Assembly (NCBI GenBank): GCA_038214295.1
Contig: JBBQSA010000015.1
Span: 174 to 64,173 of the forward strand
Direction of reading: 5' to 3'
Length of the DNA stretch: 64,000 nucleotides
DNA from: Gammaproteobacteria bacterium
Lineage (GTDB): Bacteria > Pseudomonadota > Gammaproteobacteria > Steroidobacterales > GCA-2729495
Shown: positions 1-64,000 of the stretch, in pieces
Numbering within the stretch: position 1 is the stretch's first letter
How the letters are laid out: the number at the start of each line of letters is the position of its first letter
Notes under the pieces: generated by a model
The model's database searches: none
What the model was told of the DNA's origin: nothing
What the model saw: only the letters and a program-made list of their open reading frames with translations
Translations under genes and position numbers: made by a program

Positions 1-2
1 TG

Positions 3-182
3 GCCTCGCGTCCGGAGGGCGGCTCGGGCCCCGTGTTCGGAGAGAGCGAGACCACCCTGTACATCGGCCGGGTGTATCTCGCGCTCGGGCAAGTGGATAA
101 GGCACGCCAGGCCCTGCTGAAGGCCCAGGCCCTCGCGCCCGACAGCGCGGACGTCCGGGATGAGCTAGCGAAGCTGCGCTGA
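3..182 (+). CDS. 3' end of a TPR-like protein gene that starts upstream of the window
   Basis: The frame is open from the window edge to TGA at 180-182. The tail ...ETTLYIGRVYLALGQVDKARQALLKAQALAPDSADVRDELAKLR looks like a terminal TPR helix pair. It is absent from the ORF track because the edge truncates it. Confidence 0.35.
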   Translation, partial: ASRPEGGSGPVFGESETTLYIGRVYLALGQVDKARQALLKAQALAPDSADVRDELAKLR

Positions 183-1079
183 ACCCGGCTTTCCGGAAGC
201 CCGCCAGCCGGCGCGCTCCGCTTCCTCCGGGCTGCAGAACCAGCGCTCGCCCCTGCTCTCGTCAATACGCGTCGCCGGGTATGCCGCCGAACCGGGCAGG
301 TGGTATATCCGCTCGCCCCGACGATTGATGTTTCCCTTGATGGGGCAGTGATCCCCGCTGACGGTGACCGTTCCGTTGGCGTTGCCGGGCTCGCTGGTGG
401 CCGCAACAGACGTGCTCTGGCCGATGGCGGCGATGCAGAGCGCGACGGTCTCCGTCGCGTAGCTCCGGGCCGGCACCGCCCGGCCACTGCCCCGCGCCCG
501 GAAACTCCACGGCGGCTCCCAGCCAGCGGGTTCCCAGCCCCACAAGCCGCGCCGTGCGGAGCGCGCCTGCGCCTCCAGACGGCAGTAGGCCTCGTCGGCG
601 GCTTCGTGGCGAAGGTAGCGGCGATACGCCCAGGCATAGCCGCTCTCGACCATGCGCGCGTTGACGTCACGGCTCCGGACAAGGACCTTGGCGACGAGTC
701 GGTCATACGCGTCACGCTGCTCGATGACCTCGAGCTGTAGCGGCTCGCCCTCCAGGAAGTTGCGCAGCGCCTTGGTCGCCGCGGAACCCAGCGCTTCCTT
801 CCGCTCCGGCGAGTCAATGCCGTGCAGGCGGACGGTAATCGGGCCGCTGGCGAGGCGCACCCTTATGGTGTCGCCGTCCACGACCTTGACGAGGGTGGCC
901 GGCAGTACGGGATCAGGGGGCGGTTCGCCACCCGGCACACCGCCAGGAGCGACGCCCGGGAGAGACAGCACACAGAGAAGGCCGGCAAGCAGTGCCGGGA
1001 GAGGTGGCCTAGTGCCCGGGGCTACGACGACGCAGTCTCCTGCGGCTCTCGTTGACGATCGTGGACCAGATGTTCTCAC
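165..1079 (-). CDS. Secreted staphylococcal-nuclease (SNase/thermonuclease) family nuclease with an extra C-terminal Cys-containing module
   Basis: 304-aa ORF with a hydrophobic leader LPALLAGLLCVLSLPG. SNase core: VVDGDTIRV..RLHGIDSPE..YDRLVAKV..VNARMVESGYAWAY. C-terminal module: CPIKGNINRRGERIYHLPGSAAYPATRIDESRGERWFCSPEEAERAGWRAS. The codon at 1079 is GTG and the first ~70 nt overlap the upstream ORF, so the true start is uncertain. Confidence 0.75.
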   Translation of the reverse strand: MRTSGPRSSTRAAGDCVVVAPGTRPPLPALLAGLLCVLSLPGVAPGGVPGGEPPPDPVLPATLVKVVDGDTIRVRLASGPITVRLHGIDSPERKEALGSAATKALRNFLEGEPLQLEVIEQRDAYDRLVAKVLVRSRDVNARMVESGYAWAYRRYLRHEAADEAYCRLEAQARSARRGLWGWEPAGWEPPWSFRARGSGRAVPARSYATETVALCIAAIGQSTSVAATSEPGNANGTVTVSGDHCPIKGNINRRGERIYHLPGSAAYPATRIDESRGERWFCSPEEAERAGWRASGKPGSAQLR

Positions 1080-1470
1080 GGAACTCGTCGAGATGCCGCT
1101 TCCAGACGACCGGGTCGGTAATGCCCATGTTCCCGGAGCCCACGTGCCCGAACCCCAGCTGCAACGGGGAGTCGGCGTCGGTGCACTGGATGAAGTAGGC
1201 GGGCAACATCTCGGTCGCGTTGTCCTGCCGGTCGTAGAGCAGGGCCAGCACCCGCCGGCGCGGTTCGCCGGCCAGCACCATCGAGGCCCTGATCTCCAGT
1301 TCGCGGAGCACGGCGAGGAGGTGCGGCTCCAGGTCCCTGCAGAGGTAATCGAGGTAGATGGAAGAGTGGCTGCCGGTCGCCTCGCAATTGTTGAAATGCA
1401 GGCCGTGCCGTAACCGGACGGTATCGCCGTGCTGGTCCGCGCCTGGGTTCCTGCGGGTCGACTCGTTCAT
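1009..1470 (-). CDS. Hypothetical protein (no family recognised)
   Basis: 153-aa ORF with an ATG start (cat at 1468-1470). Its composition is non-repetitive, unlike the Arg/Pro-rich shadow frames around it. Its 3' end overlaps the annotated start of the nuclease ORF. Confidence 0.4.
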   Translation of the reverse strand: MNESTRRNPGADQHGDTVRLRHGLHFNNCEATGSHSSIYLDYLCRDLEPHLLAVLRELEIRASMVLAGEPRRRVLALLYDRQDNATEMLPAYFIQCTDADSPLQLGFGHVGSGNMGITDPVVWKRHLDEFRENIWSTIVNESRRRLRRRSPGH

Positions 1471-1538
1471 GGCGACCTGATCGTCGCCCCGGACAGCCGC
1501 CCGCGGGCGTGAACCGCGTCACGAATACGGGATCGGTC

Positions 1539-4500
1539 TCAGGCGAAAGGCACCGGCTTTATTTCCACGTCCGGGGTAAATAGCTTGTACATCACCGGCG
1601 TAACGAGTCGCGCCAGGAACGTGCTGGTGACGAGGCCGCCGATGATTACCCAGGCCATGGGGCTGTAGAGGCCGACATTCTGCAGGGCGAGCGGCAGCAG
1701 CCCGCCGATGGCCGTCGCAGACGTGAGCAGGATCGGTACAAAGCGCGTCTCACCCGCCCGCTCGATGGCCTCGTCCAGCGCGACCCCCTGGGAGCGCAGC
1801 TGGTTGGTGAAATCCACGAGCAGGATCGAGTTCTTGATCTCGATGCCGATCAGGGCTATCAGGCCGATGCTGGCGGTGAACGACACGCTGTTGCCGGTTA
1901 ACAGCAGCGCGAGGAAGCCGCCCAGCAGGCCAATCGGCACCACCGTCAGCACGATGAGCGTCGAACGGAAGCTGCCGAACTCGATCACCAGCACGGCAAA
2001 GATACCGAACAGCGCCACGATGGCGGCAGTGCCGACGCCGCTGAACGAATCCGCACCGGTCTGCGCCTCGCCGCCCAGCACGAAGCGGTAACCCTTTGGC
2101 CAGGGGAAGCGCTCCAGCTCCCGGACGATGTCCGCGGTGATCTTGGCGGTATTTCGCCCTGCGACGACCTCCGCATTGATGGTCACGGAGCGTTCCCGCA
2201 TGTACCGCTGGATCTGCGTGGGCGCCTTGTCGAACTCTAGCCGGGCAAGCTGGGACAGGGGCAGGGAACTGCCGCCGGGACCCGGTACGCGCACCTCCGC
2301 GAGGGCGGCCAGGTCCGGGCGTGCGCCGAGCGGCGTGCGGACCACGATGGCGTACTGCTCGCCATCGGTCTCCTTGTACCTGCCGACCTCCAGGCCGGCA
2401 ACCGAGAGCCTCACTGCCTGGTCGAAGGTCGCCGCCGGCACGCCCAGCTGGCTGGACTTCTGGGAATCCAGCGCCAGACGGATATTGGTGCGCGACACGC
2501 GCAACGGGTTGTCGACATCCCGGGTGCCACTGACAGTGCGCATCAGCGTCTCTATCCGGCCGGACAACGCCTCGAGAGTCGCGAGATCCGGGCCGACCAC
2601 CCGGACGGCGATGGGCGCCGTGACCGGCGGCCCGTTAATGAACTCGTCCACGTAGATCCGGGCATTGGGGTAACGGGACAGCTCGTCGCGGAGCTGCTCG
2701 AGGCGCCGGGGAGTGCCGCGGGTGCTGTAGGTCTTCAGCTGGACGAACATTTCCGCGTAATTGGCGGCGTCCTCCCGGGGCAGCTGGTTGTAGTAGATCT
2801 TCGGGTTACCGTGGCCGAGATTGGAGAAGTAGCTCTGCACCTCCTCCATACGGCCAACGCGCGCCTCCACGAAGCGCAGGGCAGTATCAGTCGCAGCGAG
2901 GCTGGACCCGTTCGGGGTCTCGACCTTGATGATGAACATCGGCGCGTTGGACTTCGGGAACAAGCTCGAGCCGACGACGGGCACCAGCAGCAGGGTAAGG
3001 CCGATGGAACCCCCGATGGCGACGACGGCCGTGCGGCGGGGCCGGGCCAGGCAGTATTCCAGCGCCGGGCGATACCAGCGCTCTATCAGGCCCATCAACC
3101 GCTGCAGTACACGGTTGCCACCCGCCTCCGTGGGCGCGACCAGCACCTGGCTCGCGATGAACGGAATGATGAACAGGGCAATGAGCAGCGACCCGAGGAC
3201 GGTCGAGACCACCGTCAGGGGCAGCACCCGGATGAACTTGCCGGCCGTCTCCGGCAGCACCATCAGCGGCAGGAACGCAAACAGCAGCGTCGCCGTGCAC
3301 CCCAGGATCGCCTGGAAGATCTGCTGGGTTCCCTTCAGGGCCGCCTCCGCCCGGCTATAGCCCATGCGCAGGTGCCGGCTGATGTTCTCGACGACGACGA
3401 TGGAGTCATCTACCAGCAGGCCGAGGGCCAGCACGAAGCCGGCGATCGACAGCTGGTTCAGCGAGAAGCCGAGGAAGAAGATGCTGGCCAGTCCGAAGGA
3501 CAATGCGAGGGGAATGGATACCATCACGATCCCGGCGGCCCGGAGCCCGAGTGGCAGCAGCGTGAGGCTGACGAGGGCAATGGCGATCATCAGGTCCGTG
3601 GACAGGCGGTTCAGCCGGTGCGAGACGTTCCGGGACTGGTCAAAGCCCCACTCCAGCCGGATGCGGCCCGGCACCTGGGCCTGGAACCCGGCGACGGCCG
3701 CCGCGATGCGCTCACGGACCTTGAGGATGTTGTAGCCGTCCTTCTGGTTGGCCGTGACGAACACGGCCCGCTGGCCGTTGAAGCGACCCACGTAACTCAG
3801 CGGCTGGTCGGCCCAGTACACGCGCGCGACGTCGCGCACACGGGTGATGGCGCCGTTCCGGCTGGCAACGACGGTGTCCCTGACTTCATCGAGAGACGAG
3901 TAGCTGCCGGACGTCTTCAGGGTGAAGCTGCGGGGACCGAGATCGAGCGCGCCGGCGGGCAGATTGCTGTTCTCGCTCTGCAGGGCGGCCACCAGCACCG
4001 CCGGCGTCACGGCGAGCGCCGCCATCCGGCGCTGGTCGATTTCGATACGCAGCTCGCGCTGCGGAAAGGCCCAGCTTTCAGCAGTGCGGACGCCGTCGAC
4101 CGTCTTCAGCCTGTCCTTGAGATCACGAGCGAGATTCTCCAGCTCCCGGTAGGTTGCGGTCTCCGACACCAGCGCAAACTGCACCGTATTGACGAGGGCG
4201 GGACTGAACTTGCGGATCTCGAGGCGGGCAATCTCCGCGGGGAGAGTCGGACGGAGGGCGTTGGTCTCCCGCTGGACCTCGTCGTACTTCTTGTCGGGAT
4301 CGGTGAAGGCCTGGAACTCGATGGTCACCACTGCGACGCCATCCCGCATCGTCGACTCGATCTTCTTGACGTCGTCCAGCTCGGCCAGCCGGTCCTCCAG
4401 CGGCTTCACGACGAGCCGCTCCAGGTCCACGGGGTCCGCGCCCGGGAGGACGATCGAGATGATGAATGCGGAGATCTTGAAGTAGGGGTCCTCCTCCCGG

Positions 4501-4598
4501 GGCACGCTGATGAAGGCATAGATGCCGAGAACCACGAGGCAAAGGAAAGCCACGAGGGTGGGCTGGAAGCGCCGGATCGGGTACTCGAGCAGGCCCAT
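1539..4598 (-). CDS. RND efflux transporter, inner-membrane permease (AcrB/HAE1-like)
   Basis: 1019 aa. N-terminal TM MGLLEYPIRRFQPTLVAFLCLVVLGIYAF, two large soluble loops and about 12 hydrophobic segments, a size and layout typical of AcrB-family pumps. ATG at 4598 directly abuts the MFP stop at 4599-4601. Confidence 0.9.
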   Translation of the reverse strand: MGLLEYPIRRFQPTLVAFLCLVVLGIYAFISVPREEDPYFKISAFIISIVLPGADPVDLERLVVKPLEDRLAELDDVKKIESTMRDGVAVVTIEFQAFTDPDKKYDEVQRETNALRPTLPAEIARLEIRKFSPALVNTVQFALVSETATYRELENLARDLKDRLKTVDGVRTAESWAFPQRELRIEIDQRRMAALAVTPAVLVAALQSENSNLPAGALDLGPRSFTLKTSGSYSSLDEVRDTVVASRNGAITRVRDVARVYWADQPLSYVGRFNGQRAVFVTANQKDGYNILKVRERIAAAVAGFQAQVPGRIRLEWGFDQSRNVSHRLNRLSTDLMIAIALVSLTLLPLGLRAAGIVMVSIPLALSFGLASIFFLGFSLNQLSIAGFVLALGLLVDDSIVVVENISRHLRMGYSRAEAALKGTQQIFQAILGCTATLLFAFLPLMVLPETAGKFIRVLPLTVVSTVLGSLLIALFIIPFIASQVLVAPTEAGGNRVLQRLMGLIERWYRPALEYCLARPRRTAVVAIGGSIGLTLLLVPVVGSSLFPKSNAPMFIIKVETPNGSSLAATDTALRFVEARVGRMEEVQSYFSNLGHGNPKIYYNQLPREDAANYAEMFVQLKTYSTRGTPRRLEQLRDELSRYPNARIYVDEFINGPPVTAPIAVRVVGPDLATLEALSGRIETLMRTVSGTRDVDNPLRVSRTNIRLALDSQKSSQLGVPAATFDQAVRLSVAGLEVGRYKETDGEQYAIVVRTPLGARPDLAALAEVRVPGPGGSSLPLSQLARLEFDKAPTQIQRYMRERSVTINAEVVAGRNTAKITADIVRELERFPWPKGYRFVLGGEAQTGADSFSGVGTAAIVALFGIFAVLVIEFGSFRSTLIVLTVVPIGLLGGFLALLLTGNSVSFTASIGLIALIGIEIKNSILLVDFTNQLRSQGVALDEAIERAGETRFVPILLTSATAIGGLLPLALQNVGLYSPMAWVIIGGLVTSTFLARLVTPVMYKLFTPDVEIKPVPFA

Positions 4599-5711
4599 CT
4601 ATCTGGCCGCGGCGGCCGCAGGCGGCACGATCTGCACCTGCTCGCCGTCCTGCAGGTAAAGAGCGCCGTCGGTCGCGACGAATTCACCGGCCTCGAGGCC
4701 CTCGGCAATCGCGACTGACGTAGGCGCAATGAACGCGATGCGCACCGCGCGGCGGTGGGCCACGCCGTCACGGACCACGAACACGGCCCCACGGTCGCCA
4801 TCCGCCTCGATGACTGCCGCGATCGGCGCGTAGGGCAGGGTCACTTCCCCGGCAGCAACCGGGTCGATCCGCAGGCGGGCCGCGAGCCCGCTGACCAGTT
4901 TGAGCGGGGTGGCGGCCAGCCCGACCTGGATCTCGAACAGGCCGCTGCCGGCGTCGGCCGCGCCGGGCAGCACCGTGATGCTGCCCTTCAGGACCTGCCC
5001 CGGGAACGCGTCCAGTGTGATCGTCGCAGGGTCACCCAGCCGCAACCGCACCACGTCCCGGTCGGAGAGGCCGGCCCGCACGATGTAGCCGGCAGCGCTG
5101 GGCCCGATCACGACGACCGCCTGCCCCGGCTGCACGAACTCGCGCTCCTCGACGAGCTTGCGCAGCACGACGCCGTCCCGGGAGGCAAGGATGCGGGAGA
5201 ACTTGCGATTGAACTCGGCGGCACGCAGTCCCGCGCCGGCTACCGCCGCCTGGGTCCGCAGTCCCTCCAGCTCTTCCTCGCTAATGACCTCGTCGGCGCG
5301 CAGTTTGGTGCTGCGGGCCAGGTCGCGCTGGGCCTTGGCCGAGAGCTGCCGCGCCTGCTCCACCTGGGCCTCCACCTCGGTGAGCTCCAGTTCCGCCAGC
5401 GTCTGGCCGGCGCGCACGGCCTGCCCTTCCTCCACCGCCACCCGGCGGACGATCCCGCCCACCTTGAAGGACAGCTTCAGCTCCTCACCAGTGGTGATCA
5501 CGCCGCTCGTCAGCACCGGCGGCGATGCAGGGCCGGTAGTGACGGCCTCGACCGCGACCCGGGTGGGCTCCCGCGCGGCCGGCTTTTCGGCCGGCTTGCA
5601 GGCGTGGAGGGATACCAGTGTGACCGCCGGGATGGTGGCCAGAATCACGCCCCGTGCAACGGCGCGCAGCCACGCTGCCGGGCCGGGAATCCCGGGAAAT
5701 CGTCGCTTCAT
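4599..5711 (-). CDS. RND efflux periplasmic adaptor (HlyD/AcrA membrane-fusion family)
   Basis: 370 aa with a lipoprotein-like leader ...TLVSLHAC and a coiled-coil hairpin (EVEAQVEQARQLSAKAQRDLARSTKL) flanked by beta-rich segments. ATGA stop/start overlap with the OMF gene at 5708-5711. Confidence 0.85.
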   Translation of the reverse strand: MKRRFPGIPGPAAWLRAVARGVILATIPAVTLVSLHACKPAEKPAAREPTRVAVEAVTTGPASPPVLTSGVITTGEELKLSFKVGGIVRRVAVEEGQAVRAGQTLAELELTEVEAQVEQARQLSAKAQRDLARSTKLRADEVISEEELEGLRTQAAVAGAGLRAAEFNRKFSRILASRDGVVLRKLVEEREFVQPGQAVVVIGPSAAGYIVRAGLSDRDVVRLRLGDPATITLDAFPGQVLKGSITVLPGAADAGSGLFEIQVGLAATPLKLVSGLAARLRIDPVAAGEVTLPYAPIAAVIEADGDRGAVFVVRDGVAHRRAVRIAFIAPTSVAIAEGLEAGEFVATDGALYLQDGEQVQIVPPAAAAAR

Positions 5712-7132
5712 TGAGTGGCGCCTCCGGAAGGGAGTGACAGCGGCCGTACGGCCGTCGCATAGGCAAGTTCGGACTGCCGGGACAGGAGTTCGAAACGGGT
5801 GCGATTGAGATTGAGCTCGGCGCTGGTCAGCGCATTGCGGGCATCAAGGAAGACGACCTGGTTAACGACACCCTCGTCCCGCTTGCTGCTGGCAATCCTG
5901 AAGCCGGCCCTGGCCGCCTCGGTACGCGCCTCCGCCGTCGCGAGCGAATCAGCCGCCGAGCGAAGCCGGTCCAGGGCCTGCTGCACCTCGAGCTCGATCT
6001 GGCGCGCGGTCTCTTCCCGGCGCAGCGCCGCCTGCCGGGCAACGGCCCGGGCGGCATCCACGCGGGACCGGATCGCGCCGCCATCGAACACAGGCAGCGT
6101 GACCTGCACGGACGCGGTGCCGAAGTTATAGCCGCTGCCGAACGCGTAGTCCTCGCCCTGAATGCCAGCATCTGCCCCCACGGAAACCTGGGGCATGCGC
6201 GCCGCCCGTTGCTGCTCCACCTGGAAGCCGGCGGCACGCTCCAGGGACTCGAGCTCGCGAAGTTCCGGGCGGCGCTCCAGCGCCCCGCTACGCAGCTCAG
6301 GATCGGCCGCGCTCGTGACGGCGAGAGCGGCGGCCGCGTCCCGGGATTCAGGCGCCGGCGCTTCCAGCGCTGAATCCAGCCCGCGGTTCAGCAGGAAATT
6401 CACGAGCTGCGCGCTGCGCGCGGCAAGCGTCGCCGCCTCGGTGCGTTGCTGCTGGACCTCAAGCAGCTCGGCCCGGGCCCGAAGGACCTGGTCCTGCGTC
6501 ACCCGGCCGTTGGCATAGAGCGACTCGTTCACGCGCAGGTTCTCCTGCAGGAGCCCGAAACTCGACTCGACGATGTCAACGGTGCTCCGGGCACGAAGCC
6601 AGTCCAGGTAGCCGACTGTGACGTCCCGTTCGAGGCGACGCGCCAGCGCCTGGCGGGCGAACACCGTGCCGTCGAGGACGGCCCGCTGGGCCCGGAAGGC
6701 CGCCGGTATCGCGGGCGCGTACAGCGGCTGCCGCAGAGACAGTCGCGTGTCCTGCTCCCGGTCCCGGAGAAACCGGAAGGAAGTGTCGCGGATGTCGGTG
6801 AAGCGGGCCGGCTCGCCGTTCGCCACTAGCAGCTCGTTGAGTGTCTGGTATGCGGGATTGACCAGCTCACCGATTGGCAGGCTGATCTCGCGGCCACCCT
6901 CGGCACGCGTGTAGCGGGCCTCGAAGCCGATCTGGGGCAGGAAGCGGCTGCGGGCCTCTGCCAGCAGCGCCAGCTGGCGCTCCACATCGAAGCCCTGCCC
7001 GCGCAGGGCGAGGTTAGAGGCCAGCGCCTCCCGGACGTACTCGTCGACAATCGCCTGCAGCGGCCGGCCCACGGGCTCCGCCCAGAGCGGGACGGCGATG
7101 CACAACAGGATCGTGGCCAGCAGGACGCGCAT
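5708..7132 (-). CDS. Outer-membrane efflux protein (TolC/OprM family)
   Basis: The track ORF is 584 aa, but its first 110 codons are an Arg-rich shadow. The ATG at 7132 gives the signal peptide MRVLLATILLCIAVPLWAEP, followed by the two-repeat coiled-coil/beta pattern of OMF proteins. ATGA overlap with the tetR stop at 7132-7134. Confidence 0.85.
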   Translation of the reverse strand: MRVLLATILLCIAVPLWAEPVGRPLQAIVDEYVREALASNLALRGQGFDVERQLALLAEARSRFLPQIGFEARYTRAEGGREISLPIGELVNPAYQTLNELLVANGEPARFTDIRDTSFRFLRDREQDTRLSLRQPLYAPAIPAAFRAQRAVLDGTVFARQALARRLERDVTVGYLDWLRARSTVDIVESSFGLLQENLRVNESLYANGRVTQDQVLRARAELLEVQQQRTEAATLAARSAQLVNFLLNRGLDSALEAPAPESRDAAAALAVTSAADPELRSGALERRPELRELESLERAAGFQVEQQRAARMPQVSVGADAGIQGEDYAFGSGYNFGTASVQVTLPVFDGGAIRSRVDAARAVARQAALRREETARQIELEVQQALDRLRSAADSLATAEARTEAARAGFRIASSKRDEGVVNQVVFLDARNALTSAELNLNRTRFELLSRQSELAYATAVRPLSLPSGGATQ

Positions 7133-7773
7133 CAACCACCCCTGAGCAGCGCGATGGTGGCCATACGCAGCGTCTGCTCGACGAGCCTGTCCGGCGTGAC
7201 GCCGTGCTGGGCCAGCACGGCGCGTTTCATGCTGGCGACCTGGATCGTGCCGTGGGTCATGGCCCAGAGCGACAGCGCCACGGTGCCGGGCGAGCCCGCC
7301 GCCGGCGACACGGAGCCGTCGGCCATCCCGGCCTCGAGCGCGGCGACGATCACGGCATGGACATCGGCCCCGGCAACGAGGCAGGCGGAGTGATTGCTGC
7401 CGTCGTTGGCGGACGCGCCGGTGGCCTCGAAGCGCGCGAGGATCTCGAACTGCAGGGGGCACTCGGCCGCGAATGCCACATAGGCCCGCCCGAGGGCGAC
7501 CACGCGGTCGAGGCCCCGGGGATGATCGGCCTCCAGGGCCGCAAACCGGGCGTGCAGGCCGCGCAGCGCGCGCTCGCAGATGCCGGCGGCGAGATCCTGC
7601 CTGTCCTTGAAGTACACGTAGACCAGGCCGCGGGACACCCGCGCCTCCCGGGCGACCAGGTCCATTGTCAGGCCCTCGAGGCCGGCGGCTTCCGCGACGC
7701 GCTCGGCAGCGTCCAGCAGGTCGCTGCGGCGGCGCTCCTTTTCCTCGAGTCGGCGGGCGGCAATCGGATCCAT
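7132..7773 (-). CDS. TetR/AcrR family transcriptional regulator, first gene of the efflux operon
   Basis: 213 aa with the N-terminal HTH LTMDLVAREARVSRGLVYVYFKDRQDL typical of TetR. It is co-directional with, and overlaps, the OMF start codon. Confidence 0.85.
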   Translation of the reverse strand: MDPIAARRLEEKERRRSDLLDAAERVAEAAGLEGLTMDLVAREARVSRGLVYVYFKDRQDLAAGICERALRGLHARFAALEADHPRGLDRVVALGRAYVAFAAECPLQFEILARFEATGASANDGSNHSACLVAGADVHAVIVAALEAGMADGSVSPAAGSPGTVALSLWAMTHGTIQVASMKRAVLAQHGVTPDRLVEQTLRMATIALLRGG

Positions 7774-7848
7774 GGCAGGCAGACTAGCGGCCGTTTTGAC
7801 ACTCTGTCAATTACAGGACAGATGTGAAAACCAGCGCTCGGCCAGGGG

Positions 7849-9051
7849 CTAGCGATTGCTCGGTGGCGGCAGCCGCTCCGCGAGTTCCGAGCCGCCGGGC
7901 GCGAGGCCCGGGACGAGCTCCCGAAGTTCGCGGCGGAGCGAGCGGGGGCGAGCAGGCGCATAACCAAAGCGCAGCAGCACGGAGGGCCGGCCCGCCGGCT
8001 CACCCAGTTCCATGCCCAGCCGGGGCCGCAGGGTCCGGCTTTCAGCCGGGGCACTCACCCAGTCGTGCCGGATGCCGAGGGCCGTGGCCAGCAGGGCAAA
8101 GCGCTGCACGGCCCGGCCCGTCTCCACCCAGTGTGCCCGGTCGTCAATTGCCGCGATGAAACCGGCGAAACCAGCGGCGCTGCGGACTTCATTGACGAGC
8201 CGGTCGTTGACCCGGTCGGCGGTGGCCAGCAGCTCAAACAGCGCGCCACCCAGTGCCGGCGGGAGCGCGGTGCGGCCGGCGGGCCCGGGCGCGAGGCCGT
8301 CCCGGGTCGCGAGCGCGGTGGCGTCATCAAACCGGGTCCAGCGCTTCAGCTCGGCCACCCGGGCGGCATCCGCGTACCACTCCCGGTTCGCGGATGCCGC
8401 GAGGTCCAGCAGCCGGGTCTTCTGGTTCCGGTCCGTCACCAGCACCGGCGTGACGCCCGGCCCGGTCGCCACCTGCTCCAGGCGGGCAAGGTCCGCTGCG
8501 GGAACCGCCTTGCCATCGTAAAGACCGCGGGTGGTCTGCCGCGCCGGAATCGCCTCCGACAGCGGCGAACGCCCCGGCGCTCCGAGGGCCAGCCGCACGA
8601 TCACGCCATCGCCCGGCGTCGCGCCCGTCTCGACACGGGTGTACAGGGCCACGGCGGCCGCGATCTGCACGATGTTCTCCGCTGCACAGCCGAGGCTCAC
8701 GTGCAGGTGATGGTCGTCCGGGTCCACGGCGGGCGACCTGCGCGCCGGGTCCGGCAGGATCGTGATCGCGTCCCGGGCCACCCGGAACCGCCAGCATTGG
8801 CTGTTGTAGGTGGACGGGGCCAGCGTGGCGTAGCGCACCAGTTCGGCCAGGAGTCCATTGAGGTCAGGCGGCAGGCCCGGCGTGTGCCGCCAGATGCTGT
8901 CGGCAAGGGCGCTGTACTCGTCACGGCCGCGGCTGCAGCCGGCCAGTGTTGCCCCGGTCAGGGCGGCACCCGCCACGCCCAGGCTACCGGCGCGCAGGAG
9001 GGCACGCCGGGAATGCAGCCGGTCCCGGAACCAGCCAGCGCTATCGGTCAT
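7849..9051 (-). CDS. Tat-exported nitroreductase-family (two-domain, Acg-like) protein
   Basis: Twin-arginine leader SRRALLRAGSLGVAGAALTGATLAGC. Two nitroreductase-like halves (e.g. APSTYNSQCWRF, IPARQTTRGLYDGKAV). The ATG at 9051 is preferred over the TTG at 9063. Confidence 0.65.
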   Translation of the reverse strand: MTDSAGWFRDRLHSRRALLRAGSLGVAGAALTGATLAGCSRGRDEYSALADSIWRHTPGLPPDLNGLLAELVRYATLAPSTYNSQCWRFRVARDAITILPDPARRSPAVDPDDHHLHVSLGCAAENIVQIAAAVALYTRVETGATPGDGVIVRLALGAPGRSPLSEAIPARQTTRGLYDGKAVPAADLARLEQVATGPGVTPVLVTDRNQKTRLLDLAASANREWYADAARVAELKRWTRFDDATALATRDGLAPGPAGRTALPPALGGALFELLATADRVNDRLVNEVRSAAGFAGFIAAIDDRAHWVETGRAVQRFALLATALGIRHDWVSAPAESRTLRPRLGMELGEPAGRPSVLLRFGYAPARPRSLRRELRELVPGLAPGGSELAERLPPPSNR

Positions 9052-9070
9052 CAGTCGGGTCAATCCGGCA

Positions 9071-9400
9071 TCAAGGATGCCGTAATGCTATCCCAGCCGG
9101 CGCTTCCAGCAGTTCCTCGATGCCACGCAGCCGGCGCCTCGCCAGGAATATGGCGTGACGGGCCATCAGTTCGGGCCAGGGATCGTCCGACAACGGGACG
9201 TCGGCGAGCGCCGCGCGCGCCAGTGCAACCTCGTCGGCTGCGGCGGCGAGCGCCTCGTGCTCTTCGCCGGCGCCAGTGGCAGGCCGCTCGCTCGCCCGGG
9301 CGGCGGGCACGTAAGCCCGCGGCAGACCAACGGGACGGTGCCAGGGGCGCGCCCAGTTGACGGTGACAGTCCAGGGATCGGTGGCCGGCGCCAGTTCCAT
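9071..9400 (-). CDS. Hypothetical small protein co-transcribed with the nitroreductase-like gene
   Basis: The internal ATG at 9400 (MELAPATDPW...) is preceded by GAGG. It ends 8-20 nt before the downstream start. No family recognised. Confidence 0.3.
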   Translation of the reverse strand: MELAPATDPWTVTVNWARPWHRPVGLPRAYVPAARASERPATGAGEEHEALAAAADEVALARAALADVPLSDDPWPELMARHAIFLARRRLRGIEELLEAPAGIALRHP

Positions 9401-9556
9401 TTTCAAACCTCGTGACGTTGCGGAATGCACAACGTCACTTGCAGGAATCGTGCCAGCGAATGCACCGGCGACTATCGGCGCCGGTGGCAGGTGGCGAGGT
9501 AGCGAGCGCACCGGCGTGAGGCGCGGGCGCGCCGGGCGCGCCCGCCGTTGGAGCGC

Positions 9557-10453
9557 CTAGCGCTGACGGAATTTCACCAGGTACTCGCCCAGCTTCCGGA
9601 ACTCGTCACCCCGCGTGGACCCCTGCCGCCAGGCGAGGCCAACTTCCCGGTAGCTCCGCTCGGGCAGCGGATAGGTGACGACCCGCGTGCCCTTCAGCAA
9701 GGCAGACCCCTCCGCCATTTCCGGCAGGAAGGTAATGCCGAGATCCGCGTCCACCATTTCGATGAGGGTGAGCAGGCTCGAAGCCGCAAAGGGGCTGATC
9801 TTTTCCGACGCCTTCAGCCGGCAGGCAGAAATCGCGTGCTCGCGCAGGCAGTGACCCTCGTTGAGCAGCAGCACCGCCTCCCGATCCAGGCGGTTGTAGG
9901 TGTAGTGGACCGGGTCCACGAGCTTCGTGCCCTTGAGGCACGCGAGCCGGAAAGCGTCCCGGAACAGGGGCTGGACCTCCACGTTGTCCAGCTCGTAGGG
10001 CAGGGCCAGCAGAAGGAGGTCCAGCTCTCCATTGAGCAACCGGGCGTGGATCTCCGCGGTGGTCCCTTCGTGGAGGAACAGCTTCAGCTTCGGCAGCGCC
10101 TTGCGCAGGCGGGGCAGGACCCGGGGCAGCAGGAACGGCGCGATGGTCGGAATGACGCCGAGGCGCAGCGGCCCGGCGAGGGGCGAGCGCTCCGTCTGGG
10201 CAAGCACCACCAGGGCCTCGATGTCCCGGAGGCAGAGACGGCACTGGGTCGCCACCTCCTGGCCGAGCGCGGTGATCGTGACCCGCCTGTTGGTGCGGTC
10301 GACCAGGCGCACGCCCAACAGGGCTTCCAGCTGGCGGATCGCGATGCTGAAGGCCGACTGGGAAACAAAACAGGCGGTGGCAGCCTTGCCGAAGTGCTGG
10401 TGCTCCGCCAGGGCGGCGAAATAGCGCAGTTGCTTGGTGCTGGGCACGTTCAT
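9557..10453 (-). CDS. oxyR: LysR-family peroxide-sensing regulator, OxyR-like
   Basis: 298 aa. HTH: LRYFAALAEHQHFGKAATACFVSQSAFSIAIRQLE. The redox Cys pair has OxyR spacing, EGHCLREHAISAC (C-x8-C, as in C199/C208). It is divergent from a peroxiredoxin gene. Confidence 0.7.
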   Translation of the reverse strand: MNVPSTKQLRYFAALAEHQHFGKAATACFVSQSAFSIAIRQLEALLGVRLVDRTNRRVTITALGQEVATQCRLCLRDIEALVVLAQTERSPLAGPLRLGVIPTIAPFLLPRVLPRLRKALPKLKLFLHEGTTAEIHARLLNGELDLLLLALPYELDNVEVQPLFRDAFRLACLKGTKLVDPVHYTYNRLDREAVLLLNEGHCLREHAISACRLKASEKISPFAASSLLTLIEMVDADLGITFLPEMAEGSALLKGTRVVTYPLPERSYREVGLAWRQGSTRGDEFRKLGEYLVKFRQR

Positions 10454-10598
10454 GGGGGCAACTCCTCGGGCAAGGGACGGGATGCCAGTTTCCCATCATC
10501 CTGTTTAGCAAATCGTTCCAATTCAAATATACGGCTTTCTGCCTGGCCGGCAAGCGTGTAACCTCGCTTTATCGTTTAACCGCCAGGAGGCAGCCGCC

Positions 10599-11342
10599 AT
10601 GTTGCAGAACCGCGAAGGCCAGCGCGTCCCCGAGGTCACGTTCCGGACCCGCAAGGGCGCCGAATGGGTGAACCGCACGAGCAAGGAGATCTTCGAGGGC
10701 CGGACTGTCATCGTGTTCTCGCTGCCCGGCGCCTTCACCCCCACCTGCTCCTCGACCCACGTGCCCCGCTACAACCAGTTTGCGCCCGCATTCAGGCAGC
10801 AGGGGGTGGACGAGATCATCTGCATGTCCGTCAACGATGCCTTCGTGATGAACGAGTGGCAGGAGGACCAGCAGGCCTGGGATGTCACCTTCCTGCCCGA
10901 CGGCAACGGCGAGTTCGCCGACCGGATGGGCCTGCTCGTCGGCAAGGAAGACATCGGCTTCGGGCGGCGCTCCTGGCGCTACTCGATGCTCGTCCGCGAC
11001 GGCGTGATCGAGAAGATGTTCATCGAGCCGGAAGAACCGGGCGACCCCTTCAAGGTGTCCGATGCCGACACGCTGCTGGCTTACCTGGCGCCGCGGGCGC
11101 CCAAGCCGCTCGACGTGACTGTCTACTCGCGGAAGGGCTGCCCGCACTGCGCCCGGGCCAAGGCGCGCCTGACCGAGGCCGGTATCGGCTTCGAGGAACT
11201 GATCCTCAACAAGGACTTCTCCGACCGGACGCTGCGCGCGGTGGCCGGCAGCACGTCGGTGCCCCGTATATTCGTCAACGGCACCCAGATCGGCGGCGCG
11301 GACGAGTTGGAGAAGTGGCTCGCGGGCCGCAAGGCCGCCTGA
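10599..11342 (+). CDS. Peroxiredoxin-glutaredoxin hybrid (Prx5-type peroxiredoxin fused to Grx)
   Basis: 247 aa. Prx5 active site: [10 protein letters not shown]-terminal Grx domain with the CPHC motif ([14 protein letters not shown]) and ..[21 protein letters not shown] 7 nt upstream of the ATG. Confidence 0.85.
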
Positions 11343-11346
11343 CACC

Positions 11347-12798
11347 TCACCCGCCGGACGGTAAATCTGGCCCGTCCGGCGGGTAGCCCTTGCAGGGCCC
11401 GATGCCTGCCGGGAGGACACCCTCCGCCAGCAGCCGCAGGTTCACCGCCGTCCGCACGTAACCGGGATCCAGCAACAACGCCCGGCGCCAGGCCGCCTCA
11501 GCCCGGGGAAGGTCGCACTCGGCAGCCAGGGCCATCCCGAGGTTGTTGAACGCCCGGGCATTGTGGGGCGACTGGGCCACCACGTCCCTCCAGAATCCCA
11601 CCTCGTCCCGGTACACGTCGTTGCGCAGGTGCGTAGCAAGCCCGGCCAGCATCAGTACCGGGGCCAGCGCGACGGTCGCGAAGACCGGATTGCGCACGCC
11701 GAGGCGCTGGATCGCAGCGGCAAGGAGCAGAGCCGGGCCGAGGAGTGCCGCGTAGAGCTGGCGATCGTTGACGAGATCGAGGCGCGCCAGCAGGGAGTTC
11801 GTTGGTGCGAGCCACAGCAGGCACCAGAGCACGGCGAAGGCCGGCAGCGGGTAGCGGCGGAGGTTGCTGAGGGCCATGCCGGTCACGACCACGAGCACCG
11901 CCAGGACGAGCGAACCGTCTGCGTCCAGGATGGTCGATACCGGCAAGGCGGGATCCGCGTTCAGCCGGTCGATGTTCACCAGCTGCCCGAGCAGGTAACC
12001 GAGGCCGTGCAGCTGGGCCACCAGGTTCTCGCCGGCGGAGCGGATGGCCAGGCTGGTCGCCAGGAACTCCCGGTAGGCCGGCAGCGAGAGGCCAGCCCCC
12101 ACGGCGGCGAACAGCAGCAGCCAGTGCACCGCCGAGCGCCGGAGCGCCGCTTGCAGGCTGAATGGCCGGGACACGTCCGCAGCCTCCCACAGCAGCAGCG
12201 CCACCGGCAGGACAGCCACCGTCTCCTTGGTGCCCAGCCCGAGAATCATCAGCAGTGGCGATACGCCGTAAAGGAGCCGGCGATCAGGCCGGCTTCGGCC
12301 TGCCACCCACGCGGCGAGGCTGCCGAGCGCGAAGAAGATGCTCAGGGATGTGGACCGGCCCGAGGCGTAGGTCACCGCTTCGGTCTGGACCGGGTGCAGG
12401 ACAAAGATCAGCGCCGTGGCGAGGGCGAGCCAGGCCGCTGCCGGTGCCGCGTAACCCACCTGCCCCGTCAGCCGCCGGCACAGGTACAGCACGAGCAGGC
12501 CGTTGCCGGCGTGCACGAGGATGTTCACCGCGTGAAAGCCGGCGACGCCAAGGCCGCTGGCATGATTCAGCGCGTAGCTCAGCTTGAGCAGCGGGCGCAT
12601 CCCCGGCATGGAGCGCCACCAGGCCGCGACGTCCTGCACCCGTGGATCCCGGACGATCACGTCCCAGTCGTCGAACTGGAAGCTGGCCTGCAGGGCGTTG
12701 GCGTAGCCAATCACCACCGCCAGCAGCACCAGCACCGCTGGCAGCCAGTGCGGGCCGGTTTCGGCGGCGGTCAGCGTCGCTGGCGCGCGCCCAGGCAC
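11347..12798 (-). CDS. Polytopic membrane protein with C-terminal TPR repeats (TMTC/PMT-like putative glycosyltransferase)
   Basis: 483 aa with a GTG start and about 10 hydrophobic helices. N-terminal FQFDDWDVIVRDPRVQD motif. C-terminal TPRs (AFNNLGMALAAECDLPRAEAAWRRALLLDPGY). Confidence 0.6.
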   Translation of the reverse strand: MPGRAPATLTAAETGPHWLPAVLVLLAVVIGYANALQASFQFDDWDVIVRDPRVQDVAAWWRSMPGMRPLLKLSYALNHASGLGVAGFHAVNILVHAGNGLLVLYLCRRLTGQVGYAAPAAAWLALATALIFVLHPVQTEAVTYASGRSTSLSIFFALGSLAAWVAGRSRPDRRLLYGVSPLLMILGLGTKETVAVLPVALLLWEAADVSRPFSLQAALRRSAVHWLLLFAAVGAGLSLPAYREFLATSLAIRSAGENLVAQLHGLGYLLGQLVNIDRLNADPALPVSTILDADGSLVLAVLVVVTGMALSNLRRYPLPAFAVLWCLLWLAPTNSLLARLDLVNDRQLYAALLGPALLLAAAIQRLGVRNPVFATVALAPVLMLAGLATHLRNDVYRDEVGFWRDVVAQSPHNARAFNNLGMALAAECDLPRAEAAWRRALLLDPGYVRTAVNLRLLAEGVLPAGIGPCKGYPPDGPDLPSGG

Positions 12799-12816
12799 GC
12801 GGGGGTGGTCCGGCGC

Positions 12817-13797
12817 CTAGCGGCCGAACAGCCCCTTCAGGCGCTTGGCGCCTTCCTTCATCATGTCCGTCGGCTTGGTGGCCGTTTCCGGAGCCGCCGG
12901 TGTCTCCGGCGTGGCGCCAGCCGCCGCCTCGCCCACGGCGCGCTCCGCGCCCGCTGCGTCGTCCGTCACGCCCGGCTTCGACTTGCCACCGTAGCGGCTG
13001 CAGAAGTCACGGTACTTTGGCGCTGGCGGCGTCGAGAAGCTGCGCCCGGCGCACTCCCGCTGGGCGATGGGCTGGGCCTGCGCGGGGCACTGCCCGACAA
13101 TGAAGTCGAGGTCGTCAGCCTTGCTGGCATCGCTGCACAGGCGCGCACGCATGGTTTCCGCCTTGGTGCCGCAGAATTTCGCAACCTCGGGCAAGGTGCC
13201 GGCATCGACCATCGGGTCCCCCACCGACTGCCGCTGGGCCACGTCGCGAAAGCCGGCCTTCGTGTTCACCCGTTCGCAGAGCTGCTTCTTGTACTTCGCA
13301 TCGCACTTGCTGGTCGTGAGAATGTACGGCTGCATCGATTCGGCCCCGGACTCGCAGGACTTCGCCGTCATGGCGGCTGACTGGGCCAGCAAAGCCGCCG
13401 TCTGCTTGTCCGGCTGGCTGGCATCGCAGGCGCCGAGCCGTTTGCCGGTGGTTACCATCGTCATGGTGTCGCCATCGGTGGTCATGGTCATCTTCGAGGT
13501 GTAGCTGTCCTTGCCCTGGTAAGTCATTTCGCCGGTGCCGGAACCTTCCGGGCACGTGACCTTGTAGCTGAACTTGCCGGGCGAACTCTTGATATCGGAC
13601 ATCTGGCAACGATCGTCGCCGGCCATGGCCGCCGGGCCCTCCGCGTTCGCCGGCGCGCAGAACTGCCGCTTCTGTCCGGGCATCTTCATGCCGGCCATCT
13701 CCATGCTGGTGGTGGTATCCCAGAGGTTGCCAGGTTGACCCTGGGCAACGGCCGCGGTGGCGGCAAGGAACAGCAGCGTGACGATTGGCAGGCGCAT
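12817..13797 (-). CDS. Secreted DUF3617-like, Met/Cys-rich protein
   Basis: The track ORF is 436 aa, but the ATG at 13797 gives the signal peptide MRLPIVTLLFLAATAAVAQG. N-terminal half: GNLWDTT..C..C..GKFSYKVTCPEGSGTGEMTYQGKDSYTSKMTMTTDGDTMTMVTTGKRLGAC, which matches DUF3617 proteins from memory. The tail is low-complexity. Confidence 0.55.
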   Translation of the reverse strand: MRLPIVTLLFLAATAAVAQGQPGNLWDTTTSMEMAGMKMPGQKRQFCAPANAEGPAAMAGDDRCQMSDIKSSPGKFSYKVTCPEGSGTGEMTYQGKDSYTSKMTMTTDGDTMTMVTTGKRLGACDASQPDKQTAALLAQSAAMTAKSCESGAESMQPYILTTSKCDAKYKKQLCERVNTKAGFRDVAQRQSVGDPMVDAGTLPEVAKFCGTKAETMRARLCSDASKADDLDFIVGQCPAQAQPIAQRECAGRSFSTPPAPKYRDFCSRYGGKSKPGVTDDAAGAERAVGEAAAGATPETPAAPETATKPTDMMKEGAKRLKGLFGR

Positions 13798-13857
13798 GTG
13801 GAATCCCCGTTGGTCCCCGACTTGCGGCAAAGTATATGCCGGGGTGAATGATCCGGC

Positions 13858-14178
13858 ATGAGCGAATTGGAAGAACTCAGGCAGCGTCTGCGGGCCTTTG
13901 CGGCCGAGCGGGACTGGGAGCAGTTCCACACGCCCAAGAACCTGGCCATGGCACTGGTGGCGGAGGCCGGGGAAGTGGTGGAACACTTTCAGTGGCTCAC
14001 TGCGGCGGAAAGCGGCGCCCTGACCCCGGAGCAGCGGGCCGAGGTGGCGCTGGAACTGGCGGACGTCCTGCTCTACCTCGTCATGCTGGCGGACCGGCTG
14101 GGCGTTGACCTCGGGGACGCGGCGCACCGCAAGATCATCCTGAACGAAAAGCGCTTCCCCCGCCCGCCCCGACCCTAG
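13858..14178 (+). CDS. MazG-like nucleotide pyrophosphohydrolase (small all-alpha NTP-PPase)
   Basis: 106 aa: RAFAAERDWEQFHTPKNLAMALVAEAGEVVEHFQWL ... ELADVLLYLVMLADRLGVDL, a typical single MazG domain. Confidence 0.8.
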   Translation: MSELEELRQRLRAFAAERDWEQFHTPKNLAMALVAEAGEVVEHFQWLTAAESGALTPEQRAEVALELADVLLYLVMLADRLGVDLGDAAHRKIILNEKRFPRPPRP

Positions 14179-14186
14179 CCGCCGCG

Positions 14187-14339
14187 TCAGCCGTGGTCGT
14201 CCTGGGAATTCCGCCAGGCCTGCCAGAGCTGGATTCCGGAATCCCAGATGATGGCGCCAAACACGGCAGCCAGGAGGGCCGCCACCAGGATTGCGCAGGC
14301 CTGCACGAGCAGGTCGATGGAGGCGGCGTTCAGAAACAC
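14187..14339 (-). CDS. Possible 50-aa single-TM peptide, translationally coupled to the upstream membrane protein
   Basis: Below the track cutoff. GTG at 14339 overlaps the upstream stop (GTGTTTCTGA). Translation: VFLNAASIDLLVQACAILVAALLAAVFGAIIWDSGIQLWQAWRNSQDDHG, with one clear hydrophobic helix. Confidence 0.25.
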   Translation of the reverse strand: MFLNAASIDLLVQACAILVAALLAAVFGAIIWDSGIQLWQAWRNSQDDHG

Positions 14340-15004
14340 GGCGGAACCTGCTGCAGCGGACGCGCCAGGAATGCCAGCGCGTTGACGACGACGAGCGCGT
14401 AGATGAACCAGGCGCCAGCGCGCCGGTCCACCGTCACGCCCTTGATGCTGCCGGCAATCCCGTAGGCCGGCGCGATTCCCGAAAGCAGCAGGTACTTCAC
14501 ACTGGCGGAGACGCCTGCAAGCAGCGCTGCGAACCCGGGGTCCGACCCCGCCGTGGCCGTGACCAGCTGGTGCAGGAAGTAGTCCTCGCTGCAGTCAAGG
14601 AGCGAGGCGCCGAGCGGCGCCCACATCAGGATCCGACCTGCGCGCTGCCAGTTCCCCGGCAGCCGCAGCGTGAGCAAGCCGAGCAGGCCCGTCAGCAGGA
14701 AGCCGTAGCCAAAGGCGAAGACCATGTCGCCCGGACGGAGCAGGCTGGCAATCGCCGCGCGCTCGTCCAGCGAAAAGGTGCCGAGGATGGCCGCAACCCG
14801 GTCACCGGTAAAAGCGACCTGCAGGCAGGTGAGCTCGGGCAGGCGCTCGCCAAGCACCGCCGCACCCGGACCCATCAGCACGCCCGTGGCGTAGCCGAAG
14901 AGCGCCGCGCCGAAGAGGGTCATCGCGGTGTAGAGCCAGGGGAGCCTTGACGATGTCACGGACCACCTCTTGGTCACCAGGGGCGCGAGCCCGTATTCAA
15001 TCAC
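14330..15004 (-). CDS. Integral membrane protein, unknown family
   Basis: 224-aa ORF with 5-6 hydrophobic helices. GTG at 15004; the ATG at 14923 is an alternative start. Confidence 0.5.
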   Translation of the reverse strand: MIEYGLAPLVTKRWSVTSSRLPWLYTAMTLFGAALFGYATGVLMGPGAAVLGERLPELTCLQVAFTGDRVAAILGTFSLDERAAIASLLRPGDMVFAFGYGFLLTGLLGLLTLRLPGNWQRAGRILMWAPLGASLLDCSEDYFLHQLVTATAGSDPGFAALLAGVSASVKYLLLSGIAPAYGIAGSIKGVTVDRRAGAWFIYALVVVNALAFLARPLQQVPPCF

Positions 15005-15066
15005 AAGACGGGCGCTGGCCGGGCTGGCGGAGCGGACCGGGATCCCCTCGGCTATATTCCCAGACC

Positions 15067-15282
15067 ATGCGCCAGCTCGCCCCTGCCAAGCTCCTGCTCA
15101 GCAAGTGGACCGCCGTCCAGCCTGTCCGCAAGGAGAAGCACTTCATCGTCACGGCCCTGATCCGGGACGAGGAGGAGAAGATCATCGGCTGCTACCTGGA
15201 GGCGGTGCACAGCAAGAAACTGTACGAACTGGACTGGCGGGAGCTGAAGGACTCCGCCAGGTGGCTGCAGGGCTGGCAGTAG
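15067..15282 (+). CDS. Trp-rich small conserved protein (TIGR02450-type, from memory)
   Basis: The internal ATG at 15067 gives 71 aa: MRQLAPAKLLLSKWTAVQPVRKEKHFIVTALIRDEEEKIIGCYLEAVHSKKLYELDWRELKDSARWLQGWQ. This matches the family signature KLL.SKWTAV.P..KEKHF.V...W.EL.D...W..GW. Confidence 0.75.
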   Translation: MRQLAPAKLLLSKWTAVQPVRKEKHFIVTALIRDEEEKIIGCYLEAVHSKKLYELDWRELKDSARWLQGWQ

Positions 15283-16119
15283 TCAGGCCAGCGGACCCAC
15301 GCGCCAGCCGGTCCGGTCGTCGTTCTTCAGGGTCTGCCAGAGCCAGGGCAGCAGCTGGTTCAGCTGACCCTCCAGTCCGAAGGGCGGGTTGACGATGCAG
15401 AGGCCCGAGCCGCGCATGCCATTGAAGGCCTCGATTTCCACCTGCAGCTCCACCTGCAGCAGCTTCGGCAACCCCGTTGCCCTGACCTTGGCGGGGAAGC
15501 GCTCGGCCAGCGGGTGGCGGATCAGCGGGTACCAGAGCAGGTAGACACCGGTGGCCCACCGGCGGTGGCAGGTCTTCAGCAGTTCGACCACGCCGACGAA
15601 GTCCTCCTTCACTTCGTAGGCCGAGTCCATCAGCACCACGCCGCGCCGCTCCTGCGGAGGCAACAGGGCGGGCAGGCCCTCGAAGACGTCCCGCCCGTGG
15701 ATATGCACCCGGGGGTCCCGGCCAAAGTTCCGGTGCAGCTTCGCGTAGGCGGCCGGGTGCAGTTCCAGCAGTTCCAGGTGGTCGTCGGGCCGGAGCAGGT
15801 GCCGGGCCACCTGGGGCGAGCCCGGGTACAGGTAGATGTCACTCCCCACCCTGTTCAGCGCCCGAACGGCGGCCAGGTAGTCCTTAAGTTCCGGCGGCGG
15901 GGACGGCGCGGCCAGCACCCGCTTGATGCCGCCTGCGAACTCTTCGTTCTTCCGGGCTTCGTGGCTCCGCAGGTCATAGATGCCGGAGCCCGCGTGGGCG
16001 TCCAGCACCCGCAGAGGCGTGTCCTTTTTCTGCAGCGCGCGGATCGCCAGCGCCAGCACCGAGTGCTTCAGGACGTCGGCGTGGTTACCGGCGTGGTAGT
16101 CGTGCTGATAGCTCAACAT
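15283..16119 (-). CDS. rlmJ: 23S rRNA (adenine2030-N6)-methyltransferase RlmJ
   Basis: The ATG at 16119 gives [19 protein letters not shown]..., near-identical in pattern to the E. coli RlmJ N-terminus. Length is about 278 aa. Confidence 0.85.
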
Positions 16120-16136
16120 CTGACACAATTAACCCC

Positions 16137-16859
16137 ATGGGACGCATATTTGAAACCAGAAAACATGTGATGTTCGCCCGCTGGAACCGCATGGCGAAGC
16201 AGTTCACGCGGATCGGCAAGGACATCACCATCGCCGTCAAGGCAGCCGGGCCGGACCCCGACAACAACCCGGCGCTCCGCCGCGTGATCGCCAACGCCCG
16301 CGCCGTCAACATGCCCAAGGACAAGGTGGAAGCCGCCATCAAGCGGTCCTCGGGCAAGGACGTGGCCAGCTACGAGGAGGTCATCTATGAGGGCTACGCC
16401 CCCCACGGTGTCGCGGTCCTCGTGCAGACCGCCACCGACAACCCCACCCGAACCGTCGGCAACGTACGCAACGTCTTCAACAAGAACGGTGGCAATTTTG
16501 CCACCACCGGCAGCGTCAGCTTCATGTTTCGGCGCATGGGCGTGTTCCGGCTGGACCCGGCAGGCATCGACCAGGACGACCTGGAGCTTTACCTGATTGA
16601 CCACGGCCTCGACGAGATGGGCGAGAGCACGGGCGAGAAAGGCGAGCCGCAGCTCGTCGTGCGCTGCAATTTCGCGGATTTCGGCCAGCTGCAGAAGGGA
16701 CTGGAGGACCGGGGAATCACGCCCCTGTCCGCCGAACAGGAATACATCTGCACCACGCCCACCGAGCTGCCCGAGGACCCGGCCCGGGAAGTGCTCGAGC
16801 TGATCGACAAGCTGGAGCAGGACGAGGATGTGCAGAAAGTCTTCCACACTCTCGCCTGA
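16137..16859 (+). CDS. yebC: YebC/PmpR family DNA-binding transcriptional regulator
   Basis: 240 aa: [70 protein letters not shown], the YebC family signature. Confidence 0.85.
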
Positions 16860-16873
16860 CCTTAAAAAAAACA

Positions 16874-16903
16874 GGGCCCGGAGCAGCCAGCCGCTCCGGG
16901 CCC
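16874..16903 (-). terminator. Rho-independent terminator of the HU gene (hairpin shared with convergent yebC)
   Basis: Perfect 11-bp stem gggcccggagc / gctccgggccc with an 8-nt loop. On the minus strand it is followed by TGTTTTTTTTAAGG (T8). On the plus strand there is no T-run. Confidence 0.8.
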
Positions 16904-16927
16904 GACATTCGGCTTGCGGCGGCGGTC

Positions 16928-17239
16928 CTAGTTGACCATCGCCTTCAGGCCCTTCAGGGGCAGTACGCGAACCTTCTTGGACGCCGGCTTGGCCTTGAAG
17001 ACCATCTTTTCGCCGGTGAACGGGTTGGTGCCTTCCCGCTCCTTGGTGGCAGGCTTCTTCACAACCTTCATCTTGAGCAGGCCGGGCATCGTGAACATGC
17101 CACCGCTGCGCAAGCTCTTGCGGATGATGCCGCCCAGGGCGTCCAGCGTGGCGCTGGCGTCCTTGCGGGACAGACCCGTTTCCTTGGCGATGTGATTCAG
17201 AATGTCCGACTTGGTCGGAGCGCCGCCGCTCTTGGCCAT
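16928..17239 (-). CDS. HU/IHF-family nucleoid-associated DNA-binding protein
   Basis: The ATG at 17239 gives 103 aa: ..KSDILNHIAKETGLSRKDASATLDALGGIIRKSL..FTMPGLLKMKVVKKPATKEREGTNPFTGEKMVFKAKPASKKVRVLPLKGLK, the HU fold pattern with the beta-arm (R.G.NP.TGE). Confidence 0.85.
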   Translation of the reverse strand: MAKSGGAPTKSDILNHIAKETGLSRKDASATLDALGGIIRKSLRSGGMFTMPGLLKMKVVKKPATKEREGTNPFTGEKMVFKAKPASKKVRVLPLKGLKAMVN

Positions 17240-17466
17240 GCTTGAAATACTCCCTCGGTTGGTGGAATTGCTCGCGGAATACAGCAAATTACTGCTCCGG
17301 CGCGTGACCATAGATTGCGCCGATGCTGTCTGCAAGCCTAATTTCAGGGCCCGTACGCATTTCCCCTGCTGGTATTGCGCCGGGAAGCACTTTTCTGGCA
17401 GACAAATCGGGCACTTCCCCCACTATCGGTTTGTCTCATCGAGCATGCTCAAAGAGAGGCATTGTC

Positions 17467-17880
17467 GTGAACACTCCCCGCCGCGACGTCGTTCCCGAGT
17501 CCCATCGCGCACTGCTCGATGGGCCGATCGTTGTCAGCCTTGCGACTCAATTGAAATCCGGCGAGCTCCAGGTACAGCCGGTGTGGTGCAGTTACGACGG
17601 CCGCCACATCCTGGTGAACACCGAGAAGCACCGGGCCAAGTACGCCAACCTCCACGCCCGCCGGCCCGTCACCGTGCTGGCGGTGGACCCGGCGAACGTC
17701 TACCACTGGATCGAGGTCCGGGGGGAGGTCGAGGAAGAGACGGAACAGGGAGCGGACGCGCATATCGACCAACTCGCCCGGCTCTACCTGGGCGTGGACA
17801 AGTACCCCATGCACCAGCCGGGCGATGTGCGCGTGATGTTCCGGATAGCGCCGCGGCGGGTGCTTACCCTGGGACCCTGA
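17467..17880 (+). CDS. Pyridoxamine 5'-phosphate oxidase (PPOX) family, FMN/F420-binding split-barrel protein
   Basis: GTG at 17467 lies behind AGAGAGG. 137 aa: LLDGPIVVSLATQLKSGELQVQPVWCSYDGRHILVNTEKHRAKYANL...YHWIEVRGEV, typical of the PPOX class. Confidence 0.65.
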   Translation: MNTPRRDVVPESHRALLDGPIVVSLATQLKSGELQVQPVWCSYDGRHILVNTEKHRAKYANLHARRPVTVLAVDPANVYHWIEVRGEVEEETEQGADAHIDQLARLYLGVDKYPMHQPGDVRVMFRIAPRRVLTLGP

Positions 17881-18097
17881 CGGCCGATCTGCGCCAAAGC
17901 AGCGTCTGCACCAAAGCAGCGCCGGCCTGCCCGGTAAGCGCCCTGCGCTGGATCATTTCCGGGGCAGGGCAAGCGGCTGCAAGCCGTGGAATCCCGGATT
18001 TACGCGGGCGCCCGGCCGGCTGCACGGTGGCACGAAAGATGCTCTAGGGTAATTAGTGGTGATTGGTCGGCACTGAGCCAACAGGGAGGAATCAACC

Positions 18098-18514
18098 ATG
18101 GAACACCGTTGCGGAACCCGGCAGAAGGTCGGGATCACGGTCCTGGTCCGCCGGCGCGGCTGGGCCGGGTCAGTGGTGGCGGAGCTCACGGACCTCAGCA
18201 TCACGGGAGCCTTTATCGCCGCGCCCCCCGAGGTCTTTCCGGTGCACTCCATGCTGCGCATCGAGGCCACCCCGCCCTTCCTGCCCGGCAACACACCACT
18301 GTCCTGCCGGGCCATGGTGGCCCGGCTCGGGACGGACGGCATCGGCGTGGTCTTCGACCAGACGCGACCGCGTGGCCTGGCGCCGCTGTTTGACCTGGCT
18401 TCGGGCGACCAGGCTTCGGGCGACCTGGCTTCGGGGTCAGGCCGAGCGGGCAGCCTTCGTCGCGGCCGCGGCGGCCGGGACAAGCGGCACGGTATCCAGC
18501 ACCCAGTTGCCTGA
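18098..18514 (+). CDS. PilZ-domain (c-di-GMP receptor) protein with a repeat-containing tail
   Basis: 138 aa with both PilZ motifs intact: RCGTR (RxxxR) and DLSITG (DxSxxG). GGAGG SD upstream. The tail overlaps the convergent Rieske gene by 78 nt. Confidence 0.7.
   Translation: MEHRCGTRQKVGITVLVRRRGWAGSVVAELTDLSITGAFIAAPPEVFPVHSMLRIEATPPFLPGNTPLSCRAMVARLGTDGIGVVFDQTRPRGLAPLFDLASGDQASGDLASGSGRAGSLRRGRGGRDKRHGIQHPVA
18392..18436. repeat. Three tandem 15-bp units (gacc[t/a]ggcttcggg[c/g])
   Basis: Direct reading gives units at 18392-18406, 18407-18421 and 18422-18436. They encode LASGDQASGDLASG in the PilZ frame and end exactly at the stop codon of the convergent Rieske gene (18437-18439). Confidence 0.9.
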
Positions 18515-19573
18515 CTCCCGCCGCGCGGGGCACGGGATCGCATAGGCCACGTCGCCCACCTTGTCCCGCAGGGCCCTCATGTCGACGCGCCAGCCGCGGC
18601 TCTCCCACTCCTTGCAGTGCTCACGGTAACGGAACACCGCGTGGTCGCTGGGCAGCAGGATTTCCTTGTTGTTGGTGTCCGGGGTACGCACGGGGTTCAG
18701 GTTCTCGAGGATCCCGATGTCCTCGTGCACGACGCGCATGGTCAGGTCTTCGATACGCTGGTCGTGCTTGTCCTCCATCAGCCAGTTGCGAAGGTTGAGG
18801 AAGAATATCCGGGTGTGGTTCTCATCGATGGGCTGCTCGAACAGGTACTGGTGGAAGGCGTTGGTAGCCGTCAGCTCGATCCAGGTCACCAGCTGGTTCG
18901 GGCCCTGGTACCAGGACCCGGCCTTGCCGGTGCGTTCGCCGGTGCGATCATTCGCGAGCGTCGTGTCGGGCTTCTTGTCGCCGAAGGGCAGGAAGAACTT
19001 GGCGCCCCAGGGAATATCCGACATCGGCGTCTGGTTGCGCTGGATCTCGAGATCCATCTTCGGGGCGCCCTGCAGCGGATGGACGAACTCGTTGTGGATC
19101 GGGTCCATGCCGTTTTCCATGGACCGCTGGTAGTAGGCGTTCAGGTTCAGGACGTAGGTCTGGCACTTCCAGCCCGACTGGCCATACTCAGGCACATCGT
19201 AGAGCGGCGGGCGCTCGGCCTCCGGCAGGTCGCCGAGGAAGGCAAACACGATCCCGTACTTCTCCTGGACGGGGTAGGCGTCGACCTTGGCCCGGGCGGG
19301 AACCTTCCCGTCATCGCCGAGGGACGGCACCTTGGCGCACTTGCCATCACCGCCATAGGCCCAGCCGTGATAGGGGCAGACCACGTTGCCGCCCTTGATC
19401 CAGCCCTTGCTCAGGGAACCCCCGCGGTGCACGCAGGTGTCCGACACGACCCGCGCCTGCCCCGACTCGTCCCGGAAGGCGACGAAGGGCAGGCCAAAGA
19501 CCTGGGCGCGAAACGGCTTTTCCGCCGTGATTTCGGTTGCCAGGCCGATGGGATACCAGAAATTGATAAACAT
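18437..19573 (-). CDS. Rieske [2Fe-2S] non-heme-iron oxygenase, alpha-subunit type (paralog 1)
   Basis: The ATG at 19573 gives MFINFWYPIG.... Rieske motif: CVHRGGSL...CPYHGWAY. Catalytic-domain DPIHNEFVHP. About half the positions are identical by eye to the ORF at 42935-44074. Confidence 0.85.
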   Translation of the reverse strand: MFINFWYPIGLATEITAEKPFRAQVFGLPFVAFRDESGQARVVSDTCVHRGGSLSKGWIKGGNVVCPYHGWAYGGDGKCAKVPSLGDDGKVPARAKVDAYPVQEKYGIVFAFLGDLPEAERPPLYDVPEYGQSGWKCQTYVLNLNAYYQRSMENGMDPIHNEFVHPLQGAPKMDLEIQRNQTPMSDIPWGAKFFLPFGDKKPDTTLANDRTGERTGKAGSWYQGPNQLVTWIELTATNAFHQYLFEQPIDENHTRIFFLNLRNWLMEDKHDQRIEDLTMRVVHEDIGILENLNPVRTPDTNNKEILLPSDHAVFRYREHCKEWESRGWRVDMRALRDKVGDVAYAIPCPARRESGNWVLDTVPLVPAAAAATKAARSA

Positions 19574-19736
19574 GCTCGTGCTCCAGAGAATATGGGGCGG
19601 CTGTCCGCCAGCAATGCTACCCCGTTCCAGGGCCGCCGAGGCCACATCATGACCCCAAGAGCCTCCCCGACGGGTCCGTGAAACTACTTACGACCGCGCT
19701 GCGAAAAGCCCTTTCAGGACTCGCAGGACAGCGGCT

Positions 19737-20519
19737 GTGACAAATAACCTCACCCCCCTCCTTCGCCCCCTGGGGTTGACCGGATGCCTGCTGACGCTGC
19801 TTGGCGCCGGCCTGGCGGGCGCCGGGACCGCACTTCCGGAAACCGCTTTCGAGCCCCAGCGCACCCGCATCGAGGAGGCCTTCAGGGACCGGGACCTCGC
19901 TGGCATCGAGACGGCCAGGGCCGACCTCCTCCGCCTCTCGGCGGCACCCGGCCGCTCCCCGGCGGAGGCCCGGGGTGCGGCCTATTACGCGGCCTACGCC
20001 CGCTTCCGGCAGGCCCTGGCCGCCGACGCGGACCGGGCGTCGGCGCGCGCCTACCTGGAAGACTGCATCGTCGAACTCCGGGACGTGGTGGGTCAGCAAC
20101 CGGAACTCGCGGAGGCCCGGGCGCTGCTCGGCTCCTGCTACGGCATGAGCACGCTTTACGGGGTACTGGCCACGGTCACCCGGGGCCTCGAGGCGCGCCG
20201 GCAGATGGCCGAAGCCCGGCGCCTGGCGCCGGACAACCCCTGGGTCGTGATGCAGGACGGGCTGGCGGACTGGGCGACCCCGCGCCTCTTCGGCGGCGAC
20301 CGGGGACTGGCCGTGACCAAGCTGGAACGGGCGGCCGGGCTATTCACCACAGCTATGGCCGCGGGGTCCCGCCTGGCGGCCTTTGGTGCCGCCGAGGCCT
20401 GGCAACAGCTCGGTCTCCGCTACCGGGAACTCGGCCGGCCGGCAGCGGCGGAACTCGCCTTCAGCCGGGCCGACGCGCTGGTCCGGCGGCGCATCCAGGT
20501 CGCCAGCAACGGGCCCTGA
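19737..20519 (+). CDS. Hypothetical exported helical-repeat (TPR-like) protein
   Basis: 260-aa ORF with a GTG start and the hydrophobic leader LGLTGCLLTLLGAGLAGAG. Ala/Arg-rich helical repeats. No family recognised. Confidence 0.4.
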   Translation: MTNNLTPLLRPLGLTGCLLTLLGAGLAGAGTALPETAFEPQRTRIEEAFRDRDLAGIETARADLLRLSAAPGRSPAEARGAAYYAAYARFRQALAADADRASARAYLEDCIVELRDVVGQQPELAEARALLGSCYGMSTLYGVLATVTRGLEARRQMAEARRLAPDNPWVVMQDGLADWATPRLFGGDRGLAVTKLERAAGLFTTAMAAGSRLAAFGAAEAWQQLGLRYRELGRPAAAELAFSRADALVRRRIQVASNGP

Positions 20520-20562
20520 GCCCAGGCCCCGGAAAAGCCACACGCCCCGGAAGACCGCGGCC

Positions 20563-21558
20563 TCAGCGGTAGCGCAGGCGCTTGCAGATCCGCACCTCGC
20601 ACTGGCCACACTTCGGCACCGTTCCACACAGGTCCCCGTGGTCCTGCGCGGTGAACAGGCTGAACAGGTTCGCCACCAGGCGCGGATCAAGCGCCGCGTG
20701 CTCGGCCCAGTTCCAGACGAGCACATCCGCCTCCCCGGGACTGAGGGGCGTGTGCGAGAGCCCGAAGCGGCCAGGCCCCGCCAACCGGGCCAGGAGGTCG
20801 GTGGCGGCGACCTTTGGCTTGACCGGCCCGTCACCCGCCTTCGCGAGCGCCGCGTCCACATCAATCTTGTTGCGCCGGAAGGTGGCGCGCACCTGCTCCA
20901 CGAGTTCCGCCGGGTGGGAATGCGCACGATTGCGCCGCAGCCAGTAGTAGGCCTGGGTCATCCCGCCGCCCACCAGGTCCGGCAGGTCCTCGAATTCCTC
21001 CCGGCAAAAAAAGCGCTCCTGCAGCTCCGGCGCGAAGAACTCGAGGATCTCCTGGCGGCTCACCCGCGACGGGCCCATCCGGCCGCTCGGCTGACCCGGG
21101 TACCGGGGATGCCAGTGCAGCAACACGAAGTCCCCGTCCTCGGCGATGGCGGAGAGGACCCGCTGGCGGTAGGCAGCGTGGCGCACCACGTCCATGTTAT
21201 GCAGCAGGCCGTGATCCAGCACGAGGTCGAAGGGCTCGGGGACCACCCACTCCGCGATGTCCGCCTCGACCGGCCGGACGGTGACGCCGGCCTGCTGCGC
21301 CCGGGCCTGCGTGTACTCCAGCGCCTTCGGCATGAAATCGAGCGAGGTGACGTCCCAGCCCTTCTTCGCCAGGTAAACGGAGTCCGTACCGGCGCCGCAG
21401 CCGATGTCGAGCGCCCGGCCCGGCTTGCGCCGCTCGCAGATCTCGGCGAGGAACACCGTGGGATCCTCGTGGGCCCAGGGCAGGTCCTGCCAGCTCTTTG
21501 CCCAGTCGTAGGTGGCGAAGAAGGTGTTCTTTTCGTGGGTGGTCGGGGAAGTGATCAT
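20563..21558 (-). CDS. Class I SAM-dependent methyltransferase with ~130-aa C-terminal extension ending in a Cys cluster
   Basis: The ATG at 21558 (ATGA overlap with the upstream stop) gives 331 aa. SAM motif I: RALDIGCGAGTDSVYLAKKG. Extension ends ...DLCGTVPKCGQCEVRICKRLRYR. The upstream part of the 458-aa track ORF is shadow. Confidence 0.75.
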   Translation of the reverse strand: MITSPTTHEKNTFFATYDWAKSWQDLPWAHEDPTVFLAEICERRKPGRALDIGCGAGTDSVYLAKKGWDVTSLDFMPKALEYTQARAQQAGVTVRPVEADIAEWVVPEPFDLVLDHGLLHNMDVVRHAAYRQRVLSAIAEDGDFVLLHWHPRYPGQPSGRMGPSRVSRQEILEFFAPELQERFFCREEFEDLPDLVGGGMTQAYYWLRRNRAHSHPAELVEQVRATFRRNKIDVDAALAKAGDGPVKPKVAATDLLARLAGPGRFGLSHTPLSPGEADVLVWNWAEHAALDPRLVANLFSLFTAQDHGDLCGTVPKCGQCEVRICKRLRYR

Positions 21559-22649
21559 GTGCTGGTACTCCTGGCACGGGGGCCGACGATGTTCATTATG
21601 CGGGCCGCTGGCCCGTTGGTCCTGCCGCTCCGCCACTTCGCCTCGTAGCCCAGGCCGAGGCGCAGCAGCCGCTCGAGCAGCGCCCCGTACGGCAGGCCGC
21701 CGTTGGCGGCCGACTCGGCAAAGTCCTCGTCCTTGCTGAGGTTCGGGTTGCAGTTGGCCTCCAGCAGGTACACCCGCCCGTCGGGACGCAGGCGAAAATC
21801 CATGCGTGCGTAGCCGCTGAGGTGCAGGGCGCGGTAGATGCGCTTGCTGAAGCGGCGTAACTGTTCCTCCGCACCCGGACCGAGCCTGCCCGCCTTGCCC
21901 GTGCGGATGCCGTGCTTTTGCTGGTACTTGCGATCCCATTTCACCTTGCGGGTGGCGATGCCGGCCATCACGTCCGGCAGGGTGCCGAAATCCATCTCCC
22001 AGACCGGGTGGGTGGTCAGCCGCTCGTTGCCATCCACGGCGACGTAGAGTTCCCGGCCCTCGATGTACTCCTCGACCAGGGCGTCGGTCCGGGTGTGTTC
22101 GTGGATGAAGTCGATGCGTTCCTTGAGGCGCGCCCGGTCCTCCACGATCGACGCCTGGGAAATGCCGAGCGACGCGTCCTCGGTGGCTGACTTCACGAAC
22201 AGCGGGTAGCTGAGCTTCTGCGACAGCTGGTAGCGGCGCCCGCGGCGGAACAGCGCGAATCGCGGCGTCGGAATCCGGTGGAAGGCCAGCACCTGCTTGG
22301 AGAGGACCTTGTCACGAGACAGCATCATGCCGCGGGGATTGCAGCCGGTGTAGGGCTGCCGCATCAGCTCCAGGTACGCCACGATGTGCTGGTCGTAGGA
22401 GACGACGCCCTGGAATTCCTGCAGGAGATTGAACGCCACCTCGGGCTGCCACTCGACGATCCGCGTACGCAGTTCCGCCAGGTTGTCGTAGAGCCCCAGC
22501 ACCTGCACGTTGTGCCCCGCCTCCCGCAGCCAGGACATCACGTCGTATTCCGTCTGCCACTCACTGATCTGCTGCTCGCTGCAACCGGCCAGGCTGGCCG
22601 GGGGCACGAGGCTCTCGTGCGTCAGGATCAGGACCCGGCGCTTCCTCAC
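21555..22649 (-). CDS. ATP-grasp enzyme of the D-Ala-D-Ala-ligase-like family
   Basis: GTG at 22649 (GTGA overlap with the upstream stop). Ddl-like pattern: VLILTHE.., RDKVLSKQVLAFHRIPTPRF, YPLFVKSATEDASLGIS, VEEYIEGRELYV, ARMDFRL..DGRVYLLEANCNPNL. Confidence 0.8.
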   Translation of the reverse strand: MRKRRVLILTHESLVPPASLAGCSEQQISEWQTEYDVMSWLREAGHNVQVLGLYDNLAELRTRIVEWQPEVAFNLLQEFQGVVSYDQHIVAYLELMRQPYTGCNPRGMMLSRDKVLSKQVLAFHRIPTPRFALFRRGRRYQLSQKLSYPLFVKSATEDASLGISQASIVEDRARLKERIDFIHEHTRTDALVEEYIEGRELYVAVDGNERLTTHPVWEMDFGTLPDVMAGIATRKVKWDRKYQQKHGIRTGKAGRLGPGAEEQLRRFSKRIYRALHLSGYARMDFRLRPDGRVYLLEANCNPNLSKDEDFAESAANGGLPYGALLERLLRLGLGYEAKWRSGRTNGPAARIMNIVGPRARSTST

Positions 22650-23677
22650 AGGGCGTAGCGCTCCCGGCCGCGGCGCACGAAATCGAAGAGGATGTGCTCC
22701 AGCAGGCCGAGCGCCTCCCGCTTGGTCAAGCGCAGCGGCTGGTTGACGCACAGCTCCAGGTCCCGGCAGCGACGGATCACCAGGCGCAGGACGTGGCTCA
22801 CGAGGTACGGGTGCAACCGGCAGCGGCGCACAAGCAGACGGCGCAGCTCGGGCCGGACCTGGCGCAGGAAGGCCGCGGCGGACTGCCGGCCGGGGGTTCC
22901 GTCCGGCGGCGCAAAGACCCTCCGCAGGCGGCGGTCGTACCGCCGCGTCTCGCTGCGGTCAGGGCTGTTCAGCTTGGCGGCGTAGTGCTCCCGGAGGGTG
23001 TCGCTGTTCCTGCCCAGCGGCTCGACTTGCGCACTGCGACGTACCGGGGCCGGCTCGGCACGGATCTCGACCATCAGGTCGTCGACGAAGCGGAGCTTGC
23101 GCACCGCGTGCCACTGCTCATAGTCGGTGCGCCAGGTGGAGTTGGGCGCCAGCCAGACGGCGAAGGTCTCGGCAAAATCCTCTGTGGGGTGGCTCTGGGC
23201 ATACCAGTGGCCAAGGTGCATGACAAAGTCGCGGCTCGTCGTACGCGGGGTATAGCGGCTCGGGTAGGGCCGGGATGCCGGGCCAAACACCTGGCGCCAG
23301 CGCCTGCGCCGGCGCAGGCGGTAGGCATTGTCGATGGCGTGGCCGGCTTCATGGCGAAGGATCCGCTGCAGCCAGCGGGCATTACCCCCCTCCACCTCGT
23401 GCATCTGGCGGCGCTCCAGGGCAGCGAGGCGCGGGTGCGCCAGGTAGAACGGGATCGCGAAACCCGGGACGCCGTCAGGACAGAACCACTCGACCGACAG
23501 CCACACGTGGGGCCGGAAACGGAAGCCGCGCTTGCCCAGTTCGCCGTAGAGCCGGTCGACGGCAGGCGCCAGGGGGCTGCCGGCGAGCTTCAGTCCCAGG
23601 TCCCGGAAACGCAGGTCAAGGAGCGCCTCGTCATCCAGTCCGGCCCACCAGGGCGGCGTGGCGGTAAATGGGGGCAT
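22646..23677 (-). CDS. Putative zinc-binding metallopeptidase-like protein (HExxH)
   Basis: 343 aa with ATG at 23677. HExxH in RILRHEAGHAIDNAY, followed by HPTEDFAETFAVWL. From memory it resembles the 'putative zinc-binding metallo-peptidase' family often found next to ATP-grasp genes. Confidence 0.6.
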   Translation of the reverse strand: MPPFTATPPWWAGLDDEALLDLRFRDLGLKLAGSPLAPAVDRLYGELGKRGFRFRPHVWLSVEWFCPDGVPGFAIPFYLAHPRLAALERRQMHEVEGGNARWLQRILRHEAGHAIDNAYRLRRRRRWRQVFGPASRPYPSRYTPRTTSRDFVMHLGHWYAQSHPTEDFAETFAVWLAPNSTWRTDYEQWHAVRKLRFVDDLMVEIRAEPAPVRRSAQVEPLGRNSDTLREHYAAKLNSPDRSETRRYDRRLRRVFAPPDGTPGRQSAAAFLRQVRPELRRLLVRRCRLHPYLVSHVLRLVIRRCRDLELCVNQPLRLTKREALGLLEHILFDFVRRGRERYAL

Positions 23678-23690
23678 GTCCCCATTTACC
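23663..23690 (-). promoter_or_regulatory. 11-bp perfect hairpin enclosing the SD and start codon of the metallopeptidase-like gene
   Basis: Arms ggtaaatgggg (23663-23673) and ccccatttacc (23680-23690) with the 6-nt loop gcatgt. On the mRNA this reads GGUAAAUGGGG-ACAUGC-CCCCAUUUACC, so the AUG (23677-23675) sits in the loop and the G-rich SD in the stem. Confidence 0.6.
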
Positions 23691-23708
23691 GCACCAGCCC
23701 TGAAAAGA

Positions 23709-23734
23709 GAAGGGCCGCATTGCTGCGGCCCTTC
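23709..23734 (-). terminator. Intrinsic terminator/attenuator hairpin in the leader of the peptidase/ATP-grasp/methyltransferase operon
   Basis: 10-bp stem gaagggccgc / gcggcccttc with a 6-nt loop. On the minus strand it is followed by UCUCUUUUC. It lies 32 nt upstream of the 23677 start codon. Confidence 0.6.
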
Positions 23735-23837
23735 GTGAGATCGGGTGTCCCCAATCCCTTGCTTGGCGAGCCCTTCTGGCGGGGCCGCGCTCGAGCCTCT
23801 CAGATGGCAGGGGTTACCAGATTGCCACCAGGCGCCA

Positions 23838-23924
23838 CTAGCCCAGAAACGGATCCAAGGTCTGGTGCAGCGTCAGGCCGAGACACGAAGGGTGGATGGA
23901 CACCGCGAGAATCTCACTAGACAT
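23838..23924 (-). CDS. 28-codon small ORF (leader peptide or small peptide) behind an extended perfect Shine-Dalgarno
   Basis: Not in the track (below 60 aa). The minus strand reads AAGGAGGTGATCCA-ATG TCT AGT ... GGC TAG, giving MSSEILAVSIHPSCLGLTLHQTLDPFLG. SD core to ATG spacing is 7 nt. Whether it is translated is untested. Confidence 0.35.
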   Translation of the reverse strand: MSSEILAVSIHPSCLGLTLHQTLDPFLG

Positions 23925-24082
23925 TGGATCACCTCCTTTATACCGGGCCTTAAGCCCCTGGGAACGACAGCCTGAGTATCCAGCGATACCCGGAAAAATC
24001 CAAGATGCACCGCACACAATTCAACTCACTGGCTGGACCTGCCGGGAGGTGTGCTAGTCTCAAAAGAGGGGTAAAAAAAACT

Positions 24083-26635
24083 ATGAATAAGATGCTCTGC
24101 CAGACTGTCTCCAAGGGGTTCACTGTCGGCATCCTGGTGGTTGCCGGAATTGTGGGGGCGCCACCGGCCAGGGCCCAGGAGGCTCTTGAGGAAATCACGG
24201 TCACGGCCCGGAAATTTGCGGAGAGCCTGCAGGAGGCGCCTCTGTCGGTGGTCGTGCTCACCGGCGAAGCGATGGCCGAGTCAGGCGTCAGCCGTATCGA
24301 GGAACTGGTTTCCTACGTACCTAATTTCGCGATGTCCGAGACCGGTATCGGTACCAATCTCTACGTGCGCGGTATCGGGTCCGGCATCAACCAGGGTTTC
24401 GAGCAGTCGGTGGGCCTCTACATCGACGGCATCTACTATGGCCGCGGCCAGCTCACCCGGGCCCCCTTCATGGACATGGCCCAGGCCGAGGCCCTGCGTG
24501 GTCCCCAGGCCATCCTGCTCGGTAACAACAGTATTGCCGGCGCACTGAACTTCACCACGGCAAAGCCCACCGATTACCTGCAGGGCTCCGTCAGCGCGCT
24601 CTACGAGCCAACCCATAACGAGCAGGAATTGAACGGCATGATCTCCGGCCCGCTGTCCGACAAGTGGGGGGTCCGCTTCGCGGGCCGCTACCGGACCATG
24701 GACGGTTACATCAAGAACACCCTGCTCGGCCGTGACGAACCGAACCGTGAAGAGAAGAGCGCCCGCGTCACCTTCGCCTACAAGGGCGACCGGGTAGACG
24801 GCACGCTGAAGCTGGAGAACAACAAGTTCGACGTCCGGGGCCGGCAGATCGAGATCATCCGGGCGGATCCCGCAGTAACCCGGGGCTCCAGCCAGACCGG
24901 CTTCAGCAACAACACCGGCAGCTCGGGCCTCTGGGGCCCGGGCTACAACTACCTCCAGTTCCTGGACGAGTTCTTCGACGGCGCCGCACCCGCCACGCCG
25001 CCCGGCTTCAATCCCGCCACCGACTACGTGCTCGACAACCCGGGCCTGACGGACGGCAACCTCAACTACCGTCGCCAGTCCAACGGCGACAAGAGCAACA
25101 ACGACATCAACGCCATTGTCGGCACCCTGAACTTCGTGCTCGGCGACTACACCCTGACCGCGACCGGCGGCCACCTGGACTACAGCTACGTGGAGGACTG
25201 CGACTGCGACTTCACGGGCGCCGACCTCTTCCGCCTCACGTCGAAGGAAGACTACAGCCAGAACAGCCTCGAACTGCGCCTGGCCTCGCCCAAGGAAGAC
25301 CGCCTGCGCTTCCTCGCTGGCACCTATTACCAGCACGACGAACTCGATTTCGGCGACCAGATCTTCCTGCCGCTGGACAGCGGCGTCGTGCGGCTGGTCG
25401 GGCTGGCCACCACCGGCAACCCCGAGGGTGCCTTCGAGTCCCTGGGCAACACCTCCGCCTTCCGGGATTTCCATCAGAACACCACCACAAGCTCGGTGTT
25501 CGGCCAACTGTCCTACGACATCACCGAGCGCTGGCGGGCCAGTGCCGGCGTCCGCTACAGCCACATCGAGAAGGAAGCCACCCGTATCCTCCGGGAAGGC
25601 GACCTGGACCGGAATCCGTTCAACATCAATGATGCCAACGACTTCGACCGGCTGGCTGCCGGCGCCGTGCTCTTTGCCTCGATCTTCAAGGTGTCCTTCC
25701 ACCAGCTGAGCGGCAACCGGACCGAGAACAGCACCGCCTGGGAACTGGTCACCGACTTTGACCTCACCGACGACATCCTGCTGTATGGCTCGGTGAAGAA
25801 GGGCTTCAAGGGCGGTGGCTTTGACGTGCGCTCCAACAGCGAGCCAGTCCCGGGCTCCACGGGCTCGGGCACCCTGTTCCCCGAGTCCTCCCTGTCAGCG
25901 GTCGAGAACAATGTGTCCCCCGGCACCTTCGAGTTCGAGGACGAGCAGGCCCTGGCCTTCGAGGTGGGCTCCAAGCTGACCCTCCTGAACGGCACGGCCG
26001 AGCTGAACATCGCTGCCTTCCGGACGAACTTCGACAACCTGCAGGTCAGCATCTTCGACGGCACGCTGGGCTTCAATGTGGGCAACGCGGCCAAGGCGAT
26101 CACCCAGGGCGTGGAGCTGGACGGCCGCTGGGCCCTCACCGACGACTGGTCACTCAACGGCTCGCTGGGCTACCTGGACTTCAAGTTCGACGACTTCAAG
26201 AACGGCCAGTGCAACCAGGGCCAGCCCGCCAACCAGCCCGGCGGCTTCTGCGACTACACTGGCCAGACGAACCAGTACGTCGCGGACTGGTCGGGCAACG
26301 TGGGCGTCAGCTACCAGCACCCGCTCACCGAGAAGCTTGTCTTCAAGTCCACGCTGGATAGCCAGTTCACCACCAGTTACAACCCGTCCCAGAACCTGGA
26401 TCCCCGGGTGGAGCAGGCCGCCTACGCCATCTGGAACCTGCGGGTGGGGCTGGCCTCGGCGGACGAGAAGTGGGAGGTGGCGCTACTCGGCCGCAACCTG
26501 ACGGACGAGGCGGTCGTGTCCTATGCCAACGACACGCCACTTGCCTTCAGCCAGTTCGGCACGCCCACCTGGTATGGCTTCATCGAGCGCTCCCGCAGCG
26601 TGGCGCTGCAAGCCAGCTACAAGTTCGGGGAGTGA
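24083..26635 (+). CDS. TonB-dependent outer-membrane receptor
   Basis: The ATG at 24083 lies behind AGAGGGG. Signal peptide MNKMLCQTVSKGFTVGILVVAGIVGAPPARA, TonB-box/plug EEITVTARK..., and a long beta-barrel with NLTDE..Y near the C-terminus. The upstream 26 codons of the track ORF are discarded. Confidence 0.9.
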   Translation: MNKMLCQTVSKGFTVGILVVAGIVGAPPARAQEALEEITVTARKFAESLQEAPLSVVVLTGEAMAESGVSRIEELVSYVPNFAMSETGIGTNLYVRGIGSGINQGFEQSVGLYIDGIYYGRGQLTRAPFMDMAQAEALRGPQAILLGNNSIAGALNFTTAKPTDYLQGSVSALYEPTHNEQELNGMISGPLSDKWGVRFAGRYRTMDGYIKNTLLGRDEPNREEKSARVTFAYKGDRVDGTLKLENNKFDVRGRQIEIIRADPAVTRGSSQTGFSNNTGSSGLWGPGYNYLQFLDEFFDGAAPATPPGFNPATDYVLDNPGLTDGNLNYRRQSNGDKSNNDINAIVGTLNFVLGDYTLTATGGHLDYSYVEDCDCDFTGADLFRLTSKEDYSQNSLELRLASPKEDRLRFLAGTYYQHDELDFGDQIFLPLDSGVVRLVGLATTGNPEGAFESLGNTSAFRDFHQNTTTSSVFGQLSYDITERWRASAGVRYSHIEKEATRILREGDLDRNPFNINDANDFDRLAAGAVLFASIFKVSFHQLSGNRTENSTAWELVTDFDLTDDILLYGSVKKGFKGGGFDVRSNSEPVPGSTGSGTLFPESSLSAVENNVSPGTFEFEDEQALAFEVGSKLTLLNGTAELNIAAFRTNFDNLQVSIFDGTLGFNVGNAAKAITQGVELDGRWALTDDWSLNGSLGYLDFKFDDFKNGQCNQGQPANQPGGFCDYTGQTNQYVADWSGNVGVSYQHPLTEKLVFKSTLDSQFTTSYNPSQNLDPRVEQAAYAIWNLRVGLASADEKWEVALLGRNLTDEAVVSYANDTPLAFSQFGTPTWYGFIERSRSVALQASYKFGE

Positions 26636-26640
26636 CGAAC

Positions 26641-28632
26641 ATGCATTCTCTGGCCAAGACGGAAGCACAAAACAACAATCAACACGTCGACCAAGGCTAC
26701 GGGAGTAACCGGGTGAAGACCGCAACATGGCTACGGGGCGCAACCGCCCTGCTGATTCTCTCGGCTATGACGTCATCGTTCGCGACGAACGTGGCCATAG
26801 ACACCACGAGCCCGGCCAACGGCATCACGGACCTCTACAGCGCGACCTTCGATGGATCGCTACAGCCCTGCGGTCCCAGTTCGCCGGCTTACTGCACCTT
26901 CTTCAATGGCGAGCCGCGGCCCGGGCGCAATATCGTCATCACGCCCAGCCCGACGGGCTATATCTCCGCAGTGCCACTGGGCATCACCCCGACGCCGCCG
27001 TCCGGTTCCTACCTGGACCTGACGCTCAACGGTCCGCGCACCCAGGTGACCATCGCGGGCGGCGTGCTCGCCTACCCCTCTATTACCCTGACCATCCTGG
27101 GAAGCACCGCAAACGCCACCGTGGTCAATGCCAATGGTGGCGGCGTGGTGTTCGACACCGCGCCCCAGACCGCGACCCTCAATGCCCAGGGCCAGGCGGA
27201 ATTCCTGGTGAACCTGGCGCCCGCCATCGCCGTGGACTTCAGTCAGTTCTCCGTCGTCGCGTTTCCGCCGATCGGCTCCTGCGCCGGCAACCTGTGCAGC
27301 CTGATTCCGATCCTGACGCTCGACATGGTGAAGTACCGTCTGTTCATCGACTACGACCCGACCTTCACCTACTTCACCGCCAGCTTCATTGGCCAGACAG
27401 GCAACAACTCGGTCCTGTCGATGGCGATCAACTCCGTGGCCCCGGAAATCGTCGTCACCGACAGCCGCGCGCCGGCGGGCGACCTGCAGGTGCCGTTCGG
27501 GAGCATCACGGAGCTGACGACAGCCACCCAGACCGTCACGGTCACGAACAACGGCGGCGCGAACCTGCTCGTCGGCCAGGTCGGCGGCGCCAACCCACTG
27601 GCGGCGCCCTTCGCGATCACAAATGACACCTGCTCAAACGCCAGCGTGCTGCCCAGCGCGGCCTGCACCTTCAACGTCACCTTCACGCCCGGCTCGGTGG
27701 GGGCCTTCTCGGACAGCCTCGATATCCCGTCCAATGACGCGGACGAAGCGGTCACGACGGTCGCACTGTCCGGCACCGGCTCGGCCGCGCCTGAGCCCAC
27801 TATCAGCGTCACCGACACCGTCGCGCCGGTTGACGACAACCTGGTGCCCTTCGGCAGCACGGCGGTGGGCAGCCAGCTGGACCAGACGGTTACCGTCACC
27901 AATGTCGGCAACGGCGACCTTATCCTGGGCCAGATCGGGGTGGCCAACGGCCTGCTGGCGCCCTACAGCATCACCACCGATACCTGCTCCAGCCAGACCC
28001 TGGCGCCGGCGGCCAACTGCACGATCGGCCTGCGCTTCGAGCCCACCGCGGCGGGTGCGACCAGTGACAGCTTCGACATCCCGTCGAATGACGCCACGGA
28101 CCCCACGGTCACCGTGTCGGTCACCGGTACGGGAACCAGCGCCGCCATACCGAACATCGTCGTCACGGACAACACGCTGCCGGCCGACGACCGGATCGTC
28201 CCCTTTGGTAACGTGACGCTGGGTACCACGCGGGATCGGGTCATTACCGTGACCAACGGCGGTGGCGCCGACCTCGTGCTTGGCACTGTCGCCGGCAGCA
28301 ACCCGCTGGCAGCGCCCTTCAGCGTGGTCAGCAACAACTGCTCCGGGCAGATCCTGGCGCCGGCCGCCAGCTGCGCGGTAGTCGCGCACTTCTCCCCGGT
28401 CGACACGACCACCTCCAGCGACAGCCTGGACATCCCGTCGAACGATCCGGACGAGCCGGCCATTACGATCGCGGTGAACGGCACCGGCATCAATGCGGGT
28501 GAAGGCAACCCGGAAGCTCCCAGCCCGGGTGGCGCGAGCACCGGCTTCATGGCCATCGACCCGGCGACGCTGCTGCTCCTCGGCGCGGCGGGTGTCTTCA
28601 GCTGGAGACGGCGGCGGCCCAAGTCCAGGTGA
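26641..28632 (+). CDS. Large exported protein with three choice-of-anchor-D-like Ig repeats and a PEP-CTERM-like C-terminal anchor
   Basis: ATG at 26641 (GGGGAG SD inside the TBDR 3' end); the alternative GTG at 26713 gives a cleaner signal peptide. Three ~115-aa repeats have the pattern VTD...VPFG....TVTVTN.G...L.......N.LA.PF......C........C......F.P......SDS.DIPSND......V...GTG. Tail: IDPATLLLLGAAGVFSWRRRRPKSR. Confidence 0.75.
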   Translation: MHSLAKTEAQNNNQHVDQGYGSNRVKTATWLRGATALLILSAMTSSFATNVAIDTTSPANGITDLYSATFDGSLQPCGPSSPAYCTFFNGEPRPGRNIVITPSPTGYISAVPLGITPTPPSGSYLDLTLNGPRTQVTIAGGVLAYPSITLTILGSTANATVVNANGGGVVFDTAPQTATLNAQGQAEFLVNLAPAIAVDFSQFSVVAFPPIGSCAGNLCSLIPILTLDMVKYRLFIDYDPTFTYFTASFIGQTGNNSVLSMAINSVAPEIVVTDSRAPAGDLQVPFGSITELTTATQTVTVTNNGGANLLVGQVGGANPLAAPFAITNDTCSNASVLPSAACTFNVTFTPGSVGAFSDSLDIPSNDADEAVTTVALSGTGSAAPEPTISVTDTVAPVDDNLVPFGSTAVGSQLDQTVTVTNVGNGDLILGQIGVANGLLAPYSITTDTCSSQTLAPAANCTIGLRFEPTAAGATSDSFDIPSNDATDPTVTVSVTGTGTSAAIPNIVVTDNTLPADDRIVPFGNVTLGTTRDRVITVTNGGGADLVLGTVAGSNPLAAPFSVVSNNCSGQILAPAASCAVVAHFSPVDTTTSSDSLDIPSNDPDEPAITIAVNGTGINAGEGNPEAPSPGGASTGFMAIDPATLLLLGAAGVFSWRRRRPKSR

Positions 28633-28669
28633 CGGGGTCCAGGTGACGGGGCTGAATGACGACTGCTAG

Positions 28670-29446
28670 ATGACGTCACTGGCGACCTTTGACCCGCCCC
28701 GGGTATACACCGGGGCGGTGGAAGACTGGCTGATCCTGGCCGTCATCCTGTCGGCCTCGGTCCTCGCGCAGGTCTTCCTCGTCCGGCGCAACAAGCACCC
28801 GGACAACGTGCACTCACCGCCGCTGGCGTGGCTGCGGGCCCTGCTCTATTTCAGCGTGGTGCTCGTCATCAGCTGGGCCACGGGCGTCCTGAAGGTGCTG
28901 GTGCACGCGCCCTGCGTCGAGCCTGCCCAGCTGGCCAACCCGCTCTGGCTCGGCCTGACGGCCCTCTGGACCGTCGCGACCGCCTGGGGCTACGTGTACT
29001 GGTGGCCCCGGGGCACGCTGACCTACGACCGCAAGCTGTACCTGGTGCCCCAGGTGCTGTTTGGCCTCGCCTGGGGCTTGTGCTCCGCCCAGCTGACCCT
29101 GGTGCTGTGGGCGCTGGTGGAGGACTTCGGCTTCGCCCGCTGGGTTACCGCGCTGCTGGTCTTCTTCCTGCTCTCCGGTTACGGGCAGATCTACCAGTCA
29201 GGCTGGTGGGACATTCACGTGTCCCCACCCCACAACATCCGGGCCACCAACGCGAAGAAGGTGCTCTTCGCCCACATGCCGTTCCTGGTGATTGCCCTCA
29301 CCCACTTCACGCTGTACGGCAACGCGCTGGTGTTCGCTGGCTTCCACGCCATCGCGCTCGCCTGCTCGGCCGTGGCGATGCGCTTCCCACCCTTCTGGGA
29401 GAAGGACGGACCGGCGGTCAACCGCGAGACGGCGCTTGGGGTGTAG
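28670..29446 (+). CDS. Seven-helix integral membrane protein, unknown family
   Basis: 258 aa with an ATG start and seven hydrophobic segments. It carries a conserved-looking SGWWDIHVSPPHN loop. No catalytic motif recognised. Confidence 0.5.
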   Translation: MTSLATFDPPRVYTGAVEDWLILAVILSASVLAQVFLVRRNKHPDNVHSPPLAWLRALLYFSVVLVISWATGVLKVLVHAPCVEPAQLANPLWLGLTALWTVATAWGYVYWWPRGTLTYDRKLYLVPQVLFGLAWGLCSAQLTLVLWALVEDFGFARWVTALLVFFLLSGYGQIYQSGWWDIHVSPPHNIRATNAKKVLFAHMPFLVIALTHFTLYGNALVFAGFHAIALACSAVAMRFPPFWEKDGPAVNRETALGV

Positions 29447-29449
29447 GCC

Positions 29450-30346
29450 TCAGTACTTCACGACCGGCGGCGCGTTGACGGCCGACCAGGCTTCGTAGGG
29501 CACGAAGTTCTTCGCGAGCACGTCCCAGAACAGCTGGTCTTCGAGCCAGCCCCGGCGCATGGCGTCCTGGGCGGCGAGTTCGGCAGCGCCGTAGTGCTGG
29601 CGCCGGCGCTTGTCGAGCAGCTCGAAGTAGGTGTCCACCACCGTCGAGTAGAGCTCCGATACCAGCGCGAAGTGCTTCTCGTCCGCGACCATGTCAGGGC
29701 CGTACATGCTGACCCCGGTGCAGGTTCCCGGCCGGTAGTACTTCCAGGGGCCTTCCCGCTTCTGGGCACAGCCCTTACCCCGGTATTTCTCCCGGTCCAT
29801 GCCGAACTTCGCGAACACGGCGGTAACCCGCTGGTCGAAGAGCGCCAGGTCCTCGGGTAGCTGGGCCGCCTTGATCATGTCCATCGTCGCGCCGATGTTG
29901 CCCGCGCCCTTGTCGGATATCTGCACGGAAAAGGTCGCGTGCAGCATGCCGAGGTACGGGGTCTTCGGGTGCACGGCCACCTCGATGAAGCGGTTCCACT
30001 TGCCCCCGATAATGAAGGGCGGCTTCTCCAGCTGGGTGTTGACCGTCATGACACCGGCCTTCTCCACGACCTTGCCCCGCTCGACCCGCACCTCGTAGTG
30101 CCCGTTCTTCGGCACGTCCATCACCAGGGTCTCGACCACCGCCTTGCCGGGCTTCACGCCGTTCAGGCTGTCCACCTTCTGCCAGAAGCGGGCCTCGATG
30201 CCGGTCATGAAGTCGAGCATCTCCCGGGCCACCTGGGCCTGTTCGGGGGTCAGGTCGTCCAGGGAGTCACCGGGGCCGGCGGCCAGGGCCGGGGTGGCGG
30301 CCAGGATGAACGCAAACAAGGCGGGGAGGCGGCGTGCGCGGGACAT
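29450..30346 (-). CDS. Exported protein distantly resembling oxygen-dependent coproporphyrinogen III oxidase (HemF fold)
   Basis: 298 aa with the signal peptide MSRARRLPALFAFILAATPALAAG. Blocks VEKAGVMTVN, FIEVAVHPKTPYLGMLHATF and RRGWLEDQLFWD parallel the E. coli HemF blocks FEQAGVNFSH, VSLVVHPHNPYVPTSHANV and RRGRYVEFNLVWD (comparison from memory). Confidence 0.4.
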   Translation of the reverse strand: MSRARRLPALFAFILAATPALAAGPGDSLDDLTPEQAQVAREMLDFMTGIEARFWQKVDSLNGVKPGKAVVETLVMDVPKNGHYEVRVERGKVVEKAGVMTVNTQLEKPPFIIGGKWNRFIEVAVHPKTPYLGMLHATFSVQISDKGAGNIGATMDMIKAAQLPEDLALFDQRVTAVFAKFGMDREKYRGKGCAQKREGPWKYYRPGTCTGVSMYGPDMVADEKHFALVSELYSTVVDTYFELLDKRRRQHYGAAELAAQDAMRRGWLEDQLFWDVLAKNFVPYEAWSAVNAPPVVKY

Positions 30347-30443
30347 CGGGGGAACCTCCTCGTTACGGGGTCGCCACTGTGAGCCGGTGCGCTACCGGGG
30401 TCAATTATGCGCAGGCGGCTGATTGAGGGCTAGACTCGCCACC

Positions 30444-32021
30444 ATGAGCTTCCGTACCGGGATCCGCGTCAGCCTTCTCGTCCTCGGCCTCGCGGCCTGC
30501 GGGACCAACCCTGTCACGGGCAAGAAGGAAGTCCAGTTCGTCTCCGAGTCCCAGGAACTGCAGATCGGGGCAACCCAGTACGCCCCAACCCGCCAGAGCC
30601 AGGGCGGGGACTTCAAGGTACTGCCTGCGATCTCGGCCTACGTGAACGAAGTGGGCCAGAAGCTGGGAGCGGCCTCTGACCGGCAGCTGCCCTACGAGTT
30701 CGTCGTGCTGAACAGCTCCGTCCCCAACGCCTGGGCGCTCCCCGGCGGCAAGATTGCCCTGAACCGTGGTCTGCTGACCACCCTCGACAACGAGGCCGAG
30801 CTGGCCGCCGTGCTGGGCCATGAGATCGTGCACGCGGCCGCGCGCCACGGGGCCAAGGCCCAGGAACGGGGCACCCTGCTGCAGGTGGGAATGGTCGCGG
30901 CCCAGGTCGGGATCGCGATGAGCGACGTGAGCGCCGCCACCGGCAACCTGATGGTGCTCGGCGCTGGCGTTGGTACCCAGCTGGTCAGCACGAAATACGG
31001 ACGGGACGCGGAGCTGGAATCCGATCACTACGGCATGCTCTACATGCAACGCGCCGGCTACGACCCGCAGGGCGCCGTGACGCTCCAGGAGAAGTTCCTG
31101 AAGCTCGCCGAGGCCAGCGGGCGCAACCAGAACTGGCTGGAGGGGCTGTTCGCCAGCCACCCGCCGTCCCCGGAGCGGGTCGCGCGGAACAGGGCCACGC
31201 TCGCCGAGCTGCGCGCCGCCAGTCCGGCGCAGGGTGATCTCGGCCGCGAGCGCTACGCGGCCCGCATGGCGCCCCTGCTCGCGATCAAGCCCGCCTACGA
31301 CAAGCAGGACGAAGCGCTGGCGCTCGCGCGCAAGGACGACCTGCCCGCCGCGGCGAAACTGGCCGCGGCGGCGGCCCGGCTCGTGCCCGGGGAAGCGCGT
31401 TTCCCGCAGCTGCAGGGCGACCTCGCCCTGGCGCAGAAGGACCCCAGGACGGCACTGGGCTACTACGAGAAGTCGATCGCGCTCGACAGTGACTACTTCG
31501 CCGCCTATCTGGGCGCCGGCACGGCCCAGTACCAGCTGCGCACCGGTGACCGCGGCCAGGCCTACCTGACCCGCAGCGCGAAACTGCTGCCGACGGCTCC
31601 CGCGCTCTACTACCTCGGCTCCATCGCCAGGGACGCCGGCAACCGGCAACGGGCCATGGAACTCTTCAAGGGCGCTGCCGGCTCGAAGAGCGCCCTCGGC
31701 CAGAAGGCCGGTGCCGAGTACGCCCGGCTCGATTTCGCCCAGAACGGGACGAAGTACCTTGCCAGCGGCATCCAGCTGGACTCCCGGGGCCAGGTCGTGG
31801 CCGTCGTCGAGAACCGGGCACCCTTTCCCGTCAGCGAGATCCTGCTGACGCCGGTCCTCCTCGATGCCAACGGCCGCATCGCCCAGGAGGGACGGCAGCT
31901 CCGGATCACGCAGACGCTCAAGCCCGCTGAACGGGGCTCGGTGAACGCGGGGCTCGGGGCGGTGACCGACGAGGTGCGGCAGCGGATCCGGATCCGCGTG
32001 GACGGGGTCCGCGCGGAGTAG
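30444..32021 (+). CDS. M48-family zinc metalloprotease lipoprotein with C-terminal TPR domain (BepA/YfgC-like)
   Basis: ATG at 30444 (TTG at 30423 also possible). Lipobox LLVLGLAACG. HExxH in LAAVLGHEIVHAAARHG. ESDHYG motif. TPR-like repeats in the C-terminal half. Confidence 0.8.
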   Translation: MSFRTGIRVSLLVLGLAACGTNPVTGKKEVQFVSESQELQIGATQYAPTRQSQGGDFKVLPAISAYVNEVGQKLGAASDRQLPYEFVVLNSSVPNAWALPGGKIALNRGLLTTLDNEAELAAVLGHEIVHAAARHGAKAQERGTLLQVGMVAAQVGIAMSDVSAATGNLMVLGAGVGTQLVSTKYGRDAELESDHYGMLYMQRAGYDPQGAVTLQEKFLKLAEASGRNQNWLEGLFASHPPSPERVARNRATLAELRAASPAQGDLGRERYAARMAPLLAIKPAYDKQDEALALARKDDLPAAAKLAAAAARLVPGEARFPQLQGDLALAQKDPRTALGYYEKSIALDSDYFAAYLGAGTAQYQLRTGDRGQAYLTRSAKLLPTAPALYYLGSIARDAGNRQRAMELFKGAAGSKSALGQKAGAEYARLDFAQNGTKYLASGIQLDSRGQVVAVVENRAPFPVSEILLTPVLLDANGRIAQEGRQLRITQTLKPAERGSVNAGLGAVTDEVRQRIRIRVDGVRAE

Positions 32022-32039
32022 GTACTGTTCGCCGCAGGC

Positions 32040-33368
32040 CTAAACGCTCGCCGGGAACACCCGCCGGTAGTCCCCGATCTGCTCGTCGAGGATCACGTCC
32101 TCCGGCCTGACCGGGTGGGCCAGCGCGAGGCCCGCCAGGCTCCGGCAGCGGGACAGCGCCACGTAGGTCTGCCCGTGGCTGAAGGCGCCGCGGCCGAGGT
32201 CGATGTACACCCGGTCGAAGGTCTGGCCCTGGCTCTTGTGGATCGTGATCGCCCAGCCGAGCCTGAGCGGCAGCTGCTTGTAGGCGCCGACCTGTTCCCG
32301 CGTGATCTGCTTGGTACCCCGGTCGTACTGGTAGACGAGGTTCTCCCAGGCGGTCTTGCGGATCTCGTGCGCGGTGCCGTCCTCGAGCTGCACCGTCGGC
32401 CCGTCGGCGCCGAGCGCCGTCACAAGCCCCCAGGAGCCGTTGATCCAGCGGCGCTCCGGATCGTTCTTCAGGAACATCACCTTGGCGCCCACCTTGAGCG
32501 TGAGGGCGGGTTCCGTGGGAAAGGCCCCCGTGTCGAACTTGCCGCTGACCTCTGCCGCGTAGACCTTCGCCTTGCCGGGCAGGGCCAGCAGCCGCCGGCT
32601 GTTCTCGCGGAAGGCGGCGTCGTTGGTCGCGGTCAGCACCACGTGGCTGTCCGGGTCGGGGAGTTGGTTCTTCGGGAGCACCCGGGCGTTCAGGACTTCC
32701 AGGATCTCCTCGCCCGGCTCGCCGTCGCGGATGTGCTGGAGGATCCGGCGGAACTCCGCATCGTCCTTCTGCCGGTAGATCTTCGCAAGGTCCACGGAGC
32801 GCCCGGCACACTCCCGCCAGACCAGCGCCTGGAAGAAGTACGGTCCGCCGTAGGTTTCCTCGAAGTACTCCTTCAGCTCGGGTTCCCGCACCACCGGGGG
32901 TAGCTGCCAGAGGTCACCAAACATGGCCAGCTGCACGCCGCCGAAGGGCTCGTCGCTGCGCCGGTTCAGGCGCAGCGCCTGGTCGATGCCGTCCATCAGG
33001 TCCGCGCGCACCATGGAGACCTCGTCGATGATCAGCAGGTCCAGTGCCTTCATCACGCTGGTGTGGCGCATTGCCCGGAGCTCCCGGGTGTCCACGAAAC
33101 GCGGTGGCAGCCGGAAAAATGAATGGATCGTCTGCCCGCCCACACTGATCGCGGCCAGCCCGGTGGGGGCCACGACCGCCACGTTGCGCGGCGTCTCGTC
33201 CCGGAGCAGGTGCAGGAGCGTGGTCTTGCCGGTGCCCGCGCGCCCGGTGATGAAGACGTGCTCGTCACCGCCCTCGATGAGAGCGAGCGCCCGGTCAAAG
33301 TCCGCGTTCGGCTCGAGGCCGTCGCGGAGCGGGGGCTTGCGGGGAATCTGGACGGGGGGCAACGGCAT
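32040..33368 (-). CDS. Pif1/RecD-like superfamily-1 DNA helicase
   Basis: 442 aa. Walker A: ITGRAGTGKTTLL. Walker B: LLIIDEVSMV. C-terminal WAITIHKSQGQTFDRVYIDL ... GQTYVALSRCRSL, characteristic of RecD/Pif1/TraA-type helicases. Confidence 0.8.
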   Translation of the reverse strand: MPLPPVQIPRKPPLRDGLEPNADFDRALALIEGGDEHVFITGRAGTGKTTLLHLLRDETPRNVAVVAPTGLAAISVGGQTIHSFFRLPPRFVDTRELRAMRHTSVMKALDLLIIDEVSMVRADLMDGIDQALRLNRRSDEPFGGVQLAMFGDLWQLPPVVREPELKEYFEETYGGPYFFQALVWRECAGRSVDLAKIYRQKDDAEFRRILQHIRDGEPGEEILEVLNARVLPKNQLPDPDSHVVLTATNDAAFRENSRRLLALPGKAKVYAAEVSGKFDTGAFPTEPALTLKVGAKVMFLKNDPERRWINGSWGLVTALGADGPTVQLEDGTAHEIRKTAWENLVYQYDRGTKQITREQVGAYKQLPLRLGWAITIHKSQGQTFDRVYIDLGRGAFSHGQTYVALSRCRSLAGLALAHPVRPEDVILDEQIGDYRRVFPASV

Positions 33369-33431
33369 GGACAGGCATTAGGCCACAGGCGGTATATTCA
33401 GGCATCGCTCTGCACACAGGGGAACCCCGCC

Positions 33432-34424
33432 ATGCCCGCCAGGAAGAACGCCGCCGTCTCCCGCCGCAAGCTGCTGGCCGCCGGCACCGGCCTCGCAGCT
33501 CTCGCCGCCGCCGGCCAGAGTCCCGCCGCATCATCCGGCAGACCCGGGCGGCTGACGCTGGACCAGAGCCGCTTCCGGATGACCAACACCAGCGTGATGA
33601 CCATCCCGAAGGATCCGCGTCTCGACCTGGACGACCCGGAGACCAACTTCCGGGCCATGCTGAAGCTCCGCGCCGATCTCGCGCAGAAGGACTGCCTCTT
33701 CGCCTTTCCCGGCGTGGCCTGGGCCATGGTGCCCCAGGAGAAAAACTACCGTTGCTTCAAGACCTTCGGCATCGGCGCCTCCCGCATCGAGGAGGTTTCC
33801 GAGGGCTGGCGGATTTACAGCCGGGAGGTCCTCTACTACCTGGACCCGGAAACGGGCGCGATCCTGGACCGCTGGAAGAACCCCTTCCTGGGCGGGCGGG
33901 AAGTGGAAGTTGTGCACGTGGCCAACGACCCGGTGAATGGCGTGTTCGCCCGCCAGGGCAACCCGGTGCTCTCCCCGCCCTACCCCTACGTGTCCGCCGG
34001 CGACGACGTGGTCTTCCAGTGGAACTTCTTCATCTTCAAGCCCGCGGAACTCACCCGCTCCGAGTACCCCTTGTACTCCAGCGGCGACAAGGACCAGCAC
34101 GCGGAGCTGTGGGGTATCAAGGGCCGGAAGAGCGAGATCCTGGACCCGGCCATTACCTCCGCTTCCTGCGTGATGTCCTGGTCACGGGTGGCCGGCTGGC
34201 TGCCGTTCATGGAGATGGGCGCGAGCCCCGGCAGCATGGTATTCCACAGCCACAGCATGAAGCTGATGAATGGGCTCGACGATCTCCCCCGCTACATTCT
34301 CGACTACACGGCGAAGAACTACCCGAAGTACCTCGAAGCCCCGAAGGAATGGACAGGGCCCGTGATGACGTCCACCTTCGGCGAGTTCAAGAAACGGATC
34401 GACGCGCGAAAGAAGCAACCCTGA
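33432..34424 (+). CDS. Tat-exported DUF1838-like protein
   Basis: The ATG at 33432 gives the twin-arginine leader MPARKNAAVSRRKLLAAGTGLAALAAAG, followed by a ~300-aa domain that matches DUF1838 proteins from memory. The upstream 103 codons of the track ORF are shadow. Confidence 0.5.
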   Translation: MPARKNAAVSRRKLLAAGTGLAALAAAGQSPAASSGRPGRLTLDQSRFRMTNTSVMTIPKDPRLDLDDPETNFRAMLKLRADLAQKDCLFAFPGVAWAMVPQEKNYRCFKTFGIGASRIEEVSEGWRIYSREVLYYLDPETGAILDRWKNPFLGGREVEVVHVANDPVNGVFARQGNPVLSPPYPYVSAGDDVVFQWNFFIFKPAELTRSEYPLYSSGDKDQHAELWGIKGRKSEILDPAITSASCVMSWSRVAGWLPFMEMGASPGSMVFHSHSMKLMNGLDDLPRYILDYTAKNYPKYLEAPKEWTGPVMTSTFGEFKKRIDARKKQP

Positions 34425-34468
34425 AAACGGCGCCGGCCTGATAATGCCCTGAATCAGGGAGTCCCTTC

Positions 34469-35803
34469 ATGCCGCCACGACCCGTCCGTCCAGTCCTCCG
34501 GCACCTGCTCGCCGGCGCCTCGCTGCTCGCGCTTGCCACGGTCACCGGACCGGGGCCGGGCAGCGCCCGGGCCGACGTCAGCGTGGAGCCGATATTCGCC
34601 GCCGCCCGCAGCTACACCGCCTACATCAGCACGCGGATCGAGTTGCCCTATGTCGAGGACGAGGCTCGGGCCCTGATCGGTGCCGCCTTCCTCGTGGACC
34701 GGGAGCGGGGCTGGCTGCTGACCAACGGCCACGTGACGGGCCGATCCCCGAGCACCGTACAGGCGGCCTTCATCGACGGACGCACGCGCGCGGCCAGGCC
34801 GCTGTACATCGACCCCCGGCTCGATATCGCGGTGCTGGAACTGAAGGACCGCATTGGGCTGCCGGCCGAGGCGGCCACCATGGACTGCGGCCCGGTACCC
34901 GCCGTGGGCCACCCGGTCGGCGCCTTCGGTCACCCGGAGGACCTGCGCTTCACGGGCACCCGGGGCATCATCTCCGGCTTCACGGCGCGCTTCGGCGAGG
35001 ACCGCCTGCAGACTGACGCGCCCATCAACCCCGGCAATTCGGGTGGCCCGCTGATCAGCCTGGAAAGCGGCAAGGTGGTGGGCATCAACACCGACCAGCT
35101 GGCCGGCGACAAAGTGCAGAACGCCAACTTCGCGGTGCTGGCCCGCCAGGCCTGCCACATCCTGGACCTGCTCCGGGCCGGCAAGGACCCGACGCCGCCC
35201 GACCTTGGCGTCACCTTCTTCGTGGAGAACGACGAGCCCACGCTGACCATCGCCCGGCTGGACGCCGCCGCCGCGGGCTCCGGCCTGCAACGCTACGACC
35301 GGATCGTGGGCGTGAACGGCGAGGCGCTCGACTGGCCCACCGAGGGCGCGCTGCTCGACCGGCTGCGCGGCGCGGCGCCCGGCATGACCCTGCAGGTGGA
35401 ACGGGACGGCAAGCAGGTCACCCTGCGGCCGCCACTGCGCCCGGCGCTGACACCCTTGAAGCGCACGGGCCTGTACGTGGCCGGCGCCCTCTTCTCCGTG
35501 ACCAACCAGCGCCACCTGAACTTCACCGACGTGGACCCGGCGCTGATGGTGCACTTCGTGGAGGACGGCAGCCCGGCCAACGCCGCGGGGCTGCAACTCT
35601 ACGATCACCTGGTGGCGGTGAATGGCCGGCGCGTACGCAGCCTGGACGAGCTGGCCGCCGCACTGAAGGGCCTGCCCGCCGACCAGGTCACGACGCTCGA
35701 GATCCTGCGTCTGGTGGACCGGGAGGACCGCTTTCTGGAAAGCGTGCTCGCGCGGATGGTGGTGGACGAGGTAGAGCCAGTGGGTTACGGGACGCCGCGC
35801 TGA
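34469..35803 (+). CDS. Exported trypsin-like serine protease with two PDZ-like domains (S1C/HtrA-like)
   Basis: 444 aa with a signal peptide ...[17 protein letters not shown]. Catalytic triad context: LLTNGHVTG / DIAVLEL / NPGNSGGPLISL. Two PDZ-like segments (RYDRIVGVNGE, LYDHLVAVNGRRV). Confidence 0.75.
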   Translation: MPPRPVRPVLRHLLAGASLLALATVTGPGPGSARADVSVEPIFAAARSYTAYISTRIELPYVEDEARALIGAAFLVDRERGWLLTNGHVTGRSPSTVQAAFIDGRTRAARPLYIDPRLDIAVLELKDRIGLPAEAATMDCGPVPAVGHPVGAFGHPEDLRFTGTRGIISGFTARFGEDRLQTDAPINPGNSGGPLISLESGKVVGINTDQLAGDKVQNANFAVLARQACHILDLLRAGKDPTPPDLGVTFFVENDEPTLTIARLDAAAAGSGLQRYDRIVGVNGEALDWPTEGALLDRLRGAAPGMTLQVERDGKQVTLRPPLRPALTPLKRTGLYVAGALFSVTNQRHLNFTDVDPALMVHFVEDGSPANAAGLQLYDHLVAVNGRRVRSLDELAAALKGLPADQVTTLEILRLVDREDRFLESVLARMVVDEVEPVGYGTPR

Positions 35804-35807
35804 CGTC

Positions 35808-37190
35808 GTGCGCACACTCCTCGAACGCACCAGCCAGCGCGCCCTCGCCTACCTGGAAGGGCTCGACCGTCGCGCCGTCGCGCCGGACCCCGGCGCCGTC
35901 ACCGCGCTCTCGGCACTGGACGAGCCCTTGCCGTCCGGGCCGACAGACCCGGACGCCGTGCTGGAACTGCTCGATCGCCTCGTCTCACCCGCGACGATGG
36001 CCACGGCGGGCTCGCGCTTCTTCGGCTTCGTGATCGGCGGCGCCCTGCCGACAGCGCTGGCGGCGAACTGGCTGGCGGCCGCCTGGGACCAGAATGCAGC
36101 GCTGGCAAACGTCACGCCGGGGGCGGCACGCCTTGAGGCCGTGGCACTCCGCTGGCTGCTGGACCTCCTCGGCCTGCCCCCGGAATCCGCGGGCGCCTTC
36201 GTCACAGGCGGCACGATGGCGAACTTCACGGCGCTCGCCGCGGCCCGCCATGCGGTGCTGAAGCAGGCCGGCTGGAACGTGGAGGCCGACGGCCTCATCG
36301 GTGCGCCGCCGGTCACGATCATCGTCGGCGCCGAGGTGCACCCGACGCTGCTCAAATCCCTGGGGCTGCTGGGCCTCGGCCGCAACCGGGTCCTGCGGGT
36401 GCCAGCGGATGCGCAGGGCCGGATGATCGCGGCACAACTACCGCGCATCGGCGGCCCCACCATCGTCTGCACCCAGGCGGGCAACGTGAACTCCGGGGCC
36501 TGCGATCCGGTGGGCGAGATCTGCACTCGACTGGCGGGCACTGGCAGCTGGGTCCACGTGGACGGCGCCTTTGGCCTGTGGGCCGCCGCGGTGCCGAAAC
36601 TCCGCCACCTGGTGGCGGGCGTCGCGGCGGCTGACTCCTGGGCGACGGATGCCCACAAGTGGCTCAACGTGCCCTACGACTCGGGGCTCGCCTTCGTCCG
36701 CAACGGTGCGGCGCTCCAGTCCGCCATGGCCATTACCGCGGAGTACCTGCCGAGCGAGAGCCCGGAGCGCAACCCGGCGGACTTCACGCCGGAGCTCTCC
36801 CGGCGGGCGCGGGGCGTGGAGGTCTGGGCCGCGCTGCGCTCGCTCGGCCGGTCCGGCGTGGCGGAACTGGTGGGCGGCTGTGTGCGCCACGCGCAGCGCT
36901 TTGCCGAGGGCCTCAAGGCCGCCGGCTTCGAGGTGCTGAACGAGGTGGTGCTGAACCAGGTGGTGGTGAGCTTTGGCGACGCGGCCCGGAACCAGCGGGT
37001 CATCGCCGCCATCCAGGCCGACGGCACCTGCTGGTGCGGCACGACCGTGTGGCAGGGCCGGCCGGCGATGCGGATCAGCGTGTCGTCCTGGGCGACAACG
37101 GGCGAGGATGTGGAGAAGAGCCTCGCGGCGATTGTGCGGACGGCGGGGCGCCAGGGGCTACCGCCAGCGACCCGCACTAGCGGGCAGTAA
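35808..37190 (+). CDS. Pyridoxal-phosphate-dependent decarboxylase (group II / fold type I)
   Basis: 460 aa with a GTG start 5 nt after the protease stop. PLP-lysine motif: WATDAHKWLNVPYDSGLAFV. GGTMANFTALAAAR block. Confidence 0.75.
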   Translation: MRTLLERTSQRALAYLEGLDRRAVAPDPGAVTALSALDEPLPSGPTDPDAVLELLDRLVSPATMATAGSRFFGFVIGGALPTALAANWLAAAWDQNAALANVTPGAARLEAVALRWLLDLLGLPPESAGAFVTGGTMANFTALAAARHAVLKQAGWNVEADGLIGAPPVTIIVGAEVHPTLLKSLGLLGLGRNRVLRVPADAQGRMIAAQLPRIGGPTIVCTQAGNVNSGACDPVGEICTRLAGTGSWVHVDGAFGLWAAAVPKLRHLVAGVAAADSWATDAHKWLNVPYDSGLAFVRNGAALQSAMAITAEYLPSESPERNPADFTPELSRRARGVEVWAALRSLGRSGVAELVGGCVRHAQRFAEGLKAAGFEVLNEVVLNQVVVSFGDAARNQRVIAAIQADGTCWCGTTVWQGRPAMRISVSSWATTGEDVEKSLAAIVRTAGRQGLPPATRTSGQ

Positions 37191-37617
37191 CGACGCGCGC
37201 CCCCATCGCCGCCAGCACGCCGAGCAATTCCCCCGGCAGGTACTCCCGAGCCCTGGCTCCGATTGCCTCCGGCACCCTGAAGAGTCCCTCCGCCACGCTG
37301 CCGGCAATTGCCGCCACCGTGTCGCTCTCGCCACCGATCGATATGGCATTGCCGTAACTCGAGTACGGTGCGCGGTCCTCCGCGGCGATCCAGCCGTGGA
37401 ACCGCCCACCGTAACCCCGGCCCGGGTAGCGCCGGCACCAGTCCTGCAGGCAGCGGGCCGGGTCTGTATCTCGCAGGAGTGCGTCGGCAAGCGCCACGGT
37501 GCAGACCGTGTCGTCAGTGAAGTCGCAGTCGGGACCGAAGAGCGGGAAGTCCTTGGAGCGGTGATTGTTCCACTCGTAGATGGAACCCACGATGTCGCCA
37601 ACAATTGCGCCGAGCAT
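37177..37617 (-). pseudogene. ADP-ribosylglycohydrolase-family gene with apparent in-frame internal deletion (146 aa instead of ~250)
   Basis: The N-terminal block MLGAIVGDIVGSIYEWNNHRSKDFPLF..FTDDTVCTVALADALL..YPGRGYGGRF..PYSSYGN runs directly into the C-terminal block AISIGGESDTVAAIAGSVAEGLFRVP. The whole middle of the fold is missing. The ORF is intact, so it could still be expressed. Confidence 0.5.
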
Positions 37618-37647
37618 GCCTTGTCCCCTGGGCCTCAATCGCTGTGG

Positions 37648-38169
37648 CTAGCCTGGCTCCGTCGCCCCGCGCAGCGCCTCATGCCAGGCGGCCGCCTTGT
37701 GATCCAGGCGGGCGGCAGCGTTCGCCGGGCTCGTGCTGGGCAGGCGGGCGTAGCGCAGGTCGGGAATCAGGGCCGCGAGGCCGGGCCGGACAAGCCGGGC
37801 GTGCAGCTGCTCCGCCCTGACGCCGTTGAAGAGCACCAGCCGGATGTCCGGGTGGCTCGCGTGAAAGGCGGCGAAGTCGTTCGCCACCGCGTCGCCGGTG
37901 CGGATGTCCGCGTCCATGCTGCCGGGCCGGAAGCAGGAGGCGAGAACGTCCCAGAGCGCAATCCGCCGGTCCTTGAGGATCAGGAGCCGTTGCTCATAGG
38001 GGAGGCTCCGCTTGGCGCCGTAGAGCTCACCCATGATCGCCCAGAAGGCGTTGCGCGGCCGGGCGTAGTACTGCTGCTCCTTCAGCGACAGGGTGCTCGG
38101 CATCGAGCCGAGGATCAGCACCCGGGCATCGGACCGGGCGACCGGGGCGAGGCTGTGACGTACGGACAT
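37648..38169 (-). CDS. DNA-deoxyinosine (hypoxanthine) glycosylase, UDG-superfamily
   Basis: 173 aa: ARVLILGSMPSTLSLKEQQYYARPRNAFWAIMGEL, a typical family-6-like UDG motif. TGATG stop/start overlap with the upstream VWA gene at 38167-38171. Confidence 0.7.
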   Translation of the reverse strand: MSVRHSLAPVARSDARVLILGSMPSTLSLKEQQYYARPRNAFWAIMGELYGAKRSLPYEQRLLILKDRRIALWDVLASCFRPGSMDADIRTGDAVANDFAAFHASHPDIRLVLFNGVRAEQLHARLVRPGLAALIPDLRYARLPSTSPANAAARLDHKAAAWHEALRGATEPG

Positions 38170-39365
38170 CAGCTGCTCCGCCGCGCCAGGGAGCGCGTGG
38201 CCCGGTCGAGCCCGTCCAGCGTCAGCGGGAACATCCGCCCGCCCACCAGCTCCCGCACCACGTTGATGGTGTAGTGGTAGCCCCAGTCGCTTTCCGGCGC
38301 GGGATTGAGCCAGACGGAGCGCTGGTACAGGCTGGTCAGGCGCCGGAGCCAGTCCGCACCAGCCTCGTCGTTCATGTATTCCAGGGAGCCGCCGGGCCGC
38401 AGGATCTCGAAGGGGCTCATCGTGGCATCACCCACGAAGATCAGCCGGTAGTCGTGGTTGAACTTGTGCATCAGGTCCCAGGTGAGCGTGCGCTGGCCGT
38501 GGCGCCGCCGATTGTCGTTCCACACGAAGTCGTAGACGCAGTTGTGAAAGTAGAAGAACTCGAGGTGCTTGAACTCGGCCCGCGCGGCCGAGAAGAGCTC
38601 GGAACACAGCCTGGAGTGCTCGTCCATCGAGCCGCCGATGTCCAGCAGCAGCAGGACCTTCACCGCATTGTGGCGCTCGGGCCGCAGCTTGAGGTCCAGG
38701 AGGCCCGCGTTGCGGGCAGTCTGGTCGATGGTGCCGTCCAGGTCCAGTTCCTCGGCCGCGCCCTCCCGGGCGAAGCGCCGGAGCCGGCGCAGCGCGATCT
38801 TCATATTCCGCGTGCCGAGTTGCACGTCGCCGTCAAGGTTGCGGAACTCGCGCTGGTCCCAGACCTTCACGGCGGACCGGTTGCGGGACTGCTCCTGGCC
38901 GATGCGGATCCCCTCCGGGTTGTAGCCGTAGGCGCCAAACGGCGACCTGCCCGCCGTGCCGATCCACTTGTTGCCGCCCTCGTGGCGCCCCTTCTGCTCC
39001 GCGAGCCGCTCCCGGAAGCGTTTCATCAGCTCGTCCCAGCCGCCCTCGCCCTTCAGGAGGGACTCGATCAGCGCCTTCTCTTCCGGGGACAGGTTCAGCT
39101 CTGCCTGCTTGCGGAGCCACTCCAGCGGGATCTCGTGGCTGGGCCCTGTCGCCGCCTCCACCCCCTTGTAGAAAGCGGCAAAAGCCCGGTCGAACTTGTC
39201 GAAGTTGGTCTCGTCCTTGACGAGCGCCGAGCGAGCCAGCAGGTAGAAGTCGTTGATGTCAGGCCCGATGACGTCGCTTTTGAGCGCCTGCAGCAGCGTC
39301 AGGTATTCCGGGATCGTGACCGGCACCTGGTGTTCGCGGAGCGTCAGGAAGAAGTTGGTGAGCAT
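38169..39365 (-). CDS. VWA-domain protein, CoxE-like partner of a MoxR ATPase
   Basis: 398 aa with the N-terminus MLTNFFLTLREHQVPVTIPEYLTLLQALK typical of CoxE-like proteins. VWA/MIDAS region VLLLLDIGGSMDEH. It follows the MoxR gene by 23 nt. Confidence 0.75.
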   Translation of the reverse strand: MLTNFFLTLREHQVPVTIPEYLTLLQALKSDVIGPDINDFYLLARSALVKDETNFDKFDRAFAAFYKGVEAATGPSHEIPLEWLRKQAELNLSPEEKALIESLLKGEGGWDELMKRFRERLAEQKGRHEGGNKWIGTAGRSPFGAYGYNPEGIRIGQEQSRNRSAVKVWDQREFRNLDGDVQLGTRNMKIALRRLRRFAREGAAEELDLDGTIDQTARNAGLLDLKLRPERHNAVKVLLLLDIGGSMDEHSRLCSELFSAARAEFKHLEFFYFHNCVYDFVWNDNRRRHGQRTLTWDLMHKFNHDYRLIFVGDATMSPFEILRPGGSLEYMNDEAGADWLRRLTSLYQRSVWLNPAPESDWGYHYTINVVRELVGGRMFPLTLDGLDRATRSLARRSS

Positions 39366-39388
39366 GGAAAAAGGGCAGCGTCCCCTTT

Positions 39389-40231
39389 TTAATTATTTCG
39401 ACGCGCCATGAACACGAGACGTTCGAACAGGTGGACATCCTGCTCGTTCTTCAGGAGCGCGCCGTGGAGGGGCGGGATGATGGACTTGCGGTCGTCGGTG
39501 CGCAGCGCTTCCGGGGGGATGTCCTCGGCCAGCAGCAGCTTCAGCCAGTCCAGCAGCTCCGAGGTGGAGGGCTTCTTCTTCAGGCCCGGCACCTCCCGAA
39601 CAGCGAAAAAGGCTTCCAGCGCCTCCTTGAGCAGCGCCTTCTTGATGCCCGGGTAGTGCACCTCGACGATCTGCTCCATCGTTTGCTTGTCGGGGAAGCG
39701 GATGTAGTGGAAGAAGCAGCGGCGCAGAAAGGCGTCCGGCAGGTCCTTCTCGTTGTTACTGGTGATGAACACCACAGGCCGCTGCTTCGCCTTGATGAGC
39801 TGCCGGGTCTCGTAGACGTAGACCTCCATCCGGTCCAGTTCCCGGAGCAGGTCGTTGGGGAACTCGATGTCCGCCTTGTCGATCTCGTCGATCAGCAGGA
39901 CGACCGGCTGGTCGCTCTCGAAAGCCTGCCAGAGCATGCCGGGCACGATGTAGTTGGCGATGTCCTGCACCTTCGGGTCGCCCAGCTGGGAGTCCCGGAG
40001 CCGGGACACCGCGTCGTACTCGTAAAGGCCCTGCTGGGCCTTGGTGGTGGACTTGATGTGCCACTCGAGCAGCGGCATGCCGAGGCCCAGGGCGACTTCC
40101 TCGGCGAGGCGCGTCTTGCCGGTACCGGGCTCGCCCTTGATCAGCAGCGGCCGGCCCAGCGTGATGGCCGCGTTGACCGCGAGCCGGAGATCGTCCGTGG
40201 CGACGTAGGTGCTGGAGCCGGTGAAGCGCAT
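39389..40231 (-). CDS. MoxR-like AAA+ ATPase (CbbQ/NirQ/NorQ/CoxD-like)
   Basis: 280 aa. Walker A: IKGEPGTGKTRLA. Walker B: VLLIDEIDKA. Sensor region VFITSNNEKDLPDAFLRRC. Confidence 0.85.
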   Translation of the reverse strand: MRFTGSSTYVATDDLRLAVNAAITLGRPLLIKGEPGTGKTRLAEEVALGLGMPLLEWHIKSTTKAQQGLYEYDAVSRLRDSQLGDPKVQDIANYIVPGMLWQAFESDQPVVLLIDEIDKADIEFPNDLLRELDRMEVYVYETRQLIKAKQRPVVFITSNNEKDLPDAFLRRCFFHYIRFPDKQTMEQIVEVHYPGIKKALLKEALEAFFAVREVPGLKKKPSTSELLDWLKLLLAEDIPPEALRTDDRKSIIPPLHGALLKNEQDVHLFERLVFMARRNN

Positions 40232-40270
40232 GGGGAGTGGACCCGTGAGGTTTTCCCCAGCTTATAACGC

Positions 40271-40296
40271 GGAAACCCCGCCAAGGCGGGGTTTCC
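40271..40296 (-). terminator. Conserved 10-bp hairpin downstream of PEP-CTERM-like gene 1 (weak terminator or stabiliser, no U-run)
   Basis: Stem ggaaaccccg / cggggtttcc with the loop ccaagg, 25 nt after the stop at 40321. A near-identical element follows the paralog at 42001. Confidence 0.5.
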
Positions 40297-40320
40297 GGTA
40301 GTCGTGGACCTTGGTGGTTG

Positions 40321-40998
40321 CTAGGCGGCGACGCGGCGCCGCAGGACGCCTGCCAGACCGAGCGCGGAACCGAACAGCCAGACGGCAGCCGGCAGCGGCA
40401 CAACCGCGGTGTTGAAGGTGAGGAACGCGTCGAAGGTGCCGAGCTGCAGGCCACTGGAGCCCAGCGACACGCCGCACTGGTCGCTGCCGGTGCCAATCGA
40501 GCAGGTGAGACCCGAGATGACCGGGGTGTTCTGGACCAGCGGCAGGAACGGGGCGGTCAGCACCGGGCCAGCCAGGCCGTTAGCGGCACCAGCCTGCACC
40601 AGCAGGATGCCGCTGCCGAAAGGCAGGCTGATCACCGGGACACCGGTGGCGGAAAAGGTAGAGCCGGCCAGCAGCAGCTCGGCGCCGAAGTTGGCATTGC
40701 CCGTCAGGGTGAGCGTGAAGTCCACGGTCTGGGGACCAACGTTGTACGTAAACGCGCCGGCCACGGGTGCCGCGCCAATCAGGCTGAAGATGGAATTGGT
40801 CGGGCACAGGTTGCCGGTGCCGCAGATCGCCCCCTGGTCGAGGCCCGGGCCGCCGACCACGTTCAGCGTCGTTGCCTGGCTAAGCTGGGGTGCCATAAGG
40901 ACCGCGAGGACCACGGCGATGGCGGCATGGCGCAGCGCGGCGCCTACCACTGTCGACCCGACGTGCTGATGACCGCTACCGAATTCACGTCGTGCCAT
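40321..40998 (-). CDS. Secreted protein with PEP-CTERM/VPLPA-type C-terminal sorting signal (paralog 1)
   Basis: ATG at 40998 behind GGGGAGAAG. Signal peptide ...AIAVVLAVLMAPQLSQA. Gly/Thr/Asn-rich body. Tail: VVPLPAAVWLFGSALGLAGVLRRRVAA. Confidence 0.75.
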   Translation of the reverse strand: MARREFGSGHQHVGSTVVGAALRHAAIAVVLAVLMAPQLSQATTLNVVGGPGLDQGAICGTGNLCPTNSIFSLIGAAPVAGAFTYNVGPQTVDFTLTLTGNANFGAELLLAGSTFSATGVPVISLPFGSGILLVQAGAANGLAGPVLTAPFLPLVQNTPVISGLTCSIGTGSDQCGVSLGSSGLQLGTFDAFLTFNTAVVPLPAAVWLFGSALGLAGVLRRRVAA

Positions 40999-41059
40999 GG
41001 CTATCTTCTCCCCCACTTCGAATTTTCTGTTGTGTATTTTTTTCTGCCGGACGTCGCGC

Positions 41060-41728
41060 TCAGGCGACCTTCCGCCGCCGGATCAGCGGCAGCCCGGCGA
41101 GCGCGGAAGCAAATAACAGCGCGGCGGCGGGCACGGGTACAACCCCAGTGAACAGCACGTCGGCCTTCAACGTTGCGAAACCCCCGCCGAGGATCGGCGG
41201 TATAGCGAACAACCCGAGGGTGATGCCGTTGAGCCCGAGCGTCCCGCCGGACGTGTTGATCTGGCCCGTCAGGCTGGGATTGACCTGCGCGAGCGGCGTC
41301 GGGAGCTGGTTGATGGCGCCGGTGAGCGAGTAGATGCCCGTGACATCAAGCGGCCCGACGGAATAGAAGTACGGATTCGAACCGACGGTCGGGACGATGT
41401 CCCCATAGCCCGTGCCAGGCACCACATTGAAATTGCTGATAGTGAGCGTGGTACCCAGCAGGAGGCCGGCCCCAAGGACGTTGGCAGCGGGCACCCGCTG
41501 GAACTGGAACGACGTCAGTTGCGGGATCGCGGCGTCAAACGTTACCTGGGTCCCGGTCAGCGCGATCGTGGACCCCGGCTGCAAGAGGTTGCTGGCGCCG
41601 TAGATCAGACTGAGCGTCGCCTGGCCGCTGGCGAAGTTGTAGGTGACAGGTGCGGCCTGCGTGCTGTTCATCGCGCCGAAAATGCCGAGCGCAGCAGCGA
41701 CTGCTGTCAGTGTGGTCTTCAGATTCAT
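41060..41728 (-). CDS. Secreted protein with PEP-CTERM/VPLPA-type C-terminal sorting signal (paralog 2)
   Basis: The ATG at 41728 gives MNLKTTLTAVAAALGIFGAMNSTQA. Tail: VVPVPAAALLFASALAGLPLIRRRKVA. Confidence 0.75.
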   Translation of the reverse strand: MNLKTTLTAVAAALGIFGAMNSTQAAPVTYNFASGQATLSLIYGASNLLQPGSTIALTGTQVTFDAAIPQLTSFQFQRVPAANVLGAGLLLGTTLTISNFNVVPGTGYGDIVPTVGSNPYFYSVGPLDVTGIYSLTGAINQLPTPLAQVNPSLTGQINTSGGTLGLNGITLGLFAIPPILGGGFATLKADVLFTGVVPVPAAALLFASALAGLPLIRRRKVA

Positions 41729-41953
41729 TGTGGATTTTCCCCGCTGTAACTTTTTTTCTGTGGGTAAGTTCGGGACCCGCCCACACCGGACCCGGAACAC
41801 AGCAAGAATATGGACCTTCGGTAATGACAAAGCAATCCGTTTAATTCGTTCCAGGGCGGTATTTTTTGCTTGTCATAACGCGGTTTCCGGCAGCCGGCGC
41901 CAGGGACGTGGATGGCGCTGCAAAGTGGAGTTTTGCTCTCCCCACAAACGCGA

Positions 41954-41975
41954 AAACCCCGCCGAGGCGGGGTTT
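41954..41975 (-). terminator. Conserved hairpin downstream of PEP-CTERM-like gene 3
   Basis: Stem aaaccccg / cggggttt with the loop ccgagg (formally arms aaaccccgcc / ggcggggttt). The minus strand continues UUCGCGUUUGUGG. It is homologous to the element at 40271-40296. Confidence 0.5.
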
Positions 41976-42000
41976 CCGGTAGTCGAAGCCTTGCGAAAGG

Positions 42001-42741
42001 CTAGGCGGTGATGCGGCGCCGCAGGACACCTGCCAGGCCGAGAGCGGAACCGAACAGCCAGGCGGCGGCCGGGACCGGAACCACCTGCACGTCCATGCGC
42101 ACCTGCTCGACAGCCCAGCCAGCCCGGGTCACCTGGATGGCGAAATTGTACTCGCCGAGGGCGTTGGGGTTGAAGCTGGTGAAGGCGCCGCCCGGTGCCG
42201 TCAGGAAGGGCGGGCTGCTGACAGCCAGGTAGCTGAACATCAGGTTCTCGGAACCCTGGGCGTTGGTGGCCAGGGGGGTCGTGGCCAGCAGGACGTTAGT
42301 GACGTTCACGACACCGAGGTTCACGGGGCCGTTGTCGAACGCAGGGTTGAAGTCGTAATAGAGGTTGATGTCGTAGTCCGTCAGCTTGACGCCTGCAGGC
42401 CCGGTGACATCGATGTAGTAGTTGAAGTTCCAGAGCGCGCCGGTGGTCGGGCTCTCGCCCGCACCGCCGGTGTTACTGCCGGGCGTGGCGAAGAAGGTGC
42501 CGAGGCCGTCGTTAGTAACGACGGGATTGGAGTAGCGCTGGGTGGCGTTCATTGCCACCGTGATGATGTTGGCGCCGTCCTCGAACTGGGACGAGATCGC
42601 CACTGAACCGTTCGGAATGCCCGTGCCACCAAAGTTGGCACCGGTCAGTGGCCCGAAGGTGTCGTAAAGAGGAGTGGCGCTGGCCAGGCCAGGCGCTACG
42701 GCAGCAACAGCCAGAGCTGCCAGTTTCAGAATCTGCTTCAT
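42001..42741 (-). CDS. Secreted protein with PEP-CTERM/VPLPA-type C-terminal sorting signal (paralog 3)
   Basis: The ATG at 42741 gives MKQILKLAALAVAAVAPGLASA. Tail: VVPVPAAAWLFGSALGLAGVLRRRITA, almost identical to paralog 1 at the DNA level as well. Confidence 0.75.
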   Translation of the reverse strand: MKQILKLAALAVAAVAPGLASATPLYDTFGPLTGANFGGTGIPNGSVAISSQFEDGANIITVAMNATQRYSNPVVTNDGLGTFFATPGSNTGGAGESPTTGALWNFNYYIDVTGPAGVKLTDYDINLYYDFNPAFDNGPVNLGVVNVTNVLLATTPLATNAQGSENLMFSYLAVSSPPFLTAPGGAFTSFNPNALGEYNFAIQVTRAGWAVEQVRMDVQVVPVPAAAWLFGSALGLAGVLRRRITA

Positions 42742-42934
42742 TGTTTTTCCCACCCGTGAAGTCGTTGATTTATTAATTCTTGGAAAGAACCTTAACAGGT
42801 ACTTGCCGCGCTCACCAAACAATTTTCTACACGCCGGCTTATGTCAAAGCCAGCACGCCCGGGCTGGGACGGGCCGATGCAACCTGTTGAATAAGTTGAA
42901 TTCCCGGATCGACCTCGGCTGGCGGTCAAGCGGG

Positions 42935-44074
42935 CTAGCCCCCGGTCGGCAGCCGCCGCCGCTCGATCCCCGCAGACCGGACCACCGGCGCCGCCGTCAC
43001 GGCCCAGTTAATCGGCTCCTGCCGCCGGGCCGGCGAGGGAATCGAGTAGGCCACCCGCCCCCGGTTCTTCCGCAGCGTCTCGCAGTCCAGGCGCCAGCCG
43101 CGGCGTTCCCACTCCAGCAGCCGCTGGCGGTAGCTCACGATCACGTCGTCGGCGGGCACGATGAACTCGCCCAGCGCATCCGTCGACGGAATCTGCGGGT
43201 CCAGCTTCTCGATCACGATGCGGTCCTCCTCCACGGCGACCGCCATGCGCTTCAGGAAGTTTTCGTCGTACTTCTCCTCGAGCATGCAGTTCCGCTGCAT
43301 CACCAGGAAGATCTCCAGGTCTGCCTCGTCGCGGGGCACGGCGTAGAGGTAGATGTGCATGTGGTTGGTCGGGCTGAAGTTCACCCGGGTCCAGGTGGAT
43401 GCGGTCCCGTGGTAGCCGGAGCCCGATTCGTTGCGGCCCTCCGGCTGCAGCTTCTTCATGTCCTTGTCGGGCAGCTCCGGGGAATAGAAAACCACCATGG
43501 CACCTGCGCCCCAGTCGGACTCCTGCACGTTGAGCTTCGGCACCTCGTAGTTGGTGCTCTTGCCCGCCATGCCGAAGCCCGCGTGCACGTACTCGATGTG
43601 CGACGGGTCGGACTGGTTCTCCACGAGCCGCACGTAGTTCGTCTGCCAGCGGTAGCGCATGAACAGGCTGCGCCAGCCCGGCTGGCCGTATTCGTTGTTC
43701 GGCAGGATCGTGGGCCGCTCGCTCTCCGGCAGGTCGCCGAGAAACACGAACACGAGGCCGTAACGCTCCTCGACGGGGTACGCGTCGATCCGGGCCCGGG
43801 GCGGGACCTTTGCGAGGGACCCCAGCGACGGAATGCGCTCGCACTCTCCGGTGCCGTTGAACTTCCAGCCGTGGTAGGGGCACTGGATGCAGTCGCCCAC
43901 CACCTTGCCGTCGCCGAGGGACCCGCCCCGGTGGGTGCAGGTGTTGTGGGCACAGCGGGCCCGGCCCTCACTGTCGCGCCAGAGCACGAACCAGAGGCCC
44001 AGCATCTGGACCTTGAGCGGCTTGTCAGTGAGGTTGCTGCTCTCTTCCGCCGGATACCAGAAGTTCATGAACAT
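42935..44074 (-). CDS. Rieske [2Fe-2S] non-heme-iron oxygenase, alpha-subunit type (paralog 2)
   Basis: 379 aa starting MFMNFWYP.... Rieske motif: CTHRGGSL...CPYHGWKF. It is the last gene of a five-gene co-directional cluster. Confidence 0.85.
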   Translation of the reverse strand: MFMNFWYPAEESSNLTDKPLKVQMLGLWFVLWRDSEGRARCAHNTCTHRGGSLGDGKVVGDCIQCPYHGWKFNGTGECERIPSLGSLAKVPPRARIDAYPVEERYGLVFVFLGDLPESERPTILPNNEYGQPGWRSLFMRYRWQTNYVRLVENQSDPSHIEYVHAGFGMAGKSTNYEVPKLNVQESDWGAGAMVVFYSPELPDKDMKKLQPEGRNESGSGYHGTASTWTRVNFSPTNHMHIYLYAVPRDEADLEIFLVMQRNCMLEEKYDENFLKRMAVAVEEDRIVIEKLDPQIPSTDALGEFIVPADDVIVSYRQRLLEWERRGWRLDCETLRKNRGRVAYSIPSPARRQEPINWAVTAAPVVRSAGIERRRLPTGG

Positions 44075-44097
44075 GGGCGCGTCCTCCTCGGGTGATC

Positions 44098-45486
44098 TTA
44101 CTCCGCCACTTTCCGGATGAGGCGGTACCAGAACTCCAGGCTCTGGTTGAAGGCAGCCACGCGGATCCGTTCGTTGGGCGCGTGGGAACGGTCGTCATCG
44201 GGATCCTCGGCCACCGCGCCGATGCCGTAGGTGGGAATACCGGCATTCCGGGTGAACAGGCCGTCGGTGGCGCCGGGACTCATCTCGGGGAGTAGCGGGA
44301 CGCCGGGCCAGAATTCGGCGGCGAGGGCCGCGACCGGGCCGAGCACGGCGGGATCCAGTGGTGACGCTGGACCAATCAATGCGGGCGCGAGCGGCGCGAC
44401 GCTAACCCCGTCGTCCCGGACCAGCTTGCGCAATACCGCTTCGACCTCGGCGGGTGATGACTCGGGGAGAATGCGGCAGTTCACGACAGCCCGGGCGCGC
44501 TCTGGCAGGGCGTTCTCGGCGCTGCCGCCCTGCAGCTCCGTCGCGACGCAGGTCGTGCGCAGCATGGCATTGAGGTACGGGGAAGCCTCGACCGTCGTCA
44601 CCGCCGGGTCATCGAGGCGGCCAGCACCGAGGGCCAGGGCGCCGGGCCGCAGTTCAGCCGGGGCCAGCGGCGCCCAGCGCTCGAAGTGCGTCCGCGTGGT
44701 CTCGTTGAGGGCCCGCGGAAAGCGCCAGGTTTCAACGCGCTGGAGGGCGCGCGCCAGCTTGTAAATCGCGTTGTCCGCCACGGGACGGGAACTGTGCCCT
44801 CCGGCAGCGGACGCCTCGAGAGCGAAGCTGGCGTAGACCTTCTCCGCCGTCTGCACGACGAAGGACTCGGGAATGCCCTCCGGCGTCAGGTCCACGTAGC
44901 CCGCGTCCGTGTTCAGAGCGACGGCAGCATCAAGCAGGGGCCGGTGCTCGGCCAGCAGCCAGGCCAGGTTGGCGCCCGTGGTTTCCTCGTCCGCGGTCAA
45001 CAGCAGGATCACGTCCCGCTGCGGGCGGAACCCTTCCGCCTTCAGGCGGATGAAGTTGGCCACCAGCCGGGCCGCAGCGTCCTTCAGGTCCCGGGTGCCG
45101 CGTCCATAGTAGTAACCGTCCTTTTCGATGAGCTGCAGCGGGTTGGTGTCCCAGCCGACGGGCGACGCGGACACGGTGTCCAGGTGTGCCATGAGCAAGA
45201 CAGGCTGCCCGGCCGGCCGGTCGCTGCGGTAACGGGCGATCAGGTTGCCGTCGCCGGCGCCCAGCCCGAGCACCTGGATATCACTGTCCGGAAACCGGGC
45301 CCGCTTCAGCATCGCGGCGAGGCGTTCGGCCAGCTCCCGGGTACGGCCGGTCGTGCCCGCCGCCGATGAATCGACAGCGACGAGCTCCACGAGGATGTCG
45401 CGGGCGAGTTCCTCGGTGGCAGTCAGCGCGGATGCACTGGCCCACACGAGCAACAGGCACAGGGCACTAGCGAGCCGGCATGCCAT
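44098..45486 (-). CDS. Exported M20/M25/M40-family metallo-hydrolase (carboxypeptidase/deacylase type)
   Basis: The ATG at 45486 gives the signal peptide MACRLASALCLLLVWASASA. Motifs: LLMAHLDTV, GRGTRDLKDAAA, LLTADEETTG, and HAPNERI near the C-terminus. Confidence 0.8.
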   Translation of the reverse strand: MACRLASALCLLLVWASASALTATEELARDILVELVAVDSSAAGTTGRTRELAERLAAMLKRARFPDSDIQVLGLGAGDGNLIARYRSDRPAGQPVLLMAHLDTVSASPVGWDTNPLQLIEKDGYYYGRGTRDLKDAAARLVANFIRLKAEGFRPQRDVILLLTADEETTGANLAWLLAEHRPLLDAAVALNTDAGYVDLTPEGIPESFVVQTAEKVYASFALEASAAGGHSSRPVADNAIYKLARALQRVETWRFPRALNETTRTHFERWAPLAPAELRPGALALGAGRLDDPAVTTVEASPYLNAMLRTTCVATELQGGSAENALPERARAVVNCRILPESSPAEVEAVLRKLVRDDGVSVAPLAPALIGPASPLDPAVLGPVAALAAEFWPGVPLLPEMSPGATDGLFTRNAGIPTYGIGAVAEDPDDDRSHAPNERIRVAAFNQSLEFWYRLIRKVAE

Positions 45487-46762
45487 TGCGCAGTCCCAGG
45501 TAGAGCGGCAGCCCGAGCGCACAGACCACGGCCAGGTAGGCCTGCTGCTGCAGATCCGACGCGAGGACTGCCCAGGCGCAGAAGCTGGCCGCCAGCACCG
45601 CGACTACCCGTGGCGCGACGTTCGTCGTCGCGCGCCACAGGGCCGCACAGCAGTAGGCGTAAATCACGAGGTAGAGCAGTGTGGCCAGGTTGATGAGGAT
45701 CGTGAACTGGCCGGCCAGTGTCGGGGCCAGCGAACTCAGGATCACGATCAGCGACATCAGCCCGGCCACGATCAGCAGGTTCCGGCGCGGCGGACCGTCG
45801 GCACTCTCGCGGAAGAAGCGGGGGAACACCCCCGACTCCGCGCCGCTGCGGGCCACCTCCGCCGTCACAAGCAACCAGCCGGACAGGGTGCCGGTCGCCT
45901 TCAGGACGGCACACCCGGCCACGAGGGCCGCCGCCCCAGCCCCGATGAAGCGGGCCGCGGCGTCCGCGAAGGGCGCGCTCGACGCGGCCAGGGTTGCAGC
46001 GGGCAACAGTCCGCTGATCGCCACCGAGGCCGCGAGGTAGACGAAGGCCGCGAGGGCAACCCCGCCCAGCGTGGCGAGCGGCACGTCCCGCACGGGATCA
46101 CGCACCACTGCCGCCGCGACCGACGCGCTCTCCAGCCCCACGAAGGCCCAGAAGATCAGGCCGAAGGTGGCCGGCACGACGGCGGCATCCGGCCGCCCGC
46201 TGACGTTCCAGGAGTCCTTGAACAGGACGGGGTCGAAGGCGAACCAGCCGAGCACCGCCACGCCGAGCACCGGTAGCAGGCCGATCAGCAGGGTGCCACC
46301 CTCGAAGTCAGTGACGCGCCGGGCGCCGAGGAAATTGACGATCACCATCACCCAGATCACGGCCAGCGTGCAGGCGCCCGCCGCCAGGGTGCCCTTCAGC
46401 ATGGGAAAGAAGACGGAGAGGTAGCCCGTGGCGGCCACGGCGATGGCCACGTTGCCCACCCAGCCGCCCACCCAGTAAAGCAGGCTCGCGTGGAAACCGA
46501 AGAAGCGGCCGAGCCCGTCCCGCACCTGGCGCACCATGCCGACACTGTCCGGGCGAAGACTGATCAGCATCACGAAGACGCCTGCCAGCAGGAAGGCCCC
46601 GAGGCCGGACACGACCCAGCCAATGACGCTGACCGAGCCGAAGGCGCCCAGCGTGGCCGGCAACAGGTAGACGCCCGAGCCGATCATGTTGCCGGCCACG
46701 AGGAAGGTGGCCCGCAGCGGGCCGATGCTCCCGGCCCTGTTCAGCGGCTCGACATTCCGCAA
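45467..46762 (-). CDS. APC-superfamily amino acid/polyamine permease
   Basis: 431 aa with a TTG start and 12 hydrophobic helices. N-terminal signature: LRATFLVAGNMIGSGVYLLPATLG. Confidence 0.8.
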   Translation of the reverse strand: MRNVEPLNRAGSIGPLRATFLVAGNMIGSGVYLLPATLGAFGSVSVIGWVVSGLGAFLLAGVFVMLISLRPDSVGMVRQVRDGLGRFFGFHASLLYWVGGWVGNVAIAVAATGYLSVFFPMLKGTLAAGACTLAVIWVMVIVNFLGARRVTDFEGGTLLIGLLPVLGVAVLGWFAFDPVLFKDSWNVSGRPDAAVVPATFGLIFWAFVGLESASVAAAVVRDPVRDVPLATLGGVALAAFVYLAASVAISGLLPAATLAASSAPFADAAARFIGAGAAALVAGCAVLKATGTLSGWLLVTAEVARSGAESGVFPRFFRESADGPPRRNLLIVAGLMSLIVILSSLAPTLAGQFTILINLATLLYLVIYAYCCAALWRATTNVAPRVVAVLAASFCAWAVLASDLQQQAYLAVVCALGLPLYLGLRNGMPAR

Positions 46763-46783
46763 GGCCCCGGCGCGCTTCCGTGC

Positions 46784-49282
46784 CTAGAACTTCTGGCTGA
46801 ACTTGAGAGCGAGCGTCCGGGGCGGCGCTACCACCGAGTAGGTCTGGGCCCCGCAGACCGCTTCCGGGCACTCTGCGTAGCGGCTGAACTCCGCGTACTC
46901 GTTGAACGCGTTGAGGATGGACAGCTCCAGCTGCCAGTCGTCCGTGCCGGCTCCGAACGACAGGTTGGTGAGCGTGTAGCTGGGCAGCTGCCCCACGACC
47001 CCGTTCTCGAAGGTGCGCAGGTCTGACTGCCGCTCGCCCACGTAGACCACCGCGCCCTGCACGTGGGCCTCCAGCGGGCCCAGCGGGAACTGGTAGCGGG
47101 CCGTCAGGTTGCCCTTGAAGTCCGGCGTCACCGGCAGCTTGGCACCCTTGGGCGCCGCCGGCGCCTCGCTGCCGCCCCCGTCCAGCGGGCAGGGATTGGC
47201 GGACACCGCGGCACCGTTGAAGAGGTTGGCGCAATAGGGACCGCTCAGCTCGGCGTTGATCAGCGCCACGCCGGCCGAAATGCCAAGCCCGTCGGTGGCG
47301 GCCCAGTTCACGTCCATCTCGAGGCCGTCGATAGCGGCGTCGCCCGGGGTGTTGGTGACTTCCGTCAGGCCGTTCGGCCCGAGGATCGAGTACTGGAAGT
47401 CCTGCCAGACCTGGTGGAAGACCGCGCCGTTGAAGCGCACCCGGTCGTCGAACCAGGTGGTCTTCCAGCCCAGCTCGTAGTTGGTGAGGAAGTCCGGCTT
47501 GTAGGGGGGAATCGTGCCGCGGCGGTTGATGCCTCCCGGCCGGAAGCCCTCCGAGTAGGTGGCGTAAACCAGCGCATCAGGGGTGAGCTTGTAGGCGAGG
47601 TTGAGCTTGTAGATGGCATCCGTGTCGCTGGTGTCGGCGTCCAGGTTCTTGCAGGGCGCGCCCTGGAAGTCCGGCAGGTCAGCGCCCGGCGCGCCGGTAT
47701 CCCGGCCATCGCCGTACCGGTCGTCGCACAGGGCTTCACCGCTGTTGCCACTGTTGCTGTAGCCCTGGCCGAAGCCGAAGAAACCTACCAGCGAGTTCTC
47801 CGCCTTGAAGAAGCGGGCGCCAACGGTGCCTGTTAGCTTTGCCGTGATGTCGTAGTAGAGCTCGCCAAAGAGGGCGTAGTCCTTGTCGACCCGGTCCTGC
47901 TTCGTGAGCCAGAGGGTGTCGGGGCGGCCCGCGACCTCCAGCACTGCTGCCAGGTCGTTGATCTTGTAATTCTGCTCGATACCGTGCGTCTGGCGCTGCC
48001 AGAAGGCGCCGACGATGGCCCGGAGCCGCTTGTCCTGGGGCGAGGAGAAGCGCAGCTCCTGGCTGTACTTCCTGTAGTGGTCCGACGAGAGCACGTACTG
48101 GGAGAAGTCGATGGCTTCGTTGGCGTCGTTGTAGAAGTAGCTGCTGAAGTTGGCGCCATCGGCCAGGTAAGCGACGTCGTACCAGTAGGAGTAGTCCGCG
48201 TAGTCGAAGTCGAAGTTCACGTCCCGGTCCAGGTAGGAGCCGGTGTAGACCATGTCGAAACTGCCGACCCGGCCCTCGACCGTGAGCGCCGCCTGCAGCC
48301 ACTTGTCATCCGAGCCCTCCGGGAAGCCGTGGCCCACCTTGTACTTGCCGAGCGTGTTGTCGGCGCCGAAGGAGCCGTCGGCCGTCTGCTTCTGGGCCAT
48401 GAGCGTCGGGGTCACGGTCCAGCTGTCATTGAGATCGATGCGGAGCGCGGCGCGGGCGCCGTAGGTGTCGACGCCGTTGTAGTTGTCCTCGACGCGGGCG
48501 GCGTTGTCGGTGGTGATGCCGTCCGGCGGCACCGTGATGAGCGTGCTCGGGAAGGTGCGCTGGAAACGGACGTTGTCGATGTAACCCCCGTCCCGCTTCG
48601 CCCAGCCGACGAGACGGATCGCCGCGCTGTCCGTCAGGGGCACATTCACGAAGCCCTCCGCCAGGTAACCCGCGTCGCCGCCGTCGATGACATTGCCCTC
48701 GACACCGTAGCCGGCGGCGAAGCCCGAGGGATCCGGCTTGTTGGTGATGATCTTGACCGTGCCGGCCTCGGAACTGGCTCCGTACAGCGTGCCCTGTGGA
48801 CCCGCCAGCGCCTCGACGCGGGCGATGTCGTAGAGGTGCACGTCCAGCGCGCCCTGGATCGTGGTGATGGGCTGCTCGTCCAGGTAGGTGCCGATTAGCG
48901 GCTGGGAGCCCGAGTGGTTTGCGTCCGCGTCGCCGGCGCTCGCCACGCCGCGCATGTAGATCTGGGCAAAGCCCGGGCGGACGTTGATGAAGGAGACGCT
49001 GGGCAGCAGGTTGGCGTAGTCGTCGAAGCTCTCGACCTTGAGCTGGTCCAGCTTCTCGGTGCCGAAGGCCTGCACGCTGATCGGCACGTTCTGCAGGCTT
49101 TCCGCCCGCTTCTGCGCCGTGACGATCACCTCGTCGAGTTTGCCGCCGGTCTGCTGGGCCACTGCGTGGCCGGGCGCGTAGCCGGCCAGCAACAAGGGCG
49201 CGAGCGTCATGAGCCGGACGGCGCGCGGTGGAACGGGGGCTGCAACAGCCCGGTGCAACTTCCGCCGGCGACTCCGCGTCAT
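46784..49282 (-). CDS. TonB-dependent outer-membrane receptor
   Basis: ATG at 49282 behind GGGGGGAGGG. Leader ...LMTLAPLLLAGYAPGHAVAQQ. TonB box/plug: LDEVIVTAQKRAESLQNVPISV. C-terminal ...LALKFSQKF with a terminal Phe. Confidence 0.9.
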   Translation of the reverse strand: MTRSRRRKLHRAVAAPVPPRAVRLMTLAPLLLAGYAPGHAVAQQTGGKLDEVIVTAQKRAESLQNVPISVQAFGTEKLDQLKVESFDDYANLLPSVSFINVRPGFAQIYMRGVASAGDADANHSGSQPLIGTYLDEQPITTIQGALDVHLYDIARVEALAGPQGTLYGASSEAGTVKIITNKPDPSGFAAGYGVEGNVIDGGDAGYLAEGFVNVPLTDSAAIRLVGWAKRDGGYIDNVRFQRTFPSTLITVPPDGITTDNAARVEDNYNGVDTYGARAALRIDLNDSWTVTPTLMAQKQTADGSFGADNTLGKYKVGHGFPEGSDDKWLQAALTVEGRVGSFDMVYTGSYLDRDVNFDFDYADYSYWYDVAYLADGANFSSYFYNDANEAIDFSQYVLSSDHYRKYSQELRFSSPQDKRLRAIVGAFWQRQTHGIEQNYKINDLAAVLEVAGRPDTLWLTKQDRVDKDYALFGELYYDITAKLTGTVGARFFKAENSLVGFFGFGQGYSNSGNSGEALCDDRYGDGRDTGAPGADLPDFQGAPCKNLDADTSDTDAIYKLNLAYKLTPDALVYATYSEGFRPGGINRRGTIPPYKPDFLTNYELGWKTTWFDDRVRFNGAVFHQVWQDFQYSILGPNGLTEVTNTPGDAAIDGLEMDVNWAATDGLGISAGVALINAELSGPYCANLFNGAAVSANPCPLDGGGSEAPAAPKGAKLPVTPDFKGNLTARYQFPLGPLEAHVQGAVVYVGERQSDLRTFENGVVGQLPSYTLTNLSFGAGTDDWQLELSILNAFNEYAEFSRYAECPEAVCGAQTYSVVAPPRTLALKFSQKF

Positions 49283-49316
49283 TGGCAAGCCCTCCCCCCG
49301 AAGTTGGTCGATTCTG

Positions 49317-51152
49317 TCAGAAGTCAGGCGCCGCCGGATAGGCCTCGAGCACCGGCCCCAGGGCCGCCCGCAGGGGCCCGAGCCAGGCGGCATAGCCGCG
49401 CCAGGGTTCCAGGGCAGTCTTATATATGGGCTGGCGGACCTGTTCGGAGCTGGCCGTGCGCACCGCCCGCTCGTTGCGGTGGAACTGGAGACAGGCCTCG
49501 TCGAAGGGCAGGCCGCAGAAGCCGAGCAGCCGGCGGACTTCGGCCTCCGTGTCCGCCACCAGTTGCTCGTAGATCACCCGGTGCACGCGGCCGGGCAGCA
49601 CCGCGTCGAAGTGGGCCATCAGCTCCACGTAGTTCCGGTAGTAGGCGCCGATCTCCGGGAGGCTGTAGGTGAAGTTCTGGCCCCGGGCGAAATGCTGCTT
49701 GAAGCCCGAGAAGCAGCAGCTCAGGGGGTGGCGGCGGGCATCGATGATCTTCGCGTTCGGCAGGACCAGGTGGATGAGGCCCACGTGGGCCCAGTTGTTC
49801 GGCAGCTTGTCGATAAAGAAGGGCGCGCCGGTCTTCCGCTGGATCCGGGTCTGCTCCAGGTACTGCTCGCCGAGGGCCCGGAGCTGGTCCGGCGTGAGAT
49901 CAGCAAGGATTTCCGGGTACTTCGAGACGTCATCCCGCCGGGCCTTGCCGCCCAGCTGACGCACGATGGACACCAGGTCGGGCAGCTCCATCGTGCCCTC
50001 CACCGCCGGGTGGCTGGCGAGGATCTGCTCGACCAGCGTGGAACCGGCCCGGGGCAGCCCCACGATGAAGACCGGGTCGGGCGCCGCGGTCCCGGTGCCG
50101 GAGCGGGCGGCGAAAAACGTTGGCGTGAACAGCTGCTTGCAGCGCCGGACGTAGCTGGCGGTCTCCTCCGGGTCGTAGCGCACGGCCGCGCGGCGCAGGC
50201 GGTTGCCCTCGGCGTAGTGCCGGAAGGACCCGGCATGGTCCGCCGCGTCCTCCAGCGCCTTGCCGAGCGCGAATTCGAAATGCAGGCGGTCGTCGTCGCC
50301 GAGATCCGGGCGCGCGAGCTGGCCCCGCAGGGCTGCCACGTCCTCCGGGCTGAAGCGGAAGGTCTTCAGGTTGGCGAGGCTCCACCAGGCCTCGCCGAGC
50401 CCGGGCAGCAGCCCGATGCTCCGGCGGTAGGCGGCGATACTGTCCGGCTGCCGCCCGGCGGTCTTCAGGGCATGGCCGTAGCTCATCCAGATCTTCGGCT
50501 GCTGCGGGTACTCGGCCACGAGCCCCGCGTAGAGCTCGAGCGCCGCGGCGTACTCGCCGATGCTGCCGAGCACGGCGGCCTTCAGGTTGCGCAGGCTGGG
50601 GTTGCGGGGCTCCGCCTGCAACAGCATTGCCAGCTGGGCCAGCGCCGGGGCCGGCTTGTTCTGCCGGTGCAGGACCAGCGCGTAGTTCTGCCGGGCCGCC
50701 GCAAAGCCGGGGGCCAACTCCAGGCAGCGAGCCAGCAGGTTCTCGGCATCGGCATAGCGCTGCAGGCGTCCCGCCACTTCGGCCAGCATGCGGATCGCGG
50801 GCACGTCCGTCGGGAACTCGCGCAGATGCTCCCGGAGCTGCTGTTCCGCCACCGCGATCCGGCCATCGGAGAGCGCGGCGGCTGGCGCAAGGAGCCGGGG
50901 ATCCCGGGTCGAGGCCTGGATATGGCGGGCGTAGGCGGCATCCGCTGCCGCCGTTTCGCCGAGCACGGTGTACTGGTCACCGAGTGCACGCCAGGCGTCC
51001 GCGAGCAGCGCCAGGGCGTCCGGCTGCCCCGGCAAGGCCTTCAGGATCTCGGCCGCCTGGCTGATGGCGAGCTTCGGGTCGGTAGCCAGGAGGTCACGCC
51101 CGTGGGCCAGGGCCACGCCGAGGGTGCCGATGGGCTCGCTGGCCGGGTTCAT
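49317..51152 (-). CDS. TPR-repeat protein fused to a C-terminal sulfotransferase domain
   Basis: 611 aa with TPR repeats in the N-terminal ~330 aa. PAPS-binding loop: FIVGLPRAGSTLVEQILASHP. Later block: IIDARRHPLSCCFS. It is the first gene of the cluster. Confidence 0.8.
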   Translation of the reverse strand: MNPASEPIGTLGVALAHGRDLLATDPKLAISQAAEILKALPGQPDALALLADAWRALGDQYTVLGETAAADAAYARHIQASTRDPRLLAPAAALSDGRIAVAEQQLREHLREFPTDVPAIRMLAEVAGRLQRYADAENLLARCLELAPGFAAARQNYALVLHRQNKPAPALAQLAMLLQAEPRNPSLRNLKAAVLGSIGEYAAALELYAGLVAEYPQQPKIWMSYGHALKTAGRQPDSIAAYRRSIGLLPGLGEAWWSLANLKTFRFSPEDVAALRGQLARPDLGDDDRLHFEFALGKALEDAADHAGSFRHYAEGNRLRRAAVRYDPEETASYVRRCKQLFTPTFFAARSGTGTAAPDPVFIVGLPRAGSTLVEQILASHPAVEGTMELPDLVSIVRQLGGKARRDDVSKYPEILADLTPDQLRALGEQYLEQTRIQRKTGAPFFIDKLPNNWAHVGLIHLVLPNAKIIDARRHPLSCCFSGFKQHFARGQNFTYSLPEIGAYYRNYVELMAHFDAVLPGRVHRVIYEQLVADTEAEVRRLLGFCGLPFDEACLQFHRNERAVRTASSEQVRQPIYKTALEPWRGYAAWLGPLRAALGPVLEAYPAAPDF

Positions 51153-51188
51153 GCTGATCTGCGCCGCTTTGACACCGCGTCCGGCCCA

Positions 51189-52391
51189 ATGAAAGACTCC
51201 CTCCCCTGCCTTGTCAAATCAGCGCCCATGCCCCCGGAAGCCCCGCCCCTAACTGCCGCCGATCTGCACGCGACCTGCCGGGCCTTCGCGGAGGCCAGCA
51301 CCCTGCCCGCGGCCGTCTACACCGCGCCGGCAATTCTCGCGCTGGACCAGGCCGGGATCTTCGGCAAGACCTGGCTCTGCGCCGGGCGCGAGGCCGACCT
51401 GCCCGCGCCGGGCGATTTCTTCACCCGCGAGATCGCCGGCGACTCCGTGATCGTGGTGCGCGGCGCCGATAGCCGGGTGCGGGCCTTCTTCAACGTGTGC
51501 CGGCACCGGGGCTCCCGGCTGATCGATGCCGCAGCAGGCCGGGGCCTGCACCGGATCCTCTGCCCCTACCACGCCTGGAGCTACCAGCTGGACGGCAGCC
51601 TGGCCCAGGTCCCGGGCGCTGGCGGCGCTCGCGGGAATGACGCGGGGCTCGACCGGGCGGCGCTCGGCCTCACGCCCGTCCACGCCGGTATCCACGAAGG
51701 CTTCATCTTCCTGAACCTGGACAGCGCGCCGCCACCTCTGGCCCTGCAGCTTGAAGACCTGCCGGACCTGGGGCGCTTCCGCCTGCCGGAACTGCGCCGC
51801 GGCTGGCACTGCACTTATGACGTGCAGGCCAACTGGAAGCTGGTCTGCGAAAACTACAGCGAGTGCTACCACTGCCCGGTGGCCCACCCGCAGCTCGCGC
51901 GGATCAGCGACCTGATCAGCCGGGGTACCCGGCCGATGGAGATCGGCGCGGGCTTCAACGGCGGCCCCATGCAGCTGAAGGACGGCATCGAGACCATGTC
52001 CCTGAGCGGCAGGCGCAGCGTGCCACCGATCCCCGGCCTGTCCGCCGACGACCACCGGCACGTCTACTACTACGTGATCTATCCGAACCTGCTGCTGAGC
52101 CCCCACCCGGACTACTTGCTCACCCACACAGTGTGGCCGCTGGCGGCCGACCGGAGCCGGGTGGAGTGCGAGCTGCTCTTCACCGCGGAAGCGCTTGCCA
52201 GTCCCGGCTTCGATCCCGCCGACATGGCGGACTTCTGGGACCTGACCAACCGGCAGGACTGGGCGCTCTGCGAACGGGCCCAGAAGGGCGCGGGCTCCCG
52301 GGGCTACCGCCCTGGCCCCTACCAGCCCGCCGAGGACTGCGTGCACGTCTTCGACCGCTGGTACGCCGAGCGGCTAGCCGCCCTGCTCTGA
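51189..52391 (+). CDS. Rieske [2Fe-2S] aromatic-ring-hydroxylating oxygenase alpha subunit (third, more divergent copy)
   Basis: Only the last ~400 codons of the 1060-aa track ORF are credible. Start is ATG 51189 or 51228 (neither has a clear SD). Rieske motif: CRHRGSRL...CPYHAWSY. Iron ligands: ENYSECYHCPVAHP. Confidence 0.75.
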   Translation: MKDSLPCLVKSAPMPPEAPPLTAADLHATCRAFAEASTLPAAVYTAPAILALDQAGIFGKTWLCAGREADLPAPGDFFTREIAGDSVIVVRGADSRVRAFFNVCRHRGSRLIDAAAGRGLHRILCPYHAWSYQLDGSLAQVPGAGGARGNDAGLDRAALGLTPVHAGIHEGFIFLNLDSAPPPLALQLEDLPDLGRFRLPELRRGWHCTYDVQANWKLVCENYSECYHCPVAHPQLARISDLISRGTRPMEIGAGFNGGPMQLKDGIETMSLSGRRSVPPIPGLSADDHRHVYYYVIYPNLLLSPHPDYLLTHTVWPLAADRSRVECELLFTAEALASPGFDPADMADFWDLTNRQDWALCERAQKGAGSRGYRPGPYQPAEDCVHVFDRWYAERLAALL

Positions 52392-52868
52392 CGCCGCCTC
52401 CCGCTCCAGCCGGAAACAGGTGCCCGTCTCCGCGGGCCAGGCCCGGCTGACGCCGAGCGCACGGTCGTAGGTAAGGCCCGTGCCGAGCGCCGCCGCGGTC
52501 GACGCCGCGACGCCCACCAGCAGCAGCCAGGCGAGCAGCAGCGGACCCGGAGCCCGGTGCCGGGTGCGATAAACCGCGATCCCGGCAATCAGCGACGACC
52601 ACCAGGTCACGGCACCGGAGCGCCGGTGGATGATGGTGGCCGCGATGGCGTCGGCGTCGCACTGGGCAGCGAGGTAGTCCACGAAGCCGCTGGCGATGGA
52701 CGCCAGGGCAAACCCGGAGCCGATCCACACGTTCCAGCGGGCGGCCGCGAGGACGCTGCCGGCCCAGGGACGGTCACCAGCCAGCGCACCGATGAAAAAC
52801 AGCACGACGCCCAGCAGGATCAGGGCGACGGCGAAGTGCACGACGTAGGGGTGCAGCTGCGTGAGCAT
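52374..52868 (-). CDS. DUF2231-like membrane protein
   Basis: 164 aa starting MLTQLHPYVVHFAVALILLGVVLF..., with four hydrophobic helices. The pattern is recalled from DUF2231 family members. Confidence 0.55.
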   Translation of the reverse strand: MLTQLHPYVVHFAVALILLGVVLFFIGALAGDRPWAGSVLAAARWNVWIGSGFALASIASGFVDYLAAQCDADAIAATIIHRRSGAVTWWSSLIAGIAVYRTRHRAPGPLLLAWLLLVGVAASTAAALGTGLTYDRALGVSRAWPAETGTCFRLEREAASEQGG

Positions 52869-52913
52869 GGCGGTAGTTACGATAGCAGCTGACGGGGCAA
52901 ACGCGCCCGCAGC

Positions 52914-54044
52914 TCACCTAAAATGCGGCGGCAGCCAGCCCCGTTCGACGCATTCCCGGAAGCTCCAGGCCGGCGTCGTCTCGGTGCGGTAGCTCCAGAA
53001 GAACCAGCCCCGGTAGCGCTCGAAGGCGTGCAGCTGCGCGGCCCCGTAGGCCCGGTACGCCGCCTGCTCCGCGGCGGGGTCCAGGTTCTCGAGCGCGTGG
53101 TTGAAGGGGCCCTCGGCCCACAGGGACACCGCGCGCAGGTCGAGTCCCAGGCTCCATTCGCCCGCAATCGCGGGCAGGCCCAGCTCGCGCTGGATCTCGT
53201 CGGCCTCGTTCCGCCAGAGCACGCCCGCCTTGCGCAGGTGCCCGGCCATGTCGAGGTCCAGATCCGTCCTCTCGAAGCACTGGTAGCGATGCACGTCGAA
53301 GAGCACGTTCCGGAAGTCGGGCGGCTTGAGGAAGCCAAGGTACTCCCGGTGGGAGCGGGAGCCGTCATGCAGGAGCACCGCCACCTGCGCCGGGTCGCAG
53401 TGATTGCGGATCGCGCTGTAGGCCTGCAGGTAATAGGTCTTGAGGATCTCCGTGGGCACGTCCCAGCGGGGATCGTTGAGCATCTGGATGCCGAACAGCG
53501 CGGGCGACGCCCGGTAGCGGGCCGCCAGCCGCTCCAGTACCTCGACCGAGTGCGCCAGGTATTCCTCGCGGGTGTGCCAGTCGCAGACGCCCAGCATGCC
53601 GCCGTTGTCGAAGCCGTTCTGGCAGCCGGGCGCCGCGTGCAGATCCAGCACCACGCGCAGGCCGGTTTCAGCGGCCCACTCCAGCGCCCGGTCGAGCACC
53701 TCGATACCGCCCTCGACGAAGGGCTGCTGGTCGCTGCCGTACTTGGGGTGCCAGGGATAGGGGGAGCCGAAGATCCAGTGGCCGAGCGGGATGCGCACCG
53801 CGTTGATCCCGACGCCCGCGAGCCAGGCGAAATCCTCCCGCGTGATGAAGCTGTCCCAGTGCTGCCGGAGCCGGGGCGCCGCGTCCCGGCCAAGCTCCAC
53901 ACTCCAGGTGGTCTCGTCGGTGGCCGCGAGCCCCGCGAAGAGGCTGGGCGTCATCCACTTCTCCAGCACAAGCCAGCCCCCGAGGTTTACGCCCCGGAGG
54001 GCAGTTGCCGGGCCGGCCCCAGGCGCCTGACTGGATGACGCCAC
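52914..54044 (-). CDS. Glycoside hydrolase family 5 (exo-beta-1,3-glucanase-like)
   Basis: 376 aa with a GTG start. Motifs: RGVNLGGWLVLEKWMTPSLF, VVLDLHAAPGCQNG, and catalytic-region IAGEWSL. No signal peptide seen. Confidence 0.75.
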   Translation of the reverse strand: MASSSQAPGAGPATALRGVNLGGWLVLEKWMTPSLFAGLAATDETTWSVELGRDAAPRLRQHWDSFITREDFAWLAGVGINAVRIPLGHWIFGSPYPWHPKYGSDQQPFVEGGIEVLDRALEWAAETGLRVVLDLHAAPGCQNGFDNGGMLGVCDWHTREEYLAHSVEVLERLAARYRASPALFGIQMLNDPRWDVPTEILKTYYLQAYSAIRNHCDPAQVAVLLHDGSRSHREYLGFLKPPDFRNVLFDVHRYQCFERTDLDLDMAGHLRKAGVLWRNEADEIQRELGLPAIAGEWSLGLDLRAVSLWAEGPFNHALENLDPAAEQAAYRAYGAAQLHAFERYRGWFFWSYRTETTPAWSFRECVERGWLPPHFR

Positions 54045-54048
54045 GGGT

Positions 54049-54804
54049 TCAGTCCTCGGGCAAGCGGTTCAGCTGCGCACGGCTCGCCTGCCAGTCCGGC
54101 AGGAACCGGTCAAGGAAGCCGTAGAAGCGGCTGTTGTGCCCGCGCTCAAGCAGGTGGACGAGTTCGTGGACAAGCACGTACTCGACGCAGGCCGGCGGCT
54201 TCTTCGCGAGCTCCGTGCTGAGCCAGATACGCCCGGCGCGGGTATTGCACGATCCCCAGCGCGTCCTCATGCGCCGCACGCCCCAGTCCGTGACGGTGAC
54301 GCCGATCACCGGCTGCCAGCGGTCGAGCAGCGGGGGAACGAGTGCGCGCAGCTGGTCCCGGTACCAGCCGTAGAGCAGCGCCTCGCGCTGAGCCGTGGTG
54401 GCGGCCGGGCGGACGCGGAGCTCGAGCCCGGCCTCCGCACACAGCCGGACCCGGGCGGCGCCCGGCTGCTCCACGACGGCGAGCGGGTATGCCTGCCCCA
54501 GGAACGGGTGGCGCTCCCCGCTGACCATCGCCACCGGCCGGACCGGTGGCCGGGCCGCGAGGCGGGCCTGCTGCTGGCGGATCCAGCGCTGCTTGTCGGC
54601 AACGAAGCGACGGATCACGTCCTCGCTGACCCGGGACGGTGCCGAGACGCGCACCGGGCCGTCGGGCGAACTGACGACGAGGCGCAGTGTGCGGATCGGC
54701 TTGCGCAGGACCTGCACCGCAAGGCCGTCGACCTGAATTTCACGGGATGCTTCGGACCACACCCGGGTGAGTCTAGCGAATAGTCCGGCTGTCGGCCGCG
54801 CCAA
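54049..54804 (-). CDS. YgjP-like (DUF45/SprT-like, M48-type HExxH) metal-dependent hydrolase
   Basis: 251-aa ORF (TTG at 54804; the true start may be internal). Signature: RWGSCNTRAGRIWLSTELAKKPPACVEYVLVHELVHLLERGHNSRF. Confidence 0.7.
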   Translation of the reverse strand: MARPTAGLFARLTRVWSEASREIQVDGLAVQVLRKPIRTLRLVVSSPDGPVRVSAPSRVSEDVIRRFVADKQRWIRQQQARLAARPPVRPVAMVSGERHPFLGQAYPLAVVEQPGAARVRLCAEAGLELRVRPAATTAQREALLYGWYRDQLRALVPPLLDRWQPVIGVTVTDWGVRRMRTRWGSCNTRAGRIWLSTELAKKPPACVEYVLVHELVHLLERGHNSRFYGFLDRFLPDWQASRAQLNRLPED

Positions 54805-54878
54805 CCGGGGGGCGTCGACCGGTCCGGGCGCCTCTGTTAGCGTTGCCTGTCGCCGACCAGCAACGCACCGGAGCCCCC

Positions 54879-55487
54879 ATGAACCAGACCGCAGCGCTTA
54901 CCGCAGGGACCGAAGCCGATCCCCAGCGCTTCTTCTGGTACGGCGTGTGGGTGGTGATCATGGTGGCCTCGGGCCTGCCGCTGCTCGGCCTCGTCCGCCT
55001 GCCAAACCTGCTGGGCTACCTGCCCACGCTGGTCATCCACGAGATGGCGGCGTTCCTGTACTTCGGCCACACCTTCTTCAGCAACATCTGGGCTCTGCAG
55101 ATCCGCCTCACCCAGCCTCCCGCCATCGGCGTCTGGGCCCGCGGGTTCCTCCGCAAGCTGTGCCTGGGCGTCACGGCGCCGACCGCCGTGATCACCCCGC
55201 TCTTCGGCCTGATGCTGATCGAGGACTGGGGCGGCCTCCTGAACGTGCCCTGGGCCTGGGACGCCTACTTCGTGTTCTGGCTCATGGCGGGCTTCAGCGT
55301 GGTGCCGGACGTGATCCGCTACGGCCGTAACCGCAACGCCGGCGATCCCCGCCATGGCCTGAAGAGTGGTGGCGTGCGCGGCATGCTCGCCCTGGTCGCC
55401 ACGCTCTATATCCTGATCTGGTGCATGATCATGAAGGGCAGCCTGTTCGCGGGGCCGGTGCAGGCGCTGCTCGGCGTCGGGAGCTGA
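54879..55487 (+). CDS. Integral membrane protein (DUF2269-like)
   Basis: ATG at 54879 behind GGAG, with 4-5 hydrophobic helices. The family assignment is from memory and is weak. Confidence 0.45.
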   Translation: MNQTAALTAGTEADPQRFFWYGVWVVIMVASGLPLLGLVRLPNLLGYLPTLVIHEMAAFLYFGHTFFSNIWALQIRLTQPPAIGVWARGFLRKLCLGVTAPTAVITPLFGLMLIEDWGGLLNVPWAWDAYFVFWLMAGFSVVPDVIRYGRNRNAGDPRHGLKSGGVRGMLALVATLYILIWCMIMKGSLFAGPVQALLGVGS

Positions 55488-55500
55488 CCGCGGACCGGGT

Positions 55501-55537
55501 GACATCCACTGTCGATGTGCACGCCGACAGTGATGTC
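55501..55537. terminator. Hairpin between convergent genes (possible bidirectional terminator, no T-run)
   Basis: Arms gacat-c-cactgtcg (55501-55514) and cgacagtg-atgtc (55525-55537) form 13 bp with a one-base bulge and a 10-nt loop. Confidence 0.4.
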
Positions 55538-55540
55538 CGG

Positions 55541-56689
55541 CTACGGATGGAATCCCGACGGGCCCGGCGGCGCGCCGAGCCGGCTGCGGAACTGCGTGGT
55601 GTCCTGGGCGTTCACAGCACCGTTACAGTTCATGTCCGCCTTGTTATAGGTCGGGGCAACGCTGGGCTGTCCCAGCTGGGCGCGGAAGAGCGTCGTGTCC
55701 TGGGCATTTGTGACCCCGTTGCCGGTGCCCGGGCCCAGGTCGCCGTCGCAGAGGTTTCCATAGCCGTCGCCGTCGCTGTCGCACTGGCTGGCGTTGGCCA
55801 GCCCGCTGCAGTTGTCGATGCCATTAAGCACGCCGTCCCCATCGCTGTCGACCGAGGGCACCAGGTGGCCGTTGCGAAACACGAAGAAGTAGTTGTTCAG
55901 GATTGCGTTGGCGCCACCGAGCGGATTGGCCAGCGTCGCCACATCTCCCGGCAGGCCCGTGACCAGCGAAAAGCCCGCGAGGGCAGTGTACGCGTCGGCA
56001 TCGGACGTGCCGTAGCGCACGCGCAGGTAGAAGTCGCCGGTATTGCCCGCTGAGTACAGGACGATCTGGGTGGCAATCTGGGGGTTGATGTTGAAGTCAT
56101 CATCGATCCACGTCACCGCGAAGGCCGGGACGCGGCCCGCTGCCGTGTAGGGTTCAATGGGATCCGCGGTGGCGCGGAAGTAACTGGAGCCGCCGCCAAA
56201 CGGGGCAAACTGCGTGATGGGCCCGGACGGCACCGCCAGGTTGGCGTAGAACGGCGCGATGAAGGGCCGCGTGACGGTGCCGTTCGCCGTGATGATCTGT
56301 TGCAGGGCCGAAATACTGGCCGCCGCCGAAAAGGTGGTGCCGGGGAGCGCGGATCCGAAGGTGACGAAGCCGTTGTTGTTGATGAACAGCGAGTCATAGG
56401 ACGTCGTGCCGATCTTGATCGTGAAGCCCAGCTTGGTTTCTCCACTGGAGTTTCCCGTGAACGTGACGCCGCAGGATCCGGGCAGTTGCGACAGGGCGCC
56501 GCAGACCGTGGCGTCGGACGTGAGGACCCAGGAGTCCCCGGCCGAGGTCACGTCGCCGGTCTCGCCGCCAAAGTCGATCGAGACACGGGGCCGGGCGTGC
56601 ACCTGGGGCGCCAGTCCCAGAAGGCCGATGACGGCCAGCGCGGCCAAGGCCGCTGTCCAGCGGCTGCAAAGGGTTGTGTGGGGCTGCAT
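55541..56689 (-). CDS. Secreted protein with thrombospondin-type-3 (Ca-binding) repeats and a dockerin-like C-terminal module
   Basis: 382 aa with the signal peptide ...LAALAVIGLLGLAPQVHA. Repeat region: DSDGDGVLNGIDNCSGLANASQCDSDGDGYGNLCDGD. Then two copies of ..NAQDTT.FR..LG. Confidence 0.65.
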   Translation of the reverse strand: MQPHTTLCSRWTAALAALAVIGLLGLAPQVHARPRVSIDFGGETGDVTSAGDSWVLTSDATVCGALSQLPGSCGVTFTGNSSGETKLGFTIKIGTTSYDSLFINNNGFVTFGSALPGTTFSAAASISALQQIITANGTVTRPFIAPFYANLAVPSGPITQFAPFGGGSSYFRATADPIEPYTAAGRVPAFAVTWIDDDFNINPQIATQIVLYSAGNTGDFYLRVRYGTSDADAYTALAGFSLVTGLPGDVATLANPLGGANAILNNYFFVFRNGHLVPSVDSDGDGVLNGIDNCSGLANASQCDSDGDGYGNLCDGDLGPGTGNGVTNAQDTTLFRAQLGQPSVAPTYNKADMNCNGAVNAQDTTQFRSRLGAPPGPSGFHP

Positions 56690-56778
56690 GGAGGAACCTC
56701 CGGATCTGGTAGTGGCTGGTTAGCGGTACTCTAATTAGCACAGAATATGGGCCCGGCGGAGCCTGGATTATCCTCGCC

Positions 56779-58821
56779 ATGCGTTATGTCGCCTTCATCA
56801 GCTACAGCCACGTGGACGCCGACTGGGCCCGCTGGCTACACCGGGCGATAGAGCGTTACCGTCTCCCTGCGTCTCTACGGGAGCGCGCCACGCAGGCGGG
56901 CGCCCGGGCCAGTGCCCTCACGCCCGTGTTCCTGGACCGGGAAGAGCTCTCCTCGTCCGCCGACCTCGCCACGACGGTGCGGACCGCGCTCGAACAGTCT
57001 GCCGCGCTGATTGTCGTCTGCTCGCCCGCTGCGGCCCGGTCCCGCTGGGTCAACGAGGAGATCCGCAGCTTCAAGGCCCTGGGCCGGGAAAGCCGCATCC
57101 TGTGCCTGATCGTGGCCGGAGAGCCCGGCGGCGGCGTTGCCGCGGACGACTGCTTCCCGGCGGCCCTGCGCTACCAGGTGGTGGACGGTCAGGTGACTGA
57201 ACTGCCCGGCCCCGAACCCCTCGCAGCGGATGTCCGTCCGGGCGCCGACCATCGGCGCGATGCCAAGCTCAAGCTCATCGCCGCACTCCTGGGCGTCAAC
57301 CTCGATGACCTGCGGCAGCGGGAGCAGGCCCAGCGGCAGCGGCGCCTGGCGATCATCGCCGGGGCGACGACCGTCGGCTGTGTGGTGCTGGGCGCCCTGG
57401 CGCTCACCGCGTGGCTTGCCCGCAATGAAGCCGAACGGCAGCGGCAGGTCGCCGTGCGGAAATCCCTCACCGCCGAGCGCACGACAGAGTTCATCGTGTC
57501 GCTCTTTGCGGTGTCGGATCCGAGCGAAGCCCGCGGGAATGTCATCACCGCCCGGGAAATTCTCGACCGGGGTGCACGGCAGATTGACGCCGGGCTGGAG
57601 GGCGAGCCCATCGTGCGGGCCGAACTCGCCACGACGCTGGGCCAGGTCTACTACGGCCTGGGACTGTACACGCAGGCATCAGAACTCCTGGACAAGGGCC
57701 GCTCAGCCGCGGTCCAGGACCCGCGGCTGCTGGGTCGCCAGGCCGTCGCCCTGGCGGATGTGGCCGCGGCCCAGGGCGACTACGCCAGGGCGGAGGCGTT
57801 GTATGCCGAGGCTGAAGGCCACACGGCTGAAGCCAGCCCCGTGGACCTGCAGACCGAGGGCCGCGCGCTGATCGGGCGCGGCGATACCGCAAGCAGGCAG
57901 GAGCGCTTTGCGGACGCCCAGCAATTCTTCGACAGGTCGTTGGCACTTGCCCGGGAGCCCGGTGCCCCAGCCGATCTGGCGGCCCGTGCACTCGAGGGCA
58001 TTGCCCTTGTGAAGGTCTATGCGGGCGACACCTCGGCGGCACTCGACTGGTACGGCAAGGCACTTGCCGAGCGCACACGTGTTTCAGGCAGCAATCATCC
58101 CAACGTGGGGCAGATCCTGGCCAACATGGGCGCCACGACCTATCTCCGCGGCGAGAGTGCGCAGGCCGAAGGCTACATGCTGCGGGCGCTGGCCGTGGAC
58201 AGGCTCGTGCTGGGCCCGGAGCACCCGGATGTCGCGATCAGCATGAATACCCTGGGACGATTGCGCCTCGAGCAACGGCACTTCGCGGAGGCACGGCAGA
58301 TGCTTGCCGAGTCAGTCGCCATCCTTGACCGGAAGCTGCCGCCGGACCATGAAGATCTGACCTTCCCCCTGAGCAATCTCGCCCTCGCCGCGCTGGGCCA
58401 GGGAGATGCCGGCGCGGCAGAGCCCTTGCTTGCACGGAGCCTCCGGGCAGCCGTCGCGAACGGGCAGGACGGCAACCGGGGGATGGTGCTTACGTACCTG
58501 GCCGATCTCGAGTGCCGGACTGACCGCGCGCCGCAGGCTCTCGATCGTCTCGCCACGGCCCGGCCCCTGGTCCAGGCGCAGTACCCGGACGATCCCTGGC
58601 GGAACGCCCTGGTGGACAACGTGGAGGCCGGCTGCCTGATGGAACTCAAGCGCTACCGGGAGGCCGAGGTGCTGGCCACCCGCAGCCTGCCAGTGCTGCT
58701 GAAGCGGTGGCCCGCAGCGTCGCTGTACGGCGCCGATGCCCTGGAACGTTCCCGGCGGCTCTACCAGCGGACCGGCAATGGCCCCAAACTCGGCGAAATC
58801 GCCCGGCTTGCCGGAAAATGA
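56779..58821 (+). CDS. TIR-domain protein with one transmembrane helix and a C-terminal TPR array
   Basis: 680 aa. TIR pattern: MRYVAFISYSH, VFLDREEL, SAALIVVCSPAAARSRWVNEEI (WxxE with candidate catalytic Glu). Linker: PLAADVRPGADHRRDAKLKLIAALLGV. TM: LAIIAGATTVGCVVLGALALTAWL (about nt 57346-57417). About 450 aa of TPR-like repeats follow (..LGQVYYGLGLYTQASELL.., ..MNTLGRLRLEQRHFAEARQML..). Confidence 0.75.
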   Translation: MRYVAFISYSHVDADWARWLHRAIERYRLPASLRERATQAGARASALTPVFLDREELSSSADLATTVRTALEQSAALIVVCSPAAARSRWVNEEIRSFKALGRESRILCLIVAGEPGGGVAADDCFPAALRYQVVDGQVTELPGPEPLAADVRPGADHRRDAKLKLIAALLGVNLDDLRQREQAQRQRRLAIIAGATTVGCVVLGALALTAWLARNEAERQRQVAVRKSLTAERTTEFIVSLFAVSDPSEARGNVITAREILDRGARQIDAGLEGEPIVRAELATTLGQVYYGLGLYTQASELLDKGRSAAVQDPRLLGRQAVALADVAAAQGDYARAEALYAEAEGHTAEASPVDLQTEGRALIGRGDTASRQERFADAQQFFDRSLALAREPGAPADLAARALEGIALVKVYAGDTSAALDWYGKALAERTRVSGSNHPNVGQILANMGATTYLRGESAQAEGYMLRALAVDRLVLGPEHPDVAISMNTLGRLRLEQRHFAEARQMLAESVAILDRKLPPDHEDLTFPLSNLALAALGQGDAGAAEPLLARSLRAAVANGQDGNRGMVLTYLADLECRTDRAPQALDRLATARPLVQAQYPDDPWRNALVDNVEAGCLMELKRYREAEVLATRSLPVLLKRWPAASLYGADALERSRRLYQRTGNGPKLGEIARLAGK

Positions 58822-58840
58822 TGCGAGGGAGAACTCTGCC

Positions 58841-60625
58841 GTGACGGACGAAGGCCAGAAAGTCGGGGTGGCACCGTCGCTGAAGTTACCGCTCATGGTC
58901 GGCGTGGTCGGGCACCGTGACCTGTGTGATCACGAACTGCCCGCCATCCGCGCCGCCGTCGAGGCGCTGCTTCGTGCCCTCCGCGATCAGGAGCCGGACG
59001 TACCGGTGCAACTGCTCTCACCCCTGGCCGAGGGAGCCGATCTCCTGGTTGCCGAGATCGCCCTCGACCTGGGTCTCCAGGTAATCGCGCTCCTGCCTTA
59101 TGCCAGCGCCCAGTGCCGGAACGACATCGCCCGCGACGCGGACCGTCTGGTTTTTGACCGCCTCGTCCAGCACGCCGAAGTCCTGCAGCTGCCGCTACCC
59201 GAGGGGCTGGATGCCGGGGCGCTGACGAGGCCCGGCCCGGCCCGGGACCGGCAGTTTCAGGAAGCAGGGTTCCTGGTGGCCCGATACAGCTCGCTGCTGA
59301 TCTCGATCTGGGACGGCCAGGACACCGGGCATGCGGCGGGAACCGCACGGGTCATCGAGTACCGCCGGCGCGGTCTCGCGCCCGCCGAACCGGCCAAGCC
59401 GACCTTCGATGCGCTGCTTGCAGCTTCGGACAACGACTGGATCTATGACATCCGCAGTTCCCGCCGATCGGCGGCAGCGGGGAGCGACACCGCGAGTCCG
59501 GAAATCATCGGCTTTGTCTGCGGCGGACGGTGCCAGGGCGGCGTCCAGGCGGGCCTGCCCGCGGAACTGGTCACGCTCCTCAGCCGGACGGCGGATTTCA
59601 ACCAGGATGCGGCGGAATACGGCGACCGCATCGCCGCCGGTGGACACCGGCTCGCACTGCCCAGCCCCTATGCAATTCCCGAAACACTCCTCTATGTTGA
59701 CCGACTGTTTGTTGCGGCCGACTGGCTGGGCGTCCATTTCGGCCGGTGCTTTACCCGCGCGCTCCGCGCCCGCTACACCCTCTGGGCAATTCTTGCGCTG
59801 CTCCTGCTGGGCCTGGACAGGCAGGCGGATGAAAGCCTTGGTCTTGCCAACATCCTGGTCGTGCTGCTGGTCTTCGGCACAGGCTGGCTGCTGGCATTCT
59901 GGGCGCACCGCCGCAGCTGGCACCGGCGATTCCTCAACTACCGGGCCCTGGCCGAGGCGCTGCGTGTGGATTTCTACTGCGAACTGGCCGGGGTCCGTGC
60001 CCAGTTCGGGGGCGAGTTTTCCCACGCGGCCTTCCTTCAACGGCAGGACTTCGAGCTCGAGTGGATCCGTGCGGCCATGCGGGCCGTCAGTCTCCGCCGT
60101 GCGTTGTATCCCCGGGCGGTCCTGCCGCACGGTTTTGAACACGCCTATGCGGCCTGGATTGGCGATCCGGACCCGGTGAATGGCGCGGGACAGCTGCACT
60201 ACTACCGGCAGCGCGGGCGGTCCCTCGAACGGCGCCAGAGGATTGTCGAAGCCATATCCACCACGATGCTCTTCAGCGGACTGGCGCTGGGGCTTGTGCT
60301 GGCGGTTGCGGCCCTCCTGTCCTTCGTGAGCGAGGTGCGGCTCGGCGGCCACCTGCGGGAAGGACTGGTCCTGGTGCTCGCGCTCGTGAGCGTGTACGGC
60401 GCGATCTTCGAGATCTACCTGGGCGAGAAGGCGGATCGCGCCCTGATCCGCCAGTACCGCTACATGGAATCGCTGTTCAGCATCGCGGCCCGGGAGCTGG
60501 CCTCGGCCCGCTCGCTCCCCGACAAGCTGGAGATCCTGCGGTCACTGGGTCACGCCTGTCTCGCCGAGCATGCGCAGTGGATTCTCGCGCATCGGGACAA
60601 GCGAATTGACGGGCTGCGCTGGTAG
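58841..60625 (+). CDS. SLOG-like Rossmannoid (putative nucleotide-sensor) domain fused to two SLATT/DUF4231-like 2TM modules
   Basis: GTG at 58841 lies behind GAGGGAG, 20 nt after the TIR gene stop (alternative ATG at 58895). N-terminal pattern: MVGVVGHRD / LSPLAEGADLLVAEIAL / VIALLP / SLLISIWDGQDTGHAAGTARVIEY. The C-terminal half has two helix-TM-TM-helix units (YTLWAILALLLLGL + LANILVVLLVFGTGWLLAFWA, then MLFSGLALGLVLAVAALL + LVLVLALVSVYGAIFEIYL). Domain names were assigned by eye. Confidence 0.55.
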   Translation: MTDEGQKVGVAPSLKLPLMVGVVGHRDLCDHELPAIRAAVEALLRALRDQEPDVPVQLLSPLAEGADLLVAEIALDLGLQVIALLPYASAQCRNDIARDADRLVFDRLVQHAEVLQLPLPEGLDAGALTRPGPARDRQFQEAGFLVARYSSLLISIWDGQDTGHAAGTARVIEYRRRGLAPAEPAKPTFDALLAASDNDWIYDIRSSRRSAAAGSDTASPEIIGFVCGGRCQGGVQAGLPAELVTLLSRTADFNQDAAEYGDRIAAGGHRLALPSPYAIPETLLYVDRLFVAADWLGVHFGRCFTRALRARYTLWAILALLLLGLDRQADESLGLANILVVLLVFGTGWLLAFWAHRRSWHRRFLNYRALAEALRVDFYCELAGVRAQFGGEFSHAAFLQRQDFELEWIRAAMRAVSLRRALYPRAVLPHGFEHAYAAWIGDPDPVNGAGQLHYYRQRGRSLERRQRIVEAISTTMLFSGLALGLVLAVAALLSFVSEVRLGGHLREGLVLVLALVSVYGAIFEIYLGEKADRALIRQYRYMESLFSIAARELASARSLPDKLEILRSLGHACLAEHAQWILAHRDKRIDGLRW

Positions 60626-60687
60626 CTTCCGTCCACGTCGCCAGGCAGAGGGGCGACTGCAACAAGACAACAAGAGGCAACAACCCG

Positions 60688-61362
60688 ATGAAAATTCTGA
60701 TGGTTCTCACATCGCACGACCAGCTGGGCGACACCGGTAAAAAGACGGGCTTCTGGCTTGAGGAATTCGCGGCGCCCTATTACGTCTTCAAGGACGCTGG
60801 CGCCGAGATTACCCTGGCCTCACCCAGAGGCGGCCAGCCGCCGCTCGATCCGTCGAGCGATGCGGAGGGTGCGCAGACCGCCGCCACCAAACGCTTCAAG
60901 GCGGACGCCGCGGCTCAAAAGGATCTCGCGAGCACCGAAATCCTGTCCACCGTTTCTGCTGACGGGTTCGACGCAATATTTTATCCCGGCGGGCATGGCC
61001 CCCTCTGGGACCTCGCCGAAGATGGCGACAGCAAGGCACTGATCGAAACCTTCGCCGCCAGCGACCGTCCGATCGGTGCGGTGTGCCACGCCCCGGCGGT
61101 GTTCAGGCACCCCAGGGGCGAGGACGGCAAACCCCTTGTGTCCGGCAGGACCGTGACCGGCTTCACCAACACCGAGGAAGAAGGCGTCGGCCTGACCAAG
61201 GTCGTGCCGTTCCTGGTCGAGGACATGCTGAAGACCAACGGCGGCAATTACCGGAGGGGCGACGACTGGGCGTCATTCGTGGTGACCGACGGCAAACTGG
61301 TGACCGGCCAGAATCCAGCGTCCTCCGAAGAGGCTGCACGCAAAATTCTGGCGCTGCTGTAA
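60688..61362 (+). CDS. DJ-1/PfpI-family (type 1 glutamine amidotransferase-like) protein
   Basis: 224 aa: MKILMVLTSHDQLGDTGKKTGFWLEEFAAPYYVF, with the nucleophile elbow IGAVCHAPAVF and KLVTGQNPASS near the end. Confidence 0.8.
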   Translation: MKILMVLTSHDQLGDTGKKTGFWLEEFAAPYYVFKDAGAEITLASPRGGQPPLDPSSDAEGAQTAATKRFKADAAAQKDLASTEILSTVSADGFDAIFYPGGHGPLWDLAEDGDSKALIETFAASDRPIGAVCHAPAVFRHPRGEDGKPLVSGRTVTGFTNTEEEGVGLTKVVPFLVEDMLKTNGGNYRRGDDWASFVVTDGKLVTGQNPASSEEAARKILALL

Positions 61363-61419
61363 CCAGGCGCACCCGGGCGGCAGGCCCCGACCGGCTGAGG
61401 CAAGGCAGCCCCATCGTCA

Positions 61420-62520
61420 GTGAATCCATTCATACCGGTGACCCCGGATTCCAGCCGCTCTGGGCTGTCGTGTTTTGGAGAGGTCCTCCAGGGGCGGCTG
61501 GCCCGTCATCCCGGCATCGGACGCGCCTTCCTGATCCAGGAGAACCAGCTGGCGAAGGCAGAGAATGACCGCCTGATCGTGGATGGCCTGATGGCACTGG
61601 CCAGCTTCATGCCATTCGGACCCGGGGACTATGTGTTCATCGACCGGTCCACGGAGGCGGGCACGCTGAATGGCCGGCTGGGGCTGCTGCAGGCGGCCTG
61701 TGCGCCGATCGGTTTGCCGCTCCGGAATATCGTCTACGTCTCGCAGACCGGGGGACGCGTTTGCCCCCCCACGCGGCCTGCTGGCGCCAACGCGCCCCAC
61801 TGGATGTTCTTCAACAGCTACCTGATGAAGTTCGCGCGCACCTACACGAACAGGGATGACCCCGCCCCGGGGGTCGATTGCGCCGGCAAGGTGCTCTGCA
61901 TGAACAACAAGATCAGGCCCCACCGGATCGCCGTTGCCCTGATGGCAAGGCGCCTGTGCCAGGAGCGGCTGATACTTTCCTGGCGCGGCAAGACCAGCAT
62001 CTATTCCCTGGAGCAGGCGACCACCGAGTTCCGCAAGAACTTTCCCTCGCTGTCGGGAGAGTCCGTCATGCTCGAAGAGCGTTCACTCGATGTGGACGCC
62101 GATCTCGGCGACGTGTACGGCGTGCCAATGGGCCCGGCCACCGAGAGCTTCCTGCACATTGTCACCGAAAGTGATTACCTCCCCTGGTCGGACCGCTTCA
62201 CGGAAAAGCTCCTCAAGCCGGTCGTGGCCGGCCGGCCCTTCCTGGTCTTTGGCCCTCCCCGCATCCTGCAAGTCTTCCGGTCACTCGGCTTCCGGACGTT
62301 TGCCGACGTGTTCGACGAGTCCTACGACCAGACCGAGGAACCCGAGGCGCGGCTCGTGGCCATCATGCGGACCCTGGAGGACCTGCTGCAGCGGGACTAC
62401 CGCGCCGTGCTCGAGCAGTGCGCCGCTGTCTGTGTGCACAACAGGCGGCACCTGAGGTTCGGTCTCGAGGACAGGCTGCTCGGCATGCTGGACCGGCGTC
62501 TTGGGGAAATCACGGGCTGA
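61420..62520 (+). CDS. Hypothetical protein, possible glycosyltransferase-like C-terminal domain
   Basis: 366-aa ORF with a GTG start. The only weak cue is VTESDYLPWSDRFTEKLLKPVVAGRPFLVFGPPRILQVFRSLGFRTF, reminiscent of the TEK..KP...G.P motif of some fucosyl/sialyl-type transferases. Confidence 0.35.
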   Translation: MNPFIPVTPDSSRSGLSCFGEVLQGRLARHPGIGRAFLIQENQLAKAENDRLIVDGLMALASFMPFGPGDYVFIDRSTEAGTLNGRLGLLQAACAPIGLPLRNIVYVSQTGGRVCPPTRPAGANAPHWMFFNSYLMKFARTYTNRDDPAPGVDCAGKVLCMNNKIRPHRIAVALMARRLCQERLILSWRGKTSIYSLEQATTEFRKNFPSLSGESVMLEERSLDVDADLGDVYGVPMGPATESFLHIVTESDYLPWSDRFTEKLLKPVVAGRPFLVFGPPRILQVFRSLGFRTFADVFDESYDQTEEPEARLVAIMRTLEDLLQRDYRAVLEQCAAVCVHNRRHLRFGLEDRLLGMLDRRLGEITG

Positions 62521-62535
62521 GGAGCGCCCGGCAGC

Positions 62536-63107
62536 TTGACTAAATCCTTGCTGTCGGGTGGCGTGGTCGCACCGGATGTGGCTACTAGCAAAAGAGCGGT
62601 CCGATTAGTCCGGAGGCATTGGGATGCAGTGCAAGACGAGCCCCCCACGCCGACGAACATCACGCTGAGCCCGATCAATCCTGCTGTGGCCGCCGGTGTG
62701 AGTGTGCAGTTCACCGCAACCGGCTTCTTCGACGATCTCGGCAGCCCGACCCTCCGCGCGACGACGGTCGTGGCGGGTGATGACCACACCTGCATATTGA
62801 CGGCAATCGGCAAAGTGCTGTGCTGGGGGCAAAACGGCTCCGCACAGCTGGGGAATAGTACGTCGGCAGGCCTCGCGGTCATTCCCGAGCACGTCAGCGC
62901 CATCACAACCGCAACCGCACTGGCGGCCGGGAGCAGCCATAACTGCACCTGGTGCCGAACCCGTCCCAGTGCGATTCCGACGGCGATGGCTATGGCAACC
63001 ACTGCGACGGCGACCTGAACAACAACTTCACGAACGCGCAGGACACCACGTTGTTCCGCAAGCTGCTCGCCCGCCCGCAGCAACTCATTGATCCGCGCGC
63101 TGATTAA
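62536..63107 (+). pseudogene. Frameshifted, collapsed remnant: Ig-like (Big_2-type) + single RCC1-like repeat + TSP3/dockerin-like tail
   Basis: Frame 1: NITLSPINPAVAAGVSVQFTATGFF... then VAGDDHTCILTAIGKVLCWGQNGSAQLGN...AAGSSHNC. After about nt 62950 the sense continues in another frame: PSQCDSDGDGYGNHCDGDLNNNFTNAQDTTLFRKLL...* (stop 63105-63107). This is homologous to the tail of the 55541-56689 protein. It has no signal peptide and a TTG start only. Confidence 0.6.
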
Positions 63108-63849
63108 TCCATCGAAAGTGTTCGAGACAGGTATCCATACACCGTCGACACCCGGCGCAGATGCCGTGACTCGGGGTGGGTCAGTAACCACAACTCCGTC
63201 TGGCACTCGTCGAGCACTTCGGTCAACGGCACCAGGTTCGGGTGGGACTTCGCCAGGAACAGCGGCACAACACCCACGCCGAGGCCCAGGCCGACCAGTT
63301 CCATCACCGTCAGGATGCTGGTGACACGGTAGCTCGGCACGACCTTCGGGAAATGCCGCTTGCGCCACACCACCGAAGGGTGTTCGGGCAGCGCATCGTC
63401 CGGTGCCACCCAGGGCGCCTGCCGGCTTCGACATCGGCGTAGCGCTTGATGGGCCCCTTCTTCGCGGTGAACAACGCCACGCGAATGGGACCCACGTGCT
63501 TGCCCACCAGGTGCTGCGGGGGCCGCTTGGTGGCGCGCACGGCGATGTCGGCGTCGCGTCGTGTCAGGCTGGCCAGCTCGTTGCCGGTGTGCAACTCGAA
63601 GCTCAGCAACGGATGCACTGCCCTGAGGTCCTTCAACGCCGGCGCCACCACGCCGTGCAGGATGGTGTCGGTCGTGGTGATGCGCACGGTGCCCGACACC
63701 TCATCGGGCAGCAACTGCGCCGCTGACCGCGCCGACTCCAGCGCCGCCTCCAGGTGCTCACCGTGCTCGGCCAGGGTGCCTGAGCGAACCAGGGACAACA
63801 CGGTCTCCAGATCGGCCGCGCTGAGCTTGTATTGCATCGATGCAATCAT
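63104..63849 (-). pseudogene. LysR-family regulator, frameshifted and with a truncated HTH
   Basis: Two track ORFs (63310-63849 and 63104-63409) carry consecutive LysR segments. The frame changes between ..KRYADVEAG and APWVAPDDALPEHPSVVW (about 63405-63425). The N-terminus jumps from ..LVRSGTLAE to HGEHLEAALESA.., so about 40 aa of the winged HTH are missing. Confidence 0.65.
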
Positions 63850-64000
63850 GGTTTGCGGCGGCGCCTGTTTTCATTGTGGCAGCGCAATCGTACAGTCTGG
63901 CCGTGATGTGGATCGCCCATGCGCTGCTGAAGCTGCCGGTTTTTACCCTGCCAGGCACCGCCCAGTACTTTGCCAGCGTCGGCTTCCCCGGCTTCCTGGC
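63840..64000 (+). CDS. DoxX-family membrane protein, 5' part (runs off the window)
   Basis: Read by hand: ATG at 63840 gives MQSWFAAAPVFIVAAQSYSLAVMWIAHALLKLPVFTLPGTAQYFASVGFPGFL..., the DoxX signature (..H...K......GT..FF...G.P). It is divergent from the LysR remnant. GTG 63876 and ATG 63906 are alternative starts. Confidence 0.6.
   Translation, partial: MQSWFAAAPVFIVAAQSYSLAVMWIAHALLKLPVFTLPGTAQYFASVGFPGFL

Follow-up and report, generated by a model that had tools for sequence, protein, structure and literature searches.

The minus-strand site described here is probably the translation-initiation region of a ribosome-opened, structured, stand-alone small mRNA or sRNA, which in this organism would be ~270 nt long. 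The RNA belongs to a single-copy family that BLAST and pattern searches have shown to be spread through Alpha- and Gammaproteobacteria. Its members combine a Shine-Dalgarno (SD) sequence complementary to the free 16S rRNA tail, a short open reading frame (ORF) whose length is kept while its peptide varies, and a long-range helix between the ORF and the segment before an intrinsic terminator. All positions refer to the window, i.e. the whole stretch of 64,000 nucleotides that was analysed. Folds and energies are thermodynamic predictions throughout.

Shine-Dalgarno sequence and transcript

The minus strand at positions 23939-23925 reads AAAGGAGGTGATCCA, which can pair without mismatch with 15 nt of the 16S rRNA 3' tail of the genus. 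An earlier note on this DNA had pointed out that the plus strand at 23924-23938 (TTGGATCACCTCCTT) is identical to the 16S 3' end; the sequence agrees, and the coordinates were right within one base. The long SD, the ATG, and the 28-codon ORF with its stop at 23840-23838, which it had read from the minus strand, were all present. In the 3.2-Mb genome with 67% G+C, the 13-mer GGATCACCTCCTT occurred once and TCACCTCCTT twice. The match of AAAGGAGGTGATCCA exceeds chance and is not a chance match. The 16S gene was not found in this assembly. The 3' end of the organism's 16S rRNA, which the earlier note had proposed to check, was read from three genomes of the same genus and family. All of them have the tail GGCUGGAUCACCUCCUUUCA, and thus 15 contiguous bases are complementary to what is likely the organism's own rRNA (AAAGGAGGUGAUCCA with UGGAUCACCUCCUUU). 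The predicted energy of this SD duplex is -27.2 kcal/mol, compared with -7.0 kcal/mol for a GGAGG core.

A search with Rfam 15 at the gathering score found neither rRNA nor any other Rfam family in the 64-kb window, in line with the absence of an rRNA gene context noted earlier. The reading as a 16S rRNA gene or fragment was rejected: RF00177 had no match in the window or in the genome, and similarity to 16S rRNA ends directly after CCAA. For comparison of the SD core, 40 homologues were fetched by similarity and not by pattern. The invariant core AAGGAGGUGAUC, the exact complement of the free 16S tail, was kept in 39 of them, and one copy starts with U instead of A. The 1-5 nt preceding the AUG varied among the 40 (CA, CC, C, AC, AG, UAA). 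SD conservation thus stops where the single-stranded 16S tail (GAUCACCUCCUU) enters helix 45. What is constrained is base pairing to the entire free tail, and not merely "a good SD". The SD of the S. meliloti homologue carries a 1-nt insertion, so the perfect complement is not universal.

A sigma-70-like promoter, represented here by TTGGAT, 17 nt, and GATACT, is common to all gammaproteobacterial homologues. Transcription is predicted to start near 23968, which would give a leader of ~44 nt and an RNA of ~270 nt on the minus strand, from ~23968 to ~23700. The features of the RNA are listed in the table. The earlier note had instead proposed the hexamers TTCCCA (23964-23959) and TATAAA (23942-23937), with a transcript starting almost at the SD. 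Both hexamers are present, but they are not the conserved promoter. TATAAA is kept in the closest relatives only, and this promoter was rejected because TATAAA is otherwise unconserved; it would also begin the transcript inside the SD, where the conserved promoter predicts the longer leader. A simple promoter scan detected no promoter in the region. In other lineages the leader is short, A-rich, and unstructured, often with UUCAAC.

Table. Positions of promoter, leader, ORF, helix, and terminator elements of the RNA gene in the window
Feature	Position	Strand	Remarks
-35 hexamer TTGGAT	23998..24003	-	CTTGSA/TTGACA-type box in homologues, 17 nt upstream of -10
-10 hexamer GATACT	23975..23980	-	(G/C)ATACT kept in gammaproteobacterial homologues at equal distance from the SD
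Leader hairpin CCCAGGGGCUUAAGGCCCGG	23943..23962	-	Same-genus copies only
Extended Shine-Dalgarno AAAGGAGGUGAUCCA	23925..23939	-	15-nt perfect complement of the 16S 3' tail
28-codon ORF	23838..23924	-	ATG 23924-23922, TAG 23840-23838; encodes MSSEILAVSIHPSCLGLTLHQTLDPFLG
P1 5' strand GUGAGAU, codons 3-5	23911..23917	-	Pairs with 23741-23735
P2 5' strand GGUGUCC, codons 7-9	23898..23904	-	Pairs with GGACACC of the 3' block
Internal 16S-tail mimic UUGGAUCC, near ORF end	23851..23858	-	Genus-specific; complementary to start-region GAUCCAA
Conserved 3' block GGGAUUGGGGACACCCG	23742..23758	-	Second conserved block in the order
P1 3' strand AUCUCAC	23735..23741	-	Adjoins the terminator
Intrinsic terminator	23699..23734	-	11-bp stem 23734-23709, then UCUUUUC; stem covaries across the family

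RNA structure and constraint on the ORF

Codons 3-13 of the ORF (about +8 to +45) are predicted to base-pair with the stretch that directly precedes the terminator, and these pairs covary. For P1, the combinations GUGU/ACAC, AUGAG/CUCAU (S. meliloti), GUGGGAU/AUCCUAC, and GUGAA/UUCGC were found; for P2, there were 5-6 pair types per position in 99 sequences. The MAFFT consensus fold contained P1 and the terminator only, and P2 was obtained via local-pair alignment and alignment-free pair counting. In the alignment-free count, nucleotides 7-45 of the ORF had, on average, 22.9 predicted partners within the 45 nt that precede the terminator, compared with 6.3 when the 3' segment was dinucleotide-shuffled (Wilcoxon p = 9e-19). 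Of 108 RNAs, 99 have at least 10 predicted long-range pairs. An apical hairpin GGAG-CAGC-CUYC is present in many lineages, with the stop codon just 3' of the apex. Pairing is lower at the SD and AUG than in the remaining RNA, with a predicted unpaired probability of 0.56 versus 0.27.

The 3' block can either pair with the 5' part of the ORF, forming P2, or fold locally as GAUUGGG-GACA-CCCGAUC. Compensatory changes from GGG/CCC to GAA/UUC were found in the local hairpin, and this alternative fold suggests two states. The block is conserved within orders only, so that no family-wide effector sequence is evident. Near the ORF end, where the window RNA has the mimic UUGGAUCC, the relatives L002, L004, and L005 have CACUCCUUCC at the equivalent position; the two complement different segments of the extended SD. 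For the window RNA with its native leader, the lowest-energy fold pairs UUGGAUCC with the start region and thereby hides it. Such genus-specific mimics may add a "closed" state.

The position of the stop codon is constrained on both sides. Of 134 non-identical homologues, 125 have their first in-frame stop at codon 22-30 (mode 26), and in none is it earlier than codon 18 or later than codon 38. Read in the +1 frame, just 6 of the 134 have a first stop within this range, and values scatter from 4 to >75. The window ORF is very probably translated.

The homologue in S. meliloti (L162) is identical to sORF1/SEP1 of S. meliloti 2011, which is located on the ncRNA SMc06302 (Hadjeras et al. 2023, microLife, PMC10117765). 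The peptide MSNEISDLAMDMGEVKESRQPSA (CP004140.1:1048709-1048780) is supported by Ribo-seq, by an SPA-tagged fusion on a Western blot, and by 1 PSM in mass spectrometry. Its translation efficiency of about 29 (34 and 24 in two replicates) was at the top of 54 novel non-annotated translated sORFs, and its authors presented it as a new small protein "conserved in Rhizobiaceae" (PMC10117765). An earlier dataset has the level of SMc06302 rising in stationary phase. The 5' regions of the window RNA and the S. meliloti RNA (16S-tail complement, AUG, UCU, and P1 strand) are 94% identical over 35 nt with one indel. Like the window RNA, the SEP1 RNA has the 5' region AAAGGAAGGUGAUCCAAUGUCUAAUGAGAU, an apical GGCAGCCCUC hairpin, a GGAAGGGCCGC terminator, and the P1 helix, here with the compensatory AUGAG/CUCAU pairs. 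In both cases a short ORF, of 23 codons in S. meliloti and 28 in the window, lies on a terminator-ended stand-alone transcript, which for the window is a predicted one. Translation was demonstrated by experiment for S. meliloti SEP1, and it is predicted for the window ORF. The accessible text of the SEP1 paper contains no RNA family spanning two classes, no complement of the full 16S tail, no long-range helix, and no ORF constraint limited to length. No description of the RNA family, including for SMc06302, was found in the open-access full-text literature.

One reading of these data is that the small protein itself matters: the SEP1 family would be fast-evolving acidic or neutral peptides of 22-28 aa, and the structure and SD would only set the expression level. 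The Western blot and the PSM fit this reading. The peptides are alike within lineages, and an N terminus M-S-(S/G/N/R)-(E/G/D) recurs among the homologues. Only synonymous variants of codon 2 (TCT/TCG/TCA) occurred in the samples, one of which was collected with a search pattern that fixed the first two bases of this codon. However, this N terminus is all that peptides of different orders share, and its codons belong to the invariant AUGUCU and to the P1 strand. Among the 61 copies that are 26 codons long, the entropy of codon positions 1/2/3 was 1.60/1.59/1.56, i.e. with neither codon periodicity nor an excess at third positions. Synonymous and non-synonymous codon changes in close pairs stood at 154:370, a synonymous share of ~29% that is close to neutral. 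By codon-position entropy and synonymous ratio, selection on the peptide was thus undetectable, and no Pfam or NCBIfam family matched the peptides. Because RNA pairing and codons constrain the same nucleotides, weak selection on the peptide could be masked. A fixed length with a free sequence is typical of regulatory ORFs. Taken with these observations, we consider a function through the small protein unlikely.

The earlier note had suggested a strongly translated small peptide. Of this, translation is very probable and the length of the ORF is kept, but the peptide carries no detectable selection. It had also proposed to compare the conservation of base pairing with that of the reading frame; in the homologues both are kept, and only the peptide sequence is not. 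Conservation of ORF length without that of the peptide suggests that it is the act of translating that matters.

Proposed opening of the RNA by the ribosome

P1 begins at +8, inside the mRNA channel of the 30S subunit, so that accommodation of the start codon would require unfolding. To free the region through +16 is predicted to cost 19.3 kcal/mol in the window, against a family median of 10.9 kcal/mol. In the proposed mechanism, the 12-15-bp SD:anti-SD duplex (about -27 kcal/mol) would anchor the 30S subunit on the RNA. Given these opening costs, the long SD would act as a standby anchor for a locked ORF. Of the roles considered in the earlier note, a ribosome-loading site fits these predictions: a helix closes the start region, and the long SD is able to offset the energy needed to open it. 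The translating ribosome would then unzip the whole 5' strand and halt before the 3' domain and terminator, and the freed 3' strand would refold locally. The two-sided limit on ORF length would fit unzipping up to the apex without reaching the 3' domain or terminator. Selection would act on the act and extent of translation and not on the peptide. The RNA would behave as a two-state switch that ribosomes open, or would report translational capacity; trans pairing, protein binding, and the stability of the RNA itself are candidate outputs. Homologous RNAs elsewhere are 150-250 nt long.

Initiation from a standby site that compensates for mRNA structure is reportedly the model of de Smit and van Duin. 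A strong SD in this type of model lets the 30S subunit wait on a folded start, and the energies predicted for the window match it. Use of an extended SD is treated in an S. aureus study (PMC13009471). Standby and extended-SD cases are ordinary protein-coding mRNAs, whereas here the 12-15-nt tail complement is the top conserved feature and the peptide is unconstrained. The mRNAs of type I toxins such as hok and aapA1 likewise use long-distance 5'-3' pairing to govern access to a short ORF. In contrast to the toxins, the peptides encoded here are polar and variable, neither hydrophobic nor toxin-like, and match no family. In contrast to hok and aapA1, the SD is predicted to be exposed and not sequestered in most lineages.

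An RNA that clamps the whole 16S tail could also serve as a decoy for 30S subunits, which parks or protects ribosomes or samples the integrity of the tail with little productive translation. Conservation spans exactly the complement of the free 16S tail, the duplex is predicted at -27 kcal/mol, and the start region is structured from +8. In the S. meliloti data, footprints are dense and yet only 1 PSM was obtained, and the ncRNA is up in stationary phase. Such a very high Ribo-seq occupancy could come from ribosomes retained at the start and not from productive translation, which is a point against the ribosome-opened switch. However, an RNA that acted purely as a decoy would require no AUG and no stop at a set distance, and both are conserved; moreover, the tagged ORF is translated in S. 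meliloti. Ribosomes also far outnumber a typical single-copy sRNA. Altogether, the decoy appears improbable.

For the ribosome-opened RNA, we tentatively put forward a wider interpretation, which we hold to be possible but doubtful. It would represent a new class of RNA in which the ribosome is the ligand. The full 16S-tail complement would capture a 30S subunit, and a single round of translation of the length-calibrated ORF would unzip the long-range helix and flip the RNA into a second conformation. In this way the cell would read free ribosomes, translational capacity, or the integrity of the 16S tail. The family is conserved across Alpha- and Gammaproteobacteria.

Distribution and gene context of the RNA family

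The RNA unit is single-copy in this genome. Because they are based on BLAST and exact patterns, all distribution figures are lower bounds. Of 41 relatives, 17 gave a BLAST match to the unit, as did 133 of the 401 genomes searched from the same order, with matches at a single locus per genome. The matches comprise two conserved blocks, one of 30-70 nt at the 5' end and one of 50 nt at the 3' end including the terminator. The exact 22-mer GGAGGTGATCCAATGTCTAGTG is present in at least 119 species records. Among the matches listed, isolates are Agrobacterium pusense, A. tomkonis, A. salinitolerans, Pelagibacterium, Henriciella, Litorivicinus, LSUCC0096, and LSUCC0112, and MAGs are labelled Woeseia, Pseudohongiella, Hyphomicrobiaceae, Rhodobacterales, and Kiloniellales. 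The family also occurs in S. meliloti, Rhizobium, and Shinella, whereas none of 5,426 E. coli genomes contains it. Among 401 genomes sampled evenly across the phylum, a strict pattern matched 17 (reversed-pattern control, 0), so the distribution is patchy and not universal. The MAG labels Klebsiella and Rheinheimera on some carriers are evidently unreliable: the lake MAG L109 is the same contig as C25 of the same-genus genome G006, and these titles are therefore probably wrong. The lake MAGs bearing them (L060, L066, L109, L116, L145, and L149) carry the RNA element described here, which is GC-rich.

No Rfam 15 family matched the RNA, whether in the window at the gathering score, at the locus at E <= 10, or in eight other members. 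A sub-threshold similarity was to RF02353, the Bradyrhizobiaceae sRNA BjrC68, for which the 3' hairpin and terminator of the window score 35.8 bits (E = 8e-8). Membership was rejected, the score being below the gathering score of 39 and the match covering 23702-23767 only, without SD, ORF, or P1. The eight other members did not reach the BjrC68 gathering score either, and papers that mention BjrC68 give no function for it.

The best neighbour gene cluster is common to 16 of 142 loci, and no neighbour is conserved across the family. The genes downstream of the RNA differ between lineages and are often convergent, which argues for an independent gene and against a leader. In the window, the RNA gene lies between a divergent gene for a TonB-dependent receptor (24083-26635, plus strand) and minus-strand genes for Peptidase_Mx, ATP-grasp, and methyltransferase proteins. 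The RNA unit ends 22 nt upstream of the first of these, a 343-aa gene on the same strand, in an order kept in some same-genus relatives, and in the window CCCUUCGUG in the ORF can pair over 9 bp with CACGAAGGG of the terminator (-16.3 kcal/mol); nevertheless, a cis-acting leader or attenuator controlling the three genes, like the regulatory leader peptide of a downstream operon proposed in the earlier note, is very improbable, since the RNA has its own terminator, its neighbours are unconserved and often convergent, the ORF has no run of regulatory codons, and ORF-to-terminator pairing in 108 homologues does not differ from shuffled controls (-10.9 versus -10.5 kcal/mol, p = 0.15). The terminator-antiterminator mechanism was rejected family-wide, the 9-bp pairing in the window being a local peculiarity.

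Several further observations were made around the gene. The downstream cluster (20563-23677, minus strand), which encodes a putative zinc metallopeptidase (Peptidase_Mx), an ATP-grasp/D-Ala-D-Ala-ligase-like protein with a weak RimK match, and a SAM methyltransferase, is common to some same-genus relatives. The ATG (23677) of the Peptidase_Mx gene lies in the loop of a 13-bp perfect inverted repeat at 23656-23690, which on the minus strand reads GCGGTAAATGGGG-ACATG-CCCCATTTACCGC; this repeat may serve to control translation or may form a second hairpin behind the terminator. A REP-like palindrome GCGACTGTAGGAGCGCCTTCAGGCGCGA is located ~20-60 nt past the RNA terminator in the relatives L003, L004, L006, L019, and L023. 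One same-genus copy (L011/L027, G006) has lost the 3' block and the terminator; its RNA ends at ~145 nt and enters a REP-like element. In Pelagibacterium halotolerans (L098, 7052-7203), the RNA gene is followed after ~70 nt by an FMN riboswitch (114 bits).

Attenuator-derived and dual-function sRNAs are also small, terminator-ended, structured RNAs that are translated as well. SgrS/SgrT, Spot 42/SpfP, and rnTrpL/peTrpL encode conserved, functional peptides and have known base-pairing seeds. In contrast to such RNAs, the peptide here is free to vary, and the RNA is not derived from an operon leader.

The ribosome-opened RNA thus appears as a stand-alone gene in two proteobacterial classes, and its most conserved feature is the complete complement of the tail with which the ribosome docks on mRNA. 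Conservation of the ORF in length only points to translation as the signal, and not to its product. This principle is usually tied to operon leaders, and we know of no free-standing RNAs that use it. S. meliloti SEP1 would belong to a broad RNA family and would not be a Rhizobiaceae-specific small protein. With family members in the genetically tractable S. meliloti and Agrobacterium, the hypothesis is directly testable.

What the first reader, a model, noticed from the sequence alone, without database searches (positions are those of the whole stretch)
56779..60625. TIR-TM-TPR protein plus SLOG-like/2xSLATT-like membrane protein: candidate Thoeris-like signalling defence pair with an undescribed architecture
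Seen: gene 1 opens with a TIR pattern (YVAFISYSH, FLDREEL, ALIVVCSPAAARSRWVNEEI). It continues with one hydrophobic helix and about 450 aa of TPR repeats. Gene 2 starts 20 nt after its stop, at GTG 58841 behind GAGGGAG. It encodes a Rossmann-like module (MVGVVGHRD / LSPLAEGADLLVAEIAL / VIALLP / LLISIWDGQDTGHAAGTARVIEY) fused to two pairs of transmembrane helices. Established: in Thoeris, TIR proteins (ThsB) turn NAD+ into cyclic-ADP-ribose-isomer signals. These signals are read by the SLOG domain of ThsA. SLATT 2TM modules were predicted by comparative genomics (Burroughs, Aravind and co-workers, 2015) to be membrane-perturbing effectors linked to SLOG, SMODS and TIR domains. Inference: gene 1 is the sensor and signal generator, and gene 2 is a signal-gated membrane effector (abortive-infection logic). 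I do not recognise this combination as an experimentally characterised system. All domain calls are by eye.
Basis: partly seen in the sequence, partly recalled or inferred. Interest (0 to 1): 0.85.

Follow-up and report, generated by a model that had tools for sequence, protein, structure and literature searches.

The report
Membrane TIR sensor with SLOG-SLATT partner
Two adjacent genes encode a membrane-anchored TIR enzyme with a TPR sensor arm and a membrane protein that joins a nucleotide-sensing SLOG domain to two pore-type SLATT modules; this is probably an untested variant of the Thoeris family of bacterial TIR signalling defences, with an unusual receptor-like layout.

Summary
Gene 1 (56779-58821) is TIR + one TM helix + TPR solenoid, with an invariant catalytic-type Glu94. 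Gene 2 (GTG 58841-60625) is a DprA/YpsA-like SLOG fold fused to two SLATT-like 2TM modules.

Gene 2 belongs to a very large family of about 580-aa proteins with no model of its own in Pfam, NCBIfam or PADLOC. There are 8020 clusters at 50% identity.

TIR genes lie within three genes of its homologs in about 21 of 56 loci, across Gammaproteobacteria, Firmicutes, Eremiobacterota, Armatimonadota, Burkholderiales plasmids and an archaeon. A stand-alone copy of its SLOG domain follows a TIR-caspase pair on a Bacillus plasmid.

The link is facultative. Three of three sampled gene-1 homologs lack gene 2, and other gene-2 homologs pair with nSTAND1-TM-TPR proteins that carry the same TM-TPR module.

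Gene 1's constant neighbour is a divergently encoded secreted TSP3-like protein. There is no defence-island context.

The logic is already known. TIR+SLATT is type VII Thoeris, and a non-homologous "4TM SLOG" effector was catalogued in a 2025 preprint. Verdict: a new variant of a known kind, mechanism inferred and untested.

The parts
55541..56689 (-). Divergently transcribed gene for a 382-aa secreted protein: N-terminal signal peptide, then TSP type-3 / dockerin-like Ca-binding repeats. It is the constant neighbour of gene 1 homologs and a possible third component.
   Evidence: Pfam TSP_3 4e-5 and Dockerin_1 3.5e-4. A homolog lies in the same divergent position in 12 of 12 loci with a close TIR-TM-TPR homolog and enough flank. 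The signal peptide was read from the sequence.
56690..56778 (.). 89-nt divergent intergenic region between the secreted-protein gene and gene 1; presumed promoter region.
   Evidence: No sigma-70 consensus was found, which says little in a 68% GC genome.
56779..58821 (+). Gene 1: a 680-aa TIR-TM-TPR protein.
   Evidence: It is 100% identical to P0289 on a 64,709-bp NCBI contig.
56779..57288 (+). TIR domain (aa 1-170), with the motif S88-R-W90-V-N-E93-E94. E94 is invariant in 47 homologs.
   Evidence: Pfam TIR_2 E 2.5e-14 and ThsB_TIR E 1e-8. Invariant columns. Ortholog alignment. Alpha/beta secondary structure with high pLDDT.
57346..57414 (+). Single transmembrane helix (aa 190-212) inside a continuous helix 175-245.
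   Evidence: Hydropathy 2.21. Conserved in orthologs. Flanking K+R averages 6.0 on the N side and 3.2 on the C side over 47 homologs, which suggests TIR inside and TPR outside. AF2 helix.
57550..58818 (+). TPR solenoid (aa 258-679; kinesin-light-chain / LGN-like repeats).
   Evidence: Pfam TPR_12 E 1.8e-38. PDB sequence hits to KLC1/2. Foldseek hits to APPBP2, LGN, OGT and KLC. The TM + juxtamembrane + TPR module is collinear with aa 683-1111 of the nSTAND1-TM-TPR protein of L005 (33% identity, E 2e-53).
58825..58831 (+). Shine-Dalgarno-like GAGGGAG, 9 nt upstream of the GTG start of gene 2.
   Evidence: In orthologous loci the gap between gene 1 and gene 2 ranges from a 4-nt overlap to about 60 nt.
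58841..60625 (+). Gene 2: a 594-aa SLOG + 2 x SLATT-like membrane protein.
58892..59545 (+). SLOG-superfamily (DprA/YpsA-like) Rossmannoid domain, aa 18-235. Conserved motifs: G21-x-x-G24-H25-R26-D, A63-x-G65-A-D67, W157-D-G159, G167-T168.
   Evidence: Foldseek: DprA 5mll E 1e-3, prob 1.0, TM 0.44-0.46; ShosA 8zva; TM1055; YgdH; TRPM2/4/8. Pfam YAcAr in 16 of 80 and DprA in 1 of 80 family members. PADLOC ShosA in 3 of 80. H25 and W157 are invariant across 80 members at 22-51% identity.
59681..60100 (+). First SLATT-like 2TM module (aa 281-420; TM segments about 312-326 and 335-353).
   Evidence: DUF4231 E 0.054 at aa 339-376 and SLATT_3 E 0.015 at aa 289-374 in the window protein. The same region is hit in 8 of 10 homologs scanned singly. 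Hydropathy; AF2 helices 281-325 and 331-358.
60173..60619 (+). Second 2TM module (aa 445-593; TM segments about 478-496 and 505-527). SLATT_1-like in homologs.
   Evidence: SLATT_1 covers aa 448-575 of homolog P0133 (profile 4-122 of 122, E 5.5e-5) and aa 427-484 of P0155. AF2 helices 451-496 and 503-530. A profile comparison of module 1 with module 2 was not significant.

Best explanation
The two genes form a Thoeris-like nucleotide-signalling module with a receptor-like sensor.

Gene 1 is a single-pass membrane protein. Its TIR domain faces the cytoplasm. Its large TPR solenoid lies on the other side of the helix, most likely in the periplasm, where it may engage the divergently encoded secreted TSP3-like protein.

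A stimulus perceived through the TM-TPR module would activate the TIR domain (catalytic Glu94). The TIR domain would convert NAD+ into an ADP-ribose-derived messenger.

Gene 2 is co-transcribed 20 nt downstream. Its cytoplasmic SLOG domain would bind that messenger, and its two SLATT-type 2TM hairpins would assemble or open to change membrane permeability. The outcome would be growth arrest or cell death.

Shown here: domain identities, conserved catalytic and ligand-loop residues, tight gene spacing, and recurrent TIR / gene-2-family neighbourhood across phyla.

Inferred: topology, NADase and signal chemistry, SLOG as the receiver, membrane permeabilisation, and the biological trigger (phage or another envelope-level threat).
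For: TIR is above Pfam cut-offs and E94 is invariant.

The SLOG fold is supported. SLATT modules are supported.

There is a 19-nt spacer with an RBS, and the gap is 0-60 nt in 10 orthologous loci.

TIR genes lie within 3 genes of gene-2 homologs in 19 of 56 loci by my gene caller, plus 2 more by ORF search. The frequency is 19/268 genes near against 3/214 far (odds ratio 5.4, Fisher p = 0.003, not corrected for phylogeny).

The association recurs with unrelated TIR architectures. Examples: Syntrophomonadaceae (L068), L074, Eremiobacterota (L062), Armatimonadota (L056, TIR-WD40), a Thermoplasmatales archaeon (L058), L039, and Caballeronia plasmids where a 'DUF4231 protein' is followed by a TIR protein.

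A 162-aa stand-alone copy of the gene-2-type SLOG domain (E 3.6e-26 to the family profile) directly follows TIR + caspase genes on B. subtilis plasmid pBS72.

One homolog sits beside Hachiman and a reverse transcriptase, next to a RelA/SpoT-RyR protein, which is another nucleotide-signal maker.

Precedents exist. TIR to SLOG (types I, III, IX) and TIR to SLATT with cADPR (type VII) are described in bioRxiv 10.64898/2025.12.03.692087.
Against: The pairing is not obligatory. About 60% of gene-2 homolog loci have no TIR nearby. L013 and L014 keep gene 2 in the same flank but lack the TIR-TPR gene. Three of three gene-1 homologs sampled independently have no gene 2.

Many gene-2 homologs instead sit beside nSTAND1-TM-TPR proteins. 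Their cytoplasmic head has no recognised signal-making enzyme.

There is no defence island, mobile element, tRNA or GC anomaly in the window. The window protein has no hit in phage or plasmid collections.

PADLOC finds no Thoeris or other system.

The window protein's own SLOG and SLATT matches are below family cut-offs. The closest structural relatives of the SLOG domain are DNA-binding DprA proteins rather than ThsA.

No biochemical data exist. The architecturally analogous 'SLOG and 4TM' systems gave no defence in E. coli.
Confidence: 0.5

Rival explanations
1. Direct coupling without a diffusible messenger. Gene 2's real partner is the shared TM-TPR receptor module. The receptor and the SLOG-SLATT protein form a membrane complex, and the cytoplasmic head (TIR or STAND NTPase) acts on or through gene 2 by contact. 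TIR might then be an NAD+-depleting effector in its own right, and SLOG-SLATT a second, parallel effector or regulator.
For: The TM + juxtamembrane + TPR part of gene 1 is collinear (33% identity, E 2e-53) with the C-terminal half of the nSTAND1-TM-TPR proteins that flank gene-2 homologs in at least 8 loci. Nearly all partners are single-pass or membrane-anchored proteins. TIR-TPR single proteins (E. coli TIR-II) defend on their own (PMC11350192).
Against: Soluble TIR proteins with no TM or TPR also neighbour gene-2 homologs (L068, L058, Caballeronia). The gene-2-type SLOG occurs as a free 162-aa protein in a TIR-caspase operon. The SLOG loops are the most conserved part of the family (H25 and W157 invariant), as expected for small-ligand binding.
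Confidence: 0.15
2. Same biochemistry but not anti-phage. This would be a chromosomal, vertically inherited envelope or cell-cell sensing pathway of Steroidobacteraceae. Several TIR-TM-TPR paralogs, each with its own secreted TSP3-like partner, would report extracytoplasmic cues. The SLOG-SLATT protein would act as a regulated channel rather than a suicide pore.
For: The locus sits in conserved chromosomal synteny (secreted protein, TIR-TM-TPR, gene 2) in many Steroidobacteraceae MAGs, among housekeeping genes. GC content is uniform. TIR-TM-TPR plus secreted-protein pairs occur without gene 2, and twice in one sample. Charge bias suggests an extracytoplasmic TPR. Secreted or PEP-CTERM-like proteins also accompany the nSTAND variant.
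Against: Typical conflict-system companions surround homologs: trypsin, C13/caspase-fold peptidase, FGE-sulfatase, STAND NTPases, a PIN/MazE toxin-antitoxin pair, Hachiman, a reverse transcriptase. Partners are swapped at one chromosomal slot, which is characteristic of arms-race loci. Every experimentally studied bacterial TIR-SLOG or TIR-SLATT pair so far is anti-phage.
Confidence: 0.2
3. Adjacency without functional coupling. Gene 1 works with the secreted protein only, and gene 2 is an independent membrane protein that happens to lie downstream in one subclade.
For: Gene-1 homologs lack gene 2 in 3 of 3 independent samples. Only about 7 of about 43 gene-1 homologs on contigs of 10 kb or more share a contig with a listed gene-2 homolog. 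This comes from matching contig lengths between and is a lower bound.
Against: TIR neighbourhood recurs independently in at least six distant lineages with different TIR architectures. The gene spacing is operon-like.
Confidence: 0.08

Closest known systems
Type VII Thoeris (ThsB TIR + SLATT effector ThsH; canonical cADPR signal). Yirmiya et al. 2025, bioRxiv 10.64898/2025.12.03.692087
   Same: A TIR gene sits next to a SLATT-type membrane effector. The proposed logic is the same: a TIR-made ADPR-derived messenger leads to membrane disruption.
   Different: ThsH is described only as a SLATT-domain protein, with ligand pockets between SLATT protomers (AF3 model). Gene 2 has a separate N-terminal SLOG domain and two SLATT-like modules. 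Gene 1 is a 680-aa TM-TPR protein rather than a short soluble ThsB. Its TIR has no BLAST similarity to the type VII TIRs listed in Table S1. I did not compare gene 2 with a ThsH sequence.
Putative '4TM SLOG' / 'SLOG and 4TM' Thoeris effector (same preprint, Tables S1 and S2; Streptomyces sp. GKU 895 and Ca. Nitrospira nitrosa systems gave no defence in E. coli)
   Same: The architecture class is the same: a SLOG-type domain plus four TM helices encoded next to a TIR gene.
   Different: It is not homologous. The effector in their locus Ga0163163_10000077 (L075:2829-4028, 399 aa, LOG-like 'GGGNST' motif, four short TM helices) gets no hit from the gene-2 family HMM. hhalign gives probability 0.3%. 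The TIR partner there is a soluble 463-aa protein with a C-terminal TIR.
Type I / III / IX Thoeris (SLOG-containing effectors ThsA, ThsD, ThsJ)
   Same: A SLOG domain acts as the presumed receiver of a TIR product.
   Different: The output domains there are SIR2, another domain, or TIR, not membrane modules. Gene 2's SLOG is closest to DprA, ShosA and YAcAr. No ThsA chain appears in the top 50 Foldseek hits.
SLATT / SLOG network predicted by Burroughs, Zhang, Schaffer, Iyer and Aravind 2015 (NAR 43:10633). Cited from my own knowledge; the paper could not be opened with these tools.
   Same: SLATT means 'SMODS and SLOG-associating 2TM effector'. A SLOG-SLATT link with TIR as the nucleotide-signal generator is the prediction of that work.
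   Different: No Pfam or NCBIfam model derived from that work reaches its cut-off on the window protein. The fixed SLOG + 2 x SLATT fusion of about 580 aa, and its pairing with TM-TPR receptors, is not something I can attribute to that paper.
E. coli TIR-II system (TIR + TPR in one protein), Nat Commun 2024, PMC11350192
   Same: TIR fused to TPR. TIR active-site residues are required for anti-phage activity in that system.
   Different: No TM helix is described between TIR and TPR, and no SLOG-SLATT partner. Homology to gene 1 was not tested.
Ternary and STAND-based conflict systems of Kaur, Burroughs, Iyer and Aravind 2020 (eLife, PMC7159879)
   Same: The companion set is the same: STAND NTPases with TPR or WD40, TIR, trypsin and caspase-fold peptidases, the FGE-sulfatase domain, and SLATT as the predicted nucleotide-responsive pore.
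   Different: That paper, as far as I searched it, does not mention nSTAND1 or a TIR-TPR term. It does not describe a SLOG-2xSLATT protein beside TM-TPR receptors.

Membership tests
Thoeris (TIR-signalling anti-phage systems) | TIR-domain protein with the catalytic glutamate | tested here: met
   TIR_2 54.3 bits (cut-off 28) and ThsB_TIR 35.8 bits (cut-off 21.2). E94 in SRWVNEE is invariant in 47 homologs.
Thoeris (TIR-signalling anti-phage systems) | Adjacent effector gene with a ligand-sensing domain and a toxic output domain | tested here: met
   SLOG fold plus SLATT-like modules in gene 2, 20 nt downstream. Function is inferred.
Thoeris (TIR-signalling anti-phage systems) | TIR and effector conserved as an operon across genomes | tested here: inconclusive
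   TIR lies within 3 genes in about 21 of 56 gene-2 loci, across phyla. But 0 of 3 gene-1 homologs carry gene 2, and L013/L014 have gene 2 without a TIR gene.
Thoeris (TIR-signalling anti-phage systems) | Location in defence islands / enrichment next to known defence genes | tested here: not met
   The window neighbours are a TonB receptor, a sulfotransferase, GH5, a YgjP peptidase and DJ-1/PfpI. There are no tRNA genes and GC content is uniform. Only one distant homolog lies next to Hachiman and a reverse transcriptase.
Thoeris (TIR-signalling anti-phage systems) | Recognition by existing defence-system models | tested here: not met
   PADLOC: ThsB models give only E 0.004-0.04 for gene 1. 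Gene 2 gets nothing except ShosA at E 0.048. Across the family, ShosA hits 3 of 80 and CBASS 2TM/4TM effector models hit 1 of 80 each. PADLOC-DB is from 2023 and predates Thoeris types V-XI.
Thoeris (TIR-signalling anti-phage systems) | Phage-triggered production of an ADPR-derived signal and phage protection | not testable with these tools
   This needs cloning, phage challenge and LC-MS.
SLOG superfamily (N-terminal domain of gene 2) | Rossmannoid alpha/beta fold matching DprA / LOG / YpsA structures | tested here: met
   Foldseek: DprA 5mll/4ljl/3uqz/3maj, ShosA 8zva, TM1055 1rcu, YgdH 9us2, TT1465 1wek and TRPM channels. The DprA, ShosA and TM1055 hits have probability 1.0; YgdH (0.30-0.38), TT1465 (0.33) and the TRPM channels (0.15-0.51) are weaker. 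The best E is only 1e-3, with TM 0.44-0.46 normalised to the target.
SLOG superfamily (N-terminal domain of gene 2) | Match to a curated SLOG-family sequence profile | tested here: inconclusive
   The window protein has none at E <= 1 in Pfam. Among 80 family members, YAcAr hits 16 (best E 1.2e-6) and DNA_processg_A hits 1. The single member inspected was below the cut-off (14.1 against 28.2 bits).
SLATT (2TM effector) clan | Two-TM hairpin with flanking helices matching SLATT / DUF4231 profiles | tested here: met
   Met at family level. NCBIfam: SLATT_1 39 of 80 (best 4.8e-10), SLATT_3 48 of 80. Pfam: DUF4231 50 of 80, SLATT_1 29 of 80, SLATT_3 26 of 80. RefSeq names the Caballeronia homolog 'DUF4231 domain-containing protein'. 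The window protein itself is sub-threshold (E 0.015-0.054).
   Module 2 is hit by SLATT_1 and module 1 by DUF4231/SLATT_3 in P0133 and P0155, all below cut-offs. A profile comparison of module 1 with module 2 was not significant (probability 2.8%).
'4TM SLOG' putative Thoeris effector (Yirmiya et al. 2025) | Homology to the effector encoded next to the TIRs of their cluster 2691454909 | tested here: not met
   I fetched their locus Ga0163163_10000077. The 399-aa SLOG-4TM protein gets no family-HMM hit, and hhalign gives probability 0.3%. Gene 1's TIR has no BLAST hit to their two tested TIRs.
Type VII Thoeris (TIR + SLATT ThsH) | Homology of gene 2 to ThsH and of gene 1's TIR to type VII ThsB | tested here: inconclusive
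   TIR: no BLAST hit to two type VII TIR domains from Table S1. No ThsH sequence was available, so that comparison was not made.

The most novel reading that the evidence does not exclude
This is a bacterial 'Toll-like receptor' layout, an outside-in pathway. A periplasmic TPR ectodomain, working with a dedicated secreted Ca-binding TSP3-like protein, senses an extracytoplasmic event. A cytoplasmic TIR head, or in sister loci a STAND NTPase head on the same TM-TPR chassis, converts it into an intracellular signal. That signal is read by a very large, so far unnamed family of SLOG-2xSLATT membrane proteins. It would be a new class of transmembrane TIR signalling in prokaryotes, with interchangeable heads and a common membrane effector. 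It need not be restricted to phage defence.
Probability: 0.2. Interest if true: 0.85.

Novelty: new variant of a known kind. Interest (0 to 1): 0.58.

Why it matters
If the pair works as proposed, it adds an effector class to the TIR/Thoeris repertoire: SLOG fused to two SLATT modules.

That class is far more widespread than the window suggests. There are 8020 clusters at 50% identity, and 1223 at E <= 1e-30. It has no model of its own in Pfam, NCBIfam or PADLOC. It was not among the effector types I could trace in the largest TIR survey to date.

The sensor side is the more unusual part. The TIR is tethered to the membrane with its repeat domain probably outside the cell. It is always paired with a secreted protein, and its cytoplasmic head is exchangeable for a STAND NTPase. 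That would make it possible to test whether bacteria use TIR enzymes for transmembrane (envelope-level) sensing, the topology used by animal Toll-like receptors.

If it turns out to be an ordinary cytoplasmic abortive-infection pair, it is simply one more Thoeris type.

Tried and rejected
- Sequence searches of gene 2 and of its 88-member profile against PDB gave nothing meaningful: a designed repeat protein and the histamine receptor at E > 0.1.
- I looked for the Ca. Nitrospira nitrosa '4TM SLOG' system through its TIR sequence. The exact protein is not in the collection, and the best relative (L067) has no such neighbour. A metagenome scan with another Table S1 TIR then succeeded.
- I considered that gene 2 is the preprint's '4TM SLOG'. 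Rejected: no homology.
- I considered that the two 2TM modules are a detectable internal duplication. Not supported.
- I considered that the roughly 200-aa N-terminal head of the nSTAND1-TM-TPR partners is a divergent TIR. Rejected by hhalign (probability 0.4%). It has no Pfam hit and no PDB hit. My recollection that its 'FxSSPGDVxxER' motif resembles DUF4062 is an untested lead.
- The promoter and terminator consensus scan was uninformative.
- Burroughs et al. 2015 could not be opened.
- Foldseek with full-length gene 1 returned only TPR proteins in the top 50 listed, so the TIR fold rests on Pfam and on the model's secondary structure.
- tblastn of the window gene 2 against plasmids and phages found nothing. 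Only more central family members found plasmid relatives.

Full report
**1. What is in the sequence**

The window is essentially one 64.7-kb NCBI contig. Gene 1 is 100% identical to P0289, which lies on a 64,709-bp contig. The source is a 68% GC gammaproteobacterium. The nearest relatives of both genes are Steroidobacteraceae / 'Gammaproteobacteria bacterium' MAGs.

Both ORFs exist as described. Gene 1 runs 56779-58821. Gene 2 most plausibly starts at GTG 58841, which is 9 nt after GAGGGAG and 20 nt after the last base of gene 1's stop. Codon-position GC (GC3 0.80-0.82) and hundreds of full-length homologs show that both are real genes.

**2. Gene 1**

- Pfam gives TIR_2 (E 2.5e-14, above cut-off), ThsB_TIR (1e-8) and strong TPR_12/TPR_10.
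- There is one hydrophobic helix at aa 190-212. It is conserved in orthologs.
- The AF2 model (pLDDT 87.1) shows an alpha/beta head (aa 1-170), one uninterrupted helix at 175-245 that contains the TM segment, and a TPR solenoid at 258-679. The solenoid resembles KLC, LGN, OGT and APPBP2.
- In 47 homologs at 48-74% identity, S88, W90, V91 and E94 of 'SRWVNEE' are invariant and E93 is nearly so. E94 occupies the position of the TIR catalytic glutamate. That assignment rests on established knowledge of the W-x-x-x-E TIR motif.
- Flanking charges suggest that the TIR domain is cytoplasmic and the TPR domain extracytoplasmic. K+R averages 6.0 on the N side and 3.2 on the C side over 47 sequences. 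This topology is an inference.

**3. Gene 2**

No curated model reaches its threshold on the window protein. The only hits are DUF4231 E 0.054, SLATT_3 E 0.015 and PADLOC ShosA E 0.048.

The AF2 model is confident (pLDDT 81.8, pTM 0.81). It shows a Rossmann-like domain at aa 18-235, followed by two long helical hairpins (281-358 and 451-530), each with flanking helices. The four TM segments lie at about 312-326, 335-353, 478-496 and 505-527.

Foldseek against PDB places the N-domain with DprA, ShosA, LOG-like TM1055, YgdH and TT1465, and the TRPM N-termini. All are SLOG-superfamily members. The scores are modest: best E 1e-3, and TM 0.44-0.46 normalised to the target. Probability is 1.0 for the DprA, ShosA and TM1055 hits and lower (0.15-0.51) for YgdH, TT1465 and the TRPM channels.

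An exhaustive profile search shows that the family is very large: 8020 clusters at 50% identity with E <= 1e-3, and 1223 with E <= 1e-30. The top 150 are almost all 560-620 aa and match end to end.

I scanned 80 diverse members (22-51% identity to the window protein) one by one:

| Library | Family | Members hit (of 80) | Best E |
|---|---|---|---|
| Pfam | DUF4231 | 50 | 2.3e-7 |
| Pfam | SLATT_1 | 29 | 7.9e-7 |
| Pfam | SLATT_3 | 26 | 4.6e-6 |
| Pfam | YAcAr (YpsA-related SLOG) | 16 | 1.2e-6 |
| Pfam | DprA (DNA_processg_A) | 1 | 0.0024 |
| NCBIfam | SLATT_1 | 39 | 4.8e-10 |
| NCBIfam | SLATT_3 | 48 | 3.7e-7 |

In P0133, SLATT_1 covers the second module, while DUF4231 and SLATT_3 cover the first. 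A direct profile comparison of the two modules was not significant.

The most conserved positions of the whole family are in the SLOG loops: G21, G24-H25-R26, A63-x-G65-x-D67, W157-D-G159 and G167-T168. H25 and W157 are invariant. This is what one expects of a small-ligand site.

The second SLATT call is the weakest part.

**4. Neighbourhoods of gene-2 homologs**

I examined 56 non-redundant loci from a scan of GTDB genomes plus look-ups by exact protein. Genes were called with my own GC3-based caller, which reproduced the stop positions of the database calls on L002.

- A close TIR-TM-TPR ortholog lies immediately upstream, on the same strand, in 10 loci. The gaps range from a 4-nt overlap to about 60 nt.
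- A different TIR-TM-TPR family lies two or three genes downstream, after a trypsin-like gene, in six or seven loci.
- Other TIR proteins flank distant homologs in Eremiobacterota (L062), Armatimonadota (L056, TIR-WD40), a Thermoplasmatales archaeon (L058), L039, Syntrophomonadaceae (L068) and L074.
- Overall, TIR genes are within three genes in 19 of 56 loci, plus two more found at ORF level. The frequency is 19/268 genes near against 3/214 farther away (odds ratio 5.4, Fisher p = 0.003). The loci are not phylogenetically independent.
- In annotated records, Caballeronia megaplasmids carry 'DUF4231 domain-containing protein' (577 aa; family-HMM E 3e-48 over both the SLOG and SLATT parts), then 'toll/interleukin-1 receptor domain-containing protein', then a WD40 protein.
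- B. subtilis plasmid pBS72 carries TIR, then a caspase-family protein, then a 162-aa protein that is a stand-alone copy of the gene-2-type SLOG domain (E 3.6e-26; it has the same GxTGH, AKGAD and IAIWNG...GGTG motifs). That places this SLOG clade inside an operon with the architecture of type IV Thoeris.

**5. The link is facultative**

Other gene-2 homologs are flanked by:

- nSTAND1-TM-TPR proteins of about 1150 aa, in at least 8 loci;
- a C13 (caspase-fold) peptidase with N-terminal TM helices;
- an FGE-sulfatase protein plus an unknown protein;
- an S9 peptidase;
- RyR-domain proteins and a K+-channel/TrkA/RyR protein;
- an AAA_16-WD40 STAND protein;
- a RelA/SpoT-RyR protein beside Hachiman and a reverse transcriptase;
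- nothing recognisable.

L013 and L014 keep gene 2 in the same flank as L001 (polyphosphate kinase, M23 peptidase) but lack the TIR-TPR gene.

In the reverse direction, three gene-1 homologs (51-54% identity) sampled on long contigs have no gene 2. Matching contig lengths between the two hit lists suggests that most TIR-TM-TPR homologs are not next to a gene-2 homolog. This is a heuristic lower bound.

**6.

(a) The invariant neighbour of gene 1 is the divergently transcribed gene at 55541-56689. It encodes a signal-peptide-bearing protein with TSP type-3 / dockerin-like repeats. A homolog sits in that position in 12 of 12 loci with enough flank, including the three that lack gene 2.

(b) The TM + juxtamembrane + TPR part of gene 1 (aa 204-620) is collinear with aa 683-1111 of the nSTAND1-TM-TPR partner in L005 (33% identity, E 2e-53). 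One 'receptor chassis' therefore carries either a TIR head or a head made of an unknown ~200-aa domain plus nSTAND1, and both versions sit next to gene-2 homologs. Almost all partners are membrane-anchored.

Homologs of the secreted protein also precede the nSTAND variant in L031, L033 and L040. In L005 a signal-peptide / PEP-CTERM-like ORF lies between the nSTAND gene and gene 2.

**7. Context**

- The window has no tRNA genes.
- There is no GC anomaly.
- The ten flanking ORFs scanned with Pfam are ordinary: a TonB receptor, a TPR-sulfotransferase, DUF2231, GH5, a YgjP peptidase, DJ-1/PfpI and an RCC1-repeat fragment, plus two with no Pfam match.
- PADLOC recognises no system.
- The window protein has no tblastn hit in 72,556 plasmids or 50,697 phages.

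**8. Literature**

Yirmiya et al. (bioRxiv 10.64898/2025.12.03.692087, December 2025) define Thoeris types I-XI.

- Type VII is TIR + SLATT (ThsH), signalling with canonical cADPR.
- Types I, III and IX use SLOG-containing effectors.
- Their list of 29 configurations includes '4TM SLOG'. Two such systems gave no defence in E. coli.

I retrieved one of their 4TM-SLOG loci (L075). Its effector is a 399-aa LOG-like protein with four short TM helices, and it is unrelated to gene 2.

E. coli TIR-II shows that a TIR-TPR protein can defend on its own (PMC11350192).

Kaur et al. 2020 describe the same companion set (STAND, TPR/WD40, trypsin, caspase, FGE-sulfatase, TIR, SLATT) in conflict systems.

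The SLOG-SLATT-TIR connection goes back to Burroughs et al. 2015. I cite that paper from memory because it could not be opened.

**9. Interpretation**

The best-supported model is a Thoeris-like relay. The membrane-tethered TIR makes an NAD+-derived messenger, and the SLOG-2xSLATT protein reads it and perturbs the membrane. Confidence is about 0.5.

Rivals are:

- direct membrane-complex coupling through the shared TM-TPR chassis;
- the same biochemistry used for non-phage envelope or cell-cell sensing;
- mere adjacency without functional coupling.

The system is not a member of any defined Thoeris type by sequence. It matches the family's logic but fails the defence-island and model-recognition tests. 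I therefore file it as a new variant of a known kind.

The receptor-like topology, the obligate secreted partner, the head swapping and the size of the unnamed gene-2 family keep it above ordinary.

Noticed in passing
window 55541-56689 (-); L001, L002, L009-L011, L019, L041, L049, L050, L088-L090: A secreted TSP type-3 / dockerin-like protein is divergently paired with every close TIR-TM-TPR homolog (12 of 12 loci), including those that lack gene 2. It may be a ligand or co-sensor of the TPR domain.
   Followed up: partly
L005:3273-6746 and equivalents in L022, L023, L031, L033, L040, L051, L053: nSTAND1-TM-TPR proteins next to gene-2 homologs share gene 1's TM-TPR module (33% identity, E 2e-53). 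They carry an unassigned ~200-aa N-terminal domain with an invariant 'IFxSSPGDV...R ... L..RLG ... GTE.E' motif. It has no Pfam, TIR or PDB match. From memory it resembles DUF4062; that was not tested.
   Followed up: partly
L092 (B. subtilis plasmid pBS72, NZ_KX711616.1) 4629-6483: A TIR gene, a caspase-family gene and a 162-aa stand-alone gene-2-type SLOG protein lie in a row. This is a type IV Thoeris-like operon with an extra SLOG protein that could bind, buffer or degrade the signal.
   Followed up: partly
L091 (Caballeronia sp. SBC2 plasmid pSBC2-4, NZ_CP049320.1) 7040-14440: A RefSeq-annotated 'DUF4231 domain-containing protein' (577 aa, a gene-2 family member) is followed by a 539-aa TIR protein and a 1190-aa WD40 protein with a TM segment. 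This is a cultured-organism example suitable for experiments.
   Followed up: partly
L073:1-12633: A gene-2 homolog sits between a reverse transcriptase + HamA/HamB (Hachiman) and a RelA/SpoT-RyR protein plus a ClpB-like AAA protein. It is the only clear defence-island context found, and it has an alarmone-synthetase-type partner instead of TIR.
   Followed up: no
L056, L057, L068, L073: RyR-domain proteins recur beside distant gene-2 homologs in three phyla: a small RyR protein, a K+-channel/TrkA_N/RyR protein, an AAA/RyR protein and a RelA_SpoT/RyR protein.
   Followed up: no
L013, L014 versus L001: The flank is the same (polyphosphate kinase, M23 peptidase, gene-2 homolog), but the TSP3-like and TIR-TPR genes are absent. 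This looks like a natural deletion of the sensor with retention of the SLOG-SLATT gene.
   Followed up: no
L001:5478-7569; L049:2586-6402; L044, L046, L051, L060: The TIR-TPR gene is split into two ORFs in L001. Gene-2 homologs (and, in L049, the TIR-TPR gene too) are broken into several ORFs in some MAGs. These could be frameshifts, pseudogenes or long-read assembly errors.
   Followed up: no
L024-L026, L029, L030, L046 (for example L024:6578-7966): A Peptidase_C13 (caspase-fold) protein with three N-terminal TM helices lies immediately upstream of gene-2 homologs, in a block DXP synthase / B12-radical SAM / C13 / gene 2 / MFS transporter.
   Followed up: no
L002:2258-4270; L017:10364-12487 and 13203-15317; L088 and L089 (same sample): Several TIR-TM-TPR paralogs occur per genome or locus in Steroidobacteraceae. 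This is compatible with many sensors feeding one effector.
   Followed up: no
window 61420-62520 (+) and 54843-55487 (+): Two conserved-looking ORFs of 366 aa and 214 aa flank the locus and have no Pfam match. The genes downstream of gene 2 are not conserved between orthologous loci.
   Followed up: no
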